Positions 1-64,000 of a DNA stretch of 64,000 nt are shown here, piece by piece. The translations under genes and the position numbers were made by a program. Within the stretch, counting starts at the first letter, position 1; every line of letters starts with the position of its first letter. Where the stretch lies: positions 140,002-204,001 of the forward strand of contig CAZMAT010000002.1 in NCBI GenBank assembly GCA_964564435.1, written 5' to 3'. The stretch is from an uncultured bacterium. Its GTDB lineage: Bacteria > Fermentibacterota > Fermentibacteria > Fermentibacterales > Fermentibacteraceae. Under the pieces are notes generated by a model that made no database searches, was not told where the DNA came from, and was given only the letters and a program-made list of their open reading frames with translations.

Positions 1-505
1 TGGAGACGCAGCGGTCGAGGATGCTCTCCTTCTTCTGCACGAAGGCCACCCTTGCCAGGCGGAGCACCCAGTTCCTGTCCTCGGGGTCCAGCCTGGCGAG
101 AGCCGTCAGGGCCGTGAGCACCATGGGATCGTTCTTGTCGGTGGCGCTCTTCAGGAATGCGACGTACTCGCGGCGTGCCTGATCGGGTTTGCTCTGCTCG
201 TCGAAGCAGGTGCCCATGACGAAATGGGCCGAGGCGAAGGAGGGTTCGGCCCTCAGGGCCTTCCTGCTCACGGAAAGGGCCACCATGTGCAGCCCGTCCT
301 TCATGTAGAGCTCGGAAGCCCTGGCGAAGTGCACCAGGGCCTCGTCCTTGCGCTTGAGCTTGAGCAGCACGTCACCCGCGCTGTTGTGGACCGAAGCCTC
401 CTCGGGATCCTCCTTCAGGACGGCCTGGAAGACGCGCAGGGCGCTGTCCAGCTTGCCCTTCTGGAGGAGGTCGTGCGCCTTCTTCTTCAGGGAGATATCG
501 GCCAT
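1..505 (-). CDS. TPR-repeat protein, partial (N-terminal part; gene runs off the window start)
   Basis: ATG at 505..503 sits directly after the hutI stop. Translation MADISLKKKAHDLLQKGKLDSALRVFQAVLKEDPEEASVHNSAGDVLLKLKRKDEALVHFARASELYMKDG... shows TPR-like helical repeats. Confidence 0.55.
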   Translation of the reverse strand, partial: MADISLKKKAHDLLQKGKLDSALRVFQAVLKEDPEEASVHNSAGDVLLKLKRKDEALVHFARASELYMKDGLHMVALSVSRKALRAEPSFASAHFVMGTCFDEQSKPDQARREYVAFLKSATDKNDPMVLTALTALARLDPEDRNWVLRLARVAFVQKKESILDRCVS

Positions 506-1801
506 CTATCGACTGCCCAGCCTTCCGTCCGCCCTGCTCCAGGCGGGTTTCGACGCGGTATGGACCGAGAGAATATCAGGCGCGGCGAGGTGATAGGGTA
601 TCCCCCTGTAGTCGTCCAGGTCCCAGACCGTGAAATCGGCGTCGGCTCCGGGTGCCAGGGTGCCTTTCACGCCGCCGAGTCCGAGCGATGAAGCCGCGTT
701 GGCCGTGGAGGCAACGAGCGCCTCCTCGACGGTGAAGCCGCACCTCGATACCGCGGTGCTGATGATGAAGGGCATGGACGGGCAGTAGCAGCTCCCCGGA
801 TTGAAGTCCGTGGCCAGGGCCACCGAAGCGCCGGCGTCGAGGAATCTCCGGCCGTCCGGGAATGCCAGGCCCAGGTTGAATGCAGTGCCGGGCAGCAGTA
901 TGGCCGTCGTGCCCGAGGCGGCGAGAGCCGCCACGCCGGCGTCTGCCGCAGCCAGGAGGTGGTCTGCGCTGCCCGCGCCGATCCGGGCGGCGAGTTCCGC
1001 CCCTCCGCACGCCGTGAACTCGTCCGCGTGGATCCGCAGACCCAGGCCGGCGTCGGAGGCGGCTCTGAGGAACCTCTCGCTCTGGGCTGCATCGAAGGCG
1101 CCATGCTCGCAGAAGACATCGGCGAAGTCGGCGAGCCTTCTCCCCGCGACGACGGGCAGCACCTCCGAGATCACGAAGGAGATGTAGTCGTCGGGCCTGC
1201 CTTCGTACTCGGGGGGTACGGCATGGGGACCCATGAACGTGGGCACGATGGTCTGGGGCGATGAGCGGGACGCCTCGCGCAGGAGCTCCAGCGCGGCGAT
1301 CTCGCCTTCGAGATCGAGCGAGTACCCGCTCTTGGCCTCGAGGGTCGTGGTGCCGAACCTGAGCATGTCTGCCAGGTGCAAGTCGAGTGCGGCGGCAAGC
1401 GTCTTCCTGTCTGCCGATCGGGTGGACCTCATGGTGGAGGCGATGCCGCCGCCGGCGCCGGCTATCTCCAGGTAGCTCCTGCCTTCGGCGCGCATGGCGT
1501 ACTCGGCCTCGCGGGTGCCTGCGAAGACGGGGTGAGTGTGCGGATCCACGAAGCCGGGCATGACGAGCATGCCGCCTGCATCGAGGGTCACCGCGCCGTG
1601 AGATGCCGTGATTGCGTACCGGAGTTCATCGGTGGAGCCGGTCCAGACGATCCTGCCGCCACGGCAGGCGGCGGCCCCGTCCGTTACCACTCCGAGGAGG
1701 CGTGCGTCTGCGCCACGCCGGGCGGCGGGGCCGCCCGGGATGGTGATCAGCTGGCCCGCGTGTACGAGCAGGAAGTCGGCATCAGGCAACACGCCCTGCA
1801 C
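506..1801 (-). CDS. hutI: imidazolonepropionase (amidohydrolase family)
   Basis: 431 aa; motifs LVMPGFVDPHTHPVFAGTR and IHADE are typical of HutI metal-dependent amidohydrolases. Confidence 0.85.
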   Translation of the reverse strand: MQGVLPDADFLLVHAGQLITIPGGPAARRGADARLLGVVTDGAAACRGGRIVWTGSTDELRYAITASHGAVTLDAGGMLVMPGFVDPHTHPVFAGTREAEYAMRAEGRSYLEIAGAGGGIASTMRSTRSADRKTLAAALDLHLADMLRFGTTTLEAKSGYSLDLEGEIAALELLREASRSSPQTIVPTFMGPHAVPPEYEGRPDDYISFVISEVLPVVAGRRLADFADVFCEHGAFDAAQSERFLRAASDAGLGLRIHADEFTACGGAELAARIGAGSADHLLAAADAGVAALAASGTTAILLPGTAFNLGLAFPDGRRFLDAGASVALATDFNPGSCYCPSMPFIISTAVSRCGFTVEEALVASTANAASSLGLGGVKGTLAPGADADFTVWDLDDYRGIPYHLAAPDILSVHTASKPAWSRADGRLGSR

Positions 1802-1802
1802 A

Positions 1803-2054
1803 TCACTCCGGGAGTACGGAAGCGACCCTCCTGCTGTTCATGGTATGGAACCTGACCACGCCGTCCGCCTTGGCGAACAGGGTGTCGTCGGAACCGATCC
1901 CGACGTTGGTCCCGGGATGGATGGGAGTGCCGCGCTGCCTGAGGATGATCGTGCCGGCGGTGACGAAGCTGCCGGCGGGGGCCTTCACGCCCAGTCTGCG
2001 GCCAGCTGTGTCCCTGCCGTTCCTGGAGCTGGAGCCTGATTTCTTGTGAGCCAT
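1803..2054 (-). CDS. rpmA: 50S ribosomal protein L27
   Basis: 83 aa; [25 protein letters not shown]...[11 protein letters not shown] aligns along its full length with bacterial L27. Confidence 0.9.
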
Positions 2055-2065
2055 GAGGCACCTTC

Positions 2066-3676
2066 CTAGTTCTGGCGTACGAGTCTGGCGGATGCCGTCC
2101 CGCTGCCGTCAGTGAGCCTGGCGATGTAGACTCCGGCCGGCACCGGGGCGCCCTCCCCCGTTGTACCGTTCCATGTGATATCGGCACCGCCTGCCGGAAC
2201 ATCGGCGGCGAAGACCGAACGGCCGGTAATATCGAAGATCGTGAGGCTTCCCTCAAGTCCTGTCGAGCAGCCGAGCGAGACAGGCCCGGAGGAGGGATTG
2301 GCCGATGCGGAGATGGCGAGGGAGCCTGCGGCGGGCGTCGAGCCTCCGATGCCCGTGGCGTCGAACACGAAGCTGACCTCGACCCTGGCCGAGGAGCCGA
2401 GCGCCACGTCGGACACGGTCTGGGACGCGAACCCGGATACGGTGGCCGTGATGTCATAGGTCCCGGGGAGGGCCGGCTTGGCGTAGTCGCCCATGGTGAC
2501 GTCGGTGCGGCAGAACATCATCGGCTCGCTGTCGGCCCCGTCGGTTCTGGTGACCTGGATGTTCGCGTCGAGAGGCGTTCCGTAGCTGTTGGTCACGGTG
2601 CCCCAGAAACCGTAGGTACTGTTCACGTAGAAGTCGAGCAGCGCCATGTAGTGCTGCGACGCGAGGAGGGGCCAGTCGGTGTACTGCTTGTCGGAGTGAA
2701 CCTCTATCGTGTGGTCGATCCCGCCGTATTCGCCATAGCTCCAGTCGTTCACGTCGCCGGTGATCACGTACCAGGCCCAGCCCTCGGTGACCCAGAAACC
2801 CGGAACCTGGCACAGGGCCGCGTAGTCGTTCGCCATGGAGACGATCAGGGTCGTGTCCGGGACTGCCGCCGAGGAGTAGTTCCAGACGTAGTTGAAGCAG
2901 GCTTCCCCTCCGTGGAGCGACATGCTGGCGCAGAACGGATTGTGCAGGGAGGTCTGGGCGGGCCATTCCGTCATCGTGATGTCCCTGAGGCGCTGGGTCT
3001 CGGGTTCCGAGAACGGGCCCGATCCGCCGCCCCCGCCGGACTGCCAGTGATAGCTGAGGTTGCGGTTCAGGTCGACGCCGTTGCCGTTGTAGCGGCTGTT
3101 CGAGTAGTAGCCGTCCGGGTTCATCACGGGGATCACCCAGGTCTCGGCCGTCTCCACCACATACTCGCACAGCGGGCTCGTGTCGGCGTTGTCGGCCAGG
3201 TTCCTGAGGTAGTTCAGCGCGACCATGCCCCCGGCCTTCTCGTCACCGTGGATGGCTCCGATCAGGCGGAACTCGGGCTCTATCTCCTCGGTGTCCACGT
3301 TGTCGGAGACGACCACCGCGTAGATGGGCCTCCCGCCGTAGCTCGAGCCGATGTTCTCGAGCCTGCAGATGCCGGGGTTGCGCGCGACTATCGCCTCCAG
3401 GGAATCCGTCACTGCATCGAGCGACGGATAGGGGACGAGCGGCTCCGGCTGGGACACAGCGGCGGGCATGAAGCCCATGCGGAACAGGAGAGCCTCGCCG
3501 TCGGCGTCGACATAGATGCGCGCCCGCGAGTCGCGGACCGACTCGATGTCGAATCCGGCCGCCTCGAGCGCACGGATGTCCGCCGGGCCGACGGGGGCGA
3601 TCCATACCGAGTGGAAGGCGCAGGGCTGGGAGTATGCGGCCTGGAACAGCAGCAAGAGTATGGGCAGGAAACGCAT
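2066..3676 (-). CDS. secreted M14 zinc carboxypeptidase with C-terminal FlgD-Ig/T9SS-like sorting domain
   Basis: Signal peptide [16 protein letters not shown]. The M14 zinc-binding motif appears as [17 protein letters not shown] linker precedes a C-terminal ~80-aa beta-rich domain ([26 protein letters not shown]...GVYIARL). The start is chosen at the internal Met that begins the signal peptide. Confidence 0.75.
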
Positions 3677-3802
3677 CGCATCGCTCCCGGGTTGGGATGG
3701 GTGAATCAGGATAGACTGTAGTAAAATCGCCCGGGGACCCTGTCCGGTCAAGCTCGGACTTGAAGGAGCCGTGCCGCCAGCTTAGAATGTGGATATCGGG
3801 AT

Positions 3803-3879
3803 CGGGGCGTGGCGCAGCCCGGTAGCGCACCTGCTTTGGGAGCAGGGGGTCGCCGGTTCGAATCCGGCCGCCCCGACCA
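3803..3879 (+). tRNA. tRNA-Pro (anticodon TGG), CCA encoded
   Basis: CGGGGCGTGGCGCAGCCCGGTAGCGCACCTGCTTTGGGAGCAGGGGGTCGCCGGTTCGAATCCGGCCGCCCCGACCA folds as a cloverleaf with anticodon loop TTTGGGA. It is near-identical in architecture to E. coli tRNA-Pro. Confidence 0.9.
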
Positions 3880-4040
3880 CCTCGCCCGCGTCGCGGGCGA
3901 GGCGGAGGCGACAGTGACTTGCGAAGCAAAGTCGCGAGAGCGATCCAGCCAGGAACTCGAATCCCTCGAGGGCTTCCACGCGAACTCGTGTCCGGAGTGA
4001 ACTCCTTCGAGCCGGGTCACTAGCTTGTGGCCTTCAGCGG

Positions 4041-6392
4041 CTACCTGTGCCTCGCACCGGGCTCCGGCGCGGCATTCCAGATGGTGTCGAAGGCGGTCTC
4101 CCACCTGCGCCCGGAGGCCAGCCTCCTCGACTCCTCCGCCATGCGTCCGCGGAGAGCGGGATCTCTGGCCAGGGTCAGGATGGCGTCCGCGAAGCTGCGC
4201 ACATCCCTTCCCCGGGCCACCAGGCCGGTCGCGCCGGGCTCGATGATCTCCATGGGTCCGCCCATGTCCGTGACGACAGCCGGGACGCCCGATGCATGCG
4301 CCTCCAGGACCACGTTCCCGAAGGTGTCCGTGGTGCTGGGGAACACGAAGACGTCGGCCGAGGCATAGGCCCTGGACAGGTCATCGCCCCTGAGGATGCC
4401 GCAGAAATGGCAGCCCATCCCGCTGAGCCTCACCGTGAGCTCTCCCAGGAACGGTCCGTCTCCCACCAGGAACAGCTCGAGTCCGGGGAACTCGCCCCGG
4501 GCGAGCAGGAAGGCCTCCGCCAGGATGTCGAGGTCCTTCTCCCTGGAGATCCGCCCCACGTACACCAGCTTCACGGAACCGGAGGAGCCTCCGAACCTGG
4601 TGAAGAACCCGGGGTCCCTCCATACCGGCGAGAATGTCTCGAGGTCTATCCCCCTGGGGAAGATCGTCATCCTGGACCTCGGGACTCCGAGATTCTCGAG
4701 TTCGGCCATGTAGTACCTGCTGGGAACCATCACCAGATCGGTGGCGGAATAGAACCAGCCCATCGCCGAGGCAGCGAACTCGCCCATATGGCCGTCCTGG
4801 GCTATCTGGTTGACGTGTCTCGGCAGGTCAGTGTGGTAGATGCCCAGGGCCGGGATGCCGAGGAGCTTGGCGATCAGCAGGCCCGAAAGCCCGACGAGGC
4901 CGGGGGTCGAGATGTAGATGGCTTCGAAGTCGTTGTCCTCCACGAACCGGAGCAGTTCCAGGAACGGAGGGATGGAGAGCAGCTTCGATTCGTAAGCGGG
5001 GACCGGGAACTCACGCACCGGCGGGAAGTTGACGACCCAGCCCTCGAAGGACAGAGGCCTTCCCTGGGACGCCACGACTGCCAGGCGCCGTCCGTCCTCG
5101 ACTGCGAGGCGGCTGAACTTCTGCAGCGTCCTCGAGACTCCGTTCAGGTCATCGATCGTATCCGTGAACCAGGCCCTCGCCCCGCTCCCGGGACGGGGCG
5201 GGCAGTCCGGAGTGAGGGCTGCGAACTCGGCAGCCGCCCTGCGCCCCCTTCTCATGTTGAAGAACGACATCGGGTAGGGGGCGTTGAGGAGGAGGACGGG
5301 GATGAGGGCGGAAACGGCCTCGAAGGCCTCGAGGAACTTGCCGTCGGTGATGCGCCTGAACAGCAGGCCGGAGAGGCGGTCCAGGAGCCTGTTCGTGGTG
5401 TTGCTGAAGATCCGGAACGTGCGCTCGTCGATGTCCTCTCCGCGGGGCTCGCCCCTGGCCCAGAGATCCTTCCCGATCTCGAGGAGTTCCTCGAGAATGA
5501 AGCTCTCGGGACCGGGGTCGGGAGACGAGAGGGTCTTGTGGTAGAGGGTGTGCAGGGCGAGATCGGCCTTCTGCCAGAGCGTCGGCTGCCCGGCGCCGCC
5601 CGGCGTGAACATCCCGTCGGCCGCCGCCGAGGCGAAGTGGGGCAGCTTCTGGGCCTGGAGCCTCTCGCGGTAGAACGAGTAGGCGATCGAGTAGATGGAG
5701 TAGGCCGAACGGATGGCCGTCCCGCTCATCCCTCTGGGCACTCCCATCCCGGAGGAGATCTCCGCCAGGTATTCGACCGGACTCCTCGCGGAAGGCACCT
5801 CCGTGCAGGCCTGTCCCACGAACCTCCCGCACCTGTCGTCCGAGCCCCCGATGAAGCCTCCGAAGCCGGGGTCACCCCTGACGAGCCTCACCGCGGGCGC
5901 CACCACGTCGTTCTCTGCCGCGAGCCTGCTCCCGTTGAGGGACTCGACGAGCGGGCACCTCTTCATGACCATGGCGAGCTCGTCGTATGACGGGGCCGGC
6001 CCCTCGGAGTGGAAGGGGTGGGCCAGCGCGAACGGGATCCGCCTGTGCTCGAGGAAGTCCGCGAGGTCCTCGAAACTCTCGCGGAGGCGGCAGAACTCCT
6101 CGTGATCGCCCGGTTCGAAGCCGTAGGCCAGGATGTGCACGACCGCCCTGCTGCCGTGGAGGTAGGTCCTGATCTCCTCGCCCGTGAAGACGCCCGGCTG
6201 GCCGATGATCCTCATCACGCCCTCGATGGTGTTGATGTCGGTGACGGTGACGAAGTCCATCCCCCTCGACCGGGCCTTCTCGTACAGGAGTTCGGGCGGG
6301 GTGAAGCTCTCAGGAGCCTGGAGTGCACGAAGGAACCAGTATCCTGCCGCCTTCGAGTACATCGAGTGCACATGCATGTCGCACCTGGGCAT
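4041..6392 (-). CDS. PHP (polymerase/histidinol-phosphatase) domain fused to GT4 (GT-B) glycosyltransferase
   Basis: 783 aa. The N-terminus is PHP-type: MPRCDMHVHSMYS...GMDFVTVTDINT. The C-terminal ~380 aa is a GT4 fold: KLVYVGRISREKDLDIL...EAHASGVPAVVTDMGGPMEII. Confidence 0.75.
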   Translation of the reverse strand: MPRCDMHVHSMYSKAAGYWFLRALQAPESFTPPELLYEKARSRGMDFVTVTDINTIEGVMRIIGQPGVFTGEEIRTYLHGSRAVVHILAYGFEPGDHEEFCRLRESFEDLADFLEHRRIPFALAHPFHSEGPAPSYDELAMVMKRCPLVESLNGSRLAAENDVVAPAVRLVRGDPGFGGFIGGSDDRCGRFVGQACTEVPSARSPVEYLAEISSGMGVPRGMSGTAIRSAYSIYSIAYSFYRERLQAQKLPHFASAAADGMFTPGGAGQPTLWQKADLALHTLYHKTLSSPDPGPESFILEELLEIGKDLWARGEPRGEDIDERTFRIFSNTTNRLLDRLSGLLFRRITDGKFLEAFEAVSALIPVLLLNAPYPMSFFNMRRGRRAAAEFAALTPDCPPRPGSGARAWFTDTIDDLNGVSRTLQKFSRLAVEDGRRLAVVASQGRPLSFEGWVVNFPPVREFPVPAYESKLLSIPPFLELLRFVEDNDFEAIYISTPGLVGLSGLLIAKLLGIPALGIYHTDLPRHVNQIAQDGHMGEFAASAMGWFYSATDLVMVPSRYYMAELENLGVPRSRMTIFPRGIDLETFSPVWRDPGFFTRFGGSSGSVKLVYVGRISREKDLDILAEAFLLARGEFPGLELFLVGDGPFLGELTVRLSGMGCHFCGILRGDDLSRAYASADVFVFPSTTDTFGNVVLEAHASGVPAVVTDMGGPMEIIEPGATGLVARGRDVRSFADAILTLARDPALRGRMAEESRRLASGRRWETAFDTIWNAAPEPGARHR

Positions 6393-6416
6393 CGCGGCCT
6401 CCTCCCCTTCCCGGAG

Positions 6417-7427
6417 CTATTCGGGGATTATCAGGATTCCCTGGGGGCCGTCGCCAGCCTGGAGAGTGTCGAGGGGCGTCCAGGCATCGGCATCCATCAT
6501 CAGCACGATGTCCGATCCGAAGCTGGTGATGAACAGGGTGTCACCAAGCGCCGCCACCCCGGTGACGTCGAATCCGGCGTTCCTGGTCTCGAAGGAGCCG
6601 GTTTCGTCGTAGATGAACACGTTGCCGGTCATGGACCAGGCATCCCCGGCGGCGAAGCGGTCGCCCAGAAGGCACGGCAGGCACGGATTCCCCCCGGTGG
6701 CGATGGTGACTGCGACATTCGGGATCGACGGATCGATGATCGTCACAACTCCGTCGTCGGCGTATGTAGTGGATGAGGCGTGGATCATCCCCGTCTCCTG
6801 GAAATATCTGAGGGTCATGGTGTTGGGGGGGGTGGGAAGAGTATCGAGCACCTCCCCTGTCGCCGGATCGAGCACGAAAGTGCCCTGCACCGAGGCGTCC
6901 GGGTAGTTCTGGGTGCTGACGAACAGCCTGCCCGATGCGATCGCTATCCCGCTCGCGTTCGGGATTCCGTAGAACTCGTCCGTCACCTCGTGCGTCGAGA
7001 GGTCTATGACGCACACGCAAGGACCGCCGATCGACTCCCCCATCAGGCAGGACACGAAGAGCCTCTCTCCGTCGGTGCAGGCGCAGTAAGGGTTCACCCC
7101 CGCCGGCAGGGAGATCTCGGCTGTGATCTGTCCGGGCTCCGAGGGATCGAAGAAGGAGATCGAGTTCGACAGCGAGTTCACCACGGCGATGCCGCCGTCG
7201 TCGAGCAGGACGATGTCGTTCGGGGCTTCACCGGTCACGAAGGCTCCGAGGATGATGGTGCCGTCCTCGGGGTAGCAGATGTCGACCGTGTAGCCTAGCC
7301 CGTCTATCCAGGCCACCCCGGGACCCGTTCCAGGATCAGAGGGTCCGGTGGTGGAACCGCATCCGGAAACCGTTGCCAGAGAGATTGCAAGGGCGGCGTG
7401 GAGCTTCTTCAACGGAACCCCTCCCAT
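6417..7427 (-). CDS. lipoprotein, beta-propeller (YVTN/NHL-like) repeat protein
   Basis: Signal peptide plus lipobox (LATVSGC). The sequence is repetitive, beta-strand-rich and Gly/Asp/Thr-rich. It overlaps the upstream outer-membrane-receptor gene by 19 nt. Confidence 0.55.
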   Translation of the reverse strand: MGGVPLKKLHAALAISLATVSGCGSTTGPSDPGTGPGVAWIDGLGYTVDICYPEDGTIILGAFVTGEAPNDIVLLDDGGIAVVNSLSNSISFFDPSEPGQITAEISLPAGVNPYCACTDGERLFVSCLMGESIGGPCVCVIDLSTHEVTDEFYGIPNASGIAIASGRLFVSTQNYPDASVQGTFVLDPATGEVLDTLPTPPNTMTLRYFQETGMIHASSTTYADDGVVTIIDPSIPNVAVTIATGGNPCLPCLLGDRFAAGDAWSMTGNVFIYDETGSFETRNAGFDVTGVAALGDTLFITSFGSDIVLMMDADAWTPLDTLQAGDGPQGILIIPE

Positions 7428-9367
7428 TTCAGTTCGGCCGAGAATGTACGGCGGCGGCCGGTATAGCCGTTCGTCTCCTCGTACCGTGCGTCAAGGATGT
7501 TCGTACCGGCGAATGCGATCGAAAGCCCGTCGATCCAGGGGAGCGGAGCGGAGAGCGAAGCCCCTACGAGCGAATAGGCTGGCAGGACGGCGGTGTTGGC
7601 AGCATTGATCCACCTGTCCCCGGTCATCGAGATCGAGAATCCAGGGGTCATTCCCATGAGCGGGGCCTCGACGATGAGGCCAGTTGTGATCCCGGGTCTG
7701 TAGGGGAGCATCATGCCCTCGTTCGTTGATCCCTCGACGGCGTCAGTGATGCGCTGAACGGACATGGAACCCATGGTCCGCAGGAAGGCGGTCCGCACCG
7801 TCCAGGAGAGTTCCATCCCGCGGCGGAGTACCCGGGCGATGTTGCATGGGCTCCAGATGCCCCCGGACGACGGCGTCCAGATGATCAGGTCTTCCGAGAC
7901 GGCGTAGAACACCGAGATGCCGGCGGAAAACGATCCGAGCGAGATCCCCGCGGCCAGGTCGGCCTCGGTCGAGGCTTCAGGAGCGAGATCCTCATTCCCT
8001 TGCGCGAACGGGTCCGAAGGCCAGTAGAGCTCGTTGAACGTCGGCCTCCTGAAGCTCTCTGACAGTACGGCCTCGACCGTTAGCCAGCTCCCGGCGGGAA
8101 GGACCGCTGAAATCCTCGCTCCGGTCCCGGGGCTCTCCCCCGTGGCTGCCTCGGCTCTCGCGGCGGCCGAGAGGAGAAGGGGTCCGGCATATGAGGAGGC
8201 GAGCACGCCTATCGAGGAGATGGTCCTCCCCCTGGAACCGAGGGCCGTTCCACCCGCCCACTCCCTCCGGAGGTCGGCCGAGGCCTCGATGGTCAGAGGC
8301 AGGTCTGAAGGAGAGAAGGTGACGGCTGCTTCTGCAGCGCCTTCGCTGTGGGTGTCACGGGTGGAATCGGGAGAGTCGGAGATGTAGCGGATGCCACCGG
8401 TGTGGATGGATCCCTCGGCAGAGAATCCGGCGCCCATGCCGAAGGCGATCCAGGAGTCGAGGGAGGAGCGGTTCGTCGAGGCATCGGAGGGCGACCAGTC
8501 AGGGCTTTCCACTTCGCCGGAGGCACTCGTAACCAGCGTGCCGACGGAGAATGCCCCCCTGGACGCACTGAACAGGGCGCCGCCGGCGCGGCCGCGCCCG
8601 CCCGACGGTCCGGTAGGCGATGAGAAGGAGCATGAGAGCCGAGAGAACCCACCGATGGGGCTCGATGCGCCGGCCCAGAGTCCCGCCCTCGAATCTCCTC
8701 CCGCGAAGACCGATGGCGGATCGTCCGGCGCGGCGGTGGCTAGCTCGACTGTTCCTGCCAGCCCACCGTCGCTGAAGGCGGACCCGCCGCCCCTGGCCAA
8801 GCGCATGGAGGAGAAGAGCCCCTTGAACATGCAGACCGCCGGGGTGCCGTCCATGGAGCTGCGGATCCTGTGGCCGTCGATGCTCCAGCCGATCTGCGAC
8901 GGGTCGGAGCCTCTCAGGGAGACCGAGAGGACCGATACCGCCCCCCCGTACTCGCGCACGACCACTCCCGGTGAGAGTATCTCTATTCCGTGAGCCCCCG
9001 GCATGCCGGGAGACGGGATCCCCGCAGCTTCCACATCCGAGACGGCCAGTCCCTGCGAGGCGGCGGAGGGCCTTCTCGCCGTCACCGGTATGAGCACACC
9101 GCTCGGAAGGGCATCGGGAAGCAGGATTATCCCGCCATCCCACGGGACCATGCCGCTCCATGGCTCGTAGCCCATCGCGCTGACGCGGGCGGTGTCGCCC
9201 GGCATCACCGGCCCGGTGAAGCTGCCGTCGGGGCCGCTCATCGAGACGATGCCCCCGGTCTCGAGGGCCGCTCCGGCGACAGGGGAGCCCGATGGATCGA
9301 GCGCGCGTACGGGCCGGGAGTCAACCCCGGCCGCCGTGATCACCGCGATGATGGGCAGGATGAACAA
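7409..9367 (-). CDS. TonB-dependent receptor-like outer-membrane protein with N-terminal carboxypeptidase-regulatory-like domain
   Basis: 652 aa. Signal peptide, then a CarboxypepD_reg-like segment (GSPVAGAALETGGIVSMSGPDGSFTG). A plug-like motif follows: GAVSVLSVSLRGSDPSQIGWSIDGHRI. The long Gly/Ser-rich barrel region ends ...AELKWEGFR, with a C-terminal aromatic residue. Confidence 0.6.
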   Translation of the reverse strand: MFILPIIAVITAAGVDSRPVRALDPSGSPVAGAALETGGIVSMSGPDGSFTGPVMPGDTARVSAMGYEPWSGMVPWDGGIILLPDALPSGVLIPVTARRPSAASQGLAVSDVEAAGIPSPGMPGAHGIEILSPGVVVREYGGAVSVLSVSLRGSDPSQIGWSIDGHRIRSSMDGTPAVCMFKGLFSSMRLARGGGSAFSDGGLAGTVELATAAPDDPPSVFAGGDSRAGLWAGASSPIGGFSRLSCSFSSPTGPSGGRGRAGGALFSASRGAFSVGTLVTSASGEVESPDWSPSDASTNRSSLDSWIAFGMGAGFSAEGSIHTGGIRYISDSPDSTRDTHSEGAAEAAVTFSPSDLPLTIEASADLRREWAGGTALGSRGRTISSIGVLASSYAGPLLLSAAARAEAATGESPGTGARISAVLPAGSWLTVEAVLSESFRRPTFNELYWPSDPFAQGNEDLAPEASTEADLAAGISLGSFSAGISVFYAVSEDLIIWTPSSGGIWSPCNIARVLRRGMELSWTVRTAFLRTMGSMSVQRITDAVEGSTNEGMMLPYRPGITTGLIVEAPLMGMTPGFSISMTGDRWINAANTAVLPAYSLVGASLSAPLPWIDGLSIAFAGTNILDARYEETNGYTGRRRTFSAELKWEGFR

Positions 9368-9825
9368 ACCGCCTCCTCCGCTTTCGGTGCGGATGGAGGC
9401 GGACCCGGGGATCCCCCTGGAGCGGAGGGATCGTTCCCGCTGTCACGCGGCGCAGTATCCTGGCTTCCGGATCATCCCCTTCCCGGCCTTCCCGCCCATC
9501 CGGGCAGTGGCAGCTATCGGTTCGGGTCCCCGGTCACAGTGGCGCCACCGCGGCGGATTCACACCGCCTTCCTGCACCCGCACGGGCTATTGATCGGGCA
9601 GGGCGGGCCGGCTGTCAAGGCGGGGGCAGGCAGGGGAAGAACACCGATGGACGGGATCAGCTGCAAGCAGCAGGGAGGTCACGGGCCGGCAGCAGTCGGA
9701 GCACGAACATCGAGGGATCAGCGAAGAGTAGACAGGAAGGACTGTTGGTCAGCAGCAAGCGACGAGCGATGAAACATGGATCTACAGGATGGACAGGATC
9801 AGCGGGCATGTCGACGGTCCCATGC

Positions 9826-9982
9826 GGTCCCGACGGAGGCCTTCCAGAATTCTCTCGGGACGTCCCCGCCGGAAGCCATGGCCAGACCCTGGGAGTATTG
9901 ATGGTTCTATCAGGTCCCGACAGAAGCCTTCCAGAATTCTCTCGGGACGTCCCCGCCGGAAGCCATGGCAAGACCCTGGGAG
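9826..9982. repeat. tandem direct repeat, 2 x 70 nt (period 87 nt), duplicating the 3' end of the FAD-oxidoreductase gene
   Basis: Copy 1 (9826..9895) and copy 2 (9913..9982) differ at 3 positions. Copy 2 encodes the last 23 codons (AMASGGDVPREFWKASVGT*). Copy 1 lies just past the stop codon. Confidence 0.85.
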
Positions 9983-11244
9983 ATCGAATGATCCATGTTG
10001 TTGTACCAGAACGTGCCGCAACGGCCCAGGAGCCTGAGGCCGGCACGAGGGCGGATCGCGGCGAGGCGTTCCTTGTAGTCCAGCGTGTAGACGGGATAGC
10101 TCCGCCGGACCTTCTCGGGCGAGATGAAGAGGATGTCCTCCGGCATCGCGGCACCCACCCTGCCCAGATCCTCCATCAGACGCTGGATCATGGACGAGGG
10201 CGAATCCCAGAGCGGATCCCCGGGTGGGCAGGTCACCTCCGCCACGAGGCTGTCGGCGCCCCTGGGCACCATGGCCTCGCTGAAGTTGCGGGGGATGGAG
10301 AGCCGGCTGAAGCAGATCCCTGGCTCCCCGAAGTAGCACCACTGGTATGAGTTTTCCGTCCGGGCCCTGAGCGCGACGTTGTAGACGATTGTGTCCATGA
10401 AGTGGAGTTCGAGCCCGGGGTATGCTTCAGTGACGGGTGCCGACCAGAAGACCTCCGAACCTTCGACTTCGCTCCCGTCCGAGAGCCTGACCCCGCGTAC
10501 GGCTCCCCCGTCCTCGAGGAGGCCCGCAACCCGGGTCGAGAGGCGTATCGTGCCGCCAGACGCCTCGATCCTCCCGGCCAGCAGGTCCGGGAATCTCTGT
10601 ATCCCGCCTCTTTCCGGATAGATGAAGCTCGTGGTCACCGGGGAGGGGAAGACCAGGCTCCTGGCTAGAGAGAGAAGACTGTCGGCCCTCACCTTCCTGT
10701 CGATCACGGCCCTGTCCACCCCTGCGGCGGCCCAGTCCGTGTGCAGCTCCGATCCGTCGAGGCCGGTGAACTTGCGGGTGTAGCCCCTGAAGAAATGCCG
10801 GTAGAGGTTCCGCCCGTATCTCGCGATGATGTGGTCGGCGAAACTGGCGGGGGTCCCGCGGGTTCCCACCCTGAACAGGTCGAGCGCCGACGGGAGGAGC
10901 ATCGAGAAGGGCAGCTTCGTCACCCCCCCCAGCGAGAGAGGCCAGTCCTGATATCTGCCGGCGATGTAGACGCTGCTGGCCCTGGGGATGGCCGTGATCT
11001 CGGAGCCGAGTATCTCGAGGAGGTACGCCTGTACGGCGGTGTCGGAGGTGTGGAACCGGTGGGGGCCGATGTCGAAGCGGAAGCCCTCGCGCGTGAAGGT
11101 GCGGGCCAGCCCGCCCGGGGAATCCTCCCCCTCGAGGATGGTGACCTCGCACCCGCCTCCGGCGCAGAGCCTCTCGGCGAGGGTGAGCCCGGCCACTCCG
11201 GCGCCCACCACGATCTTCCTCTCAGCGATTGCCATGTCCGCCAC
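9910..11244 (-). CDS. FAD/NAD(P)-binding oxidoreductase (amine-oxidase/phytoene-desaturase-like fold)
   Basis: 444 aa; N-terminal Rossmann fold KIVVGAGVAGLTLAERL...ILEGEDSPGGLART. Confidence 0.7.
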   Translation of the reverse strand: MADMAIAERKIVVGAGVAGLTLAERLCAGGGCEVTILEGEDSPGGLARTFTREGFRFDIGPHRFHTSDTAVQAYLLEILGSEITAIPRASSVYIAGRYQDWPLSLGGVTKLPFSMLLPSALDLFRVGTRGTPASFADHIIARYGRNLYRHFFRGYTRKFTGLDGSELHTDWAAAGVDRAVIDRKVRADSLLSLARSLVFPSPVTTSFIYPERGGIQRFPDLLAGRIEASGGTIRLSTRVAGLLEDGGAVRGVRLSDGSEVEGSEVFWSAPVTEAYPGLELHFMDTIVYNVALRARTENSYQWCYFGEPGICFSRLSIPRNFSEAMVPRGADSLVAEVTCPPGDPLWDSPSSMIQRLMEDLGRVGAAMPEDILFISPEKVRRSYPVYTLDYKERLAAIRPRAGLRLLGRCGTFWYNNMDHSISQGLAMASGGDVPREFWKASVGT

Positions 11245-12205
11245 CTTGTCCCGGGCGGCTGCTCCAGAGCAGGGGCACAGCCGCGAGCAGCCCGAGGAAG
11301 GCCATCATCATCCAGAGGATGTGCACGCCGAAGCCGGCCGTCACTATCCCCTCGCCGGACACTCCGAGAACCGCGAAGCCGGCGGTCCAGCCGGCCTCGG
11401 CCGTACCCAGGCTGAAGAGCCCGTGGACCGGCAGGGCCATTATAAGGTCGGTCACGGCCCCGGCAAGGAAGATCTGCCAGAACTGAGGCTCCTGGAGCCC
11501 GACCGCTCTCGCCAGCAGCACGAACATCGACATCTTGGCCGCCCAGGTGGCGACGGAGAGCACGAATGCCCATGCGAACCTGCGCTTCGACGTCATCCAG
11601 ATCGCCGATGCCTCCGCCAGGGAATCCATGAAGCCCCTGGCCCGGCTGCCGCGGCTGAAACGACCTCCGATGCCGGAGAAGAGCCTCATCAGGAACGGGA
11701 GGAGCAGGATCCCGGCAGCTCCCGCGACGACCGCCACGCAGGCCGCGATGAGCACCCCGCCCCCGGCTCCGTAGAGGATAGCACCCGACACGATCAGGCC
11801 GAGAGACGCGAGATCCAGCAGCTTGGCGATGATGACGATGCCCGTGCCCTGCCCCGCGGGCACGGATGCGTATCCCCGCAGGAGCCCGACGAGTGCAACG
11901 TCGGAAAGGCGGAGAGGCAGGGCGTGACCGAGGCCGGCATGGATGGCGGTGATCCGGAGTGCTTTCGTGGATGGGATGCCGTCGCTGCTGAGGAGATGCA
12001 TCCTGACGGCGCGGATGCAGATGCTGGCCGCGTAGAGCAGGAATGCCGGCGCCAGGAGGGATGCATCGGTGGATGCCAGGGTGTCGGAGATCTGCGACAC
12101 CCTCTCGCCCAGCCTGCCGGAGGCCCCGCCCAGCATCAGCCATGTCGCCGCCGCCCCGGCGAGGACCGAGAGCGCAACTCTTGCCCACCGGAACCGTTTG
12201 TCCAA
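11222..12205 (-). CDS. integral membrane protein, lysylphosphatidylglycerol-synthase TM-region / flippase-like family
   Basis: 327 aa with about 8 predicted TM helices. The pattern resembles LPG_synthase_TM (UPF0104) proteins. It overlaps the oxidoreductase start by 23 nt. Confidence 0.55.
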   Translation of the reverse strand: MDKRFRWARVALSVLAGAAATWLMLGGASGRLGERVSQISDTLASTDASLLAPAFLLYAASICIRAVRMHLLSSDGIPSTKALRITAIHAGLGHALPLRLSDVALVGLLRGYASVPAGQGTGIVIIAKLLDLASLGLIVSGAILYGAGGGVLIAACVAVVAGAAGILLLPFLMRLFSGIGGRFSRGSRARGFMDSLAEASAIWMTSKRRFAWAFVLSVATWAAKMSMFVLLARAVGLQEPQFWQIFLAGAVTDLIMALPVHGLFSLGTAEAGWTAGFAVLGVSGEGIVTAGFGVHILWMMMAFLGLLAAVPLLWSSRPGQGGGHGNR

Positions 12206-12251
12206 TGTTCCTCTCCGGTTTGCCGGAAACCCTCATGGATGGACACAAGCT

Positions 12252-13151
12252 ATGATGCCTGCAGCTCTTCGTGTCGAGGGCCTGTCCAAGACCTACGGGC
12301 GCCTCCGGGCGCTCGAGCCCCTGACCCTTGATATCCCTGGAGGCGCCGTCTTCGCCCTGCTCGGGAGCAACGGGGCCGGCAAGAGCACCTTCATGAAATC
12401 CGTCCTGACGCTGGTGAGGCCGGACTCCGGAACGGCGCTGATCGGAGGGGTCGATTCCAGGATACCCACATCGCGAGAGCATGTCAGGTATCTCCCCGAG
12501 ATAATCCGGTTCCCCGGCAACCTCACCCCTGCCGTCATGCACGGCATGCTCCTGCGCGTGAGGGGACGGGGCACCCAGGCCGACCTCATGGAAAGGTGCG
12601 AGCAGCTTTCCTGCACCGAGCTGGCCAACCGGCCGTTCTCGAAGATGTCCCGCGGGCAGGTGCAGCGCACCGCGCTCGCGATGGCCTTCGCCGGCGAGCC
12701 CGGGATGCTCTTCCTCGACGAGCCGTCCAACGGCCTCGACCCCGAAGCCAGGATCGAGCTGAGAGCTATGGTCAGGGAGCAGGCATCGCGAGGTTCCACG
12801 ATCGTCATCAACTCCCACCTCCTGGGCGAGGTGGAGGCGGTCTGCGGCATGGCCGCATTCATGAAGAAGGGCCGGGTCGTCGCCTCCGGAGAACTGTCCG
12901 GGCTCGTCCGCCACACCGGCAGGGCGAGGATAGAGACCTCCTCCCCCGTCGAGATGGCCGCGTTCCTGAGGAGATCGGACCTCGAGGTCTTCGAGTGCGA
13001 TCACGGGATCGAAGCGACGGTCTCGGAGGGGGCCTTCCCCGGTTTCGTAGCCCTCGCTGCAGGCTCGGGGATACCTTTCACCGCCGTGGAGATGAGGCGC
13101 GAGAGCCTCGAGGACCTCTTCGTGCGCCTGGCGGGTGGAGGTGCTGCATGA
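12252..13151 (+). CDS. ABC transporter ATP-binding protein
   Basis: Walker A GSNGAGKST, ABC signature MSRGQVQR and Walker B LFLDEP are all present. The start is placed at the internal ATG (MMPAALRVEGL); the 12069 start would add a non-homologous 61-aa extension. Confidence 0.85.
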   Translation: MMPAALRVEGLSKTYGRLRALEPLTLDIPGGAVFALLGSNGAGKSTFMKSVLTLVRPDSGTALIGGVDSRIPTSREHVRYLPEIIRFPGNLTPAVMHGMLLRVRGRGTQADLMERCEQLSCTELANRPFSKMSRGQVQRTALAMAFAGEPGMLFLDEPSNGLDPEARIELRAMVREQASRGSTIVINSHLLGEVEAVCGMAAFMKKGRVVASGELSGLVRHTGRARIETSSPVEMAAFLRRSDLEVFECDHGIEATVSEGAFPGFVALAAGSGIPFTAVEMRRESLEDLFVRLAGGGAA

Positions 13152-13987
13152 AGGGCATGGCTGCGCTCTTCGAGGCGGGGATGAAGCAGATGTCGAAGAA
13201 CCGACTGATCACGATCCCCGTGGGACTCGCCCTGCTCTATCCCCTTCTGGTGACGCTGCTGCTCACGGGGATCAGGACGACCGACCCGGGCGAGGCCGCG
13301 AGCCCCGACACTGCCTTCGGCGTGATCTTCATGACGGTGCCGATGGCGGCTACGCTGGCGACGGGCTTCATAATGATACTCGGGAGCTCCCTTCTCCCCG
13401 AGGAGATCTCCGCGGGCAGGGCGGGATACTGGATAGCCCAGCCGGTCTCCAGGAATTCCTACTTCTCCGGGATGACCGCGGCTTCCTTCGCGGTCTGCTG
13501 CATCGTCACCTCGATCCTGTTCTACGGTACGTCGGCGTCCATACTCGCATTCCTGCCCTACAGGCCGGCTGCGATCGTCTGGGCCTTCGCGTGCCCTCTG
13601 TTCTGGACGGCCGCCAACCTGGCGCTCGTCACACTGGTGTCCCTGCTCATCCCCAGGATCGCCTCCATCATCGTCTGCCTCGGCGTGGCCGGAGTGTCGA
13701 ACTTCCTCGGGAGCGTCTCGCAGGTGGCGGATGCCGTACCGCAGGGCGCCTTCGCGGAAACCGTGAGAGTGGTCTCGACGGCCGGCTTCTTCATCTTCCC
13801 GGCGGACCCGATGCTTCGGCTGGCGATGGCAGGCCTGAGGCCCGCGGATTCCTCTATCCAGGAGATGATCACCTCTATGGGATTCGCGACGACTCCGCCG
13901 GCGTGGCAGATAGCCTACGCGGTCGTGTGGTCCGCCGCCGTCTTCTGGCTTGCTGCCGCCAGGTTCAGGAGGATCGACCTGGCCTGA
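13148..13987 (+). CDS. ABC-2 type transporter permease
   Basis: 279 aa with 6 TM helices. The ATG at 13148 overlaps the ATPase stop (ATGA). Confidence 0.7.
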   Translation: MKGMAALFEAGMKQMSKNRLITIPVGLALLYPLLVTLLLTGIRTTDPGEAASPDTAFGVIFMTVPMAATLATGFIMILGSSLLPEEISAGRAGYWIAQPVSRNSYFSGMTAASFAVCCIVTSILFYGTSASILAFLPYRPAAIVWAFACPLFWTAANLALVTLVSLLIPRIASIIVCLGVAGVSNFLGSVSQVADAVPQGAFAETVRVVSTAGFFIFPADPMLRLAMAGLRPADSSIQEMITSMGFATTPPAWQIAYAVVWSAAVFWLAAARFRRIDLA

Positions 13988-14004
13988 AGCGCATCACACG
14001 GACT

Positions 14005-15279
14005 TCAGAGTCCGACTGCGCCCTCGAGGTGCTTCGCGAGCACGGCGGTCATCCGGCTGTGATCCTCGATCCCCGTGCATTCCCTTATCGAATGCATCGA
14101 CATCACGGGATTGCCGACGTCCACGGAGGGGACTCCGAGCCGGGTGGCCAGCATGGGCCCGATGGTGCTCCCGCACGGGATGTCGTTCCGGCATGCGAAG
14201 ACCTGCACCGGAGAGCCGGCGGCCGACGCGCACTCCCTGAAATAGGCCTCCGTGAGGGCCGATGTTGCATACCTCTCCTGCGCGTTGACCTTGATCACCG
14301 GACCTGCGTTGGAAAGAGGCCTGTTGCCGCGCTCGAACTTCGACTCCCAGGCGGGGTTGACGGCATGTGCGGCGTCGATGGAGACCAGGACGCTTGCCAG
14401 GAGAGCCCTGTGCATCTCCCGGGTGCCGCCCGAGATGCATTCCAGCAAGGTGTCGAGGAATCCCGACTGGGCGCCGGCGCCGGTCGAGGAGCCCACCTCC
14501 TCGTTGTCGAACAGGCACAGGACCGATGTGGACGGGGCCCTGCCCGCAGAGAGAAGCGCCCCGATCCCGGCATGGCACATGGCCAGGTCGTCGATCCCCT
14601 GTCCCGTCACGAATCCGCCTCTGATCCCGCCGACGGACGGCGGCTGGACATCGACGAGATGGGCCGTCCATCCCGACAGTTCCTCCGCCGTCAGCCCGCA
14701 GGAGCCCGCGACGGCCTCCGCCAGTTCGCCGTCGGAGAAGGAACCGGAAGTCAGGATAGGCTGGATGTGGTCCTCCTTGTTGAAGGAGAATCCATCCTCG
14801 TTCATCCCCCGGTTCAGGTGCATCGCGGGCATCGAGATCCTCGCCGCCATCCCGGGGATGCGGAACGGCACGGTGCGGAGGCGGCCGCCTTGCTCCCTGT
14901 GGACAGCCGTGCCCGCCAGGCCCAGGTCCCTGTCGAACCATGTCGAGAGTATGGGTGAACCGTAGATCTCCACGGACAGGACGGAATGGCCGCCTGCCTG
15001 CCTTACCGGGTTGTTGCGCAGGCGGAGTCCGGGGAAGTCCGTGTGCGCGCATGCGATCCTGAAGCCTGCGGTGGATGGTTCATCCGTTCCGAGCCTGGCC
15101 GCGATCAGGGAGCCGGTGCCGCGTCTGACGAAGAACTCGACAGGGAGCTGCCCGTCCAGCAGCCCGTATTCGGTTGTTTCGGAAAACCCGCCGCTGCGCA
15201 GCAGGTCGCAGGCCTTCCCGACGGCATGCCCCGAAGTGGGCGAGGCTGCCAGGAAGTCTAGGAGTCCCTCAGGTCCCAT
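14005..15279 (-). CDS. M18 family aminopeptidase (aspartyl aminopeptidase-like)
   Basis: 424 aa. The N-terminal LLDFLAASPTSGHAV and the HxDxP / NEEVGS / AVN-type motifs are characteristic of the M18/M42 family. Confidence 0.8.
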   Translation of the reverse strand: MGPEGLLDFLAASPTSGHAVGKACDLLRSGGFSETTEYGLLDGQLPVEFFVRRGTGSLIAARLGTDEPSTAGFRIACAHTDFPGLRLRNNPVRQAGGHSVLSVEIYGSPILSTWFDRDLGLAGTAVHREQGGRLRTVPFRIPGMAARISMPAMHLNRGMNEDGFSFNKEDHIQPILTSGSFSDGELAEAVAGSCGLTAEELSGWTAHLVDVQPPSVGGIRGGFVTGQGIDDLAMCHAGIGALLSAGRAPSTSVLCLFDNEEVGSSTGAGAQSGFLDTLLECISGGTREMHRALLASVLVSIDAAHAVNPAWESKFERGNRPLSNAGPVIKVNAQERYATSALTEAYFRECASAAGSPVQVFACRNDIPCGSTIGPMLATRLGVPSVDVGNPVMSMHSIRECTGIEDHSRMTAVLAKHLEGAVGL

Positions 15280-18200
15280 GCGGGAGCCTTCCTTTCCTCA
15301 GAATGGCTGCGGGCCGGGTCGCCGGGGCGGCCCGCGGGGGCATCGGATCCGGCGCGGCGGGAAGAACCGCGTGCTGCTGCGCCGCTCCTGACCTGGAACA
15401 TGAATGCCTCCAGCCTCGCGTCGTTGTCGGTATCCTCCTGGCCGTCGAAGGCAAGGTTGAGCCACGGCAGGCCGGGCAGATCCCTGCGTAGGCGCTTCGA
15501 TATCGCGGTGACGATCGTCCCGGGCAGGCAGGTGAACGGGAGCACGTTGACGGCCCCGTCGATCGCCCCCCTCCGGGCGAGGGCCACGGGCGCCCCTATG
15601 CAGAGTATCGCCTCCCCCCCGATGTTCTCCTTCATGTAGGGTCCGGCGGCTTCGAGAACCTCGGCGGCCCCGGGGTGGTGCCGTCCGGCAAGCAGCCCTG
15701 CGAAGGGGCGTTCCAGGTCTCGTTTGACATACTTGATGAGCAGGCTCTTGGCCGCCGCCCTGAGGATGTCCGCGGGCTTCCTCGAACGCAGGGCGCGCGT
15801 CATGAACGTGTGGTTGACGAACTCGAACCACTCCAGCACCCAGGTCGGCAGGACCTCCCCGCCGAGCGCCTCGATCCGGTCCTCCGTCCAGGAGTTCGCG
15901 TATGGATCGTTCCTGACGTAGATCTCACCGAAGACAAGAACCAGGGGCCTCTCGACGCCCGAAAGGGGGATCCGGCCGAAGAGGCCTGCCGACTTCCGCA
16001 TGGCCTCGCCCAGGCCCTCTCCCTTCTCCATGGCCCTCTCCACCAGGGACATGGCGGTGGTGAACGCCCTCGTTGCGTCGCCTTCCCTGGCTTCGTACGG
16101 GCTCGTGCGCCTGTACGCGGCCTTGAGGATGTCGGCACAGGTCGTGCCGCGGAGCAGGTCGAGCTGGAACGACGGCGAATCGAGGCCTGGCACCGAAGTG
16201 TAGGAATCCCTGGAGGAGGCGGTGATGATGGGCACGGAGGAGTATCCCGACCGGTCGAGCAGTATCCTGTGGTATGTGCAGTACTGGCCGAACCGGCAGG
16301 GGCCCGATGCAGTGCCCATGAAGAATGCCGTGCGGTCGGGATCGTTCTCCCCCAGCACCTTAAGCATGTTGCCCGAAGTGATGATGGCGGGATAGCACTC
16401 CTTGCCCGATGTGACGGTCCTTCCGAGAGCTACCGTCTCGCGGTCCGTCTCCGGCATCTCCCTGGCGTCGAGCCCCCTCCTCCTGGCCGCGGCGGCCACG
16501 AGCGCCGTGCCGTGACCGAGCCTGGGGACCCAGATCGTGCGGCCGACGGCTTCTCCTGCCCGCCTCCCGGGGAATTCAGTGATGCATGCCCGACTCTCCC
16601 CAGCCGAGGCGGGGAGGGAATCGAGGAAAGCCTCGCAGCGCGTGATCATCCCGGCATCGGCCGAGTGCTCGTCGGCCTCCAGGGTGAGGAACGGCGTCCC
16701 TTCCATGAGGGACGAGAAGTGGTGGTGGATGAAGGAATCCGGCCCGCAGCCGAAGTTCGTGAGATAGACGGCGCGGAGCCTCGGATCCCTCTTCACGGCC
16801 AGGGCCGCGGCCAGGATCTTCTGGCCGTAGTGCCAGTACATGTCGGGGCAGAGTGCTGCAGTCTCCCTCATCGGAAGGTCGAGCATCTCGGCGGGCATGA
16901 CACCGACCCCCATGCGCGACAGCTTGGCGGGGAGATCGGAGCTCACGGAGGGGTCGCATCCGTTGTAGGGCCTGCTCACGATCACGAGCATCGTGCCGTC
17001 TTCGGGCAGAGCGGCGAGAGCCTCCCTTCCGGCATCCCGGATGGACCGCTCGAACGAGTGCTGCGCCGCCAGAGCCTCCTCGACGGCCCTCGAGGCCTCG
17101 CCCGAAGTGCATCCCACAGACTCGCCCAGAGAGATCATCGCGGCCTTCCAGTCCGAAGTCTGCCCTGTGAAGTCGAGAACGGGGGCCAGCACCCCGATTC
17201 CCCTTCCGGCGAGCCCGAGGGAGGATTCGATGACGTAGGGAGAACCCGAGACGTACGGGCAGTTCTGAGCCTCCTCGAATCCCTCGTGCCTGAAGGCCCT
17301 GAGCATGGACGGGAGGAAGACCCTGCCGACACCCCGTTCGAGGAGATCCAGCACGTGGCCGTGGGCGATCTTCACGGGGAAGCAGGTCTCGGCAGCGACG
17401 TTCTCGACTCCCTTGTGCACGGTGGCCCCGGTCGAGGGCGACGACAGCACCACCCCGAAACCGAGGGACTCGAAGAACTTCCTGAAGAAGGGGAAGAACT
17501 CCCAGAACCAGAGTGCCCTGGGGATGCCGACGAGCCTCGAAGGGTCGGCGCCGGGATCAGGCGGCGTGTAGCCCCGCAGCAGGATCTCCTCACGGATCGG
17601 GAAGAGGTTGACGCCCTTCCCGCCGGCCGGTCTCCTGCCCGTCTCGTACTTCTCGCACCTGCCGCCGTAATGGAGCCGCCTGCCGTCGTCGAACCCGACC
17701 GAGTGGATCTCGCAACGGTTGGGGCAGCCCTCGCACACGAAGCTGGACTGCGTGTAGGAGGTCCCGGAGAGGCCGAAACCGCGGAAGGACGAAGGCTTCC
17801 CGGCAGACCTGTCCCTGGCGATCAGCGCGGCCCCGATGGCGCCGGTGACGTCGTGGTCAGGAGGGACCGTCACGGGTCTGCCGAGGACTGAGTTGAAGGC
17901 TGCAACCACGCCGGCGTTGTACGCCGTGCCGCCCTGGAAGAGGATCCTGCGGCCGGGCTTCCTGTCACCGACCACCCTGTGGAGGTAGTTCTGGACTATC
18001 GAATAGCACAGGCCGCCCACGATGTCCTCGACGGGGGCTCCCGCGGCCTGATGGGCGACCACGTCGCTCTCCATGAAGACGGTGCACCGCTCGCCGAGCC
18101 CGGAAGGGGCCGGAGCCTCGAGGGCCACCGGCCCGAACTCCCGGATGCCCAGTCCGAGACGTTCCGCCTGCTCTTCGAGGAACGATCCGGTACCGGCGGC

Positions 18201-19511
18201 ACAGACCTTGTTCATCTCGAAGTCGACGACCCTGCCGCCCTTGATGCTTATGTACTTGGAGTCCTGACCGCCTATCTCGAACACGGTATCCACGTCGGGG
18301 CAGGCCTCGACGGCCGCCCTGGCCTGCGCGGTGATCTCGTTGACCACGGTGTCGGCTCCCGTGAAGTCGCCGATCATGTAGCGGCCGGATCCGGTGACGC
18401 CCGCGGAGAGGATTCTCGCCCCCTCGCCGAGAGTCGCGCCCACCAGCGCAAGGCCCTTCTTGACGGCCTCGATGGGCCTGCCCGCCGTCATGAGGTACTC
18501 GCGGGCGGCGAGGCGCCCCGCCTCGTCGATGGCGGCCAGGTTCGTGCTTATGGAACCAACGTCTATCCCGAGGTGGTACCCCGCGCCGGCTCCAGGTGCC
18601 GCAGGCACGAAGGAAGGCGGCGGCGTGCCCCTGTGCTTCATCAGAGGGGGGTGGCTGCCGGCCGGTTCGGGATCGGCACCGAGGCCCGCGAGGAGGCCCG
18701 TGAACTGCTCCCCGGCGATGAATATCTGGTCGTCCTCGGCGCAGAGCGCCGCGCCTGCAGCGGTGAGCTCGGCCGAGTGGGAGGGGACCGTGATGCCTCC
18801 CCTGCATTCCGACAGGACTTCGCCGAAGGCCCTCACCATGCCGGCGTTGGACGCGACTCCGCCCACGAAGCCCACAGGAGGCCTGAACTCCTTCCCGCCC
18901 GCTATGATGCTCTTGAAGTTCCTGGCGACTGCCAGGCAGAGCCCGGCTACGATGTCCTCGGGAGGGGTGCCCACCTGCTGGAGGTGTATCATGTCGGACT
19001 TGGCGAATACGCTGCATCTCCCTGCCACCCTGGGCGGGTGCGGGCACCGGAGGGCGAGCATCCCCAGTTCCTCGGCGTCCATGCCCAGCCGCGTGGCCTG
19101 CTGGTCGAGGAAGGAGCCGGTTCCGGCCGCGCAGACGGAGTTCATCGAGAAATCGTCGAAGACGCACTTCCTGCCTTCGATCCTGAAGAGCAGGAGTTTG
19201 GAATCCTGCCCCCCCATCTCGATCACCGACCCGAACTCGGGATGCAGCCTGCAGATGGCCGCCGCGAGCGCCACCACCTCGTTCACCGGCCGTGCGCCTG
19301 CGATGGCTCCGACAGCCCTTGCGGCGGAGCCCGTTACGCATGCCGCGATGGTGCTCCAGCCGGGGATGGAGGGGAGGATGATCCCGAGGGTCTCGTAGGG
19401 GCGGCCGAGATGACGCCTGTAGACAGTGCGCGTGATCGCGCCGTTCTCGACCAGTGCGAGCTTTACGCTCACGGAACCCAGATCTATGCCCAGAACCCGT
19501 TCAGAATGCAT
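15258..19511 (-). CDS. CoA-substrate-specific enzyme activase fusion: two BadF/BadG/BcrA/BcrD-type ATPase domains plus HgdB-like (2-hydroxyacyl-CoA dehydratase beta) domain
   Basis: 1417 aa. Two tandem copies of the activase motif occur (GIDLGSVSVKLAL...MGGQDSK and GIDVGSISTNLAA...IGGQDSKYI). A Cys-rich DUF2229-like segment follows (FVCEGCPNRCEI), then a dehydratase-D-like domain. Confidence 0.75.
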   Translation of the reverse strand: MHSERVLGIDLGSVSVKLALVENGAITRTVYRRHLGRPYETLGIILPSIPGWSTIAACVTGSAARAVGAIAGARPVNEVVALAAAICRLHPEFGSVIEMGGQDSKLLLFRIEGRKCVFDDFSMNSVCAAGTGSFLDQQATRLGMDAEELGMLALRCPHPPRVAGRCSVFAKSDMIHLQQVGTPPEDIVAGLCLAVARNFKSIIAGGKEFRPPVGFVGGVASNAGMVRAFGEVLSECRGGITVPSHSAELTAAGAALCAEDDQIFIAGEQFTGLLAGLGADPEPAGSHPPLMKHRGTPPPSFVPAAPGAGAGYHLGIDVGSISTNLAAIDEAGRLAAREYLMTAGRPIEAVKKGLALVGATLGEGARILSAGVTGSGRYMIGDFTGADTVVNEITAQARAAVEACPDVDTVFEIGGQDSKYISIKGGRVVDFEMNKVCAAGTGSFLEEQAERLGLGIREFGPVALEAPAPSGLGERCTVFMESDVVAHQAAGAPVEDIVGGLCYSIVQNYLHRVVGDRKPGRRILFQGGTAYNAGVVAAFNSVLGRPVTVPPDHDVTGAIGAALIARDRSAGKPSSFRGFGLSGTSYTQSSFVCEGCPNRCEIHSVGFDDGRRLHYGGRCEKYETGRRPAGGKGVNLFPIREEILLRGYTPPDPGADPSRLVGIPRALWFWEFFPFFRKFFESLGFGVVLSSPSTGATVHKGVENVAAETCFPVKIAHGHVLDLLERGVGRVFLPSMLRAFRHEGFEEAQNCPYVSGSPYVIESSLGLAGRGIGVLAPVLDFTGQTSDWKAAMISLGESVGCTSGEASRAVEEALAAQHSFERSIRDAGREALAALPEDGTMLVIVSRPYNGCDPSVSSDLPAKLSRMGVGVMPAEMLDLPMRETAALCPDMYWHYGQKILAAALAVKRDPRLRAVYLTNFGCGPDSFIHHHFSSLMEGTPFLTLEADEHSADAGMITRCEAFLDSLPASAGESRACITEFPGRRAGEAVGRTIWVPRLGHGTALVAAAARRRGLDAREMPETDRETVALGRTVTSGKECYPAIITSGNMLKVLGENDPDRTAFFMGTASGPCRFGQYCTYHRILLDRSGYSSVPIITASSRDSYTSVPGLDSPSFQLDLLRGTTCADILKAAYRRTSPYEAREGDATRAFTTAMSLVERAMEKGEGLGEAMRKSAGLFGRIPLSGVERPLVLVFGEIYVRNDPYANSWTEDRIEALGGEVLPTWVLEWFEFVNHTFMTRALRSRKPADILRAAAKSLLIKYVKRDLERPFAGLLAGRHHPGAAEVLEAAGPYMKENIGGEAILCIGAPVALARRGAIDGAVNVLPFTCLPGTIVTAISKRLRRDLPGLPWLNLAFDGQEDTDNDARLEAFMFQVRSGAAARGSSRRAGSDAPAGRPGDPARSHSEERKAPAWDLRDS

Positions 19512-19565
19512 GTCGGTGTCCAGCTCCGTGGAGTCAGGCGTGGCGCCGCTCCCTGGCGGGGTGGT

Positions 19566-19898
19566 TCAGATGTCGTACCTGACGCTGGTGGCGTCGCCGG
19601 ATATCCAGATCGAGACGGAAGATGCGTCCTCGCACTCCGGGGGGATCGCCAGCGTGTCGGAGACCGAAGTGATCCCGCTGGTGTACGAGATCACGAGCTG
19701 TCCGGAGACCGGACCACGCAGGTCGCGGGAGACGGAAGAGGAGGCCTCCATCGAATCCCATTCGTAAGACGAGCCCGAGAGTTCGACCGAGATGCCGGTG
19801 ATCGGAACGCCGGAATCGTTGGCCACCTCCAGCTTCGGGCCCCCGCACCCGGCCAGGGCAAGGGCTGCTGCAACGGCAGCGATCAGTCTCCCGCGCAT
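19566..19898 (-). CDS. small lipoprotein (110 aa)
   Basis: MRGRLIAAVAAALALAGCGG lipobox. A GGGAGG RBS lies upstream. It is co-directional with and upstream of the activase gene. Confidence 0.5.
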   Translation of the reverse strand: MRGRLIAAVAAALALAGCGGPKLEVANDSGVPITGISVELSGSSYEWDSMEASSSVSRDLRGPVSGQLVISYTSGITSVSDTLAIPPECEDASSVSIWISGDATSVRYDI

Positions 19899-19951
19899 CT
19901 TCCGGACCTCCCGGTTCGGGTGAAGAGCTTCACCGACAGCAATGATCCGAG

Positions 19952-19957
19952 TATAAT
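19952..19957 (+). promoter_or_regulatory. candidate -10 box (TATAAT) in the divergent promoter region between the lipoprotein and AlkP operon
   Basis: A perfect TATAAT sits ~30 nt upstream of the proposed CTG start and ~17 nt upstream of the GAGGAGG RBS (19974..19980). Confidence 0.4.
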
Positions 19958-19985
19958 ACCGGCTACACGAATCGAGGAGGATCGC

Positions 19986-21980
19986 CTGAAGCCGCTGCTC
20001 CTGCTGGCCCTGCCCCTGCTCCTGCTTCCCGGGGTCTCCCCTGCCTATGTCGGGCCGGGGGCCGGGTTCGGGGTTGCCACCTCCTTCCTTGCCGTGCTCA
20101 ACGCGGTCGCCCTCTCCATGCTCTCCCTGCTGATATGGCCGTTCGTGTCCGCCAGGAGGGCTCTGCTGAGGTCGCGGATACCGAACCGGCCCCTTGCGAA
20201 GCGCGTGGTGGTGCTCGGCCTCGACGGCCTCTCCCCTGCGATCGCGGCCAGGCTTGCCGCGGAGGGCAGGATGCCCCGCCTCGCCGCTCTCGCCGGCGCG
20301 GGAACCCTCGCGGAACTCGCCACGACCACTCCCGGCATATCCCCGGTGGCTTGGACCACCTTCCAGACCGGTGTCGACCCCGGGAAGCACGGCATCTTCG
20401 ACTTCCTGGCGCCCGACAGGGCCAGATACGCCCCTGTGCTGTCCTCCGTGGAGACGGTGCGCACCCGCCGGGGAAGGGACACGGTCCGGGGCCTCAGGGG
20501 CTCCAGGCCCTTCTGGGAGCTGCTCGGCGCCTTCGGACTCCGTTCGGTCGTGCTCAGGGTCCCCGTGACGTATCCCCCTGGTCCGCTGGACGGGTACCTC
20601 CTCAGCGGCATGTGCGTGCCCGACCTCCGGGGGACCCAGGGTCTCTACACGCTTTTCGGCGAACGTGAGGGAGAGCTCCCCGGCGGCATCGAGGCCGTTC
20701 TCTCCCCGACAGGCAGGCGGCGCTGGGGGGGGGTGCTGGAAGGCCCCCCGTCGGGCTACGGGCCGCTGGAGGTCCATCTGGCAGAGAAGTCGGGAAGGTG
20801 GTCGGCGCGGATCGGGACGGGTGCCCCTGTCCGGCTCGAGCCGGGAGTGCTCTCGGACTGGGTGAGGCTCTCGTATCGCAGCATCACCCGCGGGCCCTCG
20901 GCCAGGGGCGTGGCGAGGCTCTGCCTTACCGCCGGAGACGCCCCCGCGCTCTATGTCTCCGCCATCCACCCCGATCCCTGGTCTCCTCCGTTCCCGATAT
21001 CGTCCCCCGTGCTCTATTCGAGATACCTTGCCTCGACTACCCCGTCCGGCAGCTACGCGACCCTCGGGCTCGCCGAGGACACGTGGGCCCTGATGAACGG
21101 GGCGCTCTCCGAACGGCAGTTCCTGTCCCAGGCGTGGTCGATCTTCGAGGAGAGGCGCGGGATGCTCCGCGACGCCCTGCGCAGGGTGAGACGGGGGCTG
21201 GCGGTCTGCGTCTTCGACACGCCCGACAGGATACAGCACGTCTGCTGGGCCGCGGGCGACGGTCGCGGGACCCCGGTCGGCGACGCCTACGAGCGTATGG
21301 ACGCGCTCATAGGCGAGACCGTCGACGCACTGGGGCGCGACGACCTCCTGATAGTGATGTCCGACCACGGCTTCACGGCCTTCGACACCTGTCTGGACCT
21401 CAACAGGTTCCTTTTCGAGAACGGGTTCCTGGTGTTCCGCGAGGGGGTCACCCCTCCGCAGGAAGACCTGTCGGGGGTGGACTGGTCCCGGACGAAGGCC
21501 TACTCGCTCGGCCTGGCCGGGATCATGCTCAACATGAAGGGGCGCGAATCCCGGGGCATCGTGGATCCCGGAGAAGAGGCCGCCTCGGTCATGGATGGGA
21601 TCTCGGAGAGGCTCCTCGCGCTCGCGGCACCAGACGGCCGCAGACCGGTCAAATCTGTCGCCAGGGCCTCGGATGCCTATCGGGGCCCCTATGTCGTAAG
21701 GGCGCCCGACCTGGTTGTCGGGACACATGCGGGCTTCAGGTCGTCCTGGCACAGCGTGACCGGGGGCACGGGCCTGTCCGCCGTCCATCCCAACCCGTAC
21801 CGCTGGACGGGCGACCACTGCCATGACAGCTCCCTCGTCCCGGGAATCCTTGCCTCGAATGCAAGGCTGGCAGGCCCGGCGTCGATCCGCGACATCGCTC
21901 CCACCGTGATGAGGGCGCTGGGACTAGACGCGCCTCCGTACATGGACGGCAGACCGCTGCTGGGAGGGGATCCGCGATGA
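19986..21980 (+). CDS. alkaline-phosphatase-superfamily type I phosphodiesterase/nucleotide pyrophosphatase (membrane-anchored), proposed CTG start
   Basis: PF01663-like motifs: VVLGLDGLSP, TTPGISPVAWTTFQTGVDPGKHGIFDF, and MSDHGF. The N-terminus MKPLLLLALPLLLLPGVSPA plus a TM helix only arises if CTG 19986 (or GTG 19920) is used. A GAGGAGG RBS lies 5 nt upstream of the CTG. Confidence 0.7.
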   Translation: MKPLLLLALPLLLLPGVSPAYVGPGAGFGVATSFLAVLNAVALSMLSLLIWPFVSARRALLRSRIPNRPLAKRVVVLGLDGLSPAIAARLAAEGRMPRLAALAGAGTLAELATTTPGISPVAWTTFQTGVDPGKHGIFDFLAPDRARYAPVLSSVETVRTRRGRDTVRGLRGSRPFWELLGAFGLRSVVLRVPVTYPPGPLDGYLLSGMCVPDLRGTQGLYTLFGEREGELPGGIEAVLSPTGRRRWGGVLEGPPSGYGPLEVHLAEKSGRWSARIGTGAPVRLEPGVLSDWVRLSYRSITRGPSARGVARLCLTAGDAPALYVSAIHPDPWSPPFPISSPVLYSRYLASTTPSGSYATLGLAEDTWALMNGALSERQFLSQAWSIFEERRGMLRDALRRVRRGLAVCVFDTPDRIQHVCWAAGDGRGTPVGDAYERMDALIGETVDALGRDDLLIVMSDHGFTAFDTCLDLNRFLFENGFLVFREGVTPPQEDLSGVDWSRTKAYSLGLAGIMLNMKGRESRGIVDPGEEAASVMDGISERLLALAAPDGRRPVKSVARASDAYRGPYVVRAPDLVVGTHAGFRSSWHSVTGGTGLSAVHPNPYRWTGDHCHDSSLVPGILASNARLAGPASIRDIAPTVMRALGLDAPPYMDGRPLLGGDPR

Positions 21981-23935
21981 GGAGGAGGGAGTTCCTGCGA
22001 CTCGCCGCCCTGGCGCCGGCAGCCGCCCTGGCATTCTCGTGCGCGGGGAGGTTCCGCACGGGCCGTGCCCGCAGGGTGATCCTGATCGGAATCGACGGGA
22101 TGGACCCGGGGCTCGCCAGGTCGTACATGGATGCCGGGCTGATGCCCAACTGCTCGAGGCTCGCCCGGATGGGCTCGTTCTCCCCTTTGCGCACGGAATT
22201 CCCGCCACAGAGCCCGGTGGCATGGTCCAGCTTCATCACCGGAACTGGCCCCGAGAGCCACGGGATATTCGACTTCATACACCGCGACCCCGTGACTCTT
22301 GCTCCCTACCTCTCCACTTCGGCGGTCGAACCGGGAGGACGTGACCTGAGACTCGGCTCCCTCAGGCTCCCCCTCGAGGGGTCCGCCACAAGGCTCCTCC
22401 GGGCGGGCGACCCCTTCTGGAAGCACCTGCGCGGCGACGGCATGCCGGTGACGCTGATGAAGCTCCCCGTCGACTTCCCGCCCGTGTCGGCGCACGGTGC
22501 GAGGATACTCTGCGGCCTGGGGACCCCGGACGTCAGGGGCAGCCAGGGCAGCTTCACCTTCTTCACCGACAACCCCATGAGGATCAGCGACGACACCGCG
22601 GGAGGCCTGGTGATCGCCGTCAGGGCGGAGGACGGGCGTTACTCCTGCCCGCTCGACGGCCCTCCGGACGGCTTCAGGGATGGCTCCCCCCCCTGCAGGG
22701 CATGGATCACCGTCACGGCCGACCCGGCCTCCGACGGGGTGCTCGTCGATACCGGCACCGGCTCGGCGGTGCTCGGGAGGGGCGAATGGAGCGGCTGGGT
22801 GCCGGTGGAGTTCGGGATGCTCGGAGGGCTCTCGAAGGTGAGATCCATCGCCAGGTTCCATCTCCGGTCCGTCTCTCCGCACCTCGAGCTCTACGTGAGC
22901 CCTCTCAACATGGACCCGTCGCATCCCTCCCTCCCCATATGCTCGCCCCGCGGGTTCGCGCCCGATCTCGCCTTCTCCCTCGGCCCGTTCCACACCAAGG
23001 GCTTCCCCGAGGACACCAAGGCCCTCTCGCGGGGCGTGCTGGACGACATGTCCTATCTGGGCCAGGCCTGCGACCTCTACGACGAGCAGCTGTCCCTGAT
23101 GAGGGAGGGCCTGGGCGGGTTCGACGACGGGCTCTTCTTCTTCTACTTCAGCACCCTCGACCTCAACGTCCACATGTTCTACAGGGACGTCGACGGCCTC
23201 AGCCCTACGCACAACACGGTGATGGACGGGGCGAGGGGGATCGTGCCGAGGCTCTACTCGATGCTGGACGGAGCGGTGGGCGAGGCCATGGAGGCTATGG
23301 ACGGCGACACCATGCTGCTCGTCTTCTCCGACCACGGATTCTCGCCGTTCCGCAGGGGCTTCAACCTCAACTCCTGGCTGGCCGCGGAGGGATACGCGAG
23401 GCTCTTCGATCCGGTGGCGGCCCGCGGCGAGATGTTCGCCGGGACCGACTGGAGCTCGACCTCGGCCTACGGGCTCGGCATCAACAGCCTCTACCTGAAC
23501 CTGCGCGGGAGGGAGGAAGGCGGGTCCGTCGACCCGACCCAGGCAGCGGCCCTCCTCGACAGGATAGCCACCGGGCTGCTCTCCGCCGTCGATCCGGCGA
23601 CCGGGCTCCATCCCGTGAGCAGCGTCAGGATCCTGGGCGGGGGCAGAGTCGCAGGGCTGCCCGCCCACGCCCCCGACATGCTGGTCGGCTACGCATCCGG
23701 CTACAGGTCCTCCTGGGACACCTCCCTGGGAGGCTATTCCGAGGAAGTCATATCCGACAACACCGATCCATGGAGCGGCGACCACTGCATGGACCCGGAC
23801 GCAGTGCCCGGCGTCCTCCTCTCCAGCATGCCTCTTCCGGGGGCGTCACCGGCGCTGCGTGACATAGGCAGGACGGCCTGCGCATTCCTGGGATCCACCA
23901 CCCTGCCGCCGGGGAGGGACCTCGGGGATGGATAG
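21977..23935 (+). CDS. alkaline-phosphatase-superfamily type I phosphodiesterase/nucleotide pyrophosphatase, TAT-secreted paralog
   Basis: Twin-arginine signal MRRREFLRLAALAPAAALA. It has the same motifs as its upstream paralog (ILIGIDGMDPG, SDHGFSPF). The ATGA overlap with the previous gene indicates coupling. Confidence 0.75.
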   Translation: MRRREFLRLAALAPAAALAFSCAGRFRTGRARRVILIGIDGMDPGLARSYMDAGLMPNCSRLARMGSFSPLRTEFPPQSPVAWSSFITGTGPESHGIFDFIHRDPVTLAPYLSTSAVEPGGRDLRLGSLRLPLEGSATRLLRAGDPFWKHLRGDGMPVTLMKLPVDFPPVSAHGARILCGLGTPDVRGSQGSFTFFTDNPMRISDDTAGGLVIAVRAEDGRYSCPLDGPPDGFRDGSPPCRAWITVTADPASDGVLVDTGTGSAVLGRGEWSGWVPVEFGMLGGLSKVRSIARFHLRSVSPHLELYVSPLNMDPSHPSLPICSPRGFAPDLAFSLGPFHTKGFPEDTKALSRGVLDDMSYLGQACDLYDEQLSLMREGLGGFDDGLFFFYFSTLDLNVHMFYRDVDGLSPTHNTVMDGARGIVPRLYSMLDGAVGEAMEAMDGDTMLLVFSDHGFSPFRRGFNLNSWLAAEGYARLFDPVAARGEMFAGTDWSSTSAYGLGINSLYLNLRGREEGGSVDPTQAAALLDRIATGLLSAVDPATGLHPVSSVRILGGGRVAGLPAHAPDMLVGYASGYRSSWDTSLGGYSEEVISDNTDPWSGDHCMDPDAVPGVLLSSMPLPGASPALRDIGRTACAFLGSTTLPPGRDLGDG

Positions 23936-24731
23936 CATGGTCCCGGCCGCCTCCCGCCTCATTGCAGCCGTCCTCGACCCCGTGGCCGGCATCGCGGGGG
24001 GCGCCGGACCGATGGCGGGGATGGCGCTCTTTTCGGCTCCTGCCGGCGTTCTGATGGCCGAGGCCTTCCGCATGGCCTCGCCGCGGAACCTGGGCTCTCT
24101 TCTCAGATCGGCCCTCTCCAGGATGGCCGGCATGCTGCTCCATGTCGAGGATCCAGTCACTGTCGCGAGGCTGGCCCTCTCGTCGCTCTGGAGGACCGTT
24201 GTCCTCCTTCTCGCCCTGGTGCCCCCCGTGCTCCTCGCCTCTCTTCCGTTCTCCGCGGCCTACGGGCAGATCCGGGCCAGGTACGGCCTCGCCTTCCCGC
24301 GCGATGACGCTGTCGTGACGATCGGTTCCGATTCCGCGGTCGAAGTCGCGGGAGAGGGGGTCGTCCCTCCCGTGGTCAGGGGTGCATCCCCCGAGACCGC
24401 CTCGTTCAGGATCGCAGGCGGAGGCCGGGGAGCGGTGACGGTGGACGGCATCAGGATCGACACCGGTCCGGGAGAGCCCGGGATGCCGCTTGTCTCCCGC
24501 TTCACGACGGCCCGGACGCCATCCGCCCTGCTCGACCCCTCGATCCGCATCGTGGAGGGCTCGGCGCACCGCTTCGACGGCAGGATCGGCCTGGAGCAGG
24601 CCTCCTACGAGATGGCCGGCATCAGGGCCGGATGGCTCGCCTGGTATGTGATCTTCTCGAGCGTGGCAGCCACTGCATGGTTCGCGCTCGCGTCGGCGCT
24701 GAAGAGGGTGCGGACCCGTCAGGCCATGTAG
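23928..24731 (+). CDS. hypothetical membrane protein
   Basis: 267 aa with 2-3 TM segments. It overlaps the AlkP-2 stop by 8 nt. No recognisable domain. Confidence 0.4.
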   Translation: MDSMVPAASRLIAAVLDPVAGIAGGAGPMAGMALFSAPAGVLMAEAFRMASPRNLGSLLRSALSRMAGMLLHVEDPVTVARLALSSLWRTVVLLLALVPPVLLASLPFSAAYGQIRARYGLAFPRDDAVVTIGSDSAVEVAGEGVVPPVVRGASPETASFRIAGGGRGAVTVDGIRIDTGPGEPGMPLVSRFTTARTPSALLDPSIRIVEGSAHRFDGRIGLEQASYEMAGIRAGWLAWYVIFSSVAATAWFALASALKRVRTRQAM

Positions 24732-24940
24732 CCCAGCCCCTTGAGCCTGCGCTTCAGGTCCTCCTCGGACTCGCCTGCACCGGGGTCGAGCTTGTCGAGC
24801 TCGCGCGACACGACATGGAGCGCCAGTTCCTCCGGCGATGAGTAGCCGACCATTGCGGCGACCCTGGAGAGCCTCTCGGCCATTTCGTCGTCGAGCTTCA
24901 GCTTGAGCGTCTTCAAAGGAACCTCCCGCGACGGAATCAC
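24719..24940 (-). CDS. hypothetical small protein (73 aa), possibly RHH-like
   Basis: KTLKLKLDDEMAERLSRVAAMVGYSSPEELALHVV has a beta-alpha-alpha pattern. The C-terminal tail EEDLKRRLKGLGYMA resembles the tail of the upstream 125-aa protein. Confidence 0.4.
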   Translation of the reverse strand: MIPSREVPLKTLKLKLDDEMAERLSRVAAMVGYSSPEELALHVVSRELDKLDPGAGESEEDLKRRLKGLGYMA

Positions 24941-24945
24941 AAATC

Positions 24946-25323
24946 CTAGAGGTATCCGAGCCTGCGGAGCCTCTCCCTCACTGCATCCTCCTCGGCACCG
25001 GCGCGACCGGCCGGAGGTGGCACGATCCCGGCCAGCTCGAGCTTCCTGAGAAGGGAATCGAGCCGCTCGGCGTCGCCAATCTCGGCAAGGTCGGTCGACA
25101 CGACGCGAAAATCGTCCGTGGGTCCGAATCCGCCCAGGGAGGTGATCACCGTGACGCCGTGCCTGGCCAGGGCTGCGCAGACGGACGCATCCCGAAGCCC
25201 GTTCCCGCTCTGCGGGTGGACGACCTCCACGCCCGCTCCGCGCGAGGACAGCTCCGCTCCGAGCGCATCGAGCCTGGATACGTCGGAATCACCGCCTGCA
25301 ACCGATATGATCGTCCCCGTCAT
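24946..25323 (-). CDS. hypothetical protein (125 aa), translationally coupled to sat
   Basis: The ATGA overlap with the sat stop indicates coupling. The LGGFGPTDDF motif faintly resembles MogA/MoaB/CinA-type GGTGxxxxD. The C-terminal tail is EEDAVRERLRRLGYL. Confidence 0.45.
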   Translation of the reverse strand: MTGTIISVAGGDSDVSRLDALGAELSSRGAGVEVVHPQSGNGLRDASVCAALARHGVTVITSLGGFGPTDDFRVVSTDLAEIGDAERLDSLLRKLELAGIVPPPAGRAGAEEDAVRERLRRLGYL

Positions 25324-26504
25324 GCCCTGCTCCTTCCCGATGCCCATTCCACGAGGATCCTGGCTATCTCGGGCCTGGTGAACTCCGCCGGCGGGATCTC
25401 CCCCGCCGCCAGCATCTCCCTGACCCTGCGGCCCGAGAGCACCATATGCGCCTCGTCGGGATGGGGGCAGGTCTTGGTTGTGGCCATGCCGCCGCACGTC
25501 CGGCAGAAGAAGGAATGCTCGAAGCACAGGGGCGTGATGCCCAGCTCGCCGGGCTGGAAACGGCCGAAGATGAGCTGAGCGTCGTAGGTGCCGTAGTAGC
25601 TGCCCACGCCGGCATGGTCCCTGCCGACTATGAAGTGGGTGCAGCCGTAGTTCTTCCTGACGAGGGCATGGAAGACGGCCTCCCTCGGCCCGGCATACCT
25701 CATGGCCGCCGGGAACACGCTCATGACCGCCCTGCCCCTGGGGAAGTAGCCTGCGAGCAGCACTTCGTAGCATGCCATCCTGACATCGGCGGGGATGTCG
25801 TCGTCCTTGGTCGACCCTACGAGCGGGTGGAGCAGGAGGCCGTCGGCTATCTCCAGTGCGCTCTTCTGGATGTACTCGTGGGCCCGGTGCACGGGGTTGC
25901 GGGTCTGGAAGGCCACGATCGACTCCCACCCCAGTTCGCGGAAGAGAACGCGCGTCTCGGCCGGATCGAGCCTGTATCTGTGGAAGGGCTCGGAGGCCCT
26001 GTCCCTGATGCTCGTGACCCGGCCCCCCACATAGGTCCCCCCCAGCCCGAGGAGATAGGCCGCACCGGGATGCGCCGGGTCGGCCGTCGTAAGTGTCCTC
26101 TCGGCCTCCAGCCGCAGATCCGCGCTGAACGTGTCTTCCACCTCGATCACGCCCCTGACAGCACCCGACGGATCGTGAAGGCACATCCGGGCACCGGCGG
26201 CGGGCGCGTTCATGCCCTCCTTGAGGGACAGCGTGACCGGGAGGCTCCAGACGGGGCCCTGGGGGAGCCGCATCTCGTCGCGGACGAGCTCGTACTCCTC
26301 CCTGCGCATGAAGCCCTCGAGCGGGCTCATCGCGCCGGAACCTATCATCTCGAGATCGCAGGCCTCCCGTTCGTTGAGCGGGAATGAAGGCAGGGACGAG
26401 GCCTCCTCGAGGAGGCCCGGGTTGTCGGAGAGCTCGGCCTGCCTCTGTACGAGGCGGCCACCATGGGGCTGCGAGGGCATCCGGTACTCCTTCCGGTTCA
26501 TCAT
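25320..26504 (-). CDS. sat: sulfate adenylyltransferase (ATP sulfurylase)
   Basis: 394 aa. QTRNPVHRAHE and GRDHAGVG motifs are present. The N-terminal PUA-like domain and C-terminal catalytic domain align with homo-oligomeric ATP sulfurylases. Confidence 0.88.
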   Translation of the reverse strand: MMNRKEYRMPSQPHGGRLVQRQAELSDNPGLLEEASSLPSFPLNEREACDLEMIGSGAMSPLEGFMRREEYELVRDEMRLPQGPVWSLPVTLSLKEGMNAPAAGARMCLHDPSGAVRGVIEVEDTFSADLRLEAERTLTTADPAHPGAAYLLGLGGTYVGGRVTSIRDRASEPFHRYRLDPAETRVLFRELGWESIVAFQTRNPVHRAHEYIQKSALEIADGLLLHPLVGSTKDDDIPADVRMACYEVLLAGYFPRGRAVMSVFPAAMRYAGPREAVFHALVRKNYGCTHFIVGRDHAGVGSYYGTYDAQLIFGRFQPGELGITPLCFEHSFFCRTCGGMATTKTCPHPDEAHMVLSGRRVREMLAAGEIPPAEFTRPEIARILVEWASGRSRA

Positions 26505-26609
26505 GCGCGCCGGTCCGTGGCGGAGCGGCGTCTCCGAAGATAGGGTTTCCGCGGCCCGCTGTCTTGATGATAATAATGCCCGTGCGTCCCGTTTTCGGAT
26601 TGGAGAGCG

Positions 26610-27482
26610 ATGGATCCTGTTCTCAGGGTGGAGGGACTCTCGAAGAAGTACCCGAGGCAGAGCGGCCTCGGCAGCTTCCAGGCCGTGTCCGACGTGTCGT
26701 TCGAACTCGAGCCCGGCGGCATACTGGGCTTCCTGGGCCCCAACGGCGCCGGGAAGACCACTACGATGAAGTGCATCCTCGGCCTGCTGGCGCCGTCATC
26801 CGGCAGGATGGAGGTTTTCGGCCGTCCGCCCGCTTCCCCGCAAGCCAGGCGCAGGATGGGCTACATCCCCGAGAATCCCGACTACGAGGATTCCTTCACC
26901 CCCGAGGAATACCTATCGTTCTTCGCGTCGATGAGGCACATCCCGTGGAGCTGCGGCGACTCGGCCCGCATGCTCGGCAGGGTCGGCCTCGACAACTGGG
27001 GAAGGGCCAGGATACGCAGGCTCTCGAAGGGCATGAGGCAGAAGCTGAGCCTTGCTCTTGCCCTCCAGGGCTCCCCGGAGCTCCTGGTGATGGACGAGCC
27101 CACCGGGGGCTTCGATCCGCTGGCCCGGAAGGAGTTCAGGGACATTCTCCTCGAGGAGAACTCGAGGGGCGCCGCATGCTTCCTCTCCTCGCACATCCTC
27201 TCCGACATCGAGACGATATGCTCCCGGGCCCTGATACTCGCCGGCGGTCGGGTCGTCAGGGAGGGTTCGATGAGCGAGCTCCTCAGCTCGCAGAACAGGC
27301 ACAGGATCTCGTATCGGAAGCCGGGAGCCGGAGTCGCCGAGGAACTGGTCGATCTCCCGGACCTCCAGGCGGCGATAGACCGGATAAGGGCCTCCGGCGG
27401 GGAGATCGAGGAGGTGGGCAGGGAGATCCTGTCACTCGAGGAGGTCTTCCTCAGGGCGACTTCGGGTGGTGAGGAGCGTTGA
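26610..27482 (+). CDS. ABC transporter ATP-binding protein
   Basis: Walker A GPNGAGKTT, signature LSKGMRQKLSLA, Walker B LVMDEP. Confidence 0.85.
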   Translation: MDPVLRVEGLSKKYPRQSGLGSFQAVSDVSFELEPGGILGFLGPNGAGKTTTMKCILGLLAPSSGRMEVFGRPPASPQARRRMGYIPENPDYEDSFTPEEYLSFFASMRHIPWSCGDSARMLGRVGLDNWGRARIRRLSKGMRQKLSLALALQGSPELLVMDEPTGGFDPLARKEFRDILLEENSRGAACFLSSHILSDIETICSRALILAGGRVVREGSMSELLSSQNRHRISYRKPGAGVAEELVDLPDLQAAIDRIRASGGEIEEVGREILSLEEVFLRATSGGEER

Positions 27483-28234
27483 GCACCATCCGGGCCTTCG
27501 CGCTGATGACCCTGAAGGGGCTCACCAGGCGCCGCACCTTCTGGGGCATAGCCCTGGTCACTCTCATCGCCCTGGCCGGGATCGGCTCCATCCCCTCGTA
27601 CGACGTCGCCGGCGAGGGCAGGTTCATGATAGACATGGGCCTCTTCGGCATCGAGATCGGCTCGCTCCTGCTGGCCATAGGGCTGGCCTCCAACATGTTC
27701 CCGAGGGACAGAGAGACCCGCACCGTGATGCCTCTCCTGGCGGTGCCGCTCTCGAGAGCCCAGTACGTGCTGGGCAGATTCGCCGGAGCGGCTCTCGTCC
27801 AGACTGCGGCGGTGGTCGTGTGGTGCGCCTGCCTGGGCCTCATCCTGGGCCTGAACGGATACTATGTTCCCGAGGCCCTGCTGCCCGCCTCCCTGCTCCT
27901 GCTGGCGGAGGGCTGGTTCCTGCTGGCGGTCGTGCTCTTCTTCAGCTTCTGGACATCGCCTCCGCTCAACGCGCCGCTGACGCTACTCCTCTTCATCGTC
28001 TGCCAGATGACCCCCGCCCAGTTCACTGCCCTCCTGCCGGGCGCGGAGCGTGTCATGGAGGTCGTGAGGGTGCTGCTGCCGCGCATGGACGTGTTCCACA
28101 TCAAGGACCCCGTCGCACACAGGATACCTGTTCCGACCGCATACTTCCTGCTCGCCACGGTGTACGGGCTCGCCTACACATCCTTCATGCTGTCGCTGGC
28201 AATGGCAGTGTTCCGCAGGAGGGACCTCAAGTGA
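27479..28234 (+). CDS. ABC-2 type transporter permease
   Basis: 251 aa with 6 TM helices. 4-nt overlap with the ATPase gene. Confidence 0.7.
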   Translation: MSTIRAFALMTLKGLTRRRTFWGIALVTLIALAGIGSIPSYDVAGEGRFMIDMGLFGIEIGSLLLAIGLASNMFPRDRETRTVMPLLAVPLSRAQYVLGRFAGAALVQTAAVVVWCACLGLILGLNGYYVPEALLPASLLLLAEGWFLLAVVLFFSFWTSPPLNAPLTLLLFIVCQMTPAQFTALLPGAERVMEVVRVLLPRMDVFHIKDPVAHRIPVPTAYFLLATVYGLAYTSFMLSLAMAVFRRRDLK

Positions 28235-28256
28235 GGCTCACGCTGGAGATTCGCGC

Positions 28257-28544
28257 GTGACCGCCGGGCTCCTCGCCCTGATGCTCGTGCTGGGGCAGTC
28301 CCCTCCCGACGGGCACGACCACGGTGCCGAGGGCGCTCACGGATATGCCGCGATCGACTCCGCCGGCTTCGGCGCGGATCGCCACCTGCACCCGCCGGGC
28401 GAAGAAAACCATGGAACCGGGTGGTTCTTCAGCCAGCCCTGGGCCACGCCGGAGAGATGGCGCTTCATGGCCAGGGATTCCGTCGTGCTGGCCTCCGCGG
28501 CCGCCGGCATCCTGATGCTTTCCGGGCTCAGGAGGCGGAAGTGA
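28257..28544 (+). CDS. small His-rich secreted/membrane protein with C-terminal TM helix and RRRK tail
   Basis: GTG start. Signal-like N-terminus, then an HDHGAEGAHGY...HLHPPGEENHG His-rich region. The protein ends VVLASAAAGILMLSGLRRRK. Confidence 0.4.
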   Translation: MTAGLLALMLVLGQSPPDGHDHGAEGAHGYAAIDSAGFGADRHLHPPGEENHGTGWFFSQPWATPERWRFMARDSVVLASAAAGILMLSGLRRRK

Positions 28545-29197
28545 GGCGGCATGCACCACTTATAGCCGCCATCGTCTCCCTGGCCCTGGCTGCCGCCGCG
28601 GTCCAGCCGCTCGACGGGATCAGGCGCTGGAGCCCGTCAGGCACCATGGGTCCTGCGGAGACCGGTCTCGACCAGATCAGACTGATAGCGGCCGAGGTTC
28701 TCTACCTCCAGATGGACGACTACCATCACATAATGATGTACCAGGGATACGACTGGACGGCGATAGCCGACTATCTGCCGCAGATCTGGCTCATCGTGAG
28801 GCTGAAGCCGGACTTCTGGCAGGCATACGAGGACGGGGCCTATCACCTCGCGGTCAACCTCGGCATGCCCGAGGAGGGCATGAAGCTCCTCGAGCAGGGA
28901 CTGGAGAACTGCCCCGGGAACAGGCAGCTCCTCTGGCAGGACGTGGTGATCAGATGGCGGCTGGAGATAGGCACGGTCCGCGAGAGGCTCGCGGCATGCG
29001 CCCGTTACGCCGGCTCCCTGCGGAGAAACGGCCTGCCCGACCCGAGCCCGGCCGAGATGAGGAACGTGTCTCTCGTGGGTTCGTGGGTGTCCGAACACGG
29101 GCCGGGGCATGTCGACAGCCTGGCGTCCCGGCACTACTCCCGCAGGGCGGAGATCCTCGAATCGATCCTCTCGGCCTTTAGGCTCATCTCATCCTGA
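28541..29197 (+). CDS. hypothetical secreted protein
   Basis: The GTG start overlaps the previous stop (GTGA), with a GGAGG RBS upstream. Signal peptide MRRHAPLIAAIVSLALAAAAV. No known domain. Confidence 0.45.
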   Translation: MRRHAPLIAAIVSLALAAAAVQPLDGIRRWSPSGTMGPAETGLDQIRLIAAEVLYLQMDDYHHIMMYQGYDWTAIADYLPQIWLIVRLKPDFWQAYEDGAYHLAVNLGMPEEGMKLLEQGLENCPGNRQLLWQDVVIRWRLEIGTVRERLAACARYAGSLRRNGLPDPSPAEMRNVSLVGSWVSEHGPGHVDSLASRHYSRRAEILESILSAFRLISS

Positions 29198-30038
29198 AGA
29201 CCCAGGCATTGGGCTCCCCGGGCTCCTCCCAGTAGCTCCAGCCGTCGGACATCAGCAGGGATTCGGCAGCGGCGGCTCCACCCGGAAGCATGATCTCGAC
29301 GGTATCGTCACCCGAGGCATGGGCGGCGCGTGCCGCGGCCCGTCCGGCCTCCACCGGGTCCTCCAGGGCGGAGGCGCAGAGCGTGAAGGTGTTCTCCCCG
29401 GGCCTGGACATGAACCTCAGTCCGGAGGCCTCCCGCACTTCGCACAGCCCGGCGATCGCCCCGGCCGTGTCCTCGGCCCTGAGAATCGCCTTCCATCCCA
29501 GCGGGACCCGCGTCGGGTACGGCCTCAGGTCGCGTTCCTCGAGGGGCACGACGACTGCGGGCGCAGCACCCTCGTGCGGGATGGATGCCCGGCAGAGGAG
29601 CCGGAATGCCTCGACCCGCTCGAACCCGCAGGATTCCGCGATGGCGATGCTCTCGGAATTGTGGTAGTAGGTCTCGAACTCCACCCAGTCGACGGCGCCC
29701 TCGTCCCTCAGCGCCCGGGCCCTCCTGAAGCAGTCCTCGGAGAGAAGCCTCCCGAGGCCCCTGCCCCTCATCGAGGGATGCACGCGCAGCCCTTCGAGCC
29801 ATGCCACCCGCCCCGGCATCACCGTGATCTTGTAGCATCCGAAGAGCCTTCCGGCGACGATGCCGGAATACATGCCGCCCCCTGCGATCCACGAGGCCGC
29901 GACGGCCTCCAGGTAGTCGCCCCCGTCCCATGTCGCGCGGGAGATCTCTGCAAGCTCAGGCATGTCCTCCGGGACCGCCGCCCTTATCGAGGGCCGGAGC
30001 ATGGCATCTTCAGACATATCCGAGGTTCCGTCCGGCAT
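29184..30038 (-). CDS. GNAT family N-acetyltransferase (two-domain)
   Basis: Acetyl-CoA binding motif LRVHPSMRGRGLGRLL. Start chosen at the internal ATG 30038 (MPDGTSD...), which has a GGAAAG RBS. Confidence 0.7.
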   Translation of the reverse strand: MPDGTSDMSEDAMLRPSIRAAVPEDMPELAEISRATWDGGDYLEAVAASWIAGGGMYSGIVAGRLFGCYKITVMPGRVAWLEGLRVHPSMRGRGLGRLLSEDCFRRARALRDEGAVDWVEFETYYHNSESIAIAESCGFERVEAFRLLCRASIPHEGAAPAVVVPLEERDLRPYPTRVPLGWKAILRAEDTAGAIAGLCEVREASGLRFMSRPGENTFTLCASALEDPVEAGRAAARAAHASGDDTVEIMLPGGAAAAESLLMSDGWSYWEEPGEPNAWVFRMR

Positions 30039-30104
30039 CTTCTTTCCCCATAATCGGAATGTTTTGCGGAGACGGCCCACCCGTGTCCTCCGGAGGGAAG
30101 CAAT

Positions 30105-30635
30105 ATGAACACTCAGGAGATGTTCGGGGATTTCCACCCGCTAGAGAGCAGTTCCTTCCAGTCCTTCTGCGAGCTCGTCAAGGTGAGCGACGGCGGCGCC
30201 CTGGTCACCCAGGGCGAGCAGTCGACGGACTTCTTCGTGCTGCTGAGGGGCTGTCTGAAGGTGACGGACCAGCGCACGGGCGAGGATTTCGTGCTCGCCC
30301 AGCTGTACGAGGGGGACGTGTTCGGCGAGATGTCGTTCCTCGACGGGAGCCCCAGATCGGCCACGGTCATCTCCGAGGGCGAATCCGAGATACTCCGCAT
30401 GAGCCGCCAGAGCTTCGCCCTCCTCCAGTCCGTCAACCCGTATCTCGGGCTGCTCATCCTGGTTTTCCTCGGGCGCATGATGTCCGGCAGGCTCAGGAGC
30501 GTCGACGAGAAGATGGCGGGGATGGCCAGGGAGCGCGACAACAGAGAGCTCTCCGAGCTCCGCAGGCTCATCTCCGGAATCCGGAGCTCGGTGCGGTCGC
30601 AGGTGGGCGATTCCGGAGAATCGGATCTCCTCTAG
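30105..30635 (+). CDS. cyclic-nucleotide-binding domain protein (no DNA-binding domain)
   Basis: cNMP-binding signature GDVFGEMSFLDGSPRSATV. 176 aa with no HTH. Confidence 0.8.
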   Translation: MNTQEMFGDFHPLESSSFQSFCELVKVSDGGALVTQGEQSTDFFVLLRGCLKVTDQRTGEDFVLAQLYEGDVFGEMSFLDGSPRSATVISEGESEILRMSRQSFALLQSVNPYLGLLILVFLGRMMSGRLRSVDEKMAGMARERDNRELSELRRLISGIRSSVRSQVGDSGESDLL

Positions 30636-30644
30636 AACCGGGGG

Positions 30645-31190
30645 GTGCCAATGTCCGGTGTGAAGAGGGTTTTCCCGCAGCTCAGCGCCTCCGAGGAGGC
30701 CGAGATCCTGTCCGAATGCACAAGGATGGAGGCGGGGGCTGGCACTGCCGTGCTGCGCAAGGGCGAGGGCGGTGGAGACCTGTACATCGTCGAATCCGGG
30801 GTTTTCAAGGTCTACGAGGAAACCGCCGGCGAGGACTTCGTGCTCGCCCTGCTCAACAGGGGCGACGTCTTCGGCGAGCTGTCCTTCCTCGACGGGTCGC
30901 CCAGGTCGGCCTGCGTGAGATGCCAGAACGACGGGAGCCTCCTGAGGTTCGGAAGGCCCGACTTCCCGAAGCTGCTCCTGAAGAACCCGTACACCGCCTC
31001 CAGGCTTCTCTTCAGCCTGGCCTCGATCGTGTCGGCGCGGCTCAGGAAGGCGGACGAGGCTCTCGCTGTCCTCGCCTTCGACGAACCGGACGCGTCGTCC
31101 GACGAGATGCACAGGCTCGCAGCCGAGATGCACCGGGCCGTCCACATGGAGCTTTCCCCGGGCTCCAGCGAAACGGCGCTTGAGTTCTGA
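30645..31190 (+). CDS. cyclic-nucleotide-binding domain protein, paralog
   Basis: GDVFGELSFLDGSPRSACV. 181 aa, 9 nt downstream of its paralog. Confidence 0.8.
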   Translation: MPMSGVKRVFPQLSASEEAEILSECTRMEAGAGTAVLRKGEGGGDLYIVESGVFKVYEETAGEDFVLALLNRGDVFGELSFLDGSPRSACVRCQNDGSLLRFGRPDFPKLLLKNPYTASRLLFSLASIVSARLRKADEALAVLAFDEPDASSDEMHRLAAEMHRAVHMELSPGSSETALEF

Positions 31191-31202
31191 CCCCCCTGCG
31201 GG

Positions 31203-31793
31203 CTACAGATCAGGCGGGATGAGGGAGGAGAGCTTCGTGAAGGCCCTCGCCCTGTGGCTCGCGGCGTTCTTCTCGCAGGCGGGGCATTCCGCATAGGTGC
31301 AGCCCAGCGAAGGCACGAAGAAGACGGGATCGTAGCCGAAGCCCCCGTCGCCTGCAGGTCTTTCGAGGATAATGCCCTCCACCTCGCCTGTCGCCGTCAC
31401 CAGGCCGCCTCCGGGGCTGGCGAACGCCGCCGCGGTCCTGAAGAAGGCCTGCCGTGACGCACCCTCCTCCCACATGAGCACGCGCAGGAGCTTGGCCACG
31501 TTGTCGGCATAGCTTGCGGAGGAGCCTGCGTACCTCGCCGAGTACACGCCGGGGGCGCCTCCGAGAGCGGACACGAACAGCCCCGTATCGTCGGCGACGC
31601 AGGGCATCGAGGTCGCACGGGCCGCTGCGAGCGCCTTGATCGCGGCGTTCTCCTCTATCGTGCCCCCCGTCTCCTCGCAGTCCCAGCCGGGAATGACGAC
31701 CGTCACGGGCACGACCTCGCGAGCCGGGCCCTCGAGGACCGCCCTCACTTCGGCCAGCTTGTCGGGGTTGCCCGAGGCCAGGACGAGTCTCAA
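31203..31793 (-). CDS. rdgB: dITP/XTP pyrophosphatase (Ham1/RdgB family)
   Basis: LASGNPDKL...DDTGL...GFGYDPVF motifs. Confidence 0.88.
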   Translation of the reverse strand: MRLVLASGNPDKLAEVRAVLEGPAREVVPVTVVIPGWDCEETGGTIEENAAIKALAAARATSMPCVADDTGLFVSALGGAPGVYSARYAGSSASYADNVAKLLRVLMWEEGASRQAFFRTAAAFASPGGGLVTATGEVEGIILERPAGDGGFGYDPVFFVPSLGCTYAECPACEKNAASHRARAFTKLSSLIPPDL

Positions 31794-31800
31794 GGCCGCA

Positions 31801-32538
31801 CTACTCCCCCGCCGCCAGCTTCTGGCACGGGATGACGTATCCGAGGATGGAGGACATCGCCGACCTGGCCATTTCCTGGACGTCGTCGAAGGGTATCGGC
31901 CTGTGCTCGGCCGAGGCCTGGAGCTCGACGAGGAGCCCTGACGACATGCAGACCACGTTCATGTCCATCATCGCGCCCGAATCCTCTTCGTAAGTAAGAT
32001 CGGTGAGGACGCGGTCGCCCACGATCCCGATGCTCAGGGCTCCTACGAAACCGCGCCATGGATCGATTTCGATGTCGCCCCTTCCGAGGAGCCTCTGGAT
32101 GGCCAGCCTCAGGGCAACGGCACCGCCCGTGATGGCGGCCACCCTGGTCCCGCCGTCGGCCACGAGCACGTCGCAGTCGATCGTTATCGTCCTGTCTGGC
32201 AGCTTCGAGAGATCGAGGGTCTGCCTGAGGCTCCGGCCGATGATCCGCTGGATCTCTTGGCTCCTGCCCTTGGTGGCCCCGCCCCTGTCGCGCCTCACGC
32301 GCCTGTTACCGCTGCCGGGGAGCATGTCGTACTCGGCCGTCACCCAGCCGCCGCTCTTCGGGGCGATGAACGGAGGCACCCGGTTCTCGATGCTGGCCGA
32401 GCAGAGGACCCTGGTCTCTCCCCAGGAGATCAGCACGCTCCCCTCGGGGGATGGCTGGAAACCCGTCTCGAACGATATCTCCCTGACGTCCGAATCTCCC
32501 CTGCCGTCGCTCCTGGCCCTGGCGCCTTCAGGCATCAC
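31801..32538 (-). CDS. rph: ribonuclease PH
   Basis: 245 aa; CDVLVADGGTRVAAITGG and full-length RNase PH similarity. Confidence 0.9.
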   Translation of the reverse strand: MMPEGARARSDGRGDSDVREISFETGFQPSPEGSVLISWGETRVLCSASIENRVPPFIAPKSGGWVTAEYDMLPGSGNRRVRRDRGGATKGRSQEIQRIIGRSLRQTLDLSKLPDRTITIDCDVLVADGGTRVAAITGGAVALRLAIQRLLGRGDIEIDPWRGFVGALSIGIVGDRVLTDLTYEEDSGAMMDMNVVCMSSGLLVELQASAEHRPIPFDDVQEMARSAMSSILGYVIPCQKLAAGE

Positions 32539-33343
32539 CGACCTCCACCTGGGTTACTAGCGGTATGGAGCGGCCCAGGAACCTCTGGGCGATCTCCTGG
32601 AACTTGAGCGGGATGTCACTGACATAGAAGGAATGGGAAGGAAGGCCCGGAACGCCGGGCCCGCTCAGGAGCCCCGCCTCCCCGAGCGTACGGGCCACGA
32701 CCGATGCCGTCGATTCGGCTGAATCCACAAGGGCGACCTCCGGTCCGAGCACGCGGCCCAGGACCGTCTCGAGGAGCGGGTAGTGGGTGCAGCCGAGCAC
32801 GAGCGTGTCGATCTTCTCGCGCAGAAGGGGGGCCATGTATTCCTCGACGACGAGGGTGGTGATCCTGTGGTCGAGCCAGCCCTCCTCCACCAGGGGGACG
32901 AGGAGGGGACAGGGCTGGGCCACGACGGTCCGGATCCCCCCTGCCTCCCTGAGGGCCCTCTGATACGCTCCGCTCGAGATGGTGCCGCTGGTCCCGATCA
33001 CGCCGACGATGCCGCTCCTGGTCGCCCTCGCTGCGGCCGCGGCCCCTGGTTCGATCACGCCGATGACGGGCACGCTGCTCCCGCCGCGCAGGGCCGGCAT
33101 GCTGACGGACGAGGCCGTGTTGCAGGCGGCGACTATCAGCTTGACGCCCTTGCGGCGGAGGAACGCCGAATCCTCGAGGGAGAAGCGAATGACGGTCTCG
33201 GGGGACTTGGATCCGTAAGGGACCCGGGCTGTGTCTCCGAAGTAGACGACGGACTCGTCCGGCAGCTGTCGCATTATCTCACGGACGACCGTGAGGCCGC
33301 CTATGCCCGAATCGAAGACCCCTATCGGAGCGGTTCGGTCCAA
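32528..33343 (-). CDS. murI: glutamate racemase
   Basis: IGVFDSGIGGLTV...VAACNTAS...LGCTHYPLL motifs. Confidence 0.9.
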   Translation of the reverse strand: MDRTAPIGVFDSGIGGLTVVREIMRQLPDESVVYFGDTARVPYGSKSPETVIRFSLEDSAFLRRKGVKLIVAACNTASSVSMPALRGGSSVPVIGVIEPGAAAAARATRSGIVGVIGTSGTISSGAYQRALREAGGIRTVVAQPCPLLVPLVEEGWLDHRITTLVVEEYMAPLLREKIDTLVLGCTHYPLLETVLGRVLGPEVALVDSAESTASVVARTLGEAGLLSGPGVPGLPSHSFYVSDIPLKFQEIAQRFLGRSIPLVTQVEVGDA

Positions 33344-33347
33344 GACG

Positions 33348-33956
33348 TCAGATGGCGTCGGGGACGCCGCGCAGCGGGAGCCCGTCGGGGAATCCGTCCA
33401 TGGTGGCTCCGGAGACCAGCGGGATGAGCCTGGTATAGTTCACGAACCTGCCCTCCACCGTCCGGGCGAGCCCCGCGGGGTCGTAGGCCCCAGGGAGGTC
33501 GGCGTAGAGGGTGTCGCTCCTCGGGAACACGAACACCCTTTCCAGCTGGGTGTCCTCGAAGCCGGCAGAGGCAGCCCAGGCCTCGACAAGAAGCATCGTC
33601 TCCAGGGGGATGTCTGAAGTGGCAGGGGCTTCCGGGAGCTGGACCACGACGGCGCCGGATCCTGCCGAGACGAAGAGCGAGCACGGGGTGGAGGGCCAGG
33701 ATGTCTGCGGGAGCTCGGCCACCTGCTCTTCGCGGCTCACGGCAGCGCTGTCCGGGAGAGGGACGACGAGGGAATCGGGAACGGGGATGTCTCCGGCGAG
33801 GGCCTCCTCGTCGGCCTGGGCATCGGAGAGCCCGAGCCGGCTGTTCATGATCCTGAGCCCTGCGAAGAGCAGGAGGGACAGGGCGGCGATCACTGCAAGC
33901 TCGATCAGGACGCCCCTCAGTAGCGGATCCCTGGTTCTGCCGGGCATTTCTTTCAT
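33348..33956 (-). CDS. GerMN-domain (GerM-like) membrane-anchored protein
   Basis: N-terminal TM helix. A C-terminal ~150-aa domain sits between the amidase and murI genes, the same position as gerM in the Bacillus gerM-racE-rph cluster. The start is the internal ATG that overlaps the amidase stop (ATGA). Confidence 0.5.
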   Translation of the reverse strand: MKEMPGRTRDPLLRGVLIELAVIAALSLLLFAGLRIMNSRLGLSDAQADEEALAGDIPVPDSLVVPLPDSAAVSREEQVAELPQTSWPSTPCSLFVSAGSGAVVVQLPEAPATSDIPLETMLLVEAWAASAGFEDTQLERVFVFPRSDTLYADLPGAYDPAGLARTVEGRFVNYTRLIPLVSGATMDGFPDGLPLRGVPDAI

Positions 33957-35089
33957 ATCCCCCGTGTGTTGGCGAATGCTTCGATTCCCGCAACAATAGC
34001 CCGCGCGGTCCGGAACCGGAAGTCCAGATCCCGCAGGAGGCTCTCCTCGCCCGGATTCGAGATGAAGGCCACCTCGAGTAGCACCGACGGCATCCATGCC
34101 CCCCTGAGGACGTAGAATCCGGCCTGCTTGACCCCTCTGTCCGATCCGGAGGGCCACTCCCCCGACATGCTCCTCTGCAGGCTCTCGGCCAGGCTGCTGC
34201 TCTGGCTGAGATACAGGTTCTGCGCGATGTCGGCCAGCAGGAACGACAGGGCTCCGCCGTCGGACTCCGGTTCCGGGTCGCCGTACAGTTCGGCCACTCC
34301 GTTCTCCATGGCGGCAACCGCCCTCGCGTCATCGGTCCTGGCCAGGCTGAGGAAGTAGGTCTCGAAGCCCCCGGCCCCCCGGTTGGTGCTCGCGTTGCAG
34401 TGGATGCTGACGAAGAGGTCCGCCCTCGCCCGGTTGGCGAACCGTGTCCTCTCTCCCAGGGAGACGTAGGTATCGGAATCCCGCGTCATGAGGACTTCCA
34501 CTCCCGGCATGCCAAGGGCGAGCAGATCCCTGACGAGAAGGGCGATTTCGAGATTCCTGTCCTTCTCCGCATCGCCGCCGGGTCCGACTGCGCCTGGATC
34601 CCTCCCGCCATGTCCGGGATCGAGGACGATGCAGTCGAAATCGGAGAGCCACGGCGCAGGGAGTCCGGACGAGAGCGCCGCGACGGCGAGCGAGTCGGGC
34701 GAGGCGGCGGGGCCGGCCGGCTCGTCGGGAGGCCCCGCCCATGACAACGCAGGGAGGTCGAATCCCACCGCCGACCTGAAGAAGACGATCAGGCTGAGGC
34801 TGTCGGCGCTCAGGGCCCAGTCGACGGACTGCACGAGCGGGCTCCCGGTGGCCCTGAGGGTGATGCCGTCACCGGAAACGGACAGGCTCTCGACCCAGAA
34901 CGATCCCCGGGGCGGAGCGGGGGGCAGCGTGAACCCGGTGCGCACCAGCACGGTGAAGCCTTCAGCGACGACGGATGGCGACATGGCGGAGTCGGTTGTG
35001 ATCTCGAGGAGAGCACCGTCCGGCCTGGGAACCACTCTGATGCCGGGCGCGGGGACGAGCGCCAGGATAGCCAGGAACAGGTCAGTCAC
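33953..35089 (-). CDS. N-acetylmuramoyl-L-alanine amidase (Amidase_3, AmiC-like) with N-terminal AMIN-like domain
   Basis: IVLDPGHGGRDPGAVG...VSIHCNA...E motifs. Confidence 0.85.
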   Translation of the reverse strand: MTDLFLAILALVPAPGIRVVPRPDGALLEITTDSAMSPSVVAEGFTVLVRTGFTLPPAPPRGSFWVESLSVSGDGITLRATGSPLVQSVDWALSADSLSLIVFFRSAVGFDLPALSWAGPPDEPAGPAASPDSLAVAALSSGLPAPWLSDFDCIVLDPGHGGRDPGAVGPGGDAEKDRNLEIALLVRDLLALGMPGVEVLMTRDSDTYVSLGERTRFANRARADLFVSIHCNASTNRGAGGFETYFLSLARTDDARAVAAMENGVAELYGDPEPESDGGALSFLLADIAQNLYLSQSSSLAESLQRSMSGEWPSGSDRGVKQAGFYVLRGAWMPSVLLEVAFISNPGEESLLRDLDFRFRTARAIVAGIEAFANTRGI

Positions 35090-35534
35090 GCCTGGCCTTC
35101 ATGGCGGCTTCGATCCTCCTGCGGTCGTCCCGCTTCGCGATCTCCTCCCGCCGGTCGTGCTCCTTCCTGCCCCTGCAGATCCCCAGCAGCATCTTCACGA
35201 TCCCGTTGCTGTAGTGCAGATCGAGCGGCACCAGCGTCAGACCCTTCTCGTCGATCCTGCGCCTGAGCCTCTCGAGCTCCCTCCTGTGCGCCAGGAGCTT
35301 CCGCCTGCGGTTGGGGGGATGGTTCTCGCGGGCCTGGTCGTACTCGGGCACGTGCATGCCCGTGACCCAGAGCTGGCCCCTGTCGTCGAAGGATGCGTAC
35401 GAGCCTGCGAGGCCGGATCCGCCCCCTCTGACGGACCTCGCCTCCGTTCCCCTGAGAACGAGACCCACCTCGATCGTGTCGAGGATCTCGTAATCGTGGA
35501 ATGCTCTCCTGTTGCGGGTGATCGAATCCTTCAG
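35082..35534 (-). CDS. smpB: SsrA-binding protein SmpB, proposed CTG start
   Basis: RNRRAFHDYEILDTIEVGLVLRGTEARSVR...LLGICRGRKEHDRRE aligns with SmpB. An in-frame TGA lies 4 codons upstream of CTG 35534. The first GTG is 20 codons downstream and would delete conserved residues. GGAGGA sits 4 nt upstream of the CTG. Confidence 0.8.
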   Translation of the reverse strand: MKDSITRNRRAFHDYEILDTIEVGLVLRGTEARSVRGGGSGLAGSYASFDDRGQLWVTGMHVPEYDQARENHPPNRRRKLLAHRRELERLRRRIDEKGLTLVPLDLHYSNGIVKMLLGICRGRKEHDRREEIAKRDDRRRIEAAMKARRD

Positions 35535-35590
35535 GGGATCCTCCGGTCATTGACGCCCGGCCCCGGCCGGGCTAGAATCTCGCGCCCGGT

Positions 35591-35676
35591 GCCGAAGTGG
35601 CGAAATGGCAGACGCGCTAGGTTCAGGACCTAGTAAGGGAAACCTTGTGGGGGTTCAAGTCCCCCCTTCGGCACCA
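35591..35676 (+). tRNA. tRNA-Leu (anticodon CAG), long variable arm, CCA encoded
   Basis: GCCGAAGTGGCGAAATGGCAGACGCGCTAGGTTCAGGACCTAG...CTTCGGCACCA; anticodon loop TTCAGGA; 86 nt. Confidence 0.9.
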
Positions 35677-36899
35677 GACTTCCCCCTCAGACGCGAGACG
35701 CCCTTCATCACCTGTACGGTCAGCCCTATCATCACAAGCCCGAGCAGGACCTTGCCCATTCCTCCCGCCAGTATGGACAGACCCTCCGAGACACCGGTCG
35801 TGTCGCCCGTGCGGATGCAGAGATCCAGCAGGACCCCGCCGGCCAGGACCGACCCGATCTGCCCGGAGACGTTGGCGCTGACGGCGTGCATCAGCAGGAA
35901 GTTGCCCTTGTCCTCCTCCCGTCCGAGCTGCTGGACCAGCCTCGCGGACATGGGGAAGGACGAGAGGCCGGCGGCTCCGATCAGGGGGTTCACCCTGACT
36001 CCGAGAGCATGGAGGATCTTGCCCATGCCCACACCGAACGCGGTGGAGACGATGAAGGCCAGGAGCCCGAGGCCGAAGATCAGGAGGGTCTCCGTCTGCA
36101 GGAAGATGTCGGCCCGCATCGTGGAACCCACTGCGATCCCGAGGAACAGCGTCACGAGACTGGCGAGCGTGTTGCGCGCCGAAGCCGCGAGGCTCTCCGT
36201 GGCCCCCGAGGTGGCGAGGATGTTCCCGAACATCAGGGTGCCTATCAGGGGGATGCTCAGGGGGCTGAGCATGGCGCTGATGAGGATGATGGTGTAGGGG
36301 AATATCTTGAGGAGGACAGGCGGCACTCCGGTCTCCGAAGTCGGCATCCTCACCGCCCGCTCCCTGCGGGTCGTCATCAGCCTCATGATCGGGGGCTGGA
36401 TGAGAGGCACCAGGGCCATGTAGGAATAGGCCGCCAGGGTGACCGACCCCACGATTCGCGGGGCCAGCCTCGAGGCCACCACGATGGAGGTCGGGCCGTC
36501 CGCCGTGCCGATGACGCCTATGGACGCGGCCTCGAAGAGCGGGAAACCTGCTATGAGCGCTGCGAGGAGGGCGCCGAAGATCCCCACCTGTCCGGCCGCG
36601 CCGAAGACGACGAGCCAGGGCCTCTCCAGAAGTGGCTTGAAGTCGAGCATGGCCCCTATCGCGACGAATATCAGGAGAGGGAAAAGCTCGTTGGAGATGC
36701 CGTACTGATAAAGGAGCCCCAGGAAGGAATGGGCCTCCCTCATGGGAGAGAGGGGGAGGTTCACGAGGACCATGCCGAGCCCGATCGGGAGCAGCAGGAG
36801 AGGCTCGTATCCCTTCCTGACGGCGAAACCGATCAGAGCCAGGCCGAAGGCTATCATCGCGGCCTCGCCCGGGCTCGGGAGATAGAGACCCCAGTTCAT
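35655..36899 (-). CDS. Na+-transporting decarboxylase beta subunit (OadB/GcdB/MmdB family)
   Basis: 414 aa polytopic membrane protein: MNWGLYLPSPGEAAMIAFGLALIGF...GPTSIVVA...NLLM. Its 3' end overlaps tRNA-Leu antisense by 22 nt. Confidence 0.8.
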   Translation of the reverse strand: MNWGLYLPSPGEAAMIAFGLALIGFAVRKGYEPLLLLPIGLGMVLVNLPLSPMREAHSFLGLLYQYGISNELFPLLIFVAIGAMLDFKPLLERPWLVVFGAAGQVGIFGALLAALIAGFPLFEAASIGVIGTADGPTSIVVASRLAPRIVGSVTLAAYSYMALVPLIQPPIMRLMTTRRERAVRMPTSETGVPPVLLKIFPYTIILISAMLSPLSIPLIGTLMFGNILATSGATESLAASARNTLASLVTLFLGIAVGSTMRADIFLQTETLLIFGLGLLAFIVSTAFGVGMGKILHALGVRVNPLIGAAGLSSFPMSARLVQQLGREEDKGNFLLMHAVSANVSGQIGSVLAGGVLLDLCIRTGDTTGVSEGLSILAGGMGKVLLGLVMIGLTVQVMKGVSRLRGKSGAEGGT

Positions 36900-37459
36900 A
36901 TCCCTGCTTTCCTCCTGAAGGCCAGCGGACCCGCCGACGAGAGAGGCGGGTTCGAGGAATCGCGCCCGCTCAGCACGGGATCGACGACACCCCAGTCGAT
37001 CCCGTTCTCCGGGTCGTCCCATGCGGTGCCGTACTCGTCGCTGCCGTCGTAGAGGGCGTTGACCACATAGACCATCGAACAGTCGGTCAGCGCGAGGTAT
37101 CCGTGCGCGACCCCCGGGGGGATGAGCACGGAGGCTCCGGAACCGGCCGAGAGCGGGAGGCTCGCAGAAACTCCAAGGGTGGGCGATCCGGGCCTCAGGT
37201 CGATGAAGCCGGCCAGCATGTCACCCTCGACTGGGAACCAGAGGTCGTGCTGCCTGAGATGATAGTGGAGGCCCCGCAGGACTCCCGCTCTCGATCTCGT
37301 GCAGTTCACCTGCAGGTCGCCGCCGAAGACCCCCCCGAACCAGGAGGAGCGGAACACCTCGCGGAAGCTCCCCCGGCCGTCGGGGAAGAATGGGGTGTCC
37401 ACCGTGAGGAGGCCGTCTATCCCGGCCCGGGCCTGGCTGTCCAATGAGCCTCCATCCAT
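36896..37459 (-). CDS. rfbC: dTDP-4-dehydrorhamnose 3,5-epimerase
   Basis: Cupin fold with GVLRGLHYH; 187 aa; ATGA overlap with oadB. Confidence 0.85.
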   Translation of the reverse strand: MDGGSLDSQARAGIDGLLTVDTPFFPDGRGSFREVFRSSWFGGVFGGDLQVNCTRSRAGVLRGLHYHLRQHDLWFPVEGDMLAGFIDLRPGSPTLGVSASLPLSAGSGASVLIPPGVAHGYLALTDCSMVYVVNALYDGSDEYGTAWDDPENGIDWGVVDPVLSGRDSSNPPLSSAGPLAFRRKAGI

Positions 37460-37551
37460 CGCGGGGCTTCATGACAAGCGGCCCCGCCGGCTTTAGATTG
37501 CCCGACAAGCATACACAACACGCGCACATCACTGCAAACACGGAGGCCGCG

Positions 37552-38187
37552 GTGAGAGCAAGCGAGCGAGCCGTCGAGATCGTGAGGATCCTGTCGGAGG
37601 AGTACCCCGGCGCCCGCTGCTTGCTGGAGTACGGGAAGGTGCCCTACCGGCTGCTCCTGTCCACGATAATGTCCGCCCAGACCACCGACGAGGCGGTCAA
37701 CAGGGTGACTCCCGCCCTCTGGGAGGCCTATCCCGACCTCGGGAGCCTGGCCGCTGCCCCCAGGCATGATGTGGAGCGGATCATCCACTCCCTGGGCTTC
37801 TTCCGGGCCAAGTCCGCCTCCATCCAGGGGGCTGCGGCATGGCTCCTCGAGAACACGGGCGGCCGCGTACCCGAGTCGTTCGACGACCTGCTCAGGATCC
37901 CGGGCGTCGGACGGAAGACCGCCAACGTGGTGAGGGCCGAGATCCACGGGCTGCCCGCCCTCATAGTGGACACGCACGTGAAGAGGCTCTCCTTCAGGCT
38001 TGGCCTCACTGCCTCGGATGATCCCGGCAGGATCGAGACGGATCTCGAGAAGCTCGTCCCGCCGCAGTCGAGAACCGTCTTCAGCCATTCCGTCGGCTTC
38101 CACGGCAGGAGGGTCTGTACGGCCCGGAAGCCATCCTGCGCCGCCTGCGTGCTCGCATCGCTCTGCCCGAGGAAGGGTCTCGCATAG
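37552..38187 (+). CDS. nth: endonuclease III
   Basis: HhH-GPD LLRIPGVGRKTANVV and a C-terminal 4Fe-4S Cys cluster CTARKPSCAACVLASLCP. GTG 37552 with a GGAGG RBS gives a typical 211-aa Nth. Confidence 0.85.
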   Translation: MRASERAVEIVRILSEEYPGARCLLEYGKVPYRLLLSTIMSAQTTDEAVNRVTPALWEAYPDLGSLAAAPRHDVERIIHSLGFFRAKSASIQGAAAWLLENTGGRVPESFDDLLRIPGVGRKTANVVRAEIHGLPALIVDTHVKRLSFRLGLTASDDPGRIETDLEKLVPPQSRTVFSHSVGFHGRRVCTARKPSCAACVLASLCPRKGLA

Positions 38188-38193
38188 AAAGGA

Positions 38194-38217
38194 GCCGGCC
38201 GCCCGGAGGCGGCCGGC
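38194..38217. terminator. bidirectional intrinsic terminator-like hairpin between convergent nth and repeat-protein genes
   Basis: GCCGGCCGCC-cgga-GGCGGCCGGC: a 10-bp perfect GC stem, 4-nt loop, followed by CTTTC. Confidence 0.5.
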
Positions 38218-38238
38218 CTTTCGATCAGACAGGGATCG

Positions 38239-38877
38239 TCAGTCTATGTCGCCCAGGTCGACCGACCAGTAGAAACCGGCGGCGTCGATCCAGACCTCCC
38301 ACAGGGTGTAGGTGTCGCCGTCCTCGTCCTGGCAGTAGATGTCGTAGTAGTCGTTCGCGGGGACGTAGAAGGTGTAGGAGTCGCCGGGGACGATGGTGCT
38401 GCTGCCGAGGCGGTCGGAGCCCCAGTCGGACGTGGAGGAGGGGTTGCAGTAGACGTAGAAGATCGTCCAGCTCCCGAGGTCGTTGTAGATGGTCACGGGA
38501 GCGCTGCCGCCGCCGGTGGTGACTCCGGTCTTGTCGTCGATGACCGCGGAGGTGGAGGAGTAGTAGTACTCGCCGAGGTCGTCGAGCGTGACGTACCAGG
38601 ACCAGGTCCCGGAGACGGGCACGTCGTACAGGATGTACTCATCGCCGTCCTCGTCTACCAGCCTGATGTCCCATGTGCCGTTCGTGACCGGGAACTCCCA
38701 TGTCTCGCCGACGCTCATGATCTCGCTGCCGAGCCAGTCGGAGCCCCACTCGTCGGAAGTGGACGGCGAGATGTAGACATAATAGATGTCCCAACTGCCG
38801 GTGTCGTTCGTGATCTCGATGGTGCCGGCTGAGGCAGCCATGCCGAGCACGGCAAGGGCAAACAAGGCTTGCTTCAT
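38239..38877 (-). CDS. secreted tandem-repeat protein (2 x ~95-aa W/D/Y/T-rich repeats), unknown function
   Basis: Signal peptide MKQALFALAVLGMAASA. The two repeats are TIEITNDTGSWDIYYVYISPSTSDEWGSDWLGS... and PVTIYNDLGSWTIFYVYCNPSSTSDWGSDRLGS.... Confidence 0.6.
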   Translation of the reverse strand: MKQALFALAVLGMAASAGTIEITNDTGSWDIYYVYISPSTSDEWGSDWLGSEIMSVGETWEFPVTNGTWDIRLVDEDGDEYILYDVPVSGTWSWYVTLDDLGEYYYSSTSAVIDDKTGVTTGGGSAPVTIYNDLGSWTIFYVYCNPSSTSDWGSDRLGSSTIVPGDSYTFYVPANDYYDIYCQDEDGDTYTLWEVWIDAAGFYWSVDLGDID

Positions 38878-39056
38878 ATCCCTCCTCCTGGGAAGTGAGT
38901 GACACCCGCGGAAATTCTAGCACTTGCCGCGGCGGTGTCAATGTCGACACGCAGCGGAGGCTCTTCCGCCCCGCCAGGGATGATACCGCCGGGGCGACGA
39001 TCCATTCCACGGCCTTATATTACGGGACATCGCACGGGCCTCCCTGCCCTGCGGAA

Positions 39057-39079
39057 CCGGAGCCGCGAAGCGGCTCCGG
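39057..39079 (+). promoter_or_regulatory. perfect 10-bp stem / GAA loop hairpin in the 5' leader of the rSAM operon
   Basis: CCGGAGCCGC-gaa-GCGGCTCCGG, 37 nt upstream of the TTG start. Confidence 0.4.
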
Positions 39080-39115
39080 GGACAGCAGACCGCAGGGCCG
39101 GAAGGAGCTGTTTCC

Positions 39116-40180
39116 TTGAACACCACAGGGCAGTTGATGATGGGCATGGACGCGCTCCTGGGCATCCTCGGGAGACGCAGGCCGGTCAACGTGATGATCT
39201 CCATCACCGATCGCTGCCCCAGCCGTTGCGCGTACTGCCAGATCCCGGAGCAGGGCCGGCCGGATCTGCCCACCGCCGTCTGGATCGACCTCATCTCGCA
39301 GATGGCACGGGCCGGGACGAGGCGCATCGGGGTCTGGGGCGGCGAACCCCTGTCGCGTCCCGACATAGCGGAGATCTGCGGGCATGCCAGGAGCCTCGGG
39401 ATCTATGTCAGCCTCGACTCCAACGGATACCTGGTGCCGTCGAGGCCCGAAGTGCTCCGCGCCATCGACCATCTAGTGCTCGCATACGACGGCCCCGAGG
39501 AGGCCCACGACGCCAACAGGCAGCCCGGCAGCCATGCGAAGGTCATGGCCGCGATGGATGCCGCCTCGGGCAGGGTCAGGCTGTGGTCGATCACCGTACT
39601 GACCCGCAACAACATCGGCCACATCGACCACATCCTGTCCGAAGCCGGGAAACGCGGATTCCTCGCCACCTTCCAGACCCTCCACCACAACGACAAGCTC
39701 GGGCGGAACCCCTCGGGCATGATGCCCTCCGCCGAAGAGTACAGGGAGGCCTTCAGGCACCTCCTGGAGAGGAAGAGGGAGGGCGCTCCGATCGCCAACT
39801 CGCCGCGATACCTGAAGAGCCTGGCGGCATGGCCGGACTACCGCTCCACGAGGCTCGCCGGAGCCTTCCACGGGGTTTCCTGCAGGGCAGCGAGGATGTA
39901 CTGCAACGTGGACGTCGACGGCCGCGTCTACCCGTGCTCCCTCCTGATGGGGCTCTCGGACGACGCCCCGGATGCCGTCTCCCTCGGCTTCGACCGCGCC
40001 TTCAGAGCCCTGGGCCCCCTCCCCTGCCAGGCCTGCGTGGCGGGATGCTATACCGAATACAACTACCTGTACGGCCTCTCCGTGCCTGTCGCGCTCGACT
40101 GGTTCGCATCGGTGAGGAGGACCGACAGGGTCATGGCGGAGGCCGCCGCCGGACGGCCCCTGCGAAAGACGGAGAACTAG
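39116..40180 (+). CDS. radical SAM enzyme with C-terminal SPASM/twitch auxiliary Fe-S domain
   Basis: TTG start with an AAGGAG RBS 8 nt upstream. CxxxCxxC = ITDRCPSRCAYCQ. C-terminal cluster CRAARMYC...YPC...PCQACVAGC. 354 aa. Confidence 0.8.
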   Translation: MNTTGQLMMGMDALLGILGRRRPVNVMISITDRCPSRCAYCQIPEQGRPDLPTAVWIDLISQMARAGTRRIGVWGGEPLSRPDIAEICGHARSLGIYVSLDSNGYLVPSRPEVLRAIDHLVLAYDGPEEAHDANRQPGSHAKVMAAMDAASGRVRLWSITVLTRNNIGHIDHILSEAGKRGFLATFQTLHHNDKLGRNPSGMMPSAEEYREAFRHLLERKREGAPIANSPRYLKSLAAWPDYRSTRLAGAFHGVSCRAARMYCNVDVDGRVYPCSLLMGLSDDAPDAVSLGFDRAFRALGPLPCQACVAGCYTEYNYLYGLSVPVALDWFASVRRTDRVMAEAAAGRPLRKTEN

Positions 40181-41656
40181 ATGCCAGCACTGCCGGAGTA
40201 CCTTACACGGGCCCTCCTCGAATCGGAGGGCGTCCCTGTCGTCCCTGGGGTGATGCTCACCTCCGCTCCCGCCTCTGTCGCCGGTTTCCCGGTGTTCCTC
40301 AAGGCGCAGATACCCGGAGCGACCAGCAGGAAGAGCGCGGGTCTGGTGAGGCGGGTCGATTCGCCCGCCGAACTCGGCGCTGTCCTGCCCGACCTCCTGT
40401 CCAGGGACCGCTGCGAAGGCGTCCTGGCGGCCGAAGCTCTCGATATCGAGCTCGAGCTGTATGCCGGGGTGGTGTTCGACGCCGGATCGTCCTCGGCCCT
40501 TCCCGGCGGCAGGCTCCTGTTCAGCCTCGCCGGAGGCTCGGGCATCGAGGCACGGGCCGGCTCCCTGACCGAGATACGCTTCCCGCTCTCGTCCCCCCCA
40601 TCCCCCGGGACCCTGGCGGCCTCCCTCCCGGACGCACCGTGGAGGGCTTCCGCCGCAGACCTCCTGGCCGGCATGGCCCGGACATTCTGCAGGTACAGGC
40701 TCCTCGTCCTCGAGGCCAATCCGCTCGCGGTGCTGCGCGGTGACGGCAGGGTGCTCGTGGTCGACTGCAGGGCCGAATTCGAGGACAGGGCGGTGAGAAA
40801 GGGCGAGGAGGCGCTGTTCGGGACCGCTTCGGCCAGGGCCGGTGACTCGACGCGCCTCGAGAGGATGGTGGGCGCCTTCAACAGCAGCGACCCTGCCGGC
40901 ACTGCCTTCTTCAGGCAGAACAGGGGGACGCCCGCGCCGGGAGCGGTCAGGGTCGCGACCAATCTCTGCGGGGGCGGCGGCAAGATGCTGTGGGAGATGG
41001 CGGTCGGCGGGAGGGACGACATCTTCGCCCTCAACGAATCCGACACCTCCGGAGGGCTCTCGGCGTTCAAGAGCTACAGGTTCCTCAGGGCCGTCCTCGC
41101 CCAGGAGGATGCCGATCTCCTGCTCTTCACGGGATCGGGGATGGCGTTCCAGAGCCAGCTCAACATAGCCGCGGCCATATGGAAGGCTCTGCGCGAGAGC
41201 CCCTGCGTCGTCCCCGTCATGGTGCGGTTCGGCGGCACCGACGAGGACAGGGCGAGGGCGATGTTCGCAAGGCTCGCCGGATCGCTCAGAGTCCCTGTCC
41301 GCACGTACCCCTCCGAGGTCTTCCCCAATGCAATGGTCGACTCCATCCGCGGTTTCCTGGAAGATGCCGGGACGTCCTCGCCCGTCCCGCCCGACTGCCC
41401 TCCCGGGGGATCCCCAGCCTTCGAGGTGGCCGTGCCCCCGGGGAGATTCCACGTAGACGGCGCCAGGTGCGCCGAGTGCCGTGAGAGGCCGTGCCTCGGG
41501 GCATGCCCGACGCACTTCCTGGTCTGGGCGGACGGATCTGGCCCCGCCCCGGCGGAGGGCCAGCGCTGCACGGGCTGCCTGATGTGCGAGGCGGCCTGCC
41601 TTCTCGACGGCTCCGCCGGATTGTTCATCGAACTGGAAATGCCGGAGGTGGAGTGA
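40181..41656 (+). CDS. SucC-like ATP-grasp (NDP-forming acyl-CoA synthetase beta-type subunit) fused to a 2x[4Fe-4S] ferredoxin domain
   Basis: N-terminal ~390 aa align with the succinyl-CoA synthetase beta ATP-grasp and CoA-ligase domains. The C-terminus is a ferredoxin: CAECRERPC...CP and CTGCLMCEAAC. It starts 1 nt after the rSAM stop. Confidence 0.7.
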   Translation: MPALPEYLTRALLESEGVPVVPGVMLTSAPASVAGFPVFLKAQIPGATSRKSAGLVRRVDSPAELGAVLPDLLSRDRCEGVLAAEALDIELELYAGVVFDAGSSSALPGGRLLFSLAGGSGIEARAGSLTEIRFPLSSPPSPGTLAASLPDAPWRASAADLLAGMARTFCRYRLLVLEANPLAVLRGDGRVLVVDCRAEFEDRAVRKGEEALFGTASARAGDSTRLERMVGAFNSSDPAGTAFFRQNRGTPAPGAVRVATNLCGGGGKMLWEMAVGGRDDIFALNESDTSGGLSAFKSYRFLRAVLAQEDADLLLFTGSGMAFQSQLNIAAAIWKALRESPCVVPVMVRFGGTDEDRARAMFARLAGSLRVPVRTYPSEVFPNAMVDSIRGFLEDAGTSSPVPPDCPPGGSPAFEVAVPPGRFHVDGARCAECRERPCLGACPTHFLVWADGSGPAPAEGQRCTGCLMCEAACLLDGSAGLFIELEMPEVE

Positions 41657-41660
41657 GGAC

Positions 41661-42629
41661 ATGGCTGGCATTCTAGGACACCTTGCAGGAATCGACGACC
41701 CCGGCGTGGTCGTCTTCGGGATAACGGGCAAGCAGGGCCAGAGCACGACCAGGGTGATGACGGGATACGGCACCAGGGTGCTCGCCGGAGTCACCCCCGG
41801 CAAGGGCGGCCAGGAGGTCGACGGCATACCGGTGTTCGATTCCTGCGCCGATGCCGTCTCCGCGGTTCCCGGCCTGAACTCGGCCGTGTTCTTCGTCCCG
41901 GCCGGAGCCGTTCTGCAGGCCACGCGGGAGGCTTCCGCGGCCGGGATACGCTTCATGGTCCACACCGCCGACGGAGTCGCTTCGCACGATGCCGCGCTCA
42001 TGCGCGAGATGTCGGTCGACGGCGGCTTCAGGATCGTCGGACCCAACACGGTCGGCATGCTCGACACGTCGGGCTGCCTCTTCGGGCTCATCGGGGGCGG
42101 GGCATCGTGGGCCAGGAGGAACTACCTCCCGGGCTGCGTGGGGATCATCTCGCGCTCGGGGGGGCTCTCCCAGCTCCTGGGCGCCTTCCACTGCAGGCCC
42201 CATCTCCCCGGTCCCCTCCCGGGCGGGGGATACGGCGAGCTCTGGGGCGACGCCGGACCCGGGGTCTCGGCGGTCATCTGCGTAGGGGGTGATCCCGTGC
42301 CGGGGACCACCCTGCTCGAGGCTGCGCTGGCCTTCGAGGCCGATCCGCGCACGAAGGTCATCGCCGGCTACGGCGAGACCGGGACCTCGCAGGAGAACGA
42401 ACTCGCGGAGGCGGTGGCGGGCGGAAGGATCACAAAGCCCGTGGTGCTCTTCCTCGGCGGCAGATTCACCGAGGCGGGGGTTTCGCAGAGCCATGCCGGC
42501 GCGATGATCCGGTGCGAGGCCGAGACATGGGCTGCCAAGCACGAGGCCCTGGTTGCCGCCGGTGTCACCGTGGTGGACAGGCCGGATGCGGTGTTCGGGT
42601 CGGTCGCGGGAGTCCTGGGGCTGGTCTGA
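41661..42629 (+). CDS. SucD-like CoA-binding / CoA-ligase alpha-type subunit
   Basis: VVVFGITGKQGQ (CoA-binding Rossmann), GPNTVGM, and the phosphohistidine loop region GGGYGELW...HAGAM. It starts 4 nt after the previous gene. Confidence 0.7.
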   Translation: MAGILGHLAGIDDPGVVVFGITGKQGQSTTRVMTGYGTRVLAGVTPGKGGQEVDGIPVFDSCADAVSAVPGLNSAVFFVPAGAVLQATREASAAGIRFMVHTADGVASHDAALMREMSVDGGFRIVGPNTVGMLDTSGCLFGLIGGGASWARRNYLPGCVGIISRSGGLSQLLGAFHCRPHLPGPLPGGGYGELWGDAGPGVSAVICVGGDPVPGTTLLEAALAFEADPRTKVIAGYGETGTSQENELAEAVAGGRITKPVVLFLGGRFTEAGVSQSHAGAMIRCEAETWAAKHEALVAAGVTVVDRPDAVFGSVAGVLGLV

Positions 42630-42632
42630 GGG

Positions 42633-43511
42633 TCAGGTCCTTTCGAGCTGGAAGTACCTAGCCCATTCCGTGACCTGGTATCCGGCCCTCTCGAGCAGCA
42701 TGAGCGCGGGTCCGTCGCTTGCGGGGACGGTCTGCCTCGTCCTCGTGCAGCCCCTTTCCGCGAGCATGGACAGGCCGGTCAGCAGTATGGCCGTCCCGAG
42801 CCCCCGCCTCCTGAAGCGGGGCAGGACGCCGAGGAAGTAGAAGGCGCCCTCCTTCGCGTCGAGGCTGTCGAGGCGGGCCATCATCACGCCGGCCGGCTCG
42901 CCTTCCTGCATCACGACCCTGAACAGCTCGGGATCGAACCTGGCGCCCGAGCTCCAGGCCGCGAGATAGCCGTCGAAGTCGATCTCCGCCCAGGGGGTCC
43001 TGCCGGCGCAGTCCTTCGCGATGGCCGCCATCCTCGCCTGTCCGGTCCTCCCCAGGCCGATGGATTCCGGTGCGATGCCGGGAGGCTGCACCCCCGAGAG
43101 CGACCGGGACAGGATCGTGCTGTCGCGGAGGAATCTGAACCCGGCGCCCCTGTAGATCTCCTGCAGCCTCGTCATGTCCTCCCGCGCCTGATCGGAATAG
43201 ACAGCCGCGAGGACGCTCCTGGCCCTGGTCAATGCCGATCTCACCGCTTCGCGCACCAGGGCGGCCTCGAGCTCCCTCGCGCCCGGGGGGTTCCCTACGG
43301 CGTGGGGTATCCCGATCAGGACCTCCCCCTCCTCGCGTTCGTGTCCCGTGAAGATGAAGCCCGCGGGTTCCCCCGACTCGTCGAACGCTCCCAGGTAGGC
43401 CCCGTCGAAGAAGTCGTCGAGAGCGAAGCCGAGGAGATGTCCGGAGAGGAAACCGAGAAGGTCCCTCCTCTCGAGGATCCTGATCTGGTATGCATGACCG
43501 GTGTCGCTCAC
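42633..43511 (-). CDS. two-domain GNAT acyltransferase (MshD/Eis-like architecture)
   Basis: FYFLGVLPRFRRRGLGTAIL motif A in the C-terminal half; 292 aa. Confidence 0.7.
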   Translation of the reverse strand: MSDTGHAYQIRILERRDLLGFLSGHLLGFALDDFFDGAYLGAFDESGEPAGFIFTGHEREEGEVLIGIPHAVGNPPGARELEAALVREAVRSALTRARSVLAAVYSDQAREDMTRLQEIYRGAGFRFLRDSTILSRSLSGVQPPGIAPESIGLGRTGQARMAAIAKDCAGRTPWAEIDFDGYLAAWSSGARFDPELFRVVMQEGEPAGVMMARLDSLDAKEGAFYFLGVLPRFRRRGLGTAILLTGLSMLAERGCTRTRQTVPASDGPALMLLERAGYQVTEWARYFQLERT

Positions 43512-43539
43512 GGCAGGCTCCCGACTCCGGGGACCGGAC

Positions 43540-44883
43540 TCACCTTATATAGCCGAGATCGCGGAGGGTCCTTCCCACGGTCTCGGCGAAATCCACGACC
43601 GCCGGCGCCCCGGCTGCCGGTGTCGCCCAGTAGGTCAGCGCCTCCGAGAGCAGCAGCGAATCGGCATCGAGCGGGGAGAGCTCGCCGGGGTCGGACATCA
43701 GGTCGAAGGTCTCGGAGCCGCCGGACCCGGTGTCGAATATGACCTTTCTCCCGGAGGCCGTGCACGATGCGAGATCGGCATCCCTCCAGAGCACTCCGCT
43801 GGCGAACACCCGCCTGTCGGGCGGCTCTCCCCCGGCGGCGAACAGATCCAGCCCCGGGCGCCCTGGAGGCGATTCCAGCCCGCACAGCGCGGCAAGGGTG
43901 GGAAGAATGTCCACCTGCGAGGCCGGGGCGGCCGACGATCCATGCCGCACTCCCGGACCGGAGATCACCAGGGGGACGCGGACCGATTCGTCATAGAGGC
44001 TCACTCCGTGTTCGATGCTCCCGTGCTCGAGGAATTCCTCGCCATGGTCGCCTGTAACCGCCACTACGGTGCTCCCGGCGAGTCCCCTCCCCCTCAGGCC
44101 GGCAAGCAGCCTTCCGAGCTGGGCGTCGGAATAGGCTATCTCACCGTCGTACAGGGCGATGAGATTGAAGAGCCCGTCGGCGGGCAGGGTGTCGCCCCCC
44201 TCGTTGATCGCGAGGAGCTGCGGAACGGTACCCCAGGCCGAATCGCAGGGCCCCTGGTAGGCCGGATCGGTGAACATCTCCGAGTAGGGCGCAGGGGGAT
44301 CGTAGGGCATGTGCGGATCGTAGAGGTGGACCACGGCGAAGAAGGGGCGGTCGCCTCCGGTCCCGTCGAGCCAGGACAGGAAGAGGTCGACGGTCTCGCC
44401 CGCCCCCCTCTGCGAAATGCGGTCGCTGAGCCCGGCACAGTCGAACGTGTCGAAACCCACGTGGAATCCGAAGTCCTCGTCGAGGAAGATCACGTTGAAG
44501 AATGCCGCGGTGCGGTAGCCCGCGTCACCGAAGACCCGCTGGATGGTGGGAAGGGCCGGATCGAGCCCGTAGAAGGCGCCGTCCCTGCGACCGGCCATGT
44601 GCTCTCTGGGGGTCAGGCCGGTGAGTATCGAGGCGAAGGCGGGCAGAGTCCAGGATGCCTGGGCACGGAAGTCCGTCCAGCAGGCGCCGGACATCGCCAG
44701 GCTGTCCAGGACGGGGGTCGTGGGCCGCCCGTACCCGAGGCAGGAGACGTGATCGGCCCGGAAGGTGTCTATCACGACCAGCACCACGCTGGGCCCCTTC
44801 GGCTCTCTTCCGCATGCGCAGAGGAGTGCGAGCGCCGACAGCACAGGCAGGAGACGGGCCGTCGGCTTCACGCGGTCACGCAT
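43540..44883 (-). CDS. sulfatase-family (alkaline phosphatase superfamily) lipoprotein with Thr at the nucleophile position
   Basis: VVIDTFRADH...AQASWTLPAFASILTG aligns to the C-x-P-x-R region with Cys replaced by Thr and Arg by Phe. GDHGE motif. The start is chosen at the internal Met that begins the LCAC lipoprotein signal. Confidence 0.65.
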   Translation of the reverse strand: MRDRVKPTARLLPVLSALALLCACGREPKGPSVVLVVIDTFRADHVSCLGYGRPTTPVLDSLAMSGACWTDFRAQASWTLPAFASILTGLTPREHMAGRRDGAFYGLDPALPTIQRVFGDAGYRTAAFFNVIFLDEDFGFHVGFDTFDCAGLSDRISQRGAGETVDLFLSWLDGTGGDRPFFAVVHLYDPHMPYDPPAPYSEMFTDPAYQGPCDSAWGTVPQLLAINEGGDTLPADGLFNLIALYDGEIAYSDAQLGRLLAGLRGRGLAGSTVVAVTGDHGEEFLEHGSIEHGVSLYDESVRVPLVISGPGVRHGSSAAPASQVDILPTLAALCGLESPPGRPGLDLFAAGGEPPDRRVFASGVLWRDADLASCTASGRKVIFDTGSGGSETFDLMSDPGELSPLDADSLLLSEALTYWATPAAGAPAVVDFAETVGRTLRDLGYIR

Positions 44884-47440
44884 GGGCGGCCAGCCAGTCC
44901 GGTCCCCAGCCCGTCTCGGCCCTGAGCGGAACTCCGAGATCCATGGCACCCTCCATCGACTCCTTCAGGATCAGGGCCACCCTGCCGGCCATGTCACCCG
45001 GGCAGGATGCCACCATCTCGTCGTGGACCTGCAGGACCAGCCCCGACCCCGGCACCTCGTCCGCGAGGCGCTTCGCGGCCCGGAGCATGGCCAGCTTCAT
45101 CAAATCGGCAGCCGAACCCTGGACGGTGGTGTTCACCGCCATCCTCTCCATGGCCTTCCTGGCCGTGCCCTTCGCAGCCGCCAGGCCGGCGAACGACCTC
45201 CTCCTGCCGAGTATGGTCCTCGTCTCCCCAGTGGACTCTGCACTGGATATGCAGGCCCTGAGGAAGGAGTCGATCTCCGGATAGGCGTCGAAGTACCGGT
45301 TGATTATCACCGCCGCCCGGGACCTGTCCAGGCCCAGCCTCTGCGCCAGCCCGTGGGCGCTGACGCCGTAGACTATCGAGAAGTTGACCTCCTTCGCCCT
45401 GCGCCTCTGCTCGGGACCGGACGAGCCGAAGACCGCCATCGCGGTCATGGAATGGATGTCGGCATCCTCCGTGTAGGCCTGCCTCAGCTGCCCTTCGCCG
45501 GCCAGGTGGGCCAGGATCCTGAGCTCGATCTGCGAATAGTCCGCACTCACCAGCACTTCCCCGCTTCCGGGGGCCCTGAAGCACTTCCTGAGTGCCCTTC
45601 CCCTCTCCGTGCGGATGGGGATGTTCTGGAGGTTCGGGTCGCTGGAGCTCAGCCTCCCGGTGGCTGTCACGGCCTGGTTGAAGGAGGTGTGCACGAGCCC
45701 GGTGTCGGGCGAGACGAACGAAGGCAGCCTGTCGACGTAGGTCGAGAGGAGTTTGGAGACCTCCCTGTGTTCGGCCACGATCCCCACGAAAGGATGCGCC
45801 CCTGCAAGGTTCTGTAGCACCGTACCGTCCGAGGAGTCAGCCCCCCTGCCCGTCTTCGCGAGTCTGGGGAGACCGAGCCTGTCGAACAGGACGGCCGATA
45901 TCTGGGCCGGGCTCCTGAGGTTCACGGGCGTTCCGATTAGCCGCGAGGCTTCGGCTTCGATGCCTTCGAGCTCCAGCAGCAGGCTGCTCCTCATCTCCGC
46001 GAGGTTCGCCGTGTCCAGGGAGACGCCCCGCCGCTCCATCCCGGCGAGAACGGCCGAGAGCGGGAGTTCCAGGTCGCGATAGATTCTCGAAAGCGATGGA
46101 TCGCGGGCGATCCGGTCCTCCAGGGTCCTGAGGGTTTCGAGGCCCAGGCGCGCCGAGCTGCATGATGCCCGGGCGTGTCTGCCGGTGGCGGCGGCGTCTC
46201 CGGGTGACCCGGGATCGAGGACGTAGGCAGCAAGGCCCAGGTCGCCGGCGGGGGGTTCCGGGCGGGCCCCCATGCTCCATGCCGCGTGCAGGAAACTCTT
46301 GGAGTCGCGGCAGAGAAAGCGCCCCGAGGCGAGTATCTCGGCCATCCCGGCGGGAGGCGTCTCCTCTCCGGCTGTCTCGAAGAACCAGTCCTGCCCCTCC
46401 CCGCCTCCCGAGACGGCGATCTCGCCTGGCGCCCGGTGGATGGATGGCGCTGCGGAGATCTCCACAAAGGGGGTCGATCCTTCCGAAAGGAGGCGGATCA
46501 GCCCTGCAGCGTCGCCGGAAGGCTCCGATGGCGGTTCCTCTCCGACAGGGAGGGACGGGGAAGGCACTCCCGGCGCGGACCGCAGCCCGAGCTTCGCTGC
46601 GAGCGCCCTCATGCCGAATCGTTCCAGGGCGGGGGCAGAATCCGCACCGGGTGGACGCAGCAGGAACGCGGAGGGGTCGCCGGTGCCCGGGGCGTCGTAT
46701 CTGAGCCTGACCAGCTCCAGGCTCATCGCCACCGAGTCCCTCGATTCGACGAGCTTCCGTCTCAGCGACCCGGGCTCCACGGAATCCAGGTGCGCGTAGA
46801 TGTCCTCGACCGAGCCGAATTCCCTCACCAGCATGGACGCGGTCTTCGGCCCCACCCCCCTGGCTCCGGGCACGTTGTCGGAGGAGTCACCCGCGAGGGC
46901 CAGGAGGTCGGCGATGTGCGCCGGCGGGGCACCGGCGACCTCCTCGACCCGATCGGGACCGACGGTCTCCTGGGGCTTTCCGGGGCGCCCCGGCCTGATG
47001 ACCGACACCCTGTCGGAAACGAGCTGCAGGAGGTCCTTGTCGGCCGAGAGCACGATCACTTCCCAGCCGGATGCCTCTGCGCCCCTGGCTGCGGATGCGA
47101 TGAGGTCGTCGGCCTCCCAGCCGGGCTCCTCGAGCGTGCTGATGCCCAGGGCCCGCAGGAGCGCCGGAGCAGCCAGCGCCTGGTCGATCAGCTCCGCGGG
47201 GGTTTCGGGGCGGTTGGCCTTGTACTCCGGGAACAGCTCGTTCCTGAAGCCCGGTTCGTGCGAATCGAAGGCGGCGGCGGCGGCATCCGGCGAGAGCCGG
47301 GCGAGCAGCGTGACCGTCTCCGTCAGGAGATGGTGGAGCCCGCTCGTCACCATCCCGTCGGGAGCCCGCAGGGGATTGCGCGACATGGCGAAGTGGCCCC
47401 GGTAGAGCATGCCCATGCTGTCGACCAGAAGGAGCTTCAC
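44876..47440 (-). CDS. polA: DNA polymerase I
   Basis: 5'-3' exo N-terminus VKLLLVDSMGMLYRGHFAM; 3' pol domain with RRRAKEVNFSIVYG and QVHDEMV. GTG start 47440 overlaps the upstream GT9 stop (GTGA). Confidence 0.88.
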   Translation of the reverse strand: MKLLLVDSMGMLYRGHFAMSRNPLRAPDGMVTSGLHHLLTETVTLLARLSPDAAAAAFDSHEPGFRNELFPEYKANRPETPAELIDQALAAPALLRALGISTLEEPGWEADDLIASAARGAEASGWEVIVLSADKDLLQLVSDRVSVIRPGRPGKPQETVGPDRVEEVAGAPPAHIADLLALAGDSSDNVPGARGVGPKTASMLVREFGSVEDIYAHLDSVEPGSLRRKLVESRDSVAMSLELVRLRYDAPGTGDPSAFLLRPPGADSAPALERFGMRALAAKLGLRSAPGVPSPSLPVGEEPPSEPSGDAAGLIRLLSEGSTPFVEISAAPSIHRAPGEIAVSGGGEGQDWFFETAGEETPPAGMAEILASGRFLCRDSKSFLHAAWSMGARPEPPAGDLGLAAYVLDPGSPGDAAATGRHARASCSSARLGLETLRTLEDRIARDPSLSRIYRDLELPLSAVLAGMERRGVSLDTANLAEMRSSLLLELEGIEAEASRLIGTPVNLRSPAQISAVLFDRLGLPRLAKTGRGADSSDGTVLQNLAGAHPFVGIVAEHREVSKLLSTYVDRLPSFVSPDTGLVHTSFNQAVTATGRLSSSDPNLQNIPIRTERGRALRKCFRAPGSGEVLVSADYSQIELRILAHLAGEGQLRQAYTEDADIHSMTAMAVFGSSGPEQRRRAKEVNFSIVYGVSAHGLAQRLGLDRSRAAVIINRYFDAYPEIDSFLRACISSAESTGETRTILGRRRSFAGLAAAKGTARKAMERMAVNTTVQGSAADLMKLAMLRAAKRLADEVPGSGLVLQVHDEMVASCPGDMAGRVALILKESMEGAMDLGVPLRAETGWGPDWLAAHA

Positions 47441-48351
47441 GGGCCGGTCCCGAGCATCGCCGAGGCGGCGTTCGCCACTTCTTCGACCGTGATCGATCCG
47501 AGGCAGGGAGGAGCGCCGCCTTCGGGGCAGCGTTTCCGGAAGCAGGGCGAACATGCGAATCCGGCCGCGCGTACCGTCGTCACCCTCCTCCCGGAGGGGG
47601 CCGTCCAGTCCGGCGAGGTCGAACCGAACACCACGACGGACGGGACCCCGAGGAGGGCTGCGAGGTGCATCCCCCCGGAATCGTTGCCGATGGCGATGCG
47701 GGAGCCTGCTAGCCCGGCGCAGAGAAGCGGATAGGACAGGCCGGCTGCGGTCCGGGATCCGCCGCCCGAGGCGCTGCGGATCTCCGAGAGCAGGGGGGCC
47801 TCCCCGGCGCTGCCGTAGAACACCGCCGGGAGCCCGGTGCGTGACGATACGATCCTGGCGGCTTCGGCAAAGCCGTGCCACCTCTTGGCGGGTCCGAACG
47901 CCGCTCCGGGAAAGACTGCGATGTGCGGAGGAGAACCCGGCTCTAGGGCCGGTATCTCCACGGGTGCTGGCTCGGAACCGGCCTCGCGGGCGAGGCGCTC
48001 GAAGTCGAGGCTGTGGTGATGCCCCCTGCCTGAGGGTGGGACGATGCGCCGGGAAAGGAGGAGGTCCCTCATCTGCCCGGCATGGCCGATCCTCTCCGGG
48101 ATGCCCGATCTGAACCCCATCCAGGCAGACCTGAAGGAGTCGGTGAGGAGCAGAAGGCGCGAGTAGTCACCACGGCGCGGCAGTGCACGCGAATCGATCA
48201 CGGGCATGCCGGGGAAGATCACCGGAAGGAGGCCCGAAACCCTGCCGTGCGCCCAGAACCCGGCGCCCCCGGGACTCCTCGACAGGCCGGACAGGGCCTC
48301 CATGCTCATCACGAGATCACCCAGCCAGTTGGGGACCCTGACCAGGAGCAC
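47437..48351 (-). CDS. ADP-heptose:LPS heptosyltransferase (GT9)
   Basis: MLLVRVPNWLGDLVMSMEAL...GNDSGGMHLAAL motifs. Confidence 0.8.
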   Translation of the reverse strand: MLLVRVPNWLGDLVMSMEALSGLSRSPGGAGFWAHGRVSGLLPVIFPGMPVIDSRALPRRGDYSRLLLLTDSFRSAWMGFRSGIPERIGHAGQMRDLLLSRRIVPPSGRGHHHSLDFERLAREAGSEPAPVEIPALEPGSPPHIAVFPGAAFGPAKRWHGFAEAARIVSSRTGLPAVFYGSAGEAPLLSEIRSASGGGSRTAAGLSYPLLCAGLAGSRIAIGNDSGGMHLAALLGVPSVVVFGSTSPDWTAPSGRRVTTVRAAGFACSPCFRKRCPEGGAPPCLGSITVEEVANAASAMLGTGP

Positions 48352-48354
48352 GGA

Positions 48355-49245
48355 TCACCAGCCGGTCCTCAGGAGTTCGGCCCATGAGTCGGCCAGACCC
48401 TGCGCATCCCGGGCGGGAGGACCTCCCCAGTTCGGGAAGGCTGACTTCCTGTCCAGGCCTATCACGGGCACGCCCATCGCGGATGCCTGGGCCCAGTGGA
48501 CCGGATCGTCGGTCGCGACCACCGTCGCCCCGGCGATGACGGCGGCCTTCACAGAAGGGGGCTGTCCGGCCACGGGGCCTTCCTTCGAGTCCATGGGGAC
48601 TACCCTCATGGGCAGTTCGGCGCCGCGCCTCCTCAGGATGTCAGCTACCCGCACGGTGGTAGCCATGTAGGGCAGCACCGAGCCCGAAACCGGCGACAGC
48701 AGCGATGCTGCCTGAGCCATCTCCCCCCGGGGCACGGAAGGCCTCCAGGAAGTGTCCGGGCAGGCCCCGAGCAGCTTCGACAGCTCGTACATCCTCGCCG
48801 GAACCGGCATGGCCGTCAGGTTGAAGACGAGGTTTGCATCCTCGTCGGGCCTCGTGTAGATGCGGATCGCGTCACGGAACCTCTTCGCGATCGGCCTGAT
48901 GGCGCTGTCGGGAAACTCCGACACCACCATCACTATCCTGGCGTCGGGGAGCACGTCGGCAGACGATCCGCGGCCTCCCCTGCCCGGGCCGTAGACGGTC
49001 ACGGCGGGGGGCACGTCCAGCAGGGAGGGCACGTCGACATCCGCTGCGGGCAGGATCATCTCGATGGCCGTTCCCGGGAGCGAGCGCGCCACCGAATTGG
49101 CCAGGAAGAGCGCCGCCCAGGAGTCGAAGCCCGTGGATCCGGCCAGGATCGCGATCCTCTCCGGTGACAGCAGGTCGTCTGGGAGATGAATCATGATTTC
49201 CTTCGGAGCGGGTCTTCGTCCTGCGAGGAAGGCGGGCAGCCTCAT
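48355..49245 (-). CDS. GT9-like heptosyltransferase paralog
   Basis: GT-B fold; N-terminal motif weaker than in its paralog. ATGA overlap with the upstream TPR gene. Confidence 0.55.
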   Translation of the reverse strand: MRLPAFLAGRRPAPKEIMIHLPDDLLSPERIAILAGSTGFDSWAALFLANSVARSLPGTAIEMILPAADVDVPSLLDVPPAVTVYGPGRGGRGSSADVLPDARIVMVVSEFPDSAIRPIAKRFRDAIRIYTRPDEDANLVFNLTAMPVPARMYELSKLLGACPDTSWRPSVPRGEMAQAASLLSPVSGSVLPYMATTVRVADILRRRGAELPMRVVPMDSKEGPVAGQPPSVKAAVIAGATVVATDDPVHWAQASAMGVPVIGLDRKSAFPNWGGPPARDAQGLADSWAELLRTGW

Positions 49246-49934
49246 TCCAGATCCTCCAGCAGCCTGCGAGCCATGTCCCTGACGGCGATCGACGCATCCG
49301 GCGAGCCCGCGAGCGAGTCTAGCAGGAGTGCGGATCTCGAGGTGCCTCCGGCCCTCCAGGAGCAGAGCGCCTCCTGTATCCTGGGAAGCCCCTCGGAGGG
49401 GAAGGTCCGGGCGAGGAACTCCGCCTGCGCCATGGCGTCGTCATCCCTTCCTGCGGAGAGCGTCGCGAACGAGAGGTCCAGCGCAGAGTAGAAGGATCTC
49501 CTCACCGTGGTGGCGCAGTCGACCGCCGCGGCGAACTCCGAGGCCGCATCGCCGGGGAGGCCCCTGTAGAGGAGGGCCGTCCCCCTCGCCCTGTGGACCA
49601 GCCAGGGATCCCCCTGCACCGATTCGAGCCCCGCGACGGCCATGCTGTCCAGCCCGGCCGTCCAGGCGAGCCTGGCATACCAGTAGTCGAACTCGCCCCG
49701 TAGGGAGTCTGTACCGGCGATCCGCTCGAGATCGCACAGCAGCATGTGGGCCCTTCCGGAGTGGCCGGCATAGAGAGCTTCCTCGAGGAGCCTGCAGAGG
49801 ACACGGCATTCCCCCGCGGCACTGCCAGCCTGCTCGTAGAGTGCCCCCGCCTCCCACAGCCTGCCTGCGGTCTCCAGCTCCCGCGCATCATCGAGGATGC
49901 CGCAGAACAGAGCGATCGCCATGAGGAGAGTCAT
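49242..49934 (-). CDS. TPR-like helical repeat protein
   Basis: 230 aa, all-helical. The start at the internal Met overlaps the upstream CDP-alcohol phosphatidyltransferase stop (ATGA). Confidence 0.45.
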   Translation of the reverse strand: MTLLMAIALFCGILDDARELETAGRLWEAGALYEQAGSAAGECRVLCRLLEEALYAGHSGRAHMLLCDLERIAGTDSLRGEFDYWYARLAWTAGLDSMAVAGLESVQGDPWLVHRARGTALLYRGLPGDAASEFAAAVDCATTVRRSFYSALDLSFATLSAGRDDDAMAQAEFLARTFPSEGLPRIQEALCSWRAGGTSRSALLLDSLAGSPDASIAVRDMARRLLEDLE

Positions 49935-50536
49935 TTCCCGTACCTCGCCAGCAGCCGTCTGATGAGCCTCAGATAGCCGGCCACCCCGAACAGGGTCGAT
50001 GCCAGCGCCAGGAACTCGGCGGTTCCGGCGATGGTGGAGTACACGGCCTTTCCCGGAAGGGCTGCCGATCCGGCGGCACTCGCGGCGAGGACGAAGCTCA
50101 GGATCACTACGAGCTTCTCGCTGGTCGGGATGACGACGAGCGGCTTGCCCACGCCCCAGGAGACCACCGTCGTGGCCGCGAGCACCAGCAGGTGGTACCC
50201 CGACAGGGCGGCCGCCGTGATTGTGTCCACCCATCCCGCCCTGGCCATCACAAGCAGGGTCACGGACAGGAATATCTTGTCTGCGACGAAGTCGAGCACC
50301 TTCCCCTCGAAGGACGACCTGCGCAGCCTCCGGGCGGTCCACCCGTCGAGGTAGTCGGTGGCGGCGGCGCCAAGCACGATCCAGAAAAGAGCCAGCGGTT
50401 CGATTCCATAGTATGCCATGGCGCCGACCCAGAATGCGGCCAGCATCCGCAGGCCGGTGACCAGGGCGGGGACGAGGGGCGGCCAGCGCACCTGCTGGGA
50501 ATCCGGCGGGAAGGCCTCAGCGCCCTGTCGCCTCAT
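49931..50536 (-). CDS. CDP-alcohol phosphatidyltransferase
   Basis: DYLDGWTARRLRRSSFEGKVLDFVADKI matches D-G-x2-A-R-x8-G-x3-D-x3-D. About 200 aa with 4-5 TM helices. Confidence 0.8.
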   Translation of the reverse strand: MRRQGAEAFPPDSQQVRWPPLVPALVTGLRMLAAFWVGAMAYYGIEPLALFWIVLGAAATDYLDGWTARRLRRSSFEGKVLDFVADKIFLSVTLLVMARAGWVDTITAAALSGYHLLVLAATTVVSWGVGKPLVVIPTSEKLVVILSFVLAASAAGSAALPGKAVYSTIAGTAEFLALASTLFGVAGYLRLIRRLLARYGK

Positions 50537-51170
50537 CGGCCCTCCTGAAGAACGGATCGATCTCGTCGAGCCAGATGATCCCGTCATGCGGGAAGCTCCC
50601 CGACGGGAAGGCTTCCGAGATGCAGGCCATGTCCACGGTCGAGAGGAACGCTTCGGGATGGAACAGCCCGTCGGGCGGCAGGACCATCCATCCGGCGGCC
50701 AGGACCGCAGCGATGGCCTGGGCCGCATCGTCACCTTCGAGGTCCGGAGGGGGTTCGGGCAGCATGGCGAGATAGGGGTGAAGGGAGTAGCGCCCGTACC
50801 ACGAGGCAGCCATGGCCAGATCGCGCCTGTTGGCCGGGATCCTGGCGCCGCGGCCCTCGAGGCAGGCCGATGCCCTTCCGGGCTCTCCGCCGGCGACCAG
50901 GACCAGCACCAGGGGCATGAGGGCAGTCCTGTCGCCCGCCCTGAGCCTGTCGCGCAGGCGCTCCTCGGCCGCGATGCCCTCCGTGGCTATCTCCGCAGAT
51001 GTCGGCGTGGAATAGGCGGTCGACATGCCGGACAGCGCGTCGAAGCCTCCCTGGTCCATCACGACGATGGAGACGAGGGACGCGGCCGCGGCGGAACCTG
51101 TACCGGGGACCATGCCGGCCCTGAGCTGCCAGGTCGCGGTGTCGGCGGAGGCGCCTGCGCACAGCAGCAT
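50517..51170 (-). CDS. hypothetical secreted protein
   Basis: The start is chosen downstream of tRNA-Gly. The upstream part of the 268-aa ORF is a translated tRNA. Confidence 0.35.
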   Translation of the reverse strand: MLLCAGASADTATWQLRAGMVPGTGSAAAASLVSIVVMDQGGFDALSGMSTAYSTPTSAEIATEGIAAEERLRDRLRAGDRTALMPLVLVLVAGGEPGRASACLEGRGARIPANRRDLAMAASWYGRYSLHPYLAMLPEPPPDLEGDDAAQAIAAVLAAGWMVLPPDGLFHPEAFLSTVDMACISEAFPSGSFPHDGIIWLDEIDPFFRRADEATGR

Positions 51171-51193
51171 GGCGATCAAACCGAAGGGGATCC

Positions 51194-51269
51194 TGGAGCG
51201 GGCAACGGGATTCGAACCCGCGACTTTCAGCATGGGAGGCTGACACTCTACCAACTGAGCTATGCCCGC
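51194..51269 (-). tRNA. tRNA-Gly (anticodon CCC), CCA encoded
   Basis: GCGGGCATAGCTCAGTTGGTAGAGTGTCAGCCTCCCATGCTGAAAGTCGCGGGTTCGAATCCCGTTGCCCGCTCCA; anticodon loop CTCCCAT. Confidence 0.85.
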
Positions 51270-51319
51270 TCCGGACGGGGGAATTGAATAGGCGAAGGAA
51301 CTCCCGGCGTCAAGCCCGT

Positions 51320-52135
51320 TCAAGAGAGGGGCTCCAGGGTTTCACCCTCGTAGACGGGCCTGGCTTCACCCTCGAGCCACCAGCCTGCATCATCCATGCC
51401 GACTTCGAGAGGAGATCCTCCCGGAGGATGCACCGTGCAGGGCAGGGCGACACGCCCGTCGCGAAGACCCGCGAAAACCGCGGCGACCGCTCCCGTGCCG
51501 CAGGCCAGGGTCTCGCCCTCCACTCCCCTCTCCCATGTCCTGATCCGCATCGTTCCGGGCGCCTCGACGCATGCGAAGTCCACGTTCGCTCCGGCAGGCC
51601 CGGTTTCGGGAGCCCGCCTCAGGGCCGCGGCGGAGGACTCGAACAGGCCGTCAGTGAGATCATCCCTGAAGATCACGAGGTGGGGCACCCCAGTGTCCTC
51701 GAGGGATGCCTCCAGGATGGCCGCCACTCCGCCGGGTCCCGGAGCGTCGAGCGACAGACTCGCGGAGAGAGTGACCGGGGCGGTGAACCAGAGCCTCACC
51801 GTCCCGCCCGGCCTCACTTCGGCACGGTGCGTCCCGGCGTCGCTCTCGAAAGTCTGCACGGGCCCGGCGGCGCCCCTCATGACGGCGAAACGGGCGATGC
51901 AGCGGCCTCCATTCCCGCACATGGAGGCCCGGCCACCGTCGCTGTTGTAGTAGACCATCCGGTAGTCGGCGGTGCGTGACCCCCTGAGTTCGAGCAGGCC
52001 GTCGGCCCCTATCGAGAGCGCCCGCCTGCAGAGCCCTGCGATACGGGGCTGCGTCAGGAAGGGGTCGAGGGAGCGGTCCATGTTGTCCACGGCGATGAAA
52101 TCGTTGCCTGCGCCCGTGAGCTTCGTGAACTTCAT
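51320..52135 (-). CDS. dapF: diaminopimelate epimerase
   Basis: FTKLTGAGNDFI...MCGNGGRC motifs. Confidence 0.88.
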   Translation of the reverse strand: MKFTKLTGAGNDFIAVDNMDRSLDPFLTQPRIAGLCRRALSIGADGLLELRGSRTADYRMVYYNSDGGRASMCGNGGRCIARFAVMRGAAGPVQTFESDAGTHRAEVRPGGTVRLWFTAPVTLSASLSLDAPGPGGVAAILEASLEDTGVPHLVIFRDDLTDGLFESSAAALRRAPETGPAGANVDFACVEAPGTMRIRTWERGVEGETLACGTGAVAAVFAGLRDGRVALPCTVHPPGGSPLEVGMDDAGWWLEGEARPVYEGETLEPLS

Positions 52136-54357
52136 TCCATACCCCGCGCGGCGAGCCAGAGCAGATCGGCCGCGTTCCCCGATCCGGCGAGAGCCGGATC
52201 CTCCTCCAGGGCCGCCTTCACCTCCGACGCAGCCTCTTCCTCCATGCCTGCGGCGAGATAGAGCCTGGCGAGATCGAGCCTAAGCTCGGGATCGGGCCCG
52301 AATGCCGACAGATAGGCGTCGAAGTCGGCTGCTATCCCTTCGATGGGATACAGCCCGTCGAGATGGAGCCCGACGAGTTCCTGCATGATGCCGGTGGCTG
52401 CGTCCAGGTCGCTGCCGTCGTCGCATACAAGCACGAGCGCGGCGGAGAGCAGTTCAGGCGACCTGTTGCCCCGCCCGGCGAGGGCCAGGGAGCGGGCGGT
52501 CTCCATGGGGTAGGACAGCGCCTCCGCGGCCTTCGGATATTCTCCGAAGAGATCCGTGAACCTTGCGTCGAAGAGGAGCCCGGAGCGGGCCGGGGATGTC
52601 GCGGACGACCCTGACGGGAGGGAGAAGACCCTCAGCGAGGGGCCCTGGAACACCAGGCGGAGATCCGACAGGCCTTCCGGTTCGTACTGCATCAGGATGG
52701 CCGCGGAATTCCCCGGCGGGGATGTCAGCCCCGCCAGGTAGAGCAGGCCCGCCGGACCCTGGTCGAGGAGGAAGTCGGCCTGATGGACCACATACTCGGA
52801 CCCGGTCCTCCGCATGAACGCAGTCAGGCTGTCCTCGGGCTGGAAGATCCGTACCGCGAACTCCTCGATGTTCCTCCGGTTGGAGGCGTTCTCGAAGAAG
52901 GTGTGCGTCACCACCGGCCTCCCGGCGTACGCCGACAGGAACCCGGAGATATGCCAGTAGGACAGGAATGCCTCGTCGGGATCGGTGGAGGAATCGGCCC
53001 ACACGATCAGGTCCGAGAGCTCCTCCTCGCCGAGCAGGGAGGCCTGCTGTCCGAAATGGAGCCCGGCGCCCTCCAGAATGCCTGAATAGGGGATCACGAA
53101 GACCGACTGAAGCGCCAGGATCGCCCCGAACACGGGATACCTCCACCGCGTCCTAAGGGTCTCGACGGCGGGTGCGAGAAGGACTGGGGCGAGGAGCACG
53201 TGGAGCCTGTCCATCATCATGTATGCAGCGAGTGCCGCGGGAACCGCCCAGCGCAGCAGCGACGGCCCCCTCTGCCAGAGCTTGCGGGCGCCGAAGAGGG
53301 CGAAGACGATCAGCGGGCCGAAAAGGAGCAGTATCTCCCCGACTGGAGGGGTCTCGTACCCTCCCACCCAGAACAGCCTGGCATCAGGCGTGAGCTGGAG
53401 GGGATCACCGGGGTGCATGAAGAGGAACCTGAACTTGGCCAGGATCATGGCCCCGACGTGCGCCGTGGCGTCGTTGAACCCGGACAGGGCGACCATCGCG
53501 GATGCAGCCGCCGCGAGCACGGGCAGTGCGGTCACCCTGGCGGCCGTGGAGACGAGGAGGGCGAAGGCCACGACGGATGCGGGCGACAGGATGGCTCCCT
53601 CGGCGCGCATGTGCGGGATGAGCAGCGCGGAAGCTATCTGCGCGGCTGCCGGCAGGGCCACGGCGTGAAGGGGGAGCTTCCTCCCGATGTGGAGGACGAG
53701 GATGTAGAAGAGGACCGCCGCGCACACGAAGCCCGACGCCTTCCACGATGCCGCGGCAGCCGACAGAAGGATGGCCGAGACTATGGAGGGGGCCAGGCTG
53801 GCCCGGGACGAGGCAGCCCTCGTCGACTTCTCGACGGACCAGCAGAGGAAGAGGATGATGGGGACGGCGACGGTCTCCCTGTAGAACGACTCCCCCCTTG
53901 CCCGGAGCATCGCCGGTAGCAGGAAACCGTATGCGAGCGCGGCCATCGCCGCCCGACTCGCGCCCAGGCCGGCCTCCCGGAACCACAGCAGTATGGCGAT
54001 CATTCCCAGAAGCGGGAATGCGATGCAGAACACCCTGAGGAAGTCCTGGAAGTCAGTGCCGGGGAAGATGGCGCGGTGGAGCCCTCCGGCGATGTACTCC
54101 TCGAAGATGGAGTTCTCGGAGGTGAGCATTCCCGACGGGTGCATCACCAGAGTGTCGAGCGCGGGGATCGCCCAGCTTTCGGACACCATCGAGGCATATC
54201 GGTACGACTGCGTGGTCTCGCCCTGCATCCGGGGCGGAGGGGGGAGTATGTCCGACGAGAACCACGACCTGAGAAGGAAGGCTGCCAGCAGGGCCGCCAC
54301 CGTCAGTATGGGAAGAGAGAGCGCCCTCCCGAGCGGATGGTCACGACAGGCGGGCAT
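52132..54357 (-). CDS. polytopic membrane glycosyltransferase, GT-C superfamily (ArnT/PMT/STT3-like), with large C-terminal soluble domain
   Basis: 741 aa. About 11 TM helices in the first ~430 aa, then a helical/TPR-like C-terminus. Family assignment is by architecture only. Confidence 0.5.
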   Translation of the reverse strand: MPACRDHPLGRALSLPILTVAALLAAFLLRSWFSSDILPPPPRMQGETTQSYRYASMVSESWAIPALDTLVMHPSGMLTSENSIFEEYIAGGLHRAIFPGTDFQDFLRVFCIAFPLLGMIAILLWFREAGLGASRAAMAALAYGFLLPAMLRARGESFYRETVAVPIILFLCWSVEKSTRAASSRASLAPSIVSAILLSAAAASWKASGFVCAAVLFYILVLHIGRKLPLHAVALPAAAQIASALLIPHMRAEGAILSPASVVAFALLVSTAARVTALPVLAAAASAMVALSGFNDATAHVGAMILAKFRFLFMHPGDPLQLTPDARLFWVGGYETPPVGEILLLFGPLIVFALFGARKLWQRGPSLLRWAVPAALAAYMMMDRLHVLLAPVLLAPAVETLRTRWRYPVFGAILALQSVFVIPYSGILEGAGLHFGQQASLLGEEELSDLIVWADSSTDPDEAFLSYWHISGFLSAYAGRPVVTHTFFENASNRRNIEEFAVRIFQPEDSLTAFMRRTGSEYVVHQADFLLDQGPAGLLYLAGLTSPPGNSAAILMQYEPEGLSDLRLVFQGPSLRVFSLPSGSSATSPARSGLLFDARFTDLFGEYPKAAEALSYPMETARSLALAGRGNRSPELLSAALVLVCDDGSDLDAATGIMQELVGLHLDGLYPIEGIAADFDAYLSAFGPDPELRLDLARLYLAAGMEEEAASEVKAALEEDPALAGSGNAADLLWLAARGME

Positions 54358-54919
54358 GGCGCCGCGCCATCATAGCCGCAATGAGCTTGAGGGTCTCGGC
54401 CGGCCCGCCACCTCCGAGGGCCACGGCTTCGACCACGGGCCAGCCGTGCCTGTTCAGGAGCCTGTCCATCATGTCGACGGGGGCTATGCCCGGGAGGTCC
54501 CTCTTGTTGTACTGGAGGACGACCGGGATCATGGAGAGGTTGAGGCTGAAGCTCTGGAGGTTCTGCTCGAGGTCGTCCAGGGTGTCGACATTGGCGTCCA
54601 TGCGTTCCATCTGGCTGTCCGCGACGAAGACGAGACCGTCCAGCCCGTCGAGTATCACTCTCCTGCTGAGGGCGTAGTATGCCTGGCCGGGTACGGAGTA
54701 GAGGTGGAGCCTCACGTTCGCGCCCTTCACCCATGCGAAGTCGACCGGGAGGAAGTCGAAGAACACGGTTCTCTCGCCGCGGGTGCAGAGGGTCACCAGC
54801 CTGCCCCTGTTCTCCGGGGCGATCAGGTCGCGGATCCGTCTGAGATTGGTCGTCTTGCCGGAGAGCCCCGGGCCGTAGAAGACGATCTTGTAGGCTACCT
54901 CGCTGCCGGATCTGTGCAT
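54341..54919 (-). CDS. mglA: MglA-like Ras-family small GTPase (paralog 1)
   Basis: YKIVFYGPGLSGKTTNL...RTVFFDFLP...LHLYSVPGQ...VFVADSQ...QYNKRDLP. Collinear with M. xanthus MglA over ~190 aa. Its 3' end overlaps the GT-C gene start by 17 nt. Confidence 0.8.
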   Translation of the reverse strand: MHRSGSEVAYKIVFYGPGLSGKTTNLRRIRDLIAPENRGRLVTLCTRGERTVFFDFLPVDFAWVKGANVRLHLYSVPGQAYYALSRRVILDGLDGLVFVADSQMERMDANVDTLDDLEQNLQSFSLNLSMIPVVLQYNKRDLPGIAPVDMMDRLLNRHGWPVVEAVALGGGGPAETLKLIAAMMARRHARLS

Positions 54920-55030
54920 TCGAGCTCCCGCGGCTTCATGGCCGACTGACCGGACAGAAACTACCGATTGCCGGCCCCCGGTGCAAGTCCCGGCGCATCA
55001 GGACCACTCCATCCGCCGCTCGGCGGGTCT

Positions 55031-57964
55031 TCAGAGGGCTGGCGCGGACATCCCGCGGGCGTATGCAGCGGGGTCGGCCAGCATCCTTCCCAGAGTCTCC
55101 TCCGTGGCATCCGTCCTGGCGAGGGCCGCATAGCACAGGGCATGCTCGCCGAGGCGCGCGCACTCCCAGGCCAGGATCCCGGGGGACGTCCTGACCGACT
55201 CGAGTGTGAACCACTCCGCCCTGGCCTCCGCGACTGCCGGATCATCCGCGATCGAAGCGGCGAAGCCGGACAGGAGGGATCCCGCTCCGGGCTCCTCCAG
55301 CGCCGCCGAGTAGTACGCTCCGCACGCGTAGGCCGAACCGGCCTCCCCGGCTGCGAGGAACGAGATCATCGCGTCCAGGGCGTCGCCGACGCGAGCGGTG
55401 TCGCCCGCCTGAACAATCGTCGAGACGGCGCTGTTCTGGAGGTCGAACCTGTCCATGCGGTCCGTGGTCTCCAGATAGGAATCCATCTCGGATCTCAGGA
55501 AGGCGATCGTCGGATCGCCCGGGTGGGTCTCCTCGAAGCCCCGCAGCTCGTTCCATGCCCCTATGTGGTTCCCGAAGTGGAGGTCCACCTCCACCTGCAG
55601 CCAGACGTTGGCAGCCGTGCCGGGCTGGAGCGAGTCGACCACCCTCTCGAGCTGGCTCTCCCTGTCGTAATCCATGGCCACCTGCCCGAGGAGGACGGCG
55701 GTCTGTGAGAGCCTGGAGTCCGAACGGGCGGACGCGAAGCCGGCCAGGCGGTCCGCGGCCGAGAGGATGTACGACGCGGCGGAATCGCATCCCTGGATGC
55801 CATCGACGAGCCTTGCCGCAAGAAGGGCGTGCGTGGGGAGGAACTGCATCCATTCCGAAGGCATGGCCACGAAGAGGGACTCGGCTCGTGCGAGGGCGAT
55901 CCCGGCGCTGTCCGCCGAACCTCCGTCGTAGTGGGCGTCGACGAGCCTGTGGTAGGCCAGCACGTAGTTCCTGGCAAGCAGCACTGCCTGGTCGTCCTTG
56001 AAGATGCCGGGATCGTCCAGACCCTCGAAACGGTACGAATCCATCAGGCTCCAGCTCCGGCCCACGTCCACCATGCCGGTGCCGGGCTCGTCACCTACCC
56101 TGAAGGCGATCCCCTCCATGATCAGGTAGGGTTCGACGTAGATCCTGCTGTCCTCGGCGACGGTTCCTGCCAGATAGATGTCGCGTCCGTGGATGTCCCT
56201 GCGCGCCACCATCGAAAGCATCACGAGGTCCTGCATCCCGATCGAGCCCTGGACCCCGTAGGACTCCCCCGGCAGCGCGAGCGCGAAGTCGCCGCGCCGG
56301 ATCGCCCATGGCCAGGCCTGGGGGAACACGGATCGGAGAATCCCGCTGTCGGTCTCCGAGAGCAGAGGCATTCCGTCCTGCGTGACATGGAAGAAGTGCG
56401 GCCCCCAGATGAACACGGGGCGCATCGAGTCCACCAGGCCGAGATCCCCGAAGGGGATGAGCGCAGGGTCGCGGTCGAGGAGCTGGTACAGGTACCAGTC
56501 CGTGTTCATCAGGCTGAGGTTGCTGACGATGACGTCCCTCCTCACCCCGAGGACGGACTGCGCGAACCAGAGGGGGAAGGTGTCGTTGTCGCCGTTCGTT
56601 ATGAGCACGGCCCCCTCGGAGCACGATTCGAGGAGGTTGATGCCGTAGTCCCGCGCCACTACATCCCGGGAGCGGTCGCACATGAAGTAGTTCCCCGCCA
56701 GGCTGGCGACGGGCAGGAGCATCACGGCCCATGCGGCCTCGTCCCTGCGCGTGGCCGTCCTCAGGAAGGCACCTGCGCCGAACGCCGCGAAGACCGCGAA
56801 GAGGGCGAAGGAATCCGCATAGAAGTAGTCCCTCTCGCGCACCTCTCCTGTGGAGGAGGCGATCGGACCGGTCTTGAAATTGAGGTAGAAGATGAAGAAC
56901 GCGCTGGCCATCAGGAAGATAGTGCCGACATAGAGCAGGATGCGGCGGTTCCGCCGCCAGAGCAGCACGCACCCCCAGAGGGCCGAGATGGTGATTGCGA
57001 ACCTGATCGCGAAGAACAGCGGTGTACCCGCGGCGCCCAGCATCCTGTCCCAGGACTGCGGGAGGCCGGACTGCCATGAGAGATATCTGAAGTACTGGGC
57101 GATCTGCTCGGGCACCGGGCCCTTCCTGTCGAAGACGGAGACCTGGCCGTACTGCTCCCTTGCGAGCGCCGATCTGAAGGCGGGCCAGTCAGAGGGGTCG
57201 GTCTCGTTGATCTCGGGCCTCTGGACGGCCCTCAGGGGCATGTAGAGGTGCACGCTGAAGGCCAGGACCATCAGGCCCAGGGCTGTCGCCAGGAATCGGG
57301 GGCTCCTCCAGAGGGTCGACCTGCCCTTTGCCGCCGACAGGGCGTAGATCACGGCGATGCCGGGCACGGCTATGAGGGCCGCCAGATGCACTCCGACGGC
57401 CATGGTTAGGAGATAGAGGACGAGATAGAGCTGCCTGTCGGCCGGGCGCAACTCCTCCGTCCGCACGATCCAGATGTCGAAGACCCAGATGGCTGTCACC
57501 GCGATGCACTCCGAGATGGCGTAGGTCTCCATCGCGTTGTTGTTCTGCCATACCGTGAAGCTGAAACCGGCGAGCAGGGCCGCTGCAACGGACACCGGCC
57601 TGTAGAGGGATGGCGGAAGCCCCATCCTGACGGACCAGCGCTGGGTGAGCCTGGCCAGGAGAGCCATCGAGACGGCTCCGGCGATCACGCACATGAGGTT
57701 CGTCCTGGTGGCGATGTCGGGGATGAACCCGAACAGCAGGGTGGAGAACCTGCCCAGGAGGACGAAGAGCGGGACGCATGGCGGGTGCGGTATCCCGGCG
57801 ATCCAGGAGCAGGCGATGTACTCGCCGCTGTCCCAGAAGCTGACGGTCCTGGCCATGGTCAGCAGATAGACCAGGCCGACGATGATCCCGGCCGCCGCAG
57901 CGAACCAGCGGTCGGTCGGAACCGTCCTGTGAACGGGATCCGTGTGGCCTCCGCCCTGACTCAT
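55031..57964 (-). CDS. DUF2723/TMEM260-like GT-C fold membrane protein with large C-terminal domain
   Basis: 977 aa. The N-terminal multi-TM region has a WDSGEY (DE-like) motif in the first loop. The C-terminal ~450 aa is soluble and helical. ATGA overlap with xerD. Confidence 0.55.
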   Translation of the reverse strand: MSQGGGHTDPVHRTVPTDRWFAAAAGIIVGLVYLLTMARTVSFWDSGEYIACSWIAGIPHPPCVPLFVLLGRFSTLLFGFIPDIATRTNLMCVIAGAVSMALLARLTQRWSVRMGLPPSLYRPVSVAAALLAGFSFTVWQNNNAMETYAISECIAVTAIWVFDIWIVRTEELRPADRQLYLVLYLLTMAVGVHLAALIAVPGIAVIYALSAAKGRSTLWRSPRFLATALGLMVLAFSVHLYMPLRAVQRPEINETDPSDWPAFRSALAREQYGQVSVFDRKGPVPEQIAQYFRYLSWQSGLPQSWDRMLGAAGTPLFFAIRFAITISALWGCVLLWRRNRRILLYVGTIFLMASAFFIFYLNFKTGPIASSTGEVRERDYFYADSFALFAVFAAFGAGAFLRTATRRDEAAWAVMLLPVASLAGNYFMCDRSRDVVARDYGINLLESCSEGAVLITNGDNDTFPLWFAQSVLGVRRDVIVSNLSLMNTDWYLYQLLDRDPALIPFGDLGLVDSMRPVFIWGPHFFHVTQDGMPLLSETDSGILRSVFPQAWPWAIRRGDFALALPGESYGVQGSIGMQDLVMLSMVARRDIHGRDIYLAGTVAEDSRIYVEPYLIMEGIAFRVGDEPGTGMVDVGRSWSLMDSYRFEGLDDPGIFKDDQAVLLARNYVLAYHRLVDAHYDGGSADSAGIALARAESLFVAMPSEWMQFLPTHALLAARLVDGIQGCDSAASYILSAADRLAGFASARSDSRLSQTAVLLGQVAMDYDRESQLERVVDSLQPGTAANVWLQVEVDLHFGNHIGAWNELRGFEETHPGDPTIAFLRSEMDSYLETTDRMDRFDLQNSAVSTIVQAGDTARVGDALDAMISFLAAGEAGSAYACGAYYSAALEEPGAGSLLSGFAASIADDPAVAEARAEWFTLESVRTSPGILAWECARLGEHALCYAALARTDATEETLGRMLADPAAYARGMSAPAL

Positions 57965-58869
57965 CCCTCGTCCTCTCCTCTGGGGTGCGCCCTTCTGTAG
58001 ACTTCCCTGAGCCTGTCCCCGGTAAGGTGTGTGTATATCTGAGTCGTGGAGAGGCTGGCATGCCCCAGCATCTCCTGCACCGCCCTCAGGTCAGCCCCGT
58101 TGTCGAGTAGGTGGGTGGCGAAGCTGTGCCTGAAGGTGTGAGGGGTCGCACCCAGCGTCCTGGATGCGCCGCAGAGCCCTCTGGCGACTATCCTCCTTAT
58201 GTCCCTGGGATCGAGCCTCCTGCCGTTCCTGCTCACGAAGAGCCAGGGCGCCGAGGGGTCCCTCCTGGTGAACGACGGCCTTACGGACAGCCAGGAAGAT
58301 ATGACTGCGACCGACATTTCCGCCACAGGCACGATCCTGTCCCTTCCCCCCTTGCCGGAGACTATCCGCAGCATGCAGCGCTCGAGGTCGAGATCCTCGA
58401 GCCTTGCGGCTGAAGCCTCCGAGACCCTTGCGCCCGAGCCGTACAGGAGCTCCACGACCGCCCTGTCCCTCATGCCCGCCGCCGTGGATGTGTCGTAGGA
58501 CTCGAGTATGGACATCACCTCCGAGACACCCAGGAATCCCGGCAGCCTGCGCGGGGCCTTCGGCATCGGCAGGCGCGAGGCCTGCGAACCCACCGACCCG
58601 CCGCCGAGTTCGAGCCAGCCCTCGAGGGCCCTGAGAGCGGAGATCTCGCGGGAGACCGACCTCGGGGAGAGCCCGCGCTCCGATTCGCCCCTCACGAACG
58701 CTCTGAGTGTATCCGAATCGAACCTCGGGGTTCCTTCGCAGAAGTCGAGGAACTTGCGGAGATCCGACATGTACGAGGATGCCGTCCGGACGGACAGGCC
58801 CCTGGTGCCGGTGAGCCAGGAGGAGAAGGCTCCTAGGAGTTCCCGGCCGGCTTCCGGCAGCTCGGACAC
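57961..58869 (-). CDS. xerD: tyrosine recombinase XerC/XerD family
   Basis: R...HxxR...Y catalytic set (ARVSE..., HTFRHSFATHLL, LGHASLSTTQIYTH). GTG start chosen by alignment; ATG 58911 is an alternative. The 5' end overlaps the topA 3' end by 37 nt. Confidence 0.8.
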   Translation of the reverse strand: MSELPEAGRELLGAFSSWLTGTRGLSVRTASSYMSDLRKFLDFCEGTPRFDSDTLRAFVRGESERGLSPRSVSREISALRALEGWLELGGGSVGSQASRLPMPKAPRRLPGFLGVSEVMSILESYDTSTAAGMRDRAVVELLYGSGARVSEASAARLEDLDLERCMLRIVSGKGGRDRIVPVAEMSVAVISSWLSVRPSFTRRDPSAPWLFVSRNGRRLDPRDIRRIVARGLCGASRTLGATPHTFRHSFATHLLDNGADLRAVQEMLGHASLSTTQIYTHLTGDRLREVYRRAHPRGEDEG

Positions 58870-61019
58870 ATCAGCCCCTTCGCGGTCTCCTCGAGGTACG
58901 GGAAGCCGCATCTCTCGCAGTTGCGAGCCACGGGCTTCCTCCACGAGGCGTGCCTGCACTCGGGGTAGCGGCTGCAGGAATAGAAGATACGCCCTTTCTT
59001 CGATCTGCGCTCGACGAGCTCGCCGCTGCATCCCTCCTCGGGGCAGGCCACACCGGTCGGGGCCGGTTCGGTGTGACGGCAATCCACCCCGGAGCAGCCC
59101 AGGTACCTTCCGAACCTGCCCGTCCGGAACACGAGCGGGGAGCCGCATTCAGGGCATTTCCTCCCGCTGTCGACCGCCGTTTCGGCCGACTTCCTGAACC
59201 TGCACGAGGGATAGTCCGAGCAGGAGAGGTAGCTGCCGAACCTGCCGGGCTTGAGGAGCAGAGGCGAACCGCACTGGGGGCACTTCTCGCCGGTCTGGCG
59301 CGAGAGCCCGCTCCGCACCCGCCCGAGGTTCTCGACGGCCGACTTGAGGGACTGCTCGAGGGGCTCCTGGAGCCGTGAGACAGCCTCTTCGTAGCTCGTG
59401 CCGCCGGAAGCCACGCTGTCGAGCATCTCCTCCATGGACGCAGTGAAGGATGTCTCGAAGATGGCAGGGAAGAGCTCCACGAGGAGCCGCACGGTCGCAG
59501 TGCCGAGCTCGGTGGGCCTGAGCCTCTTCTCGCTGAGCACCACGTAGCTCCTCTTCCTGATGGTGTCTATGATGCTCACATAGGTCGACGGGCGGCCTAT
59601 CCCGAGCTTCTTCATCTCGGCCACCAGCCCTGCCTCCGTGAACCTGGACGGAGGCTTGGTGAAGCACTGCTCGGCCGTCACGTCGAGGAGCCCGGCCCGG
59701 CCTTCGGCGAGGGAGCCGGGCATCGGCGACTCGATCGAAGCCTGGCCGGGGTCTATCGTGAGGAATCCTCTCGATCTAAGCGCTTCTCCCGTAGCCCGGA
59801 ACTCGTAGACGCCTCCCGTGAACGTCACCGCAGTGCGGTCGACGATGGCGTCGGCGGCCTGGGATGCTGTGAAGCGCCTCCAGATCAGGCCGTAGAGCCT
59901 GAGATGCTGGTCCGGTATCCTGCCTTTAAGCATCTCCGGGGTCCTGGCGGGATCGGTCGGCCTTATGGCCTCGTGCGCGTCCTGCGAGCCTGAAGAACTC
60001 CTGAATCTCCTCGGCGAGGCAGGGAGCATCCCGGGACCGAAGGCGGCCTCCAGGAATTCCCTGGCGGCCAGCTGCGCCTCCGGGGCTATCCTGACCGAAT
60101 CGGTCCTCATGTACGTGATCAGGCCCGAGTGCTCTCCGCCGATGTCCATGCCCTCGTAAAGCTCCTGGGCCAGGGACATGGTCCTGGAGGGAGACAGCCC
60201 GAGCGTGCTGGACGCGCTCTGCTGGAGGGTGCTCGTGATGAACGGAGGCAGCGGCCTGAGGGTGGCCTCCTTGCGCTCGATCGAGGACAGCATCCACGAT
60301 TCGGCCCGGATCGCCGGGAGGAGCCTGTCGACCTCCTCCTTCGATCCTGGTGCGTGCCTGTCGCCGTCGGCCCGCTTCCCCGCGATCCGGACGAGCGTGG
60401 TGGAGACATCCTCCCCTCCCTGCCCGAAGCGCGCCTTCACGGGCCAGTACTCCACGGGGACGAAGGAGGCGATCTGATCCTCCCTCTCCTGCACGAGCCT
60501 CAGCGCGACGGACTGGACCCTGCCTGCGCTGAGCCCCGAGCTTATGGCACGCCAGAGGTAGGGGCTGATCCTGTATCCCACCAGGCGGTCCATCACGCGC
60601 CTTGCCTGCTGGGCATCGACGAGGTCCATGTCGATCCCGCCGGCCTTCTTGAGCGAACCCAGTACGGCGTCCTTCGTTATCTCGTTGAACTTCATCCTCT
60701 TGAACTTCACGCCATCCCTCTTCAGTAGCTCGGAGAGGTGCCAGCAGATGGCCTCGCCCTCCCTGTCGGGGTCGGCTGCGAGATAGATGGTGTCGTACTT
60801 CTTCGCGATCCTCCTCAGGTCGTCGATCGTCGACCTCTTCTCAGGCAGGATCGTGTACTGGGGCTTGAAGCCGGAATCCGTGGAAACGCCCAGGCGCTGC
60901 CTGGGCAGGTCGCGGACATGGCCCATGGATGCGACGATCTCGAAGTCTCCGCCGAGGTATCCCCTGAGCGTCCGGGCCTTGGCGGGGGATTCTATTATGA
61001 CGAGGCTTCCCGCGCTCAT
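58833..61019 (-). CDS. topA: DNA topoisomerase I with C-terminal zinc-ribbon repeats
   Basis: TOPRIM N-terminus LVIIESPAKART. The active-site region (...YMRTDS...) and three C4 zinc ribbons (CPQCGSPL..., CPECGSPL..., CERCGFPY...) are present. The long ORF is trimmed to the Met giving 728 aa. Confidence 0.88.
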   Translation of the reverse strand: MSAGSLVIIESPAKARTLRGYLGGDFEIVASMGHVRDLPRQRLGVSTDSGFKPQYTILPEKRSTIDDLRRIAKKYDTIYLAADPDREGEAICWHLSELLKRDGVKFKRMKFNEITKDAVLGSLKKAGGIDMDLVDAQQARRVMDRLVGYRISPYLWRAISSGLSAGRVQSVALRLVQEREDQIASFVPVEYWPVKARFGQGGEDVSTTLVRIAGKRADGDRHAPGSKEEVDRLLPAIRAESWMLSSIERKEATLRPLPPFITSTLQQSASSTLGLSPSRTMSLAQELYEGMDIGGEHSGLITYMRTDSVRIAPEAQLAAREFLEAAFGPGMLPASPRRFRSSSGSQDAHEAIRPTDPARTPEMLKGRIPDQHLRLYGLIWRRFTASQAADAIVDRTAVTFTGGVYEFRATGEALRSRGFLTIDPGQASIESPMPGSLAEGRAGLLDVTAEQCFTKPPSRFTEAGLVAEMKKLGIGRPSTYVSIIDTIRKRSYVVLSEKRLRPTELGTATVRLLVELFPAIFETSFTASMEEMLDSVASGGTSYEEAVSRLQEPLEQSLKSAVENLGRVRSGLSRQTGEKCPQCGSPLLLKPGRFGSYLSCSDYPSCRFRKSAETAVDSGRKCPECGSPLVFRTGRFGRYLGCSGVDCRHTEPAPTGVACPEEGCSGELVERRSKKGRIFYSCSRYPECRHASWRKPVARNCERCGFPYLEETAKGLMCPSCRKPAGNS

Positions 61020-61066
61020 CTCGGTTCCGTCACTGTCTTTCCGACGGCGGGATGCGGGTTGGCGGC

Positions 61067-62428
61067 TCAGTAGCGGGCCATCCAGTCCTGCAGGGGACCC
61101 GAGAGGATGCTCCAGACCTCCTGGTTCGTGGTCCCGGCGCAGTTCTGGAAGTCGACCGGGCCCATGCAGGCCGACACCGCCGGGAAGCTCGCCCTGACGA
61201 AGGACACCGTCCTCACCGGGTAGTACTCGCTCTCGCTGTAGTAGAACACGAGTTCGTCGACGGGTCCCTCGCCCAGCCATGCCGTCAGCGCCCTGAGGAG
61301 CGCGTACCTGTAGGTGTCCTCCACCGGGTGCAGTATGGTCACCGCGGCGACGACCGTGCTGTCGGGCATCCTGAAGACCGCGAACCTGTCCAGGGTGATC
61401 GGGATCGAAGCTGCGATCCTGGCCAGGTCGCCTTCGAGCATCTCCCCGGCTTCGGCCATGACATCGATCCCGGACGGCGCCTGGGTCTCGAGGGGCACGG
61501 CCGGAGCGTCCGTTATGGAATCGGCTCCCGGGGGGAGCGGAAGGCCGGAAAGGGATGACAGGATGTCCTCGTCGCCGGGATTGTCCGGACCCTGGATGGC
61601 CGTCGAATCGGGCGTCAGGGCCAGCGTGTCCGCAGGAATGGTGTCGGGAGGCGCCACTGATGTGGAATCTGCCGGTTCCGCATCCGGGGGTGCGGCGTGG
61701 AACAGCCCGAGCGGGTCGAGGAGGTAGAAAGCCGCGAGAAGTCCCAGAACGGCCACTCCCGCCGCGACGTACGCGATGTTCCTGGATCCGCCCCTGCCCT
61801 GCGACGCCGGTGCAGCCTGCATGGTCTGGTCGGAGCCATGCCTGGACTGGGGTCTGGACGTGGCCGTGCGCGCGAGGGGCGCATCCACGACCTTGCCGTC
61901 CGCGGCGCACTTCTGGCAGACATGGGCGATCCTGTCGAAGCAGTCGCGGCACGTCAGCTCGGCGCAGGAGCGGCATGGCGCCAGCTTCTCCCCTCCCGTG
62001 GGGGTCCTGCCGCATACGTGGCAGCGCTCGATGGACAGGACCTCCTCGCTGGCGGAGGTGACCGAAAGCTTCTCCTCGTGCTTGACGGGGGGTGGAGGGG
62101 TGTGGGAGGCCGAATCATCCAGCTCCCCGAAATCCTCTTCCTCCTCCTGGACCCGGGGCGGCTCCATGGGAGCCTCCTCCTGCTGGTCCTCGACGGTCTC
62201 CATCCTCGGGAGCAGGTCGACGAAGGGATACAGCCTGTTCTGTATGACTCTGGCCCGGCCCATCGGCACGGCCTCCAGCAGGACCAGCGGGGCCTTGTCG
62301 ACGGATGACCTTGCTTCCTCGCGGGTCATGTGCAGCTCGGACACGAGGAGTTCCAGGACGCGCTGCTTCTCCTCCTCCCTGCCGAGCCGGACGAGGAGGA
62401 GATCGACGAGAGCTTCCGAGAGGTCCAT
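61067..62428 (-). CDS. hypothetical membrane protein with cytoplasmic zinc-ribbon and periplasmic/extracytoplasmic C-terminal domain
   Basis: 453 aa. N-terminal ~70-aa helical domain, an acidic linker, a C4 zinc ribbon (CHVCGR...CRSC...CRDC...CQKC), one TM helix, and a C-terminal ~200-aa domain. Confidence 0.45.
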   Translation of the reverse strand: MDLSEALVDLLLVRLGREEEKQRVLELLVSELHMTREEARSSVDKAPLVLLEAVPMGRARVIQNRLYPFVDLLPRMETVEDQQEEAPMEPPRVQEEEEDFGELDDSASHTPPPPVKHEEKLSVTSASEEVLSIERCHVCGRTPTGGEKLAPCRSCAELTCRDCFDRIAHVCQKCAADGKVVDAPLARTATSRPQSRHGSDQTMQAAPASQGRGGSRNIAYVAAGVAVLGLLAAFYLLDPLGLFHAAPPDAEPADSTSVAPPDTIPADTLALTPDSTAIQGPDNPGDEDILSSLSGLPLPPGADSITDAPAVPLETQAPSGIDVMAEAGEMLEGDLARIAASIPITLDRFAVFRMPDSTVVAAVTILHPVEDTYRYALLRALTAWLGEGPVDELVFYYSESEYYPVRTVSFVRASFPAVSACMGPVDFQNCAGTTNQEVWSILSGPLQDWMARY

Positions 62429-62513
62429 CAGACCATCCCCCTGTCTTCTTCGTATCCGCCTTGCGGATCGACGGGAGGCACCGGGCCCGGATCCGGGATC
62501 GCCGGGTCGTCCG

Positions 62514-63116
62514 TCATGCCGTTCCCTCGTCGGCCTCGAACTGCCGGTGCAGCCTGGTGATTACCATGCGGCTCACCTTGCGAAGGGTCTCGAAGACACC
62601 GATACCCTTTGCCGCCACGGCTTCGACGATGGGTATGCGGCTCAGCCCGAGAGTCTCGCTGATCTCCTCCACCGAGGCTATGTCGGGCAGATCGCGCTTG
62701 TTGCACTGGAGGACGAGGCTGACGCCCTTCCTCTTCTGGTTCTTGAGATTGTCCCTGAGATCCCTGAGCGAGGCGATGTTAGCCTCCATCCTGTCCCTCT
62801 GGGAGTCGGCGACGAATACGATGCCGTCTACGCCCTGGAGGATCAGCCTCCTGCTGTCGGAGTACATGGCCTGCCCCGGGACGCTGTAGAGATGGAGCCT
62901 GATCTTGAACCCGTTGATCGTTCCGGTATCGAGGGGGAGGAAGTCGAAGAACAGGGTCCTCTCGTTGCCGGCGGCGAGGGAGATGAGCTTGCCCCTGTTG
63001 TCGGCGGGAACCTCACCGTGGATGACCTTGACGTTGGTCGTCTTGCCGGAGAGCCCCGGACCGCAGTAGACGATCTTGCAGTCGATCTCGCGGGCGCTGT
63101 AGCTGACGGTCGCCAA
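62514..63116 (-). CDS. mglA: MglA-like Ras-family small GTPase (paralog 2, closest to canonical MglA)
   Basis: CKIVYCGPGLSGKTTNV...RTLFFDFLPLD...IRLHLYSVPGQ...VFVADSQRDRMEAN...QCNKRDLP...GIGVFETL. Very close to Myxococcus/Thermus MglA. Confidence 0.85.
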   Translation of the reverse strand: MATVSYSAREIDCKIVYCGPGLSGKTTNVKVIHGEVPADNRGKLISLAAGNERTLFFDFLPLDTGTINGFKIRLHLYSVPGQAMYSDSRRLILQGVDGIVFVADSQRDRMEANIASLRDLRDNLKNQKRKGVSLVLQCNKRDLPDIASVEEISETLGLSRIPIVEAVAAKGIGVFETLRKVSRMVITRLHRQFEADEGTA

Positions 63117-63119
63117 GCG

Positions 63120-63314
63120 TCACTCCCCCCCGGGCTGCCCTGAGCCGGGATGGCTCTGGTTGTCGTCCATGCCGTCACGGATGCCCTTCTTGAACTCCCT
63201 CAGGGCCTGTCCGAGGGATCTGGCGATGTCCGGTATCCGCTTCGCCCCGAAGAGCAGGAGCAGAGCCACGACTATCAGGCCTATCTCCAGGGGCGAAGGA
63301 CGGAACATACCCAC
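63120..63314 (-). CDS. tatA: twin-arginine translocase subunit TatA/E
   Basis: MGMFRPSPLEIGLIVVALLLLFGAKRIPDIARSLGQALREFKKG has the typical TatA TM helix plus amphipathic helix. 64 aa. Confidence 0.8.
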   Translation of the reverse strand: MGMFRPSPLEIGLIVVALLLLFGAKRIPDIARSLGQALREFKKGIRDGMDDNQSHPGSGQPGGE

Positions 63315-63326
63315 CTCCAGGCGGGG

Positions 63327-63599
63327 TCAGAACCACCTGTAGAGGACGCCTACCAGTATCAGCCCGAGGAAGCTCATCAGGTTGACCCTGAAGGCTATCT
63401 CCTCGAGAGCGAATCTCATCACCACGAGGTCCAGCCGGAAGGGTCCGAGCGAGAACTCGAGCGAGCCGGCGAAGAAGGATCTGAGCGTGGTCGCCGTGTC
63501 GGGGAGGATCAGGGCCATGCCCTCGCCGAATGCCGTACCCGCCATCATCCCCAGCAGGGACATCGCTATCCAGAACCCGGGTGGTCTCTTGTTGAGCAA
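63327..63599 (-). CDS. small membrane protein (90 aa), unknown function
   Basis: Two predicted TM helices. It sits between tatA and the next membrane-protein gene. Confidence 0.35.
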   Translation of the reverse strand: MLNKRPPGFWIAMSLLGMMAGTAFGEGMALILPDTATTLRSFFAGSLEFSLGPFRLDLVVMRFALEEIAFRVNLMSFLGLILVGVLYRWF

Positions 63600-63623
63600 T
63601 TCGCCTCCGACGACAGCCCGAAT

Positions 63624-63989
63624 CTATTCTTGGCCCGGTTCCCGAACAAGCCCGCCCTGCAGGCGCGCCATCACACCCGACCTCATCAGGGATGCCGAGG
63701 CGATGCCGACTATCGCGCCGGAAAACACGGCCCACGCTGCGGCCGGCGGCAGAAGCGCCCGCACGGGAAGGCCCGGGAGTATGGCGCATGCGGCTATGAG
63801 CTGGGCGGCCATGCCGGCTGCGCTCCCTGCCACCGAGAGGGCGGTGATGGACAGGCGCCCGGGCACCAGCCGGGAGCATGACCCCATCATCAATGCCGAC
63901 GAAAGAGCGCTGCTCATGGACAGGACGAACGAGGGAGTCGCCAGGGTGCCCGTCGCCAGGGCCACGGCAAGGCATCTGGTGGCGTTCAC
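63624..63989 (-). CDS. polytopic membrane protein, probably truncated by the window end
   Basis: 121 aa, hydrophobic, Ala/Gly-rich. The start at 63989 is only 11 nt from the window edge, so the true start may lie outside. Confidence 0.3.
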   Translation of the reverse strand: MNATRCLAVALATGTLATPSFVLSMSSALSSALMMGSCSRLVPGRLSITALSVAGSAAGMAAQLIAACAILPGLPVRALLPPAAAWAVFSGAIVGIASASLMRSGVMARLQGGLVREPGQE

Positions 63990-64000
63990 CCTCGAGGCTC

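Follow-up and report, generated by a model that had tools for sequence, protein, structure and literature searches.

Organization of the locus

The window (the whole stretch of Fermentibacteria DNA analysed here, 64 kb) contains three tightly packed plus-strand genes, encoding a radical SAM (rSAM) protein of 354 aa (39116-40180; TTG start with AAGGAG 8 nt upstream), a SucC-like::ferredoxin fusion of 491 aa (40181-41656) and a SucD-like alpha subunit of 322 aa (41661-42629), followed by a convergent minus-strand gene for a GNAT protein of 292 aa (42633-43511). The TAG stop codon of the rSAM gene is directly followed by the ATG of the fusion gene (0 nt), the fusion and alpha genes are separated by 4 nt, and 3 nt lie between the stop codons of the SucD-like and GNAT genes. 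The original prediction had placed these open reading frames exactly and had recognized their tight packing, including the 4-nt spacer; only the first spacer, given as 1 nt, needs correction. The rSAM, fusion and alpha genes are almost certainly carried on one transcript.

The leader (38878-39115, +) is also a divergent promoter region and includes the AAGGAG ribosome-binding site (39100-39105, +) and a strong sigma70-like promoter (38941-38914, -) for the minus-strand gene of a secreted repeat protein. It has zero matches in Rfam and contains no small ORF conserved beyond near-identical genomes, in agreement with the earlier remark that no obvious precursor-peptide ORF is visible. The perfect hairpin that had been pointed out is present (39057-39079; 10-bp stem, GAA loop, no T-run) but is not conserved: unrelated sequence already takes the place of this segment in L013, a relative with 96% identity.

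Both flanking genes had been proposed as participants in the system, and both are neighbours outside the module. The secreted protein (38239-38877, -; 212 aa), put forward as a nearby candidate substrate, consists of a signal peptide and two ~85-aa repeats with zero family matches; it is kept in Fermentibacteria, but at a variable distance of 0.2 to 6 kb from the operon. The GNAT, described as a two-domain protein, has detectable homology in its C-terminal half alone (aa ~184-285), follows the operon only in the close relatives of the window (L007), as backbone synteny, and in locus L112 stands directly after the rSAM gene where the ligase pair is absent. Farther out, a gene for a Na+-decarboxylase beta subunit (OAD_beta) is located 2 kb upstream, and a sulfatase-family gene, missing from most loci, 1 kb downstream; the translation of the latter in the window reads T-L-P-A-F where formylglycine sulfatases have C/S-x-P-x-R.

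A divergent acyl-CoA ligase with a fused ferredoxin-like domain

The fusion and alpha subunits (40181-42629, +) would form a heteromeric ADP/NDP-forming acyl-CoA synthetase of the superfamily that includes succinyl-CoA synthetase (SCS), citryl-CoA synthetase (CCS) and ATP-citrate lyase (ACL). The beta part of the fusion (40181-41419) comprises an ATP-grasp and a C-terminal substrate/alpha-binding domain and carries the motifs LEANP (40709-40723), VDCRAE (40760-40777) and DTSGG (41042-41056). The ATP-grasp catalytic residues K41, R50, E92, E178, N180 and D195 are invariant, and the family-specific DTSGG and TGSGMAFQ stand where SCS has its substrate-loop motifs. The solved chains closest to the family profile are an SCS-beta (267 bits) and the large subunit of Hydrogenobacter thermophilus CCS (212 bits), followed by other SCS-beta chains (185-193 bits) and ACL-beta (159 bits); against the SCS equivalog model, the beta subunit scores 51 bits vs a cutoff of 370. 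The alpha subunit combines a CoA_binding Rossmann domain with a Ligase_CoA phosphohistidine domain, in which the motif SHAGA occupies aa 277-281 (42489-42503, +); compared with the solved alpha chains of SCS, it contains 19 additional residues as an insertion (aa 179-197). Its best matches are SCS alpha subunits (NF004230, 185 bits, vs an equivalog cutoff of 336; 2yv2, 159 bits), ahead of the CCS small subunit (101 bits). The catalytic motifs of both subunits are intact: ATP would be bound in the ATP-grasp fold of beta, and CoA by alpha, the site of the predicted swinging phosphohistidine, H278 of SHAGA.

The fusion announced in the original prediction is real. Its C-terminal ferredoxin-like domain (aa ~414-491; 41420-41656, +) contains eight cysteines, arranged in a first motif, CAECRERPCLGACP, with the unusual spacing CX2CX4CX3CP (aa 430-443; nt 41468-41509, +), and a second, CTGCLMCEAAC, with the spacing CX2CX2CX3C (aa 463-473; nt 41567-41599, +). 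Fer4 HMMs all score slightly under the gathering score on this protein; the domain is confidently predicted in the AlphaFold model, and the family profile matches the ferredoxin subunit of 2-oxoglutarate oxidoreductase. No literature description of a SucC-like::ferredoxin fusion was found. A family-wide cysteine census showed that only C442, C463, C466 and C469, that is, one [4Fe-4S] ligand set, are kept, the second set having been lost as a coordinated unit in at least two lineages. The ancestral eight-cysteine pattern is unbroken in the window. The domain would hold two [4Fe-4S] clusters in the window protein and a single one in most relatives, including most of the rSAM-adjacent fusions of Fermentibacteria. 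This loss speaks against the domain being an electron wire with two clusters reserved for the rSAM enzyme, as in the role of low-potential donor originally suggested for it; the retained cluster may instead be structural, or serve as a redox or O2 sensor for the ligase.

The radical SAM protein

The rSAM protein matches PF04055 at 64 bits and shows the CX3CX2C motif (aa 34-41; nt 39215-39238, +) and GGEP (aa 75-78; nt 39338-39349, +). Six auxiliary cysteines follow in two groups, C256-x6-C263-x5-G-x4-C274 (39881-39937, +) and C304-x2-C307-x3-C311 (40025-40048, +). Because TIGR04085 (14.3 vs cutoff 27 bits) and PF13186 (15.8 vs 21.5 bits) both remain below their cutoffs and align only over their first ~24 positions, we grade the C-terminus as partial SPASM/twitch-like. 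An N-terminal peptide-recognition domain is absent, given that the rSAM core begins at ~aa 25. SPASM/twitch enzymes (PqqE, SuiB, SkfB, anSME, BlsE) are the top matches in sequence and structure and share both the CX3CX2C core and the C-terminal auxiliary-cluster motif, but the window protein misses every named SPASM/twitch family widely (for example, PqqE, 79 vs 381 bits), has CX2CX3C instead of the SPASM-type CX2CX5CX3C among its six auxiliary cysteines, and, unlike the SPASM/twitch maturases, has neither a partner peptide nor an RRE. Its substrate is probably something other than a ribosomal peptide.

The ligase family is widespread and often adjoins citryl-CoA lyase

The fusion family matches 582 species genomes from more than 10 phyla, of which 80 loci were fetched and verified, so that the view of the fusion as unusual does not hold. 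None of the close homologs (n = 169) has a functional name, the source labels being 'hypothetical' or 'succinyl-CoA synthetase beta subunit'. They form one tight cluster at 50% identity, accompanied by ~30%-identical relatives of 470-540 aa that also have a Cys-rich tail. Most of the loci examined encode the alpha subunit together with the fusion (cluster 1, 70 of 83 loci).

Outside Fermentibacteria, the recurrent neighbours of the pair are genes for citryl-CoA lyase, LeuCD-type aconitase, LeuB-type dehydrogenase and an HD protein. A citryl-CoA lyase-like gene is the most frequent conserved neighbour (38 loci), followed by HD protein (26), aconitase/LeuC-like (26), LeuD-like (18) and IDH/LeuB-like (17) genes. 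At 237 bits, the lyase scores above the NCBIfam cutoff for citryl-CoA lyase (212 bits), and it aligns over its full length to the solved chain 6hxp ('Citryl-CoA lyase'; 1.5e-55). In L008 and L047, the pair is preceded by fumarate reductase and fumarase genes and followed by a C-C lyase, of the Ccl type in L047 and, in L008, of the CitE type, which is non-homologous to the usual one. From these conserved neighbours in other phyla, we infer that the ancestral reaction of the family was citrate + ATP + CoA <-> citryl-CoA + ADP + Pi, which would supply, or be supplied by, citryl-CoA lyase, whether citrate is cleaved in two steps or the sequence runs backwards with a gain of ATP. A trio of SCS alpha/beta and citrate synthase genes in a Planctomycetes bin has been interpreted as CCS + CCL (PMC5459899). 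The original prediction had named membership of a widely annotated pathway as grounds for its rejection, and this is half the case: the context outside Fermentibacteria is that of a known module, CCS + CCL, for cleaving citrate in two steps, and the Fe-S version is not annotated as such.

Homologs of citryl-CoA lyase, CitE, aconitase or IDH were found neither in the 64-kb window nor, across 23 Fermentibacteria loci, at distances of up to 10 kb from the operon. Among the 120 best homologs of the lyase partner, not one carries a Fermentibacteria label. Kirkegaard et al. reported 8 of 10 TCA enzymes missing from Fermentibacteria (PMC5030696). Together, these observations make the physiological substrate in this organism uncertain, and the citrate assignment may fail here: the ligase may act on citrate or on a different di- or tricarboxylate, perhaps in the ATP-forming direction.

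The rSAM and ligase units are separable

The conserved partners of the fusion thus include citryl-CoA lyase, aconitase-like and IDH-like genes, and no radical SAM, contrary to the neighbourhood expected from the original prediction. An rSAM gene occurs in 0 of the ~64 non-Fermentibacteria fusion loci; rSAM and DUF362 genes are neighbours of the pair in Fermentibacteria only, where DUF362 precedes rSAM in most members and has been lost in the clade of the window. Conversely, orthologs of the rSAM protein in other phyla, with 45-52% identity, have no ligase neighbour: ~64 rSAM loci at up to 52% identity are devoid of a ligase, most of them being envelope/lipid-type clusters. The rSAM gene also stands without the ligase pair in four loci of Fermentibacteria type (L112, L145, L158 and L132), L112 being a clean empty site for the pair. 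Within Fermentibacteria, the rSAM-fusion-alpha block is contiguous in ~30 loci, with junctions of 0-15 nt or overlapping, and is kept over deep divergence (fusions only ~50% identical). The rSAM-ligase adjacency looks like a single evolutionary event, and its contiguity within Fermentibacteria could reflect functional coupling.

Interpretation of the locus

On balance, we consider it probable, by a modest measure, that the locus is a Fermentibacteria-lineage operon in which an Fe-S-bearing, citryl-CoA-synthetase-like ligase is co-transcribed with an unrelated rSAM enzyme, the two being independently distributed units. The rSAM unit (39116-40180) would be a radical SAM enzyme of ~350 aa whose SPASM/twitch domain is partial and which, in other phyla, lies in clusters of the envelope/lipid-modification type; biochemical coupling to the ligase pair would not be expected. 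The integrated rSAM-ligase-GNAT system originally envisaged, in which the ligase makes an acyl-CoA or acyl-phosphate for the rSAM enzyme or possibly the GNAT, and the ferredoxin domain is the dedicated rSAM reductant, is weakly supported, and we regard it as improbable. The tight operon, its persistence across the ~30 deeply diverged Fermentibacteria loci, the Fe-S nature of all the proteins in an anaerobe and the seeming lack of the usual lyase/TCA partners, which leaves the pair in need of another role, all speak for such a pathway; but the adjacency occurs in a single phylum, in keeping with one insertion that was then inherited vertically, each unit stands alone in dozens of loci, including the four rSAM loci of Fermentibacteria type, and the ferredoxin domain is older than the association and is present in the ~64 fusion loci without rSAM. 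Moreover, most rSAM-adjacent fusions have a single cluster, and conservation of the block does not extend to the GNAT, which persists where the ligase pair is absent.

The pair might also be a divergent SCS, as in the JGI annotation, or a ligase of another C4/C5 dicarboxylate (such as malate or itaconate), in either case running in the ATP-forming direction in this fermenter, which we find rather unlikely, though less so than a joint pathway. Both subunits have SCS chains as best matches, fumarate reductase and fumarase genes precede the pair in L008 and L047, OAD_beta is encoded 2 kb upstream, and the pair could represent the '2 of 10' TCA enzymes of Fermentibacteria, as might be deduced from PMC5030696 only. 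Set against this are scores far under the SCS equivalog cutoffs for both alpha and beta, the replaced substrate-loop motifs, the predominance of citryl-CoA lyase among conserved neighbours and the C-C lyase that follows the pair even in L008 and L047. Finally, it is highly improbable that the rSAM enzyme matures a peptide or protein, be it the repeat protein, an unannotated precursor or, in the manner of anSME, the sulfatase-family protein. Its closest relatives in structure and sequence do include SuiB, SkfB, CteB, PqqE and anSME, and the sulfatase-family gene is nearby, but viperin, BlsE, DesII and MoaA, with small-molecule substrates, are equally close structurally. A recognition domain and a PqqD-like gene are both absent, small leader ORFs are unconserved, the repeat protein can be as far off as 6 kb elsewhere in Fermentibacteria, and the sulfatase-family protein has a different motif and is missing from most loci.

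Comparison with known ligase systems

Among the closest known systems are CcsA/CcsB and Ccl (6hxp) of H. thermophilus, which cleave citrate in two steps as part of the reductive TCA cycle (PMC5459899, PMC9802188). CCS (6hxq, 'Citryl-CoA synthetase') and the window pair are both two-subunit SCS-like ligases; among solved chains, the large subunit of CCS ranks second against the family profile and gives the highest query TM-score (0.52, tied with one ACLY chain), and family members are encoded beside a short (~260 aa) lyase that exceeds the citryl-CoA lyase cutoff and matches 6hxp over its full length. Unlike CCS, the fusion extends ~75 aa past the match to the solved CCS chain into its [4Fe-4S] ferredoxin-like domain, the window alpha is nearer to SCS alpha than to CcsB, the family occurs in many non-Aquificae phyla, and a lyase partner was not found in the window or in Fermentibacteria. 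With SucCD (Thermus aquaticus 3ufx, Escherichia coli 2scu), which provides the best single-sequence matches, the pair shares the fold and catalytic machinery of both subunits; it differs from SucCD in its scores far under the equivalog cutoffs, its substrate-loop motifs, the fused Fe-S domain, the 19-aa alpha insertion and a conserved family context in which citryl-CoA lyase takes the place of sdh/sucAB genes. The pair also shares its superfamily with ATP-citrate lyase, including the type II/AclA-type alpha::CCL fusions. Long lyase partners within the close family (367-404 aa) show 50-65% identity to the CCL part of these fusions, whereas the alpha parts of the fusions are only 26-30% identical to the window alpha; the window subunits, unlike those of alpha::CCL fusions, are separate, and the Fe-S tail is matched by no solved ACL chain. 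The Fe-S-bearing citryl-CoA-synthetase-like family appears to be a widespread variant of CCS + CCL citrate cleavage that carries no functional name and has not been annotated as such.

Organization and assignment of the ligase pair

The four open reading frames lie exactly where the original prediction had placed them. The radical SAM gene (rSAM; 39116-40180, + strand) ends in TAG, directly after which the ATG of the SucC-like::ferredoxin fusion gene starts (40181-41656, + strand); the fusion gene ends 4 nt before the SucD-like gene encoding the alpha subunit (41661-42629, + strand), the stop codon of which is located 3 nt from that of the convergent GNAT gene (42633-43511, - strand). Searches against Pfam and NCBIfam upheld the domain calls, and the rSAM, fusion and alpha proteins all missed every named family by a wide margin. 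The fusion gene shares 96% identity with that of a Candidatus Fermentibacteria MAG (locus L013) and 70% with that of Ca. Fermentibacter daniensis (L014), and a 617-kb contig (L007) displays gene-for-gene synteny with the window, from RNase PH to heptosyltransferase. A gene for the beta subunit of a Na+-translocating decarboxylase (OAD_beta, 421 bits; 35655-37022, - strand), 2 kb upstream on the opposite strand, is also syntenic in L007.

The fusion and alpha subunits fit the NDP-forming acyl-CoA synthetase superfamily, which includes succinyl-CoA synthetase (SCS), citryl-CoA synthetase (CCS), ATP-citrate lyase (ACL) and ACD. The alpha subunit contains the CoA_binding (PF02629, 67 bits) and Ligase_CoA (PF00549, 34 bits) domains, and its phosphohistidine motif SHAGA (aa 277-281) aligns with GHAGA of 2yv2. 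In the beta subunit, Pfam matches to ATP-grasp_2 and Fer4 are weak; the ATP-grasp residues K41, R50, E92, E178-x-N180 and D195 do not vary among 20 sequences with identities as low as 26%, and in its fold the subunit corresponds to SCS-beta, CCS and ACLY. Both subunits fall far below the corresponding NCBIfam equivalogs, with 185 bits against a cutoff of 336 for SucD (NF004230) and 51 bits against 370 for SucC (NF001913). Among solved chains, alpha is closer to SCS alpha (159 bits) than to CcsB (101 bits), and the beta family profile is closer to SCS-beta 3ufx (267 bits) than to CcsA from Hydrogenobacter thermophilus (212 bits), so that CcsA/CcsB is the closest relative of neither subunit. The H. 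thermophilus CCS large subunit is nevertheless the second-best solved relative of the beta family profile, above the E. coli and mammalian SCS-beta and ACL-beta. Fold searches upheld the fold classes of the ligase and rSAM models and did not tell substrates apart. Compared with solved SCS alpha chains, the alpha subunit has a 19-aa Pro/Gly-rich insertion (RPHLPGPLPGGGYGELWGD, aa 179-197) directly after the SRSGGLS segment.

One conserved iron-sulfur cluster in the fused domain

The ferredoxin domain encoded in the window contains eight cysteines in two ferredoxin motifs, as in 2x[4Fe-4S] ferredoxins, with atypical spacing in motif 1 (CX2CX4CX3CP) and with all Fer4 HMMs slightly below threshold. 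The AF2 model of the domain has a pLDDT of ~85-93, and the tail of the family profile matches the ferredoxin subunit of 2-oxoglutarate oxidoreductase. In a 20-sequence alignment, only C442, C463, C466 and C469, that is, the 'CP' cysteine of motif 1 and the CxxCxxC of motif 2, are invariant or nearly so; according to the standard topology of 2x[4Fe-4S] ferredoxins, these four would together bind a single [4Fe-4S] cluster. In a census of 80-odd proteins, all eight cysteines were present in about 50 of the 54 distant members, whereas the other four ligands were lost together in three Acidobacteriota and in almost the whole close family, with the exception of the Fermentibacter clade, including the window. 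Because this eight-cysteine clade is the first to branch in a neighbour-joining distance tree, which is indicative only, the distribution fits an ancestral eight-cysteine state followed by one loss. Given that one ligand set is conserved and the other has been lost in at least two lineages, one cluster appears to be indispensable and the second dispensable, a pattern more in keeping with a structural or sensory role than with the relay of electrons through two clusters.

A widespread ligase family in a citryl-CoA lyase context

None of the 169 homologs of the fusion retrieved by a word-indexed search carries a functional name. An exhaustive search revealed one tight fusion cluster at >=50% identity, followed at much lower scores by relatives with ~30% identity and lengths of 470-540 aa, in which a Cys-rich tail is also present; plain SucC proteins rank only after these. 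Scanning one genome per species identified relatives of the fusion in 582 genomes, and neighbour clustering placed a SucD-like alpha gene after the fusion in most loci (neighbour cluster 1, present in 70 of 83). Among the best 80 loci of the 582 matched genomes, to which the neighbourhood counts refer, the pair outside Fermentibacteria is repeatedly accompanied by a short citrate-synthase-family protein (38 loci), an HD protein (26), LeuC-type (26) and LeuD-type (18) hydratase subunits and a LeuB/IDH-type dehydrogenase (17), the usual gene order being fusion, alpha, lyase, HD, large hydratase subunit, small hydratase subunit and dehydrogenase. The short lyase-like neighbour passes the NCBIfam cutoff for citryl-CoA lyase (237 versus 212 bits) and can be aligned over its whole length with 6hxp, a solved chain named 'Citryl-CoA lyase' (E = 1.5e-55). 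At one locus, L008, the neighbour of the pair is an unrelated CitE-type lyase.

The fixed operon is found in loci L038-L092 (e.g., L059 10001-16500, L066, L072 and L050) from Anaerolineae, Acidobacteriota, Planctomycetota, Aminicenantes, Gemmatimonadota and others, sometimes with the addition of PrpD or a second LeuCD pair, and could be an unrecognised route of citrate cleavage or an ATP-yielding route of citrate synthesis. In Planctomycetes, a trio annotated as 'SCS alpha/beta + citrate synthase' has previously been read as CCS plus citryl-CoA lyase (CCL) (PMC5459899). Taken together, the lyase neighbours, the ranking of the family profile and the Planctomycetes precedent make a citryl-CoA-synthetase-like ligase the best-supported function of the family, on the basis of genome context. 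We found no mention in the literature of the Fe-S domain of this ligase, and no paper on either SCS with a C-terminal ferredoxin or Fermentibacteria with SCS. A two-subunit CoA ligase of the SCS/CCS type with a built-in [4Fe-4S] domain appears to be undescribed.

In many homologs of the long citryl-CoA-lyase-like partner, the lyase part is joined to a CoA-ligase alpha domain (P0434, P0436, P0445, P0450, P0473 and similar proteins); these alpha::CCL fusions resemble AclA of type-II ACL and are encoded in Aminicenantes, Bipolaricaulia, Asgard and Thermoplasmata MAGs. The alpha parts of the fused proteins are 26-30% identical to the alpha subunit in the window, and provide no Rosetta-stone link to it.

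The radical SAM enzyme and its neighbours

The rSAM is a member of the radical SAM superfamily (PF04055, 64 bits versus a cutoff of 29.5) and belongs to a well-conserved orthologous family in which C34, C38 and C41 (CX3CX2C) and GGEP are invariant. Its fold matches SuiB, PqqE and viperin, and the closest named families, PqqE, PTO1314 and MftC, score 55-79 bits against cutoffs of 265-381. The SPASM motif comprises seven cysteines (CX9-15GX4C...CX2CX5CX3C...C). For the predicted SPASM/twitch C-terminus the picture is mixed: six auxiliary cysteines are invariant, the first half fitting SPASM (C256-x12-G-x4-C274) and the second half being CX2CX3C, but the SPASM HMMs remain below threshold (TIGR04085, 14.3 versus 27; PF13186, 15.8 versus 21.5) and match only the first ~24 positions, or first third. 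Because the core begins at about aa 25, the protein lacks an N-terminal recognition domain. It has neither the adjacent precursor nor the RRE/PqqD-like element of a RiPP maturase, no PqqD-like neighbour being present in any locus examined, and the enzymes closest to it in structure are generic SPASM/twitch proteins with peptide or small-molecule substrates.

In Fermentibacteria, the rSAM is placed between the fusion and a DUF362 gene (~340 aa), which overlaps the rSAM start in most members (e.g., L003-L009); DUF362 also lies beside the rSAM in L012, L109 and L153. A tblastn search of the 64 kb detected no DUF362 remnant in the window, and the gene is also missing from L013, L014 and L018, which points to loss at the level of the clade. 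We take DUF362 to be distantly related to the 2-hydroxyacid racemases of the LarA family. DUF362 and the N-terminal domain of LarA racemase belong to a common Pfam clan, CL0471 (PMC11770544). No paper on DUF362 together with radical SAM was found.

Other uncultured lineages encode rSAM members with 45-52% identity and no ligase nearby, in two contexts: FAD amine-oxidase-like, DegT aminotransferase, rSAM, Tes/HMPTM-type rSAM, U32 peptidase and B12-rSAMs; or PMT_2, rSAM, Phosphodiest and PMT_2, sometimes with DUF362. Both contexts have the look of gene clusters for modifying the envelope or lipids. The rSAM-rich clusters of uncultured bacteria (loci L010, L011, L094, L098, L103, L107, L111, L148, L162, L163 and L167), which include, besides the FAD amine-oxidase-like, DegT and U32 genes, a Tes/GDGT-MAS-type (Zn_ribbon_HMPTM) rSAM, a ~265-aa uncharacterised protein and several B12-rSAMs, may be involved in lipid or envelope modification.

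Of the double GNAT of the original prediction, one domain is recognised: models and structures match aa ~184-285, in the C-terminal half, and the N-terminal half has no match even at E <= 1. The secreted repeat protein (38239-38877, - strand; 212 aa with two ~85-aa W/D/Y-rich repeats) matches no family and is kept across Fermentibacteria, 0.2-6 kb from the operon in other genomes; its gene is predicted to be driven by a near-consensus sigma70-type promoter (38914-38941; TTGACA-16-TAGAAT, preceded by TG). Between nth and this gene (38182-38279), sub-threshold Rfam matches to Hrs10 (26.5 versus 108 bits) and Hrs13 (20 versus 52) are probably due to chance. The perfect hairpin noted in the operon leader is real, with a 10-bp stem, but not conserved: its segment is the sole part of the leader that differs in the 96% relative, and the leader as a whole folds with a z-score of -3.4 in the window and -0.07 in that relative, where it is no more stable than shuffled sequence; the stems of other relatives are unrelated. 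With no Rfam match and no T-run, a conserved hairpin or riboswitch can be dismissed. As originally predicted, no small precursor peptide emerged; when all leader ORFs of at least 15-20 aa were compared among the window, L013, L014/L119, L018 and L158, they were shared solely among near-identical genomes, and a 74-aa ORF shows 73% protein identity against 93% DNA identity.

The sulfatase-family protein (43540-44949, - strand) has T-L-P-A-F-A-S-I-L-T-G in place of the C/S-x-P-x-R-x4-T-G motif of formylglycine sulfatases, and is probably a Thr-nucleophile enzyme of the alkaline phosphatase superfamily rather than a true sulfatase. An anSME role of the rSAM was rejected, given T-L-P-A-F at the formylglycine motif and the lack of this gene in most loci.

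Probably two separable modules in a lineage-specific operon

The original prediction joined rSAM, ligase::ferredoxin, alpha and GNAT into one system. The contiguity of the rSAM-fusion-alpha block in about 30 Fermentibacteria loci, with junctions of 0-15 nt or overlapping, counts for coupling, considering that the fusion proteins of these loci share only ~50% identity. However, the flanking genes (nth, repeat protein, peptidase M1, PRK) keep their synteny across the phylum too, so that conserved gene order in Fermentibacteria is weak evidence of function. The adjacency is confined to this one phylum: about 64 fusion loci outside it have no rSAM, and about 64 rSAM loci elsewhere have no ligase. 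Within Fermentibacteria-type metagenome loci, 4 of the 16 informative ones retain the rSAM and lack the pair, and in one of them, L112, the site is cleanly empty (nth, repeat protein, DUF362, rSAM, GNAT(-), polA(-)) with the same backbone as the window minus the fusion, alpha and sulfatase-family genes. The GNAT gene is found with the operon in close relatives alone, and it is retained where the ligase is missing. The association looks like the result of one insertion or inheritance event rather than repeated selection, and the proposed rSAM-ligase-GNAT 'system' most likely amounts to an operon particular to this lineage, made up of two separable modules. The genes were correctly described and the original interpretation is partly supported; both units being found alone, with adjacency in one phylum, speaks against an rSAM-ligase-GNAT unit.

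What the ligase does in Fermentibacteria bears on the same question. No homologs of the lyase, aconitase or IDH are encoded in the 64-kb window or within 10 kb of the operon in 23 Fermentibacteria loci, and none of the best 120 homologs of the lyase partner is a Ccl labelled Fermentibacteria; as the searches covered the window, the operon surroundings and these homologs, this is weak negative evidence for a missing lyase. Fermentibacteria reportedly lack 8 of the 10 TCA enzymes (PMC5030696). This apparent lack of citryl-CoA lyase and of most TCA enzymes keeps alive, at low probability, the coupled pathway of the original prediction. In a likewise improbable alternative, the ligase would have been recruited with the rSAM (and, in most lineages, DUF362) into a new pathway, where a hydroxy- or polycarboxylic acid would be converted to a CoA thioester for radical chemistry, with the ferredoxin domain as the point of electron entry. 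In the alignment, the substrate-region motifs of the window ligase are those of lyase-adjacent members from Myxococcota and Planctomycetota, suggesting that the Fermentibacteria ligase probably keeps the chemistry of its family.

Discussion

The ligase with a [4Fe-4S] domain is encoded in hundreds of species of Anaerolineae, Acidobacteriota, Planctomycetota, Aminicenantes, Myxococcota, Fermentibacteria and other phyla, usually within a fixed operon that also encodes citryl-CoA lyase, a hydratase of the LeuCD type and a dehydrogenase of the LeuB type. Should it prove to be a citryl-CoA synthetase, surveys targeting ACL or CCS genes of the Aquificae type may overlook it, because it is labelled 'hypothetical' or 'SCS beta' in the sources; it would also open a way into the redox or oxygen control of the step that cleaves or makes citrate, and represent an intermediate form in the evolution of ATP-citrate lyase and citrate synthase. 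As a caution for annotation, 'succinyl-CoA synthetase' in Fermentibacteria should not be taken as a remnant of the TCA cycle. The rSAM coupling carries lesser weight, since it looks like lineage-specific gene order. The ligase itself is of the CCS/SCS type, widespread and devoid of a functional name, and what sets this two-subunit enzyme apart from SCS and CCS is its fused [4Fe-4S] domain.

Follow-up and report, generated by a model that had tools for sequence, protein, structure and literature searches.

The mglA-1 gene of this uncultured Fermentibacter genome and the gene for the GT-C membrane glycosyltransferase that it overlaps lie inside a collinear block of more than 20 kb that is shared across the phylum Fermentibacterota, and their adjacency alone is therefore no proof of joint function. 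Overall, the adjacency is best explained as inherited operon architecture and not as a dedicated GTPase-glycosyltransferase module, a reading that we regard as fairly probable. Taken as a whole, the original prediction for this locus is partly supported. Regulatory coupling of a polarity GTPase to envelope glycosylation, its central proposal, is possible but unsupported, in view of the block-wide collinearity, the overlap with dapF, the out-of-phylum homologues, and the short cytoplasmic loops of the GT-C protein.

The genes described here are encoded on the reverse strand of the window, the whole 64,000-nt stretch of DNA that was analysed. mglA-1 (54341-54919, 192 aa) is separated by a 111-nt spacer (54920-55030) from the upstream gene for a 977-aa TMEM260-like (DUF2723) GT-C membrane glycosyltransferase (55031-57964), and its 3' end overlaps the 5' end of the gene for the 741-aa GT-C protein (52132-54357) by 17 nt (54341-54357). 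Rechecking the ORF coordinates confirmed these positions, the spacer, and the overlap as originally described. The start of dapF (diaminopimelate epimerase, 51320-52135; Pfam PF01678, E 3e-37) and the stop of the GT-C gene share 4 nt, and a tRNA-Gly(CCC) gene directly 3' of dapF (51194-51269; ARAGORN; Rfam RF00005, 71.7 bits) closes the protein-coding run TMEM260-mglA1-GTC-dapF. On the other side, the start of the TMEM260-like gene overlaps the stop of a xerC-type recombinase gene (57961-58869) by 4 nt, next to topA (58833-61019). Both were assigned by Pfam, by gene calls in a contig identical to the window where shared (L070), and by collinearity; they form the housekeeping backbone upstream within the conserved block. 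The second paralogue, mglA-2 (62514-63116, 200 aa), is located 8 kb from mglA-1, between tatA and the gene for a 453-aa membrane protein.

The three ORFs of 977, 192, and 741 aa showed GC3 values of 0.85-0.89 and the codon-position pattern of real genes, in a genome of 67% GC. The opposite-strand ORFs are antisense shadows. The ATG of the GT-C gene arises from CAT-GCC, the His-Ala codons in the tail of MglA-1. This start codon is supported because the N-termini of the orthologues are equally long and, in 42 of 62 loci, the ATG falls within mglA-1, by 17 or 20 nt. The 111-nt spacer showed no sigma-70-like promoter, and its terminator-like matches did not exceed chance. The 17-nt and 4-nt overlaps would link mglA-1, the GT-C gene, and dapF translationally, and the three are therefore probably co-expressed, presumably from a common transcript.

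Conservation of the mglA-1/GT-C adjacency in relatives was a check set beforehand, and the adjacency was present in every relative examined: wherever sequence upstream of the GT-C gene is available, in 61 related species loci, mglA-1 is the gene immediately before it. The overlap itself is exactly 17 nt in 34 of the 62 loci (median gap -17), and in Aegiribacteria-type loci it is replaced by a gap of +27 to +76 nt. The 4-nt overlap between the GT-C gene and dapF is even more consistent, being found in 55 of 57 measured loci with a median gap of -4, a few values being inflated by start calling. These junctions belong to a phylum-wide array, tatA-(mglA-2)-p453-topA-xerC-TMEM260-like-(hslV-hslU)-mglA-1-GT-C-dapF-tRNAGly-...-polA, in which the portion from p453 to polA constitutes the conserved block of more than 20 kb. 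Fourteen marker genes, covering housekeeping and envelope functions, keep the same order and direction in 61/62 loci. Since the whole block is collinear to this extent, conservation of the mglA-1/GT-C junction is uninformative. The loci compared included no rearranged genome in which the two genes might have stayed linked, and outside the phylum none of seven loci with DPY19-like homologues had a GTPase gene beside them. Identical 4-nt overlaps join functionally unrelated genes in E. coli dapF-yigA-xerC. The locus thus provides a worked example in which perfect adjacency and a start/stop overlap are no sign of common function when the neighbourhood is frozen.

The GTPase gene had also been described as embedded between two glycosyltransferase genes. 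This arrangement holds in the Fermentibacter genus but not elsewhere, where hslV and hslU intervene between the TMEM260-like gene and mglA-1 (51-55 loci), in the position of the 111-nt spacer; the genus is the only exception.

The identification of the GTPase as an MglA homologue was upheld. MglA-1 matches the MglA structures of M. xanthus and T. thermophilus (PDB 5ymx, 6h17, 3t12) with E about 1e-54 and roughly 50% identity along the entire G domain, and like them has the bacterial G1-G2 insertion. Its P-loop (GPGLSGKTT) and G4 motif (NKRD) agree with the Group 1 MglA patterns GxxxxGK[ST] and [NT]KxD of Wuichet & Sogaard-Andersen 2014, and an intrinsic arginine finger stands beside the G2 threonine, with ERT aligned to M. 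xanthus DRT (R53). Across 109 clusters of the MglA-1 clade, RT and NKRD are invariant (109/109 each) and the P-loop is kept in 108. The Group 1 G3 motif TVPGQ reads SVPGQ in 108/109 clusters and also in MglA-2, a conservative Thr to Ser change that keeps the V, P, G, and catalytic Q. MglA-1 further differs from the M. xanthus and T. thermophilus proteins by a shorter N-terminus and a GGxGP loop near the C-terminal end. The clade is specific to Fermentibacterota, with identities of 65-100% inside it and 52-55% to other MglAs; MglA-2 shares 51% identity with MglA-1 and 54-58% with canonical MglAs. Judged by its sequence, mglA-1 encodes a Group-1-type MglA GTPase in which all catalytic residues are kept under strong purifying selection.

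The reported lack of a nearby mglB was borne out as well. No Robl_LC7 domain emerged when virtually all plausible genes of the window were scanned against Pfam, and a tblastn search of the window with a genuine MglB gave nothing better than E 0.8. The query came from locus L004, where mglB lies immediately upstream of the nearest MglA outside the MglA-1 clade. No Robl_LC7 gene was found in the 10 kb past the window end in contig L070, bringing the sequence covered to about 74 kb. The original prediction had named an adjacent mglB, or a pairing with the GT-C gene absent from all relatives, as findings that would count against it; because the adjacency is kept in every relative and no mglB lies nearby, neither was encountered. 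An mglB within four genes is typical but not obligatory, being present for 390 of 449 MglAs; the 59 MglAs without a neighbouring mglB include SofG of M. xanthus and Bdellovibrio MglA, and orphan MglAs as such are already known (PMC4316618). These two proteins resemble MglA-1 in having no neighbouring or cognate MglB, but they have other gene neighbours and experimentally shown roles (type IV pilus ATPase positioning and prey invasion), whereas MglA-1 is known from sequence alone. Fermentibacterota thus possess a phylum-specific MglA paralogue, catalytically intact by its motifs, that bears the SVPGQ signature and has no mglB near it across the region covered.

The 741-aa protein overlapped by mglA-1 had been called a GT-C membrane protein, which agrees with its fold. 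The AF2 model (pLDDT 90.4, pTM 0.87) comprises a transmembrane domain of 13 predicted helices (aa 1-429; 53071-54357), a predicted periplasmic alpha/beta dome (aa 430-590; 52588-53070), and a C-terminal TPR-like helical repeat domain (aa 597-741; 52135-52569) that matches Pfam TPR_19 (E 9e-5) and designed TPR proteins in the PDB. Foldseek returned a probability of 1.00 to STT3, DPY19, AglB, and PglB with TM-scores of 0.44-0.66, and a match to ArnT. The STT3/PglB/AglB group gave the best matches (E 7e-14, for STT3, to 3e-8), and CeDPY19 (PDB 7zlg/7zli) aligned with TM-scores of 0.60/0.66. Like these enzymes, the model has long EL1 and EL5 loops and a C-terminal extracytoplasmic alpha/beta domain following the 13-TM fold. 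As modelled, the gene product is a GT-C glycosyltransferase that belongs structurally to the STT3/DPY19 class. The protein's own match to Pfam Dpy19 (PF10034) is weak, covering aa 380-527 with E 2e-4 and 19.9 bits, below the cut-off of 27.2. Of its more distant relatives, 47/50 match this family at E<=1e-3 (best 2e-25), and a profile built from the relatives retrieves CeDPY19 at 4.5e-24 and STT3 at E 1e-13 to 4e-16.

The 741-aa protein is about 13% identical to DPY19. When mapped with the profile of the relatives and by common motifs, R151, R159-E160, R383 (between TM11 and TM12), and E488 correspond to CeDPY19 R211, R219-E220, R471, and E579, with Phe at the position of Y578; in the dome, RPVVTHTFFEN aligns with CeDPY19 RPIVNHPHYEH. 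The predicted periplasmic loops EL1 (RMQGE46TTQSYRY), EL2 (R151-A-R-G-E-S-F-Y-R159-E160), and EL5 are conserved; E46 is invariant, and its equivalence to DPY19 Glu71 is by motif position only. The EL1 pattern of an acidic residue, four residues, and YR is presumably the same as in yeast Stt3 (DPWFNYR). As mapped by alignment and motifs, the two putative phosphate-binding arginines and an acidic EL1 residue are kept. Roles have been assigned in CeDPY19 to R211, R471, Y578, and E579, with Glu71 of EL1 catalytic and Arg211/Arg471 binding phosphate (PMC10154233). The WWDYG motif, which in STT3/PglB/AglB binds the +2 Ser/Thr of the sequon, is replaced after TM13 by (Y/F)WHISG (YWHISG in the 741-aa protein), which has no Asp; W467, S470, and G471 are invariant and H468 nearly so. 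N-glycosylation of N-x-S/T sequons is therefore unlikely.

The active-site loops, dome, and TPR tail would face the periplasm, according to the model and the STT3/DPY19 homology. On the cytoplasmic side, the prediction leaves an N-terminus of about 6 residues and six loops of 4-7 residues, and conservation within the protein is lowest in these loops (column identity 0.16-0.48, versus 0.75-0.86 for the periplasmic loops). The TPR tail distinguishes the 741-aa protein from DPY19. Canonical C-terminal TPRs are present in 35/50 out-of-phylum relatives, and the same order of a GT-C membrane domain and extracytoplasmic TPRs is found in the O-mannosyltransferases TMTC1-4, which belong to the PMT-like GT-C clan and not to the STT3/DPY19 class (PMC7801869). 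The 741-aa subfamily is confined to Fermentibacterota, as is the MglA-1 clade, and is part of a large uncharacterised bacterial DPY19/STT3 branch of about 890 representative clusters, mostly TPR-tailed, that keep the key DPY19 arginines. To our knowledge, relatives of C-mannosyltransferases are usually discussed in eukaryotes only.

Several observations run against inherited architecture. Perfect adjacency in 61 species and the frequent 17-nt overlap would also be expected of a true functional pair, the confinement of both protein lineages to the phylum is compatible with co-origin, and mglA-1, the GT-C gene, and the TMEM260-like gene are non-housekeeping inserts in an otherwise ancient topA-xerC-hslVU/dapF backbone. 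In a dedicated module, a cytoplasmic MglA-1 switch co-translated with the DPY19-like GT-C, and perhaps acting on the TMEM260-like enzyme too, would set where or when the enzyme acts, for example in polar glycosylation of pilins or envelope proteins. The loss of hslVU in the Fermentibacter genus, which joins all three genes, is in line with such a module, as is the high conservation of MglA-1 within its clade despite only about 50% identity to canonical MglAs. Nevertheless, the entire block is equally conserved, dapF is overlapped more consistently than mglA-1, the seven out-of-phylum homologues have no GTPase neighbour, and the conserved GT-C surfaces are predicted to be periplasmic, opposite a tiny and variable cytoplasmic face. 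Moreover, the literature searched yielded no example of a GT-C enzyme regulated by a small GTPase. We consider this module improbable, and quite improbable in the stricter form in which MglA-1 is an MglB-independent switch, translationally coupled to a DPY19/STT3-like protein glycosyltransferase, that controls its placement or activity, possibly together with the TMEM260-like enzyme. Were the coupling true, control of a GT-C enzyme by a Ras-superfamily GTPase would be without precedent, and polarity of the cell would be linked to glycosylation of envelope proteins throughout a phylum.

Two further explanations leave the GT-C gene aside. A canonical MglA/MglB system, in which an MglB, RomR, or RomX encoded elsewhere regulates one or both paralogues and the local context is irrelevant, seems unlikely but deserves some weight. 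Both paralogues keep the intrinsic Arg and the Gln that MglB positions in Group-1 MglAs, 328 orphan MglB genes were counted in the published survey (PMC4316618), and the nearest out-of-clade MglA has its mglB next to it. Against this stand the stretch free of Roadblock genes, the SVPGQ motif of both paralogues, which marks a divergent lineage, and the usual proximity of mglB, which makes a distal copy atypical. A functional tie of MglA-1 to the upstream AAA+ protease HslVU would fit the hslU-mglA-1 spacing of about 33 nt in 55 loci (median +33) and the Bacillus gene order, in which xerC-hslV-hslU are presumably followed in the same way by codY, a GTP-sensing regulator. In the Fermentibacter genus, however, hslVU have been lost from the locus and mglA-1 and the GT-C gene remain, and we give this tie very little credence.

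Under inherited architecture, MglA-1 would most likely act, by analogy with MglA, SofG, and Bdellovibrio MglA, as a GTP/GDP switch in the cytoplasm through which polar machinery is positioned; any GAP or GEF would have its gene elsewhere or be absent. Fermentibacterota have been described as rod-shaped, diderm, and non-flagellated, with type IV pilus genes as the only motility system reported (PMC5030696); homology suggests a role for MglA-1 in pilus polarity. Both GT-C proteins most likely use a polyprenyl-phosphate donor, from which a sugar is passed to acceptors in the periplasm or envelope; these acceptors are probably proteins recognised via the TPR or C-terminal domains. As the 741-aa protein is bacterial, the sugar of its donor, unlike that of DPY19, would be carried on a bacterial polyprenyl phosphate.

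The assignment of the gene upstream of mglA-1 to the DUF2723/TMEM260-like GT-C proteins proved sound. The 977-aa protein matches Pfam PF11028 with E 2e-29 and 103 bits (cut-off 24.2), and its orthologues also match TMEM260_2 (PF28495). On these similarities and that to human TMEM260, a protein O-mannosyltransferase (PDB 9rql; E 2.8e-16 over residues 27-152 and 321-502), the gene encodes a TMEM260-like GT-C. No characterised bacterial TMEM260/DUF2723 member was found in the literature searched. An N-terminal multi-TM domain carrying the loop motif FWDSGEY is followed by a long C-terminal domain. The alignment with human TMEM260 includes the DSGE and HPP..PLF motifs, and the 977-aa protein extends about 250 residues further at its C-terminus.

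The DNA derives from Candidatus Fermentibacter sp., of the phylum Fermentibacterota (formerly Hyd24-12), and has a G+C content of 65-70%. A database protein attributed to a MAG of this kind shows 100% identity to the 192-aa product. On the minus strand, the 977-aa TMEM260-like ORF (55031-57964), a spacer of 111 nt, the 192-aa ORF mglA-1 (54341-54919), the 741-aa ORF GT-C (52132-54357), and dapF (51320-52135) follow one another. The ATG of the GT-C gene lies 17 nt inside mglA-1, and dapF overlaps the 741-aa ORF by 4 nt. The 17-nt overlap and the spacer reported in the original prediction were reproduced at exactly these coordinates. Upstream of the three ORFs are located xerC, topA, the gene for a 453-aa membrane protein, and mglA-2 (62514-63116, minus strand), whose product shares 51% identity with MglA-1. 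The codon-position GC pattern marks the 977-, 192-, and 741-aa frames as coding and the opposite-strand ORFs as shadows. Scans for sigma-70 promoters and intrinsic terminators, which are uninformative for Fermentibacterota, returned nothing exceeding chance. The gene for tRNA-Gly(CCC) (51194-51269, minus strand) directly follows dapF. A 268-aa ORF (50517-51323, minus strand) runs through it, and translation of the tRNA accounts for the N-terminus of this ORF, AGIAQLVECQ..AGSNPV. The true gene after the tRNA encodes no more than about 224 aa, is kept in relatives, and has no Pfam match.

Solved structures of MglA from M. xanthus and T. thermophilus matched MglA-1 with an E-value of about 1e-54 and approximately 50% identity. 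MglA-1 retains the P-loop, the intrinsic arginine (beside the G2 threonine), the catalytic glutamine, and NKRD, the defining features of Group 1 MglA (PMC4316618). Both the identity and the retained motifs bear out its assignment as an MglA homologue. The G3 motif reads SVPGQ instead of the TVPGQ of Group 1 MglA. Among the 109 database clusters of the MglA-1 clade, SVPGQ occurs in 108, and RT and NKRD in all 109. The members of this clade share 65-100% identity, every named one belongs to Fermentibacterota, and outside it the identity to other MglAs falls sharply to 52-55%. A complete Fermentibacteria chromosome (OY970370.1, 2.52 Mb) encodes an MglA-1 with 96% identity. SVPGQ is also present in MglA-2, which shows 54-58% identity to canonical MglAs, compared with 64-82% among the canonical MglAs themselves.

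When essentially the full set of plausible genes in the window was scanned with Pfam, no Roadblock/LC7 domain was detected. Immediately upstream of the gene for P0110, the closest MglA from outside the clade, lies a Robl_LC7 gene (locus L004), and tblastn with this MglB as the query gave no match in the window or the related loci. Neither was a Roadblock gene found in the 10 kb past the window end, which are covered by an identical contig (L070). The predicted lack of a Roadblock ORF in the 64 kb, adjacent mglB included, therefore holds. Orphan MglAs are already known, as 59 of 449 lack mglB within a distance of four genes; SofG and the Bdellovibrio MglA are among them (PMC4316618). Judged from its sequence and neighbourhood, MglA-1 represents a new, lineage-specific MglA of Group 1 that carries a Ser in G3 and has no mglB neighbour.

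The gene for the 453-aa protein follows mglA-2 (together 61067-63116, minus strand), and the same pair occurs in L005, L006, L001, and L070; in L003, the homologue stands directly after tatA without mglA-2. In the 453-aa protein, an N-terminal region that is predicted to be cytoplasmic and contains three CxxC pairs is followed by a single TM helix (aa 216-245) and then by a C-terminal domain. We considered this C-terminal domain as a hidden Roadblock GAP and rejected it, since it sits after the single predicted TM helix and has no Roadblock match. With approximately 215 residues before the TM helix, the 453-aa protein is no less plausible than GT-C as a partner for the GTPase. A single-sequence AlphaFold2 model of it reached a pLDDT of 45 and was unusable.

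Sequence searches with the 741-aa protein gave a weak TPR_19 match and a sub-threshold Dpy19 match. A Fermentibacterota profile searched against the PDB retrieved TPRs only and no GT-C, nor did phmmer of one relative (P0254) retrieve a GT-C from the PDB; only a profile built from non-Fermentibacterota relatives reached DPY19 and STT3. The AlphaFold2 model of the 741-aa protein, calculated with 35 homologues, is confident, with a pLDDT of 90.4 and a pTM of 0.87. Foldseek matched it to the catalytic subunits of oligosaccharyltransferase, namely STT3 (E 7e-14), AglB, and PglB, and to CeDPY19 (TM-score 0.60/0.66), with ArnT more distant; the predicted fold thus supports the original assignment to GT-C. 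An exhaustive profile search placed the Fermentibacterota proteins as one branch of a large family with 890 representative clusters at E<=1e-3. In a sample of 50 members that are further removed, Pfam recognised Dpy19 in 47 (best E 2e-25), and canonical TPRs are present at the C-terminus of most of the 50. A profile built from 24 of these relatives matched CeDPY19 with an E-value of 4.5e-24 and STT3 with E-values of 1e-13 to 4e-16.

In the tryptophan C-mannosyltransferase CeDPY19, the leaving phosphate is stabilised by Arg211 and Arg471, and Glu71 has been proposed as the catalytic base (PMC10154233). By profile alignment and shared motifs, residues R151 (invariant), R159-E160, R383, and F487-E488 of the 741-aa protein correspond to Arg211, R219-E220, Arg471, and Tyr578-Glu579 of CeDPY19, respectively. 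Invariant E46 in the periplasmic loop EL1 (RMQGETTQSYRY) is likely the equivalent of Glu71, by motif position alone. The 741-aa protein is not a usual N-oligosaccharyltransferase, because the WWDYG motif of STT3 is replaced by (Y/F)WHISG. The description that best fits the model is a bacterial GT-C of the DPY19/STT3 class, with a dome on the periplasmic side and a tail of TPRs; a protein acceptor is plausible. The 741-aa protein adds a new member to a bacterial family of this class that is uncharacterised; a term search of a 2026 review of C-mannosyltransferases gave no mention of prokaryotic or archaeal homologues. The identity of the 977-aa neighbour is clear. It matched DUF2723 in Pfam (E 2e-29) and human TMEM260 (9rql, E 2.8e-16) with the DSGE loop aligned, which confirms the predicted DUF2723/TMEM260-like GT-C and makes it an ordinary DUF2723 member.

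The conservation of the arrangement was assessed by a locus scan for relatives of the 741-aa protein with one genome per GTDB species, which yielded 62 loci, 61 of them from Fermentibacterota. In every Fermentibacterota locus with upstream sequence, mglA-1 stands immediately before the GT-C gene. The two genes overlap in 42 of the 62 loci, with the GT-C ATG placed 17 or 20 nt inside mglA-1; Aegiribacteria-type genomes have a gap of 27-76 nt and no overlap. The adjacency on which the original prediction relied is hence kept throughout. The placement of the GTPase between two glycosyltransferases stands only for the Fermentibacter genus (the window, L005, and L006). Elsewhere, hslV and hslU intervene between the TMEM260-like gene and mglA-1 (51-55 other loci, L007-L065), with hslU approximately 33 nt before mglA-1. 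The hslVU genes are missing from the corresponding position (54920-55030) in the window, L005, and L006 and occur nowhere else in the 64 kb, so they were lost or moved in this genus.

Taken alone, mglA-1/GT-C looks like a conserved pair, but the collinearity control takes away that force. Fourteen markers, spanning the 453-aa protein, topA, xerC, TMEM260-like, hslV, hslU, mglA-1, GT-C, dapF, and onward through a CDP-alcohol phosphatidyltransferase, GT9, and polA to a sulfatase, keep the same order and direction in 61 of the 62 loci. As the neighbourhood is almost without rearrangement across the phylum, no junction inside it is informative. The 4-nt GT-C/dapF overlap is more consistently kept than that of mglA-1 and GT-C, and in E. 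coli, the functionally unrelated genes of dapF-yigA-xerC likewise overlap by 4 nt. Outside the phylum, a homologue search with the distant-relative profile returned mostly TPR proteins and about 12 usable matches. Seven DPY19-like relatives with upstream flank, sampled one at a time, have as neighbours an amino-acid permease, GH94 (twice), UPRTase, NIF3, NUDIX, and one unidentified gene, and no MglA-like sequence was found anywhere in these 7 loci. In two unrelated metagenomic contigs (L068 and L072), the DPY19-like gene follows a GH94 (cellobiose/chitobiose phosphorylase-like) gene, and in L068 it is followed by a PMT_2 GT-C and a TPR protein; this hints at glycan-related clusters for the family elsewhere.

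With a topology like that of STT3/DPY19, GT-C would have its conserved loops (EL1, EL2, and EL5), its dome, and its TPR domain in the periplasm, and the cytoplasmic face would comprise an N-terminus of approximately 6 residues and six loops of 4-7 residues. Column identity is 0.16-0.48 for this face versus 0.75-0.86 for the periplasmic loops. A conserved docking site on GT-C for MglA-1, which itself is 65-96% conserved, is thus not evident. Together with the block-wide collinearity, the dapF overlap, and the out-of-phylum contexts, this leaves the proposed regulatory coupling unsupported. Direct regulation of GT-C by MglA-1 is possible, with a low probability in our estimate. The observation behind the original prediction is confirmed, and its interpretation is partly supported. 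Literature searches returned no report of a link between MglA and GT-C enzymes, nor of MglA in Fermentibacterota.

The spacing suggests an inherited super-operon whose genes would be co-transcribed and translationally linked, and hence co-expressed. MglA-1 is probably an active GTP switch, given the residues present, and by analogy with other MglA homologues it most plausibly positions polar machinery. Fermentibacterota are rod-shaped, diderm, and non-flagellated, with type IV pilus genes present (PMC5030696). Both GT-Cs, as judged by fold and conserved residues, would use polyprenyl-phosphate sugars to glycosylate acceptors in the periplasm or envelope.

Several further features were recorded in the window. 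The gene for a TonB-dependent receptor (7409-9367, minus strand) is closely preceded by a cobalamin riboswitch (9453-9574, minus strand; Rfam RF00174, 77.7 bits). Two genes in tandem (19602-23935, plus strand), with a 4-nt overlap, encode members of the type I phosphodiesterase/nucleotide pyrophosphatase family; a simple ORF call of the "first start after stop" kind overlooks the first of these genes, as its frame stays open upstream, antisense to the neighbouring gene. Two tandem small genes (30105-31190, plus strand) encode paralogous products of 176 aa, with a cyclic-nucleotide-binding domain in Pfam, and 181 aa, which resembles the former by sequence. A secreted-looking protein of 212 aa (38239-38877, minus strand) with very high GC3 and no Pfam match contains two W/D/Y-rich internal repeats (…GSWDIYYVY…SDEWGSDWLGS…).

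Follow-up and report, generated by a model that had tools for sequence, protein, structure and literature searches.

Two MglA-type GTPases without a nearby MglB in Candidatus Fermentibacteria, and a membrane protein as a putative partner of one of them

The window analyzed here, a single 64-kb stretch of DNA from a Candidatus Fermentibacteria genome, contains two genes for MglA-type small GTPases, mglA-1 and mglA-2, which are 7.6 kb apart (Table 1). The gene mglA-2 is part of a tightly packed, phylum-wide string of genes that starts with the gene for a DUF4321 protein, which precedes tatA in almost every related locus, and runs through tatA and mglA-2 to the gene for a membrane protein, hereafter ZnR, and to topA, 47 nt downstream of ZnR. 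The product of tatA was identified as TatA/E by scores of 59.2 bits for PF02416 (cut-off 21) and 54.4 bits for TIGR01411 (cut-off 53.9). Only 3 nt separate the tatA stop from the mglA-2 start, and across the 48 loci scored the two genes always overlap or abut, with a median gap of -1 nt. The mglA-2 stop and the ZnR start overlap by 1 nt in 30 of the 48 loci, also with a median gap of -1 nt, and the spacer in the window is the longest such gap observed. A promoter and terminator scan of the tatA–topA stretch found no terminator-like site, including in this spacer; the absence of terminator and promoter sites from tatA to topA fits co-transcription without proving it. An earlier reading of this DNA from its letters only (the sequence-only reading) had given positions that all check, with tatA directly upstream of mglA-2, the 453-aa protein 85 nt downstream, and mglA-1 7.6 kb away, as found here.

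Table 1. Genes and protein regions at the mglA-1/mglA-2 locus (window positions; all on the reverse strand)
Feature	Position	Strand	Basis
DUF4321 small membrane protein, 90 aa	63327..63599	-	Pfam PF14209, 4e-7
tatA, 64 aa	63120..63314	-	PF02416 TatA_B_E, 2e-16; TIGR01411
mglA-2, small GTPase of the MglA family (Group 1 type), 200 aa, TTG start	62514..63116	-	PDB match, motifs
mglA-2/ZnR spacer, 85 nt	62429..62513	-	CCCGGATCCGGG palindrome; AGGGGGA Shine-Dalgarno
ZnR, 453-aa membrane protein	61067..62428	-	ORF, 85 nt downstream of mglA-2
ZnR residues 1-75, cytosolic, predicted bL12 C-terminal-domain fold	62204..62428	-	AlphaFold2, Foldseek
ZnR residues 76-119, acidic variable disordered linker	62072..62203	-	pLDDT ~40, alignment
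ZnR residues 120-178, TSASEE motif and eight-cysteine, putative two-zinc module	61895..62071	-	Alignment
ZnR residues 216-237, predicted single TM helix, N-terminus inside	61718..61783	-	AlphaFold2 helix
ZnR residues 238-289, extracytoplasmic Pro/Asp/Thr-rich linker	61562..61717	-	D-[ST]-[AILMTV] array
ZnR residues 290-453, extracytoplasmic alpha/beta domain (predicted)	61070..61561	-	pLDDT ~95
topA, topoisomerase I	58833..61019	-	Pfam Toprim, Topoisom_bac, Zn_ribbon_Top1; start codon read
mglA-1, paralogous Group-1-type MglA, 192 aa	54341..54919	-	PDB 6hjh, 8e-55
741-aa polytopic membrane protein	52132..54357	-	Weak Dpy19/GT-C-like and C-terminal TPR matches

Judging from their sequences, both paralogs are true MglA proteins of the Group 1 type with intact catalytic motifs. 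MglA-2 matched the solved MglA structure 6h17 over its full length (E = 4e-65, 222 bits), MglA-1 matched 6hjh (189 bits), and the next-best PDB matches of both after MglA were Arf proteins at about 1e-8. Because its match to a solved MglA is the stronger of the two, MglA-2 is the more canonical copy, as had been suggested earlier; the segments GIGVFETL and RDRMEAN, which had been cited in it, are both present in the translation of 62514–63116. The paralogs share 51% identity and fall into separate clades, and MglA-2 orthologues across the phylum are 74–98% identical. MglA-2 contains the P-loop G19-P-G21-L-S-G-K25-T26, the sequence E-R53-T54 with an intrinsic arginine finger beside the G2 threonine, a G3 motif S78-V-P-G-Q82 that replaces DxxGQ, and the G4 motif N139-K-R-D142. 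GPGLSGKT and NKRD are invariant among orthologues, and MglA-1 carries the equivalents of the arginine finger and of the G3 residues. An arginine finger beside the G2 threonine and T/S-V-P-G-Q in place of DxxGQ are criteria of the MglA family (PMC4316618), and the M. xanthus MglA tolerates serine at position 78 (PMC3000849). Overall similarity, arginine finger with G3, and P-loop Gly21 with G4 are those of Group 1 in both paralogs. A GTP-locked state was proposed for the MglA of Bdellovibrio, which lacks mglB and has serine at position 21 (PMC3983030); the G21 of MglA-2 counts against such a state.

Neither paralog has an mglB gene nearby. Pfam scans of essentially all plausible open reading frames in the 64-kb window identified no Roadblock/MglB gene, and an MglB HMM run against six-frame open reading frames of the window and 70 loci matched only three outgroup positive controls, with no MglB in the 67 related Fermentibacteria loci. 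Thus, mglB is absent within about 10 kb of either mglA, and no Roadblock/LC7 gene is found within four genes of mglA, as it is in the canonical MglA/MglB arrangement. A search of a large protein database with M. xanthus MglB was uninformative on Fermentibacteria, as the best 120 of 8000 matches were all from Myxococcota. In the survey of Wuichet and Sogaard-Andersen, 390 of 449 MglA genes were located within four genes of mglB (PMC4316618), and the three nearest non-Fermentibacteria MglA genes all have a Robl_LC7 gene directly upstream, a position that mglB holds in canonical mglBA operons and that tatA fills here. Two neighboring MglA paralogs without MglB, which the sequence-only reading had called unusual, are therefore a genuine departure from the norm. 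It had also noted that both paralogs lie beside membrane proteins, and this holds for ZnR after mglA-2 and for the 741-aa protein after mglA-1. The gene for the latter overlaps the mglA-1 stop by 17 nt, and its product matched Pfam TPR_19 (9e-5) and Dpy19 (2e-4), both under gathering scores. A membrane protein of this type with TPR repeats comes after mglA-1 in 48 of 48 loci.

The window ZnR protein gave no significant match in sequence searches against PDB, Pfam, and NCBIfam. Its N-terminal domain was described earlier as helical, but the model of these roughly 75 residues instead has the topology beta-alpha-alpha-beta-alpha-beta, with pLDDT of 89–95 over the core (residues 11–70), and carries the fold of the bL12 C-terminal domain (bL12-CTD), a ribosomal stalk domain that binds translational GTPases. 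Foldseek aligned it with 1ctf at a TM score of 0.80 and an rmsd of 1.9 A over 66 columns (probability 1.0), and several further bL12 entries matched with TM 0.73–0.80 and rmsd of about 2 A. The sequence signal is weaker: PF00542 matched 18 of 33 family members at E ≤ 1 (best 1.5e-5) and not the window protein itself, and a family profile search against bL12 in the PDB gave E of about 0.4–1. Within the family, it is the helices matching the bL12 factor-binding face that vary in this domain, and the invariant polar residues D9, R14, E20, R60, Q63, D71, and R75 map to strands 1 and 3 and to helix 3. A Roadblock fold, which the sequence-only reading had proposed searching for here, found no support, as an hhalign comparison of the ZnR family with an MglB alignment gave a probability of 0.5% and the top Foldseek matches were bL12-CTD.

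The linker that follows differs in length and sequence across the alignment, and leads to the TSASEE motif and a cysteine-rich module. Instead of the C4 zinc ribbon described earlier, the family alignment has eight invariant cysteines (C136, C139, C152, C155, C160, C163, C171, and C174), along with invariant R135, H137, and H169. Their spacing, C-x2-C-x12-C-x2-C-x4-C-x2-C-x7-C-x2-C, is compatible with a cross-brace (model pLDDT 67–80), and that of the first six (x2, x12, x2, x4, x2) is identical to EEA1-type FYVE. The phosphoinositide-binding motifs of FYVE domains are WxxD, R(R/K)HHCR, and RVC; ZnR has no WxxD and no basic RRHH stretch (EKLAPCRSC and AHVCQKC), and the Pfam FYVE model matched 11 of 33 members only weakly and insignificantly (best 0.033). 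One NCBI record labels a ZnR homologue a 'FYVE zinc finger domain-containing protein', and zinc modules resembling that of ZnR are found in other bacterial proteins (P0108–P0122).

A single TM helix and an extracytoplasmic domain, both anticipated by the sequence-only reading, are borne out by the AlphaFold2 model (helix at 216–237, folded domain at 290–453). Arg and Lys precede the helix, and an invariant D238-P239 and an acidic stretch follow it. The periplasmic linker carries D-[ST]-[AILMTV] motifs in a conserved array, with 154 in the family against 33.9 expected from shuffles and a density of 7.4 per 100 aa compared to 0.4 in the cytosolic part, and these may represent glycosylation-type sequons. 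The C-terminal domain (a-b-b-a-b-b-a) has no convincing relative in the PDB by Foldseek. Likeness to PD-(D/E)XK nucleases, PhzF, and DHH had low probability and low TM and was judged meaningless, and a hidden Roadblock was rejected because the domain is predicted to be periplasmic and neither Foldseek nor hhalign supports it. As modeled, ZnR is a single-pass inner-membrane protein specific to Fermentibacteria with a putative FYVE/RING-like two-zinc module.

ZnR occurs only in Candidatus Fermentibacteria. A HMMER profile search of 1.84 billion representatives returned 45 matches, full-length only for the ZnR family; the remainder comprised a single protein in which bL12-CTD domains are repeated, and weak matches confined to the zinc module. 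Among GTDB species loci, 55 of 56 have mglA-2 directly upstream of ZnR, as do 4 of 6 metagenome loci. The sequence-only reading had made its proposal of an MglA-linked role for ZnR depend on a conserved gene order and on a GTPase-interacting fold at the N-terminus; the order tatA-mglA2-ZnR-topA is kept in 55 of 56 species-level genomes, and the predicted N-terminal fold is that of the GTPase-binding bL12-CTD. The genes have kept this order even though ZnR sequences have diverged to 29% identity and TopA sequences to about 50%. However, the adjacency is weak evidence, and neither it nor the overlap is specific to mglA-2 and ZnR, because a whole housekeeping block of about 20 kb is collinear and densely packed, with gene overlaps, across the phylum (hpf, hprK, ptsHI, glycosyltransferases, tatA, mglA2, znr, topA, xerC, a GT-C gene, hslVU, and mglA1). 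One clade (L002, L004, and L066) has no mglA-2 or remnant of it at the locus, yet retains tatA in place and a ZnR in which the N-terminal domain, TSASEE, and the zinc module are all conserved. ZnR is better conserved than TopA in its cytosolic modules (mean Kimura distances of 0.38, for the N-terminal domain, and 0.36, versus 0.53), and the periplasmic domain is fast-evolving (1.21). With TopA, XerC, and GT-C distances regressed out over 31 loci, rates of MglA-2 covaried with those of the ZnR N-terminal domain at r = 0.48, compared to 0.47 for DUF4321 and 0.49 for the GT-C protein, which is no specific signal.

We tentatively favor, at somewhat less than even chance, the reading that ZnR is a GltJ-like partner or effector of MglA-2. 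MglA-2 would have lost the canonical upstream mglB while staying catalytically complete, and would cycle between GTP and GDP. Its GTP-bound form may dock on the cytosolic part of ZnR, which is strongly conserved, by analogy with the cytosolic zinc finger and disordered linker with which GltJ reads MglA-GTP. As a membrane-anchored receptor or effector, ZnR could then couple this switch to a process of the envelope or of type IV pilus polarity; co-translation, physical interaction, and a direction of signaling are inferred. Fermentibacteria are diderm, non-flagellated rods whose genomes carry type IV pilus genes (PMC5030696). The partnership is favored by a bona fide MglA-2 that has no mglB nearby although Robl_LC7 adjoins the outgroup genes, by the recurrent adjacency with its median gap of -1 nt and no terminator from tatA to topA, by cytosolic ZnR modules that are more conserved than TopA, by an N-terminal fold known from a GTPase-docking domain, and by the parallel of mglA-1 and its overlapping TPR membrane protein, together with the GltJ precedent and the piliated rod shape. 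The variable helices on the bL12 factor face and the lack of a GYF domain or a GltJ-type C4 finger count against it, as do the block-wide collinearity, the clade that keeps ZnR without mglA-2, and the unspecific covariation. These last three points suit a different explanation that is quite possible, if rather doubtful: ZnR may be an envelope or transmembrane signaling protein independent of MglA-2, with an adjacency inherited from the ancestor of the phylum. Unrelated housekeeping genes show the same order and tight spacing in every locus examined, and 85 nt separate mglA-2 from ZnR in the window. Yet the order has outlasted the divergence of ZnR and TopA, stop/start overlap is the commonest state, the pairing of an MglA with a membrane protein is repeated at mglA-1 in 48 of 48 loci, and the clade without mglA-2 still has MglA-1, which could serve ZnR.

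Stimulation of translational GTPases is ascribed to the bL12-CTD, and MglB acts without supplying catalytic residues. ZnR might accordingly be imagined as a substitute for MglB, in which its bL12-CTD-like domain or zinc module stimulates hydrolysis or exchange by stabilizing MglA-2, which has an intrinsic arginine finger, in its active conformation. MglA-2 keeps G21, R53, and Q82, so a GAP should still be needed (PMC4316618); mglB is missing where outgroups have it directly upstream, and the assignment of the bL12-CTD fold is confident. Nevertheless, this substitution seems improbable, as the absence of mglB applies to the window and the loci, family conservation does not fall on the surface that corresponds to the factor-binding helices of bL12, the N-terminal domain has no Roadblock similarity, and ZnR persists in the clade without mglA-2 at the locus. 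Another, very improbable, possibility is that MglA-2 and ZnR serve the Tat system instead of motility or polarity, working on TatA or together with it, for instance to position or regulate the translocase. The contact of tatA with mglA-2 in all 48 loci and its place at the outgroup mglB position would agree with such a unit, but no earlier example of an MglA that acts on the Tat system was found, tatA remains in the clade without mglA-2, and tight spacing is general throughout the block. The partnership reading can also be extended to the whole phylum, in that Fermentibacteria would run MglA without MglB, each of its two ancient paralogs wired to its own membrane protein, with a bL12-derived module co-opted in ZnR for docking or activating a small Ras-like GTPase. 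This extension is unlikely; if true, it would define a new class of MglA regulators or effectors in which the GTPase cycle is linked to a periplasmic, probably glycosylated, sensor domain.

MglA is the model Ras-like polarity switch of bacteria, and knowledge of it comes almost entirely from Myxococcus, Thermus, and Bdellovibrio. Here, an uncultured, rod-shaped, piliated phylum keeps two MglA paralogs that are catalytically intact, have no GAP gene next to them, and are each packed against a gene for a membrane protein. A functional pairing with MglA-2 would make ZnR a new and compact receptor or regulator of MglA at the membrane, and would offer a first clue to what a bL12-CTD-like domain does outside the ribosome. 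If the pairing is only inherited synteny, the locus would present an orphan MglA paralog beside a lineage-specific membrane protein.

Compared with known systems, MglA-2 resembles the Group 1 MglA of M. xanthus and Thermus thermophilus (PDB 6h17 and 3t12) in its full-length match, the P-loop G21, the R53 finger by T54, T/S-V-P-G-Q, and NKxD. It differs in having Ser in place of Thr at position 78, no mglB within four genes, with tatA in that position, a conserved RLHRQF C-terminal tail, and a second paralog 7.6 kb away. The ZnR N-terminal domain shares the predicted fold and topology of the bL12 CTD (PF00542; 1ctf) and a weak sequence signal that includes a common EA..V..AP motif, but is non-ribosomal, lacks the N-terminal dimerization/L10-binding domain, and is fused to a membrane protein. 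ZnR also has eight cysteines like FYVE/cross-brace fingers (PF01363), but without WxxD and RRHHCR and with insignificant Pfam and PDB matches.

GltJ, a component of the Agl-Glt machinery for gliding in M. xanthus, spans the inner membrane once and reads MglA-GTP; its cytosolic N-terminal region consists of a zinc finger and a long disordered linker, of which the linker binds MglA-GTP and the finger binds MglB (PMC11135422). GltJ begins with a C4 finger at residues 1–42 and has a GYF domain, whereas in ZnR the bL12-CTD-like domain comes first and the eight-cysteine module follows it next to the membrane; neither the window protein nor its 33 homologues have a GYF domain, and ZnR lacks the combination of an N-terminal C4 finger and GYF on a flexible linker. 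The two proteins have no sequence homology. Orphan MglA paralogs without an adjacent mglB are functional in M. xanthus (SofG) and in Bdellovibrio (PMC4316618). The Bdellovibrio protein, with S21 and a proposed GTP-locked state, differs from both Fermentibacteria paralogs, which have G21, and its neighboring genes are different. It acts with a TPR protein (PMC3983030), and the Fermentibacteria mglA-1 is likewise followed by the gene for a protein with TPR repeats.

The gene mglA-2 encodes one of two MglA-type GTPases in the window and lies directly upstream of the gene for ZnR, a membrane protein, in a region with 67% G+C and every gene on the minus strand. The coordinates and motifs quoted in the sequence-only reading were all correct, including the 85-nt spacer, the 453-aa length of ZnR, and the 7.6 kb between the paralogs. 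No terminator-like site was identified between tatA and topA in the window.

Features of the mglA-2/ZnR region in 5' to 3' order, the segments of ZnR, and two further gene pairs of the window
Feature	Position	Strand	Remarks
heptaprenyl-diphosphate-synthase-I-like gene	63624-63989	-	first in order
DUF4321	63327-63599	-	
tatA	63120-63314	-	
mglA-2	62514-63116	-	
ZnR ORF, 453 aa	61067-62428	-	
topA	58833-61019	-	
xerC/D-type recombinase		-	
TMEM260-like GT-C protein, 977 aa	55031-57964	-	
mglA-1	54341-54919	-	
membrane protein, 741 aa	52132-54357	-	
dapF		-	last of listed order
ZnR b-a-a-b-a-b domain	residues 1-75		core pLDDT 89-95
ZnR linker	residues 76-119		acidic, variable, disordered
ZnR TSASEE motif and zinc module	residues 120-178		conserved motif
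ZnR transmembrane helix	residues 216-237		single
ZnR periplasmic linker	residues 238-289 (61562-61717)		Pro/Asp/Thr-rich
ZnR alpha/beta domain	residues 290-453		confident, pLDDT about 95
type I phosphodiesterase / nucleotide pyrophosphatase, two adjacent paralogous genes	19602-23935	+	apparently unrelated to mglA-2/ZnR
cyclic-nucleotide-binding-domain proteins, adjacent pair	30105-31190	+	apparently unrelated to mglA-2/ZnR

The gene mglA-2 belongs to an already known kind of gene. MglA-2 and MglA-1 (51% identical) match solved MglA structures at E=4e-65 (222 bits) and E=8e-55 (189 bits), respectively, with Arf proteins as the next-best small GTPases (~1e-8). MglA-2 carries G19-P-G21-L-S-G-K25-T26, R53-T54, and S78-V-P-G-Q82, numbered as in M. 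xanthus MglA as far as Q82, while its NKRD (139-142) is numbered two lower because of a short deletion; the equivalent residues are present in MglA-1. Both proteins thereby bear the hallmarks of Group 1 MglA as classified by Wuichet and Sogaard-Andersen (PMC4316618), namely an intrinsic arginine finger together with TVPGQ, and at position 78 of M. xanthus MglA, Ser is the sole tolerated substitution (PMC3000849). The mglB-less Bdellovibrio MglA, suggested to be locked in the GTP-bound form, carries S21 (PMC3983030), whereas both Fermentibacteria paralogs have G21. With intact motifs and G21, both look like cycling GTPases that presumably need a GAP. Orthologues of the paralogs form separate clades, and the mglA duplication is therefore older than the radiation of the phylum. 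MglA-2 is extremely conserved (Kimura distance 0.18).

When essentially all plausible ORFs in the 64-kb window were scanned with Pfam, neither a Robl_LC7 domain nor type IV pilus or gliding genes were detected; mglA-2 lies among housekeeping genes. An MglB HMM built from M. xanthus MglB (identical to PDB 6h5b_B) and three outgroup MglB proteins was searched against six-frame ORFs from the window plus 70 loci, and its matches were confined to the three outgroup controls, in line with the claim that both paralogs lack a nearby MglB. Among the matches listed in a protein database search with MglB, all were from Myxococcota. The genes of the three nearest MglA proteins from outside Fermentibacteria (57-59% identical to MglA-2) all have a Robl_LC7 gene immediately upstream. 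In a published survey, 390 of 449 MglA genes had mglB at most four genes away and the remaining 59 were orphans (PMC4316618); the arrangement, described as unusual, is thus non-canonical and a minority state, but one already known.

ZnR homologues comprise 88 protein clusters, the named ones all from Candidatus Fermentibacteria, Sabulitectum, or Aegiribacteria, and among 1.84 billion representative proteins searched with a profile, no relative beyond the family matched over its full length. Scanning one genome per GTDB species yielded 61 ZnR loci, all Fermentibacteria where the lineage is named (some are labelled just "uncultured bacterium"), the closest encoding a 95% identical ZnR. The gene order is conserved: of the 56 species loci having enough upstream DNA, 55 have mglA-2 immediately before ZnR, as do 4/6 metagenome loci. 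In 48/48 loci the gene for the 741-aa protein comes after mglA-1; both paralogs adjoin membrane proteins, as had been noted. The median gap is -1 nt both from tatA to mglA-2 and from mglA-2 to ZnR (one-base overlap in 30/48 loci), and 48 nt from ZnR to topA. The 85-nt spacer of the window (62429-62513) is the maximum among 48 loci; one this long occurs only here and in the 95%-identical relative L007, most lineages having the 1-nt overlap, and it contains a perfect 12-nt palindrome, CCCGGATCCGGG.

Other variations were observed nearby. The start of the 741-aa polytopic protein is overlapped by mglA-1 over 17 nt (52132-54919, minus strand), and the matches of this protein, Dpy19/GT-C-like and C-terminal TPR, are weak; TPR proteins such as SgmX (Myxococcus) and Bd2492 (Bdellovibrio) are known MglA partners. 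In most Fermentibacteria loci (~17400-19700, L001-L066), hslV-hslU separate the TMEM260-like gene from mglA-1. The window and the relatives closest to it, L007-L009, lack them at this place, leaving ~110 nt (window 54920-55030) between the flanking genes. In Candidatus Sabulitectum silens JCC-6 (L055, ~9400-9900), mglA-2 is frameshifted near its 3' end, probably through assembly quality rather than pseudogenisation, and neither topA nor the GT-C gene could be matched adequately by tblastn.

The ZnR family is lineage-specific, had not been described before, and combines its domains in a new way; the ZnR sequence has no significant match in Pfam, NCBIfam, or PDB. The AlphaFold2 model (33 homologues, mean pLDDT 75.5) bears out the claimed single transmembrane helix and extracytoplasmic domain, and basic residues before the helix with an invariant D238-P239 after it place the N-terminus in the cytosol. 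The N-terminal domain, previously called helical, is instead alpha/beta: Foldseek matched it to the bL12 C-terminal domain (1ctf; TM 0.80, rmsd 1.9 A, probability 1.0) and many further bL12 entries, and PF00542 matches 18/33 family members (best 1.5e-5). The domain is not Roadblock-like (hhalign probability of 0.5% against the MglB profile). Rather than a C4 zinc ribbon, the zinc module has eight cysteines, spaced x2-x12-x2-x4-x2-x7-x2, with C136, H137, C139, C152, C155, C160, C163, H169, C171, and C174 invariant. We take this spacing to be FYVE-like; phosphoinositide-binding motifs are absent from the module, and its Pfam and PDB matches (FYVE, RING, PHD, and UBR fingers) are insignificant. 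No PDB structure is a credible relative of the periplasmic domain.

In the periplasmic linker, D-[ST]-[AILMTV] triplets form a conserved array; this is the general O-glycosylation motif of Bacteroidota (PMC8550257). The family has 154 triplets versus 33.9 expected from shuffles, at 7.4 per 100 aa in the linker versus 0.4 in the cytosolic part. Within 7 kb there are two membrane glycosyltransferase-like genes of GT-C type; a link is speculative. Among proteins recovered with the ZnR profile, P0107 (1056 aa) has at least five tandem bL12-CTD-like repeats, and the bacterial proteins P0108-P0122 have the eight-cysteine module. In the latter set, N-terminal double zinc ribbons and a DETKK motif come before the module, and TPR-like and beta-helix-like regions come after it. 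These proteins show that both modules circulate beyond ribosomal and eukaryotic settings.

The sequence-only reading proposed ZnR as a novel MglA effector or membrane anchor. This reading is partly supported: the arrangement proved to be real as well as conserved and non-canonical, and the observations named as refuting it were not made. Although the N-terminal domain is not Roadblock-like, its archetype, bL12-CTD, serves to dock GTPases at the ribosome. Kimura distances of the ZnR cytosolic modules (0.38 and 0.36) are lower than those of TopA (0.53) and the ZnR periplasmic domain (1.21). The cytosolic modules are thus strongly constrained, a pattern that would suit modules bound to conserved partners in the cytosol and a diverging outer domain. 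The case for a functional MglA-2/ZnR partnership is circumstantial, and we only tentatively regard ZnR as a membrane-anchored partner or effector of MglA-2. The helices matching the factor-binding face of bL12 are variable among family members, and the invariant polar residues are found on helix 3 and on strands 1 and 3, so that a bL12-like binding mode is unsupported; this variable face and the non-Roadblock fold also make it unlikely that ZnR is a regulator replacing MglB.

The pairing may instead reflect inherited synteny without function. A ~20-kb stretch (hpf, hprK, ptsH, ptsI, sugar-nucleotide/glycosyltransferase genes, tatA, mglA-2, znr, topA, xerC, GT-C, hslVU, mglA-1) keeps its order and overlapping-gene style throughout the phylum, and because the whole block is collinear, the mglA-2/ZnR adjacency and overlap are a background state and nothing special to the pair. 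Moreover, in a low-G+C clade (L002, L004, and L066; ~9850-10000), tatA is followed by a 124-145-nt AT-rich spacer with no mglA-2 remnant and then ZnR, which retains its N-terminal domain, TSASEE motif, and zinc module, while the sole local MglA groups in the MglA-1 clade. After removal of shared phylogenetic signal, the correlation of MglA-2 distances with the ZnR N-terminal domain was 0.48, no better than those with DUF4321 (0.47) and the GT-C protein (0.49). We consider synteny alone only slightly less likely than a partnership. That tatA, mglA-2, and ZnR, adjacent as they are, form a Tat-related unit is highly improbable.

Fermentibacteria are rod-shaped, diderm, and non-flagellated, with type IV pilus and mreBCD genes (PMC5030696); given this shape and these genes, a polarity or pilus role for their MglA is plausible. 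For ZnR as a partner of MglA-2, the closest functional precedent would be M. xanthus GltJ (PMC11135422). GltJ crosses the membrane once, and its cytosolic part, made up of a zinc finger, a disordered linker, and a GYF domain, acts as a switch that MglA-GTP reads. ZnR resembles GltJ in logic, although the two differ in domain content and sequence.
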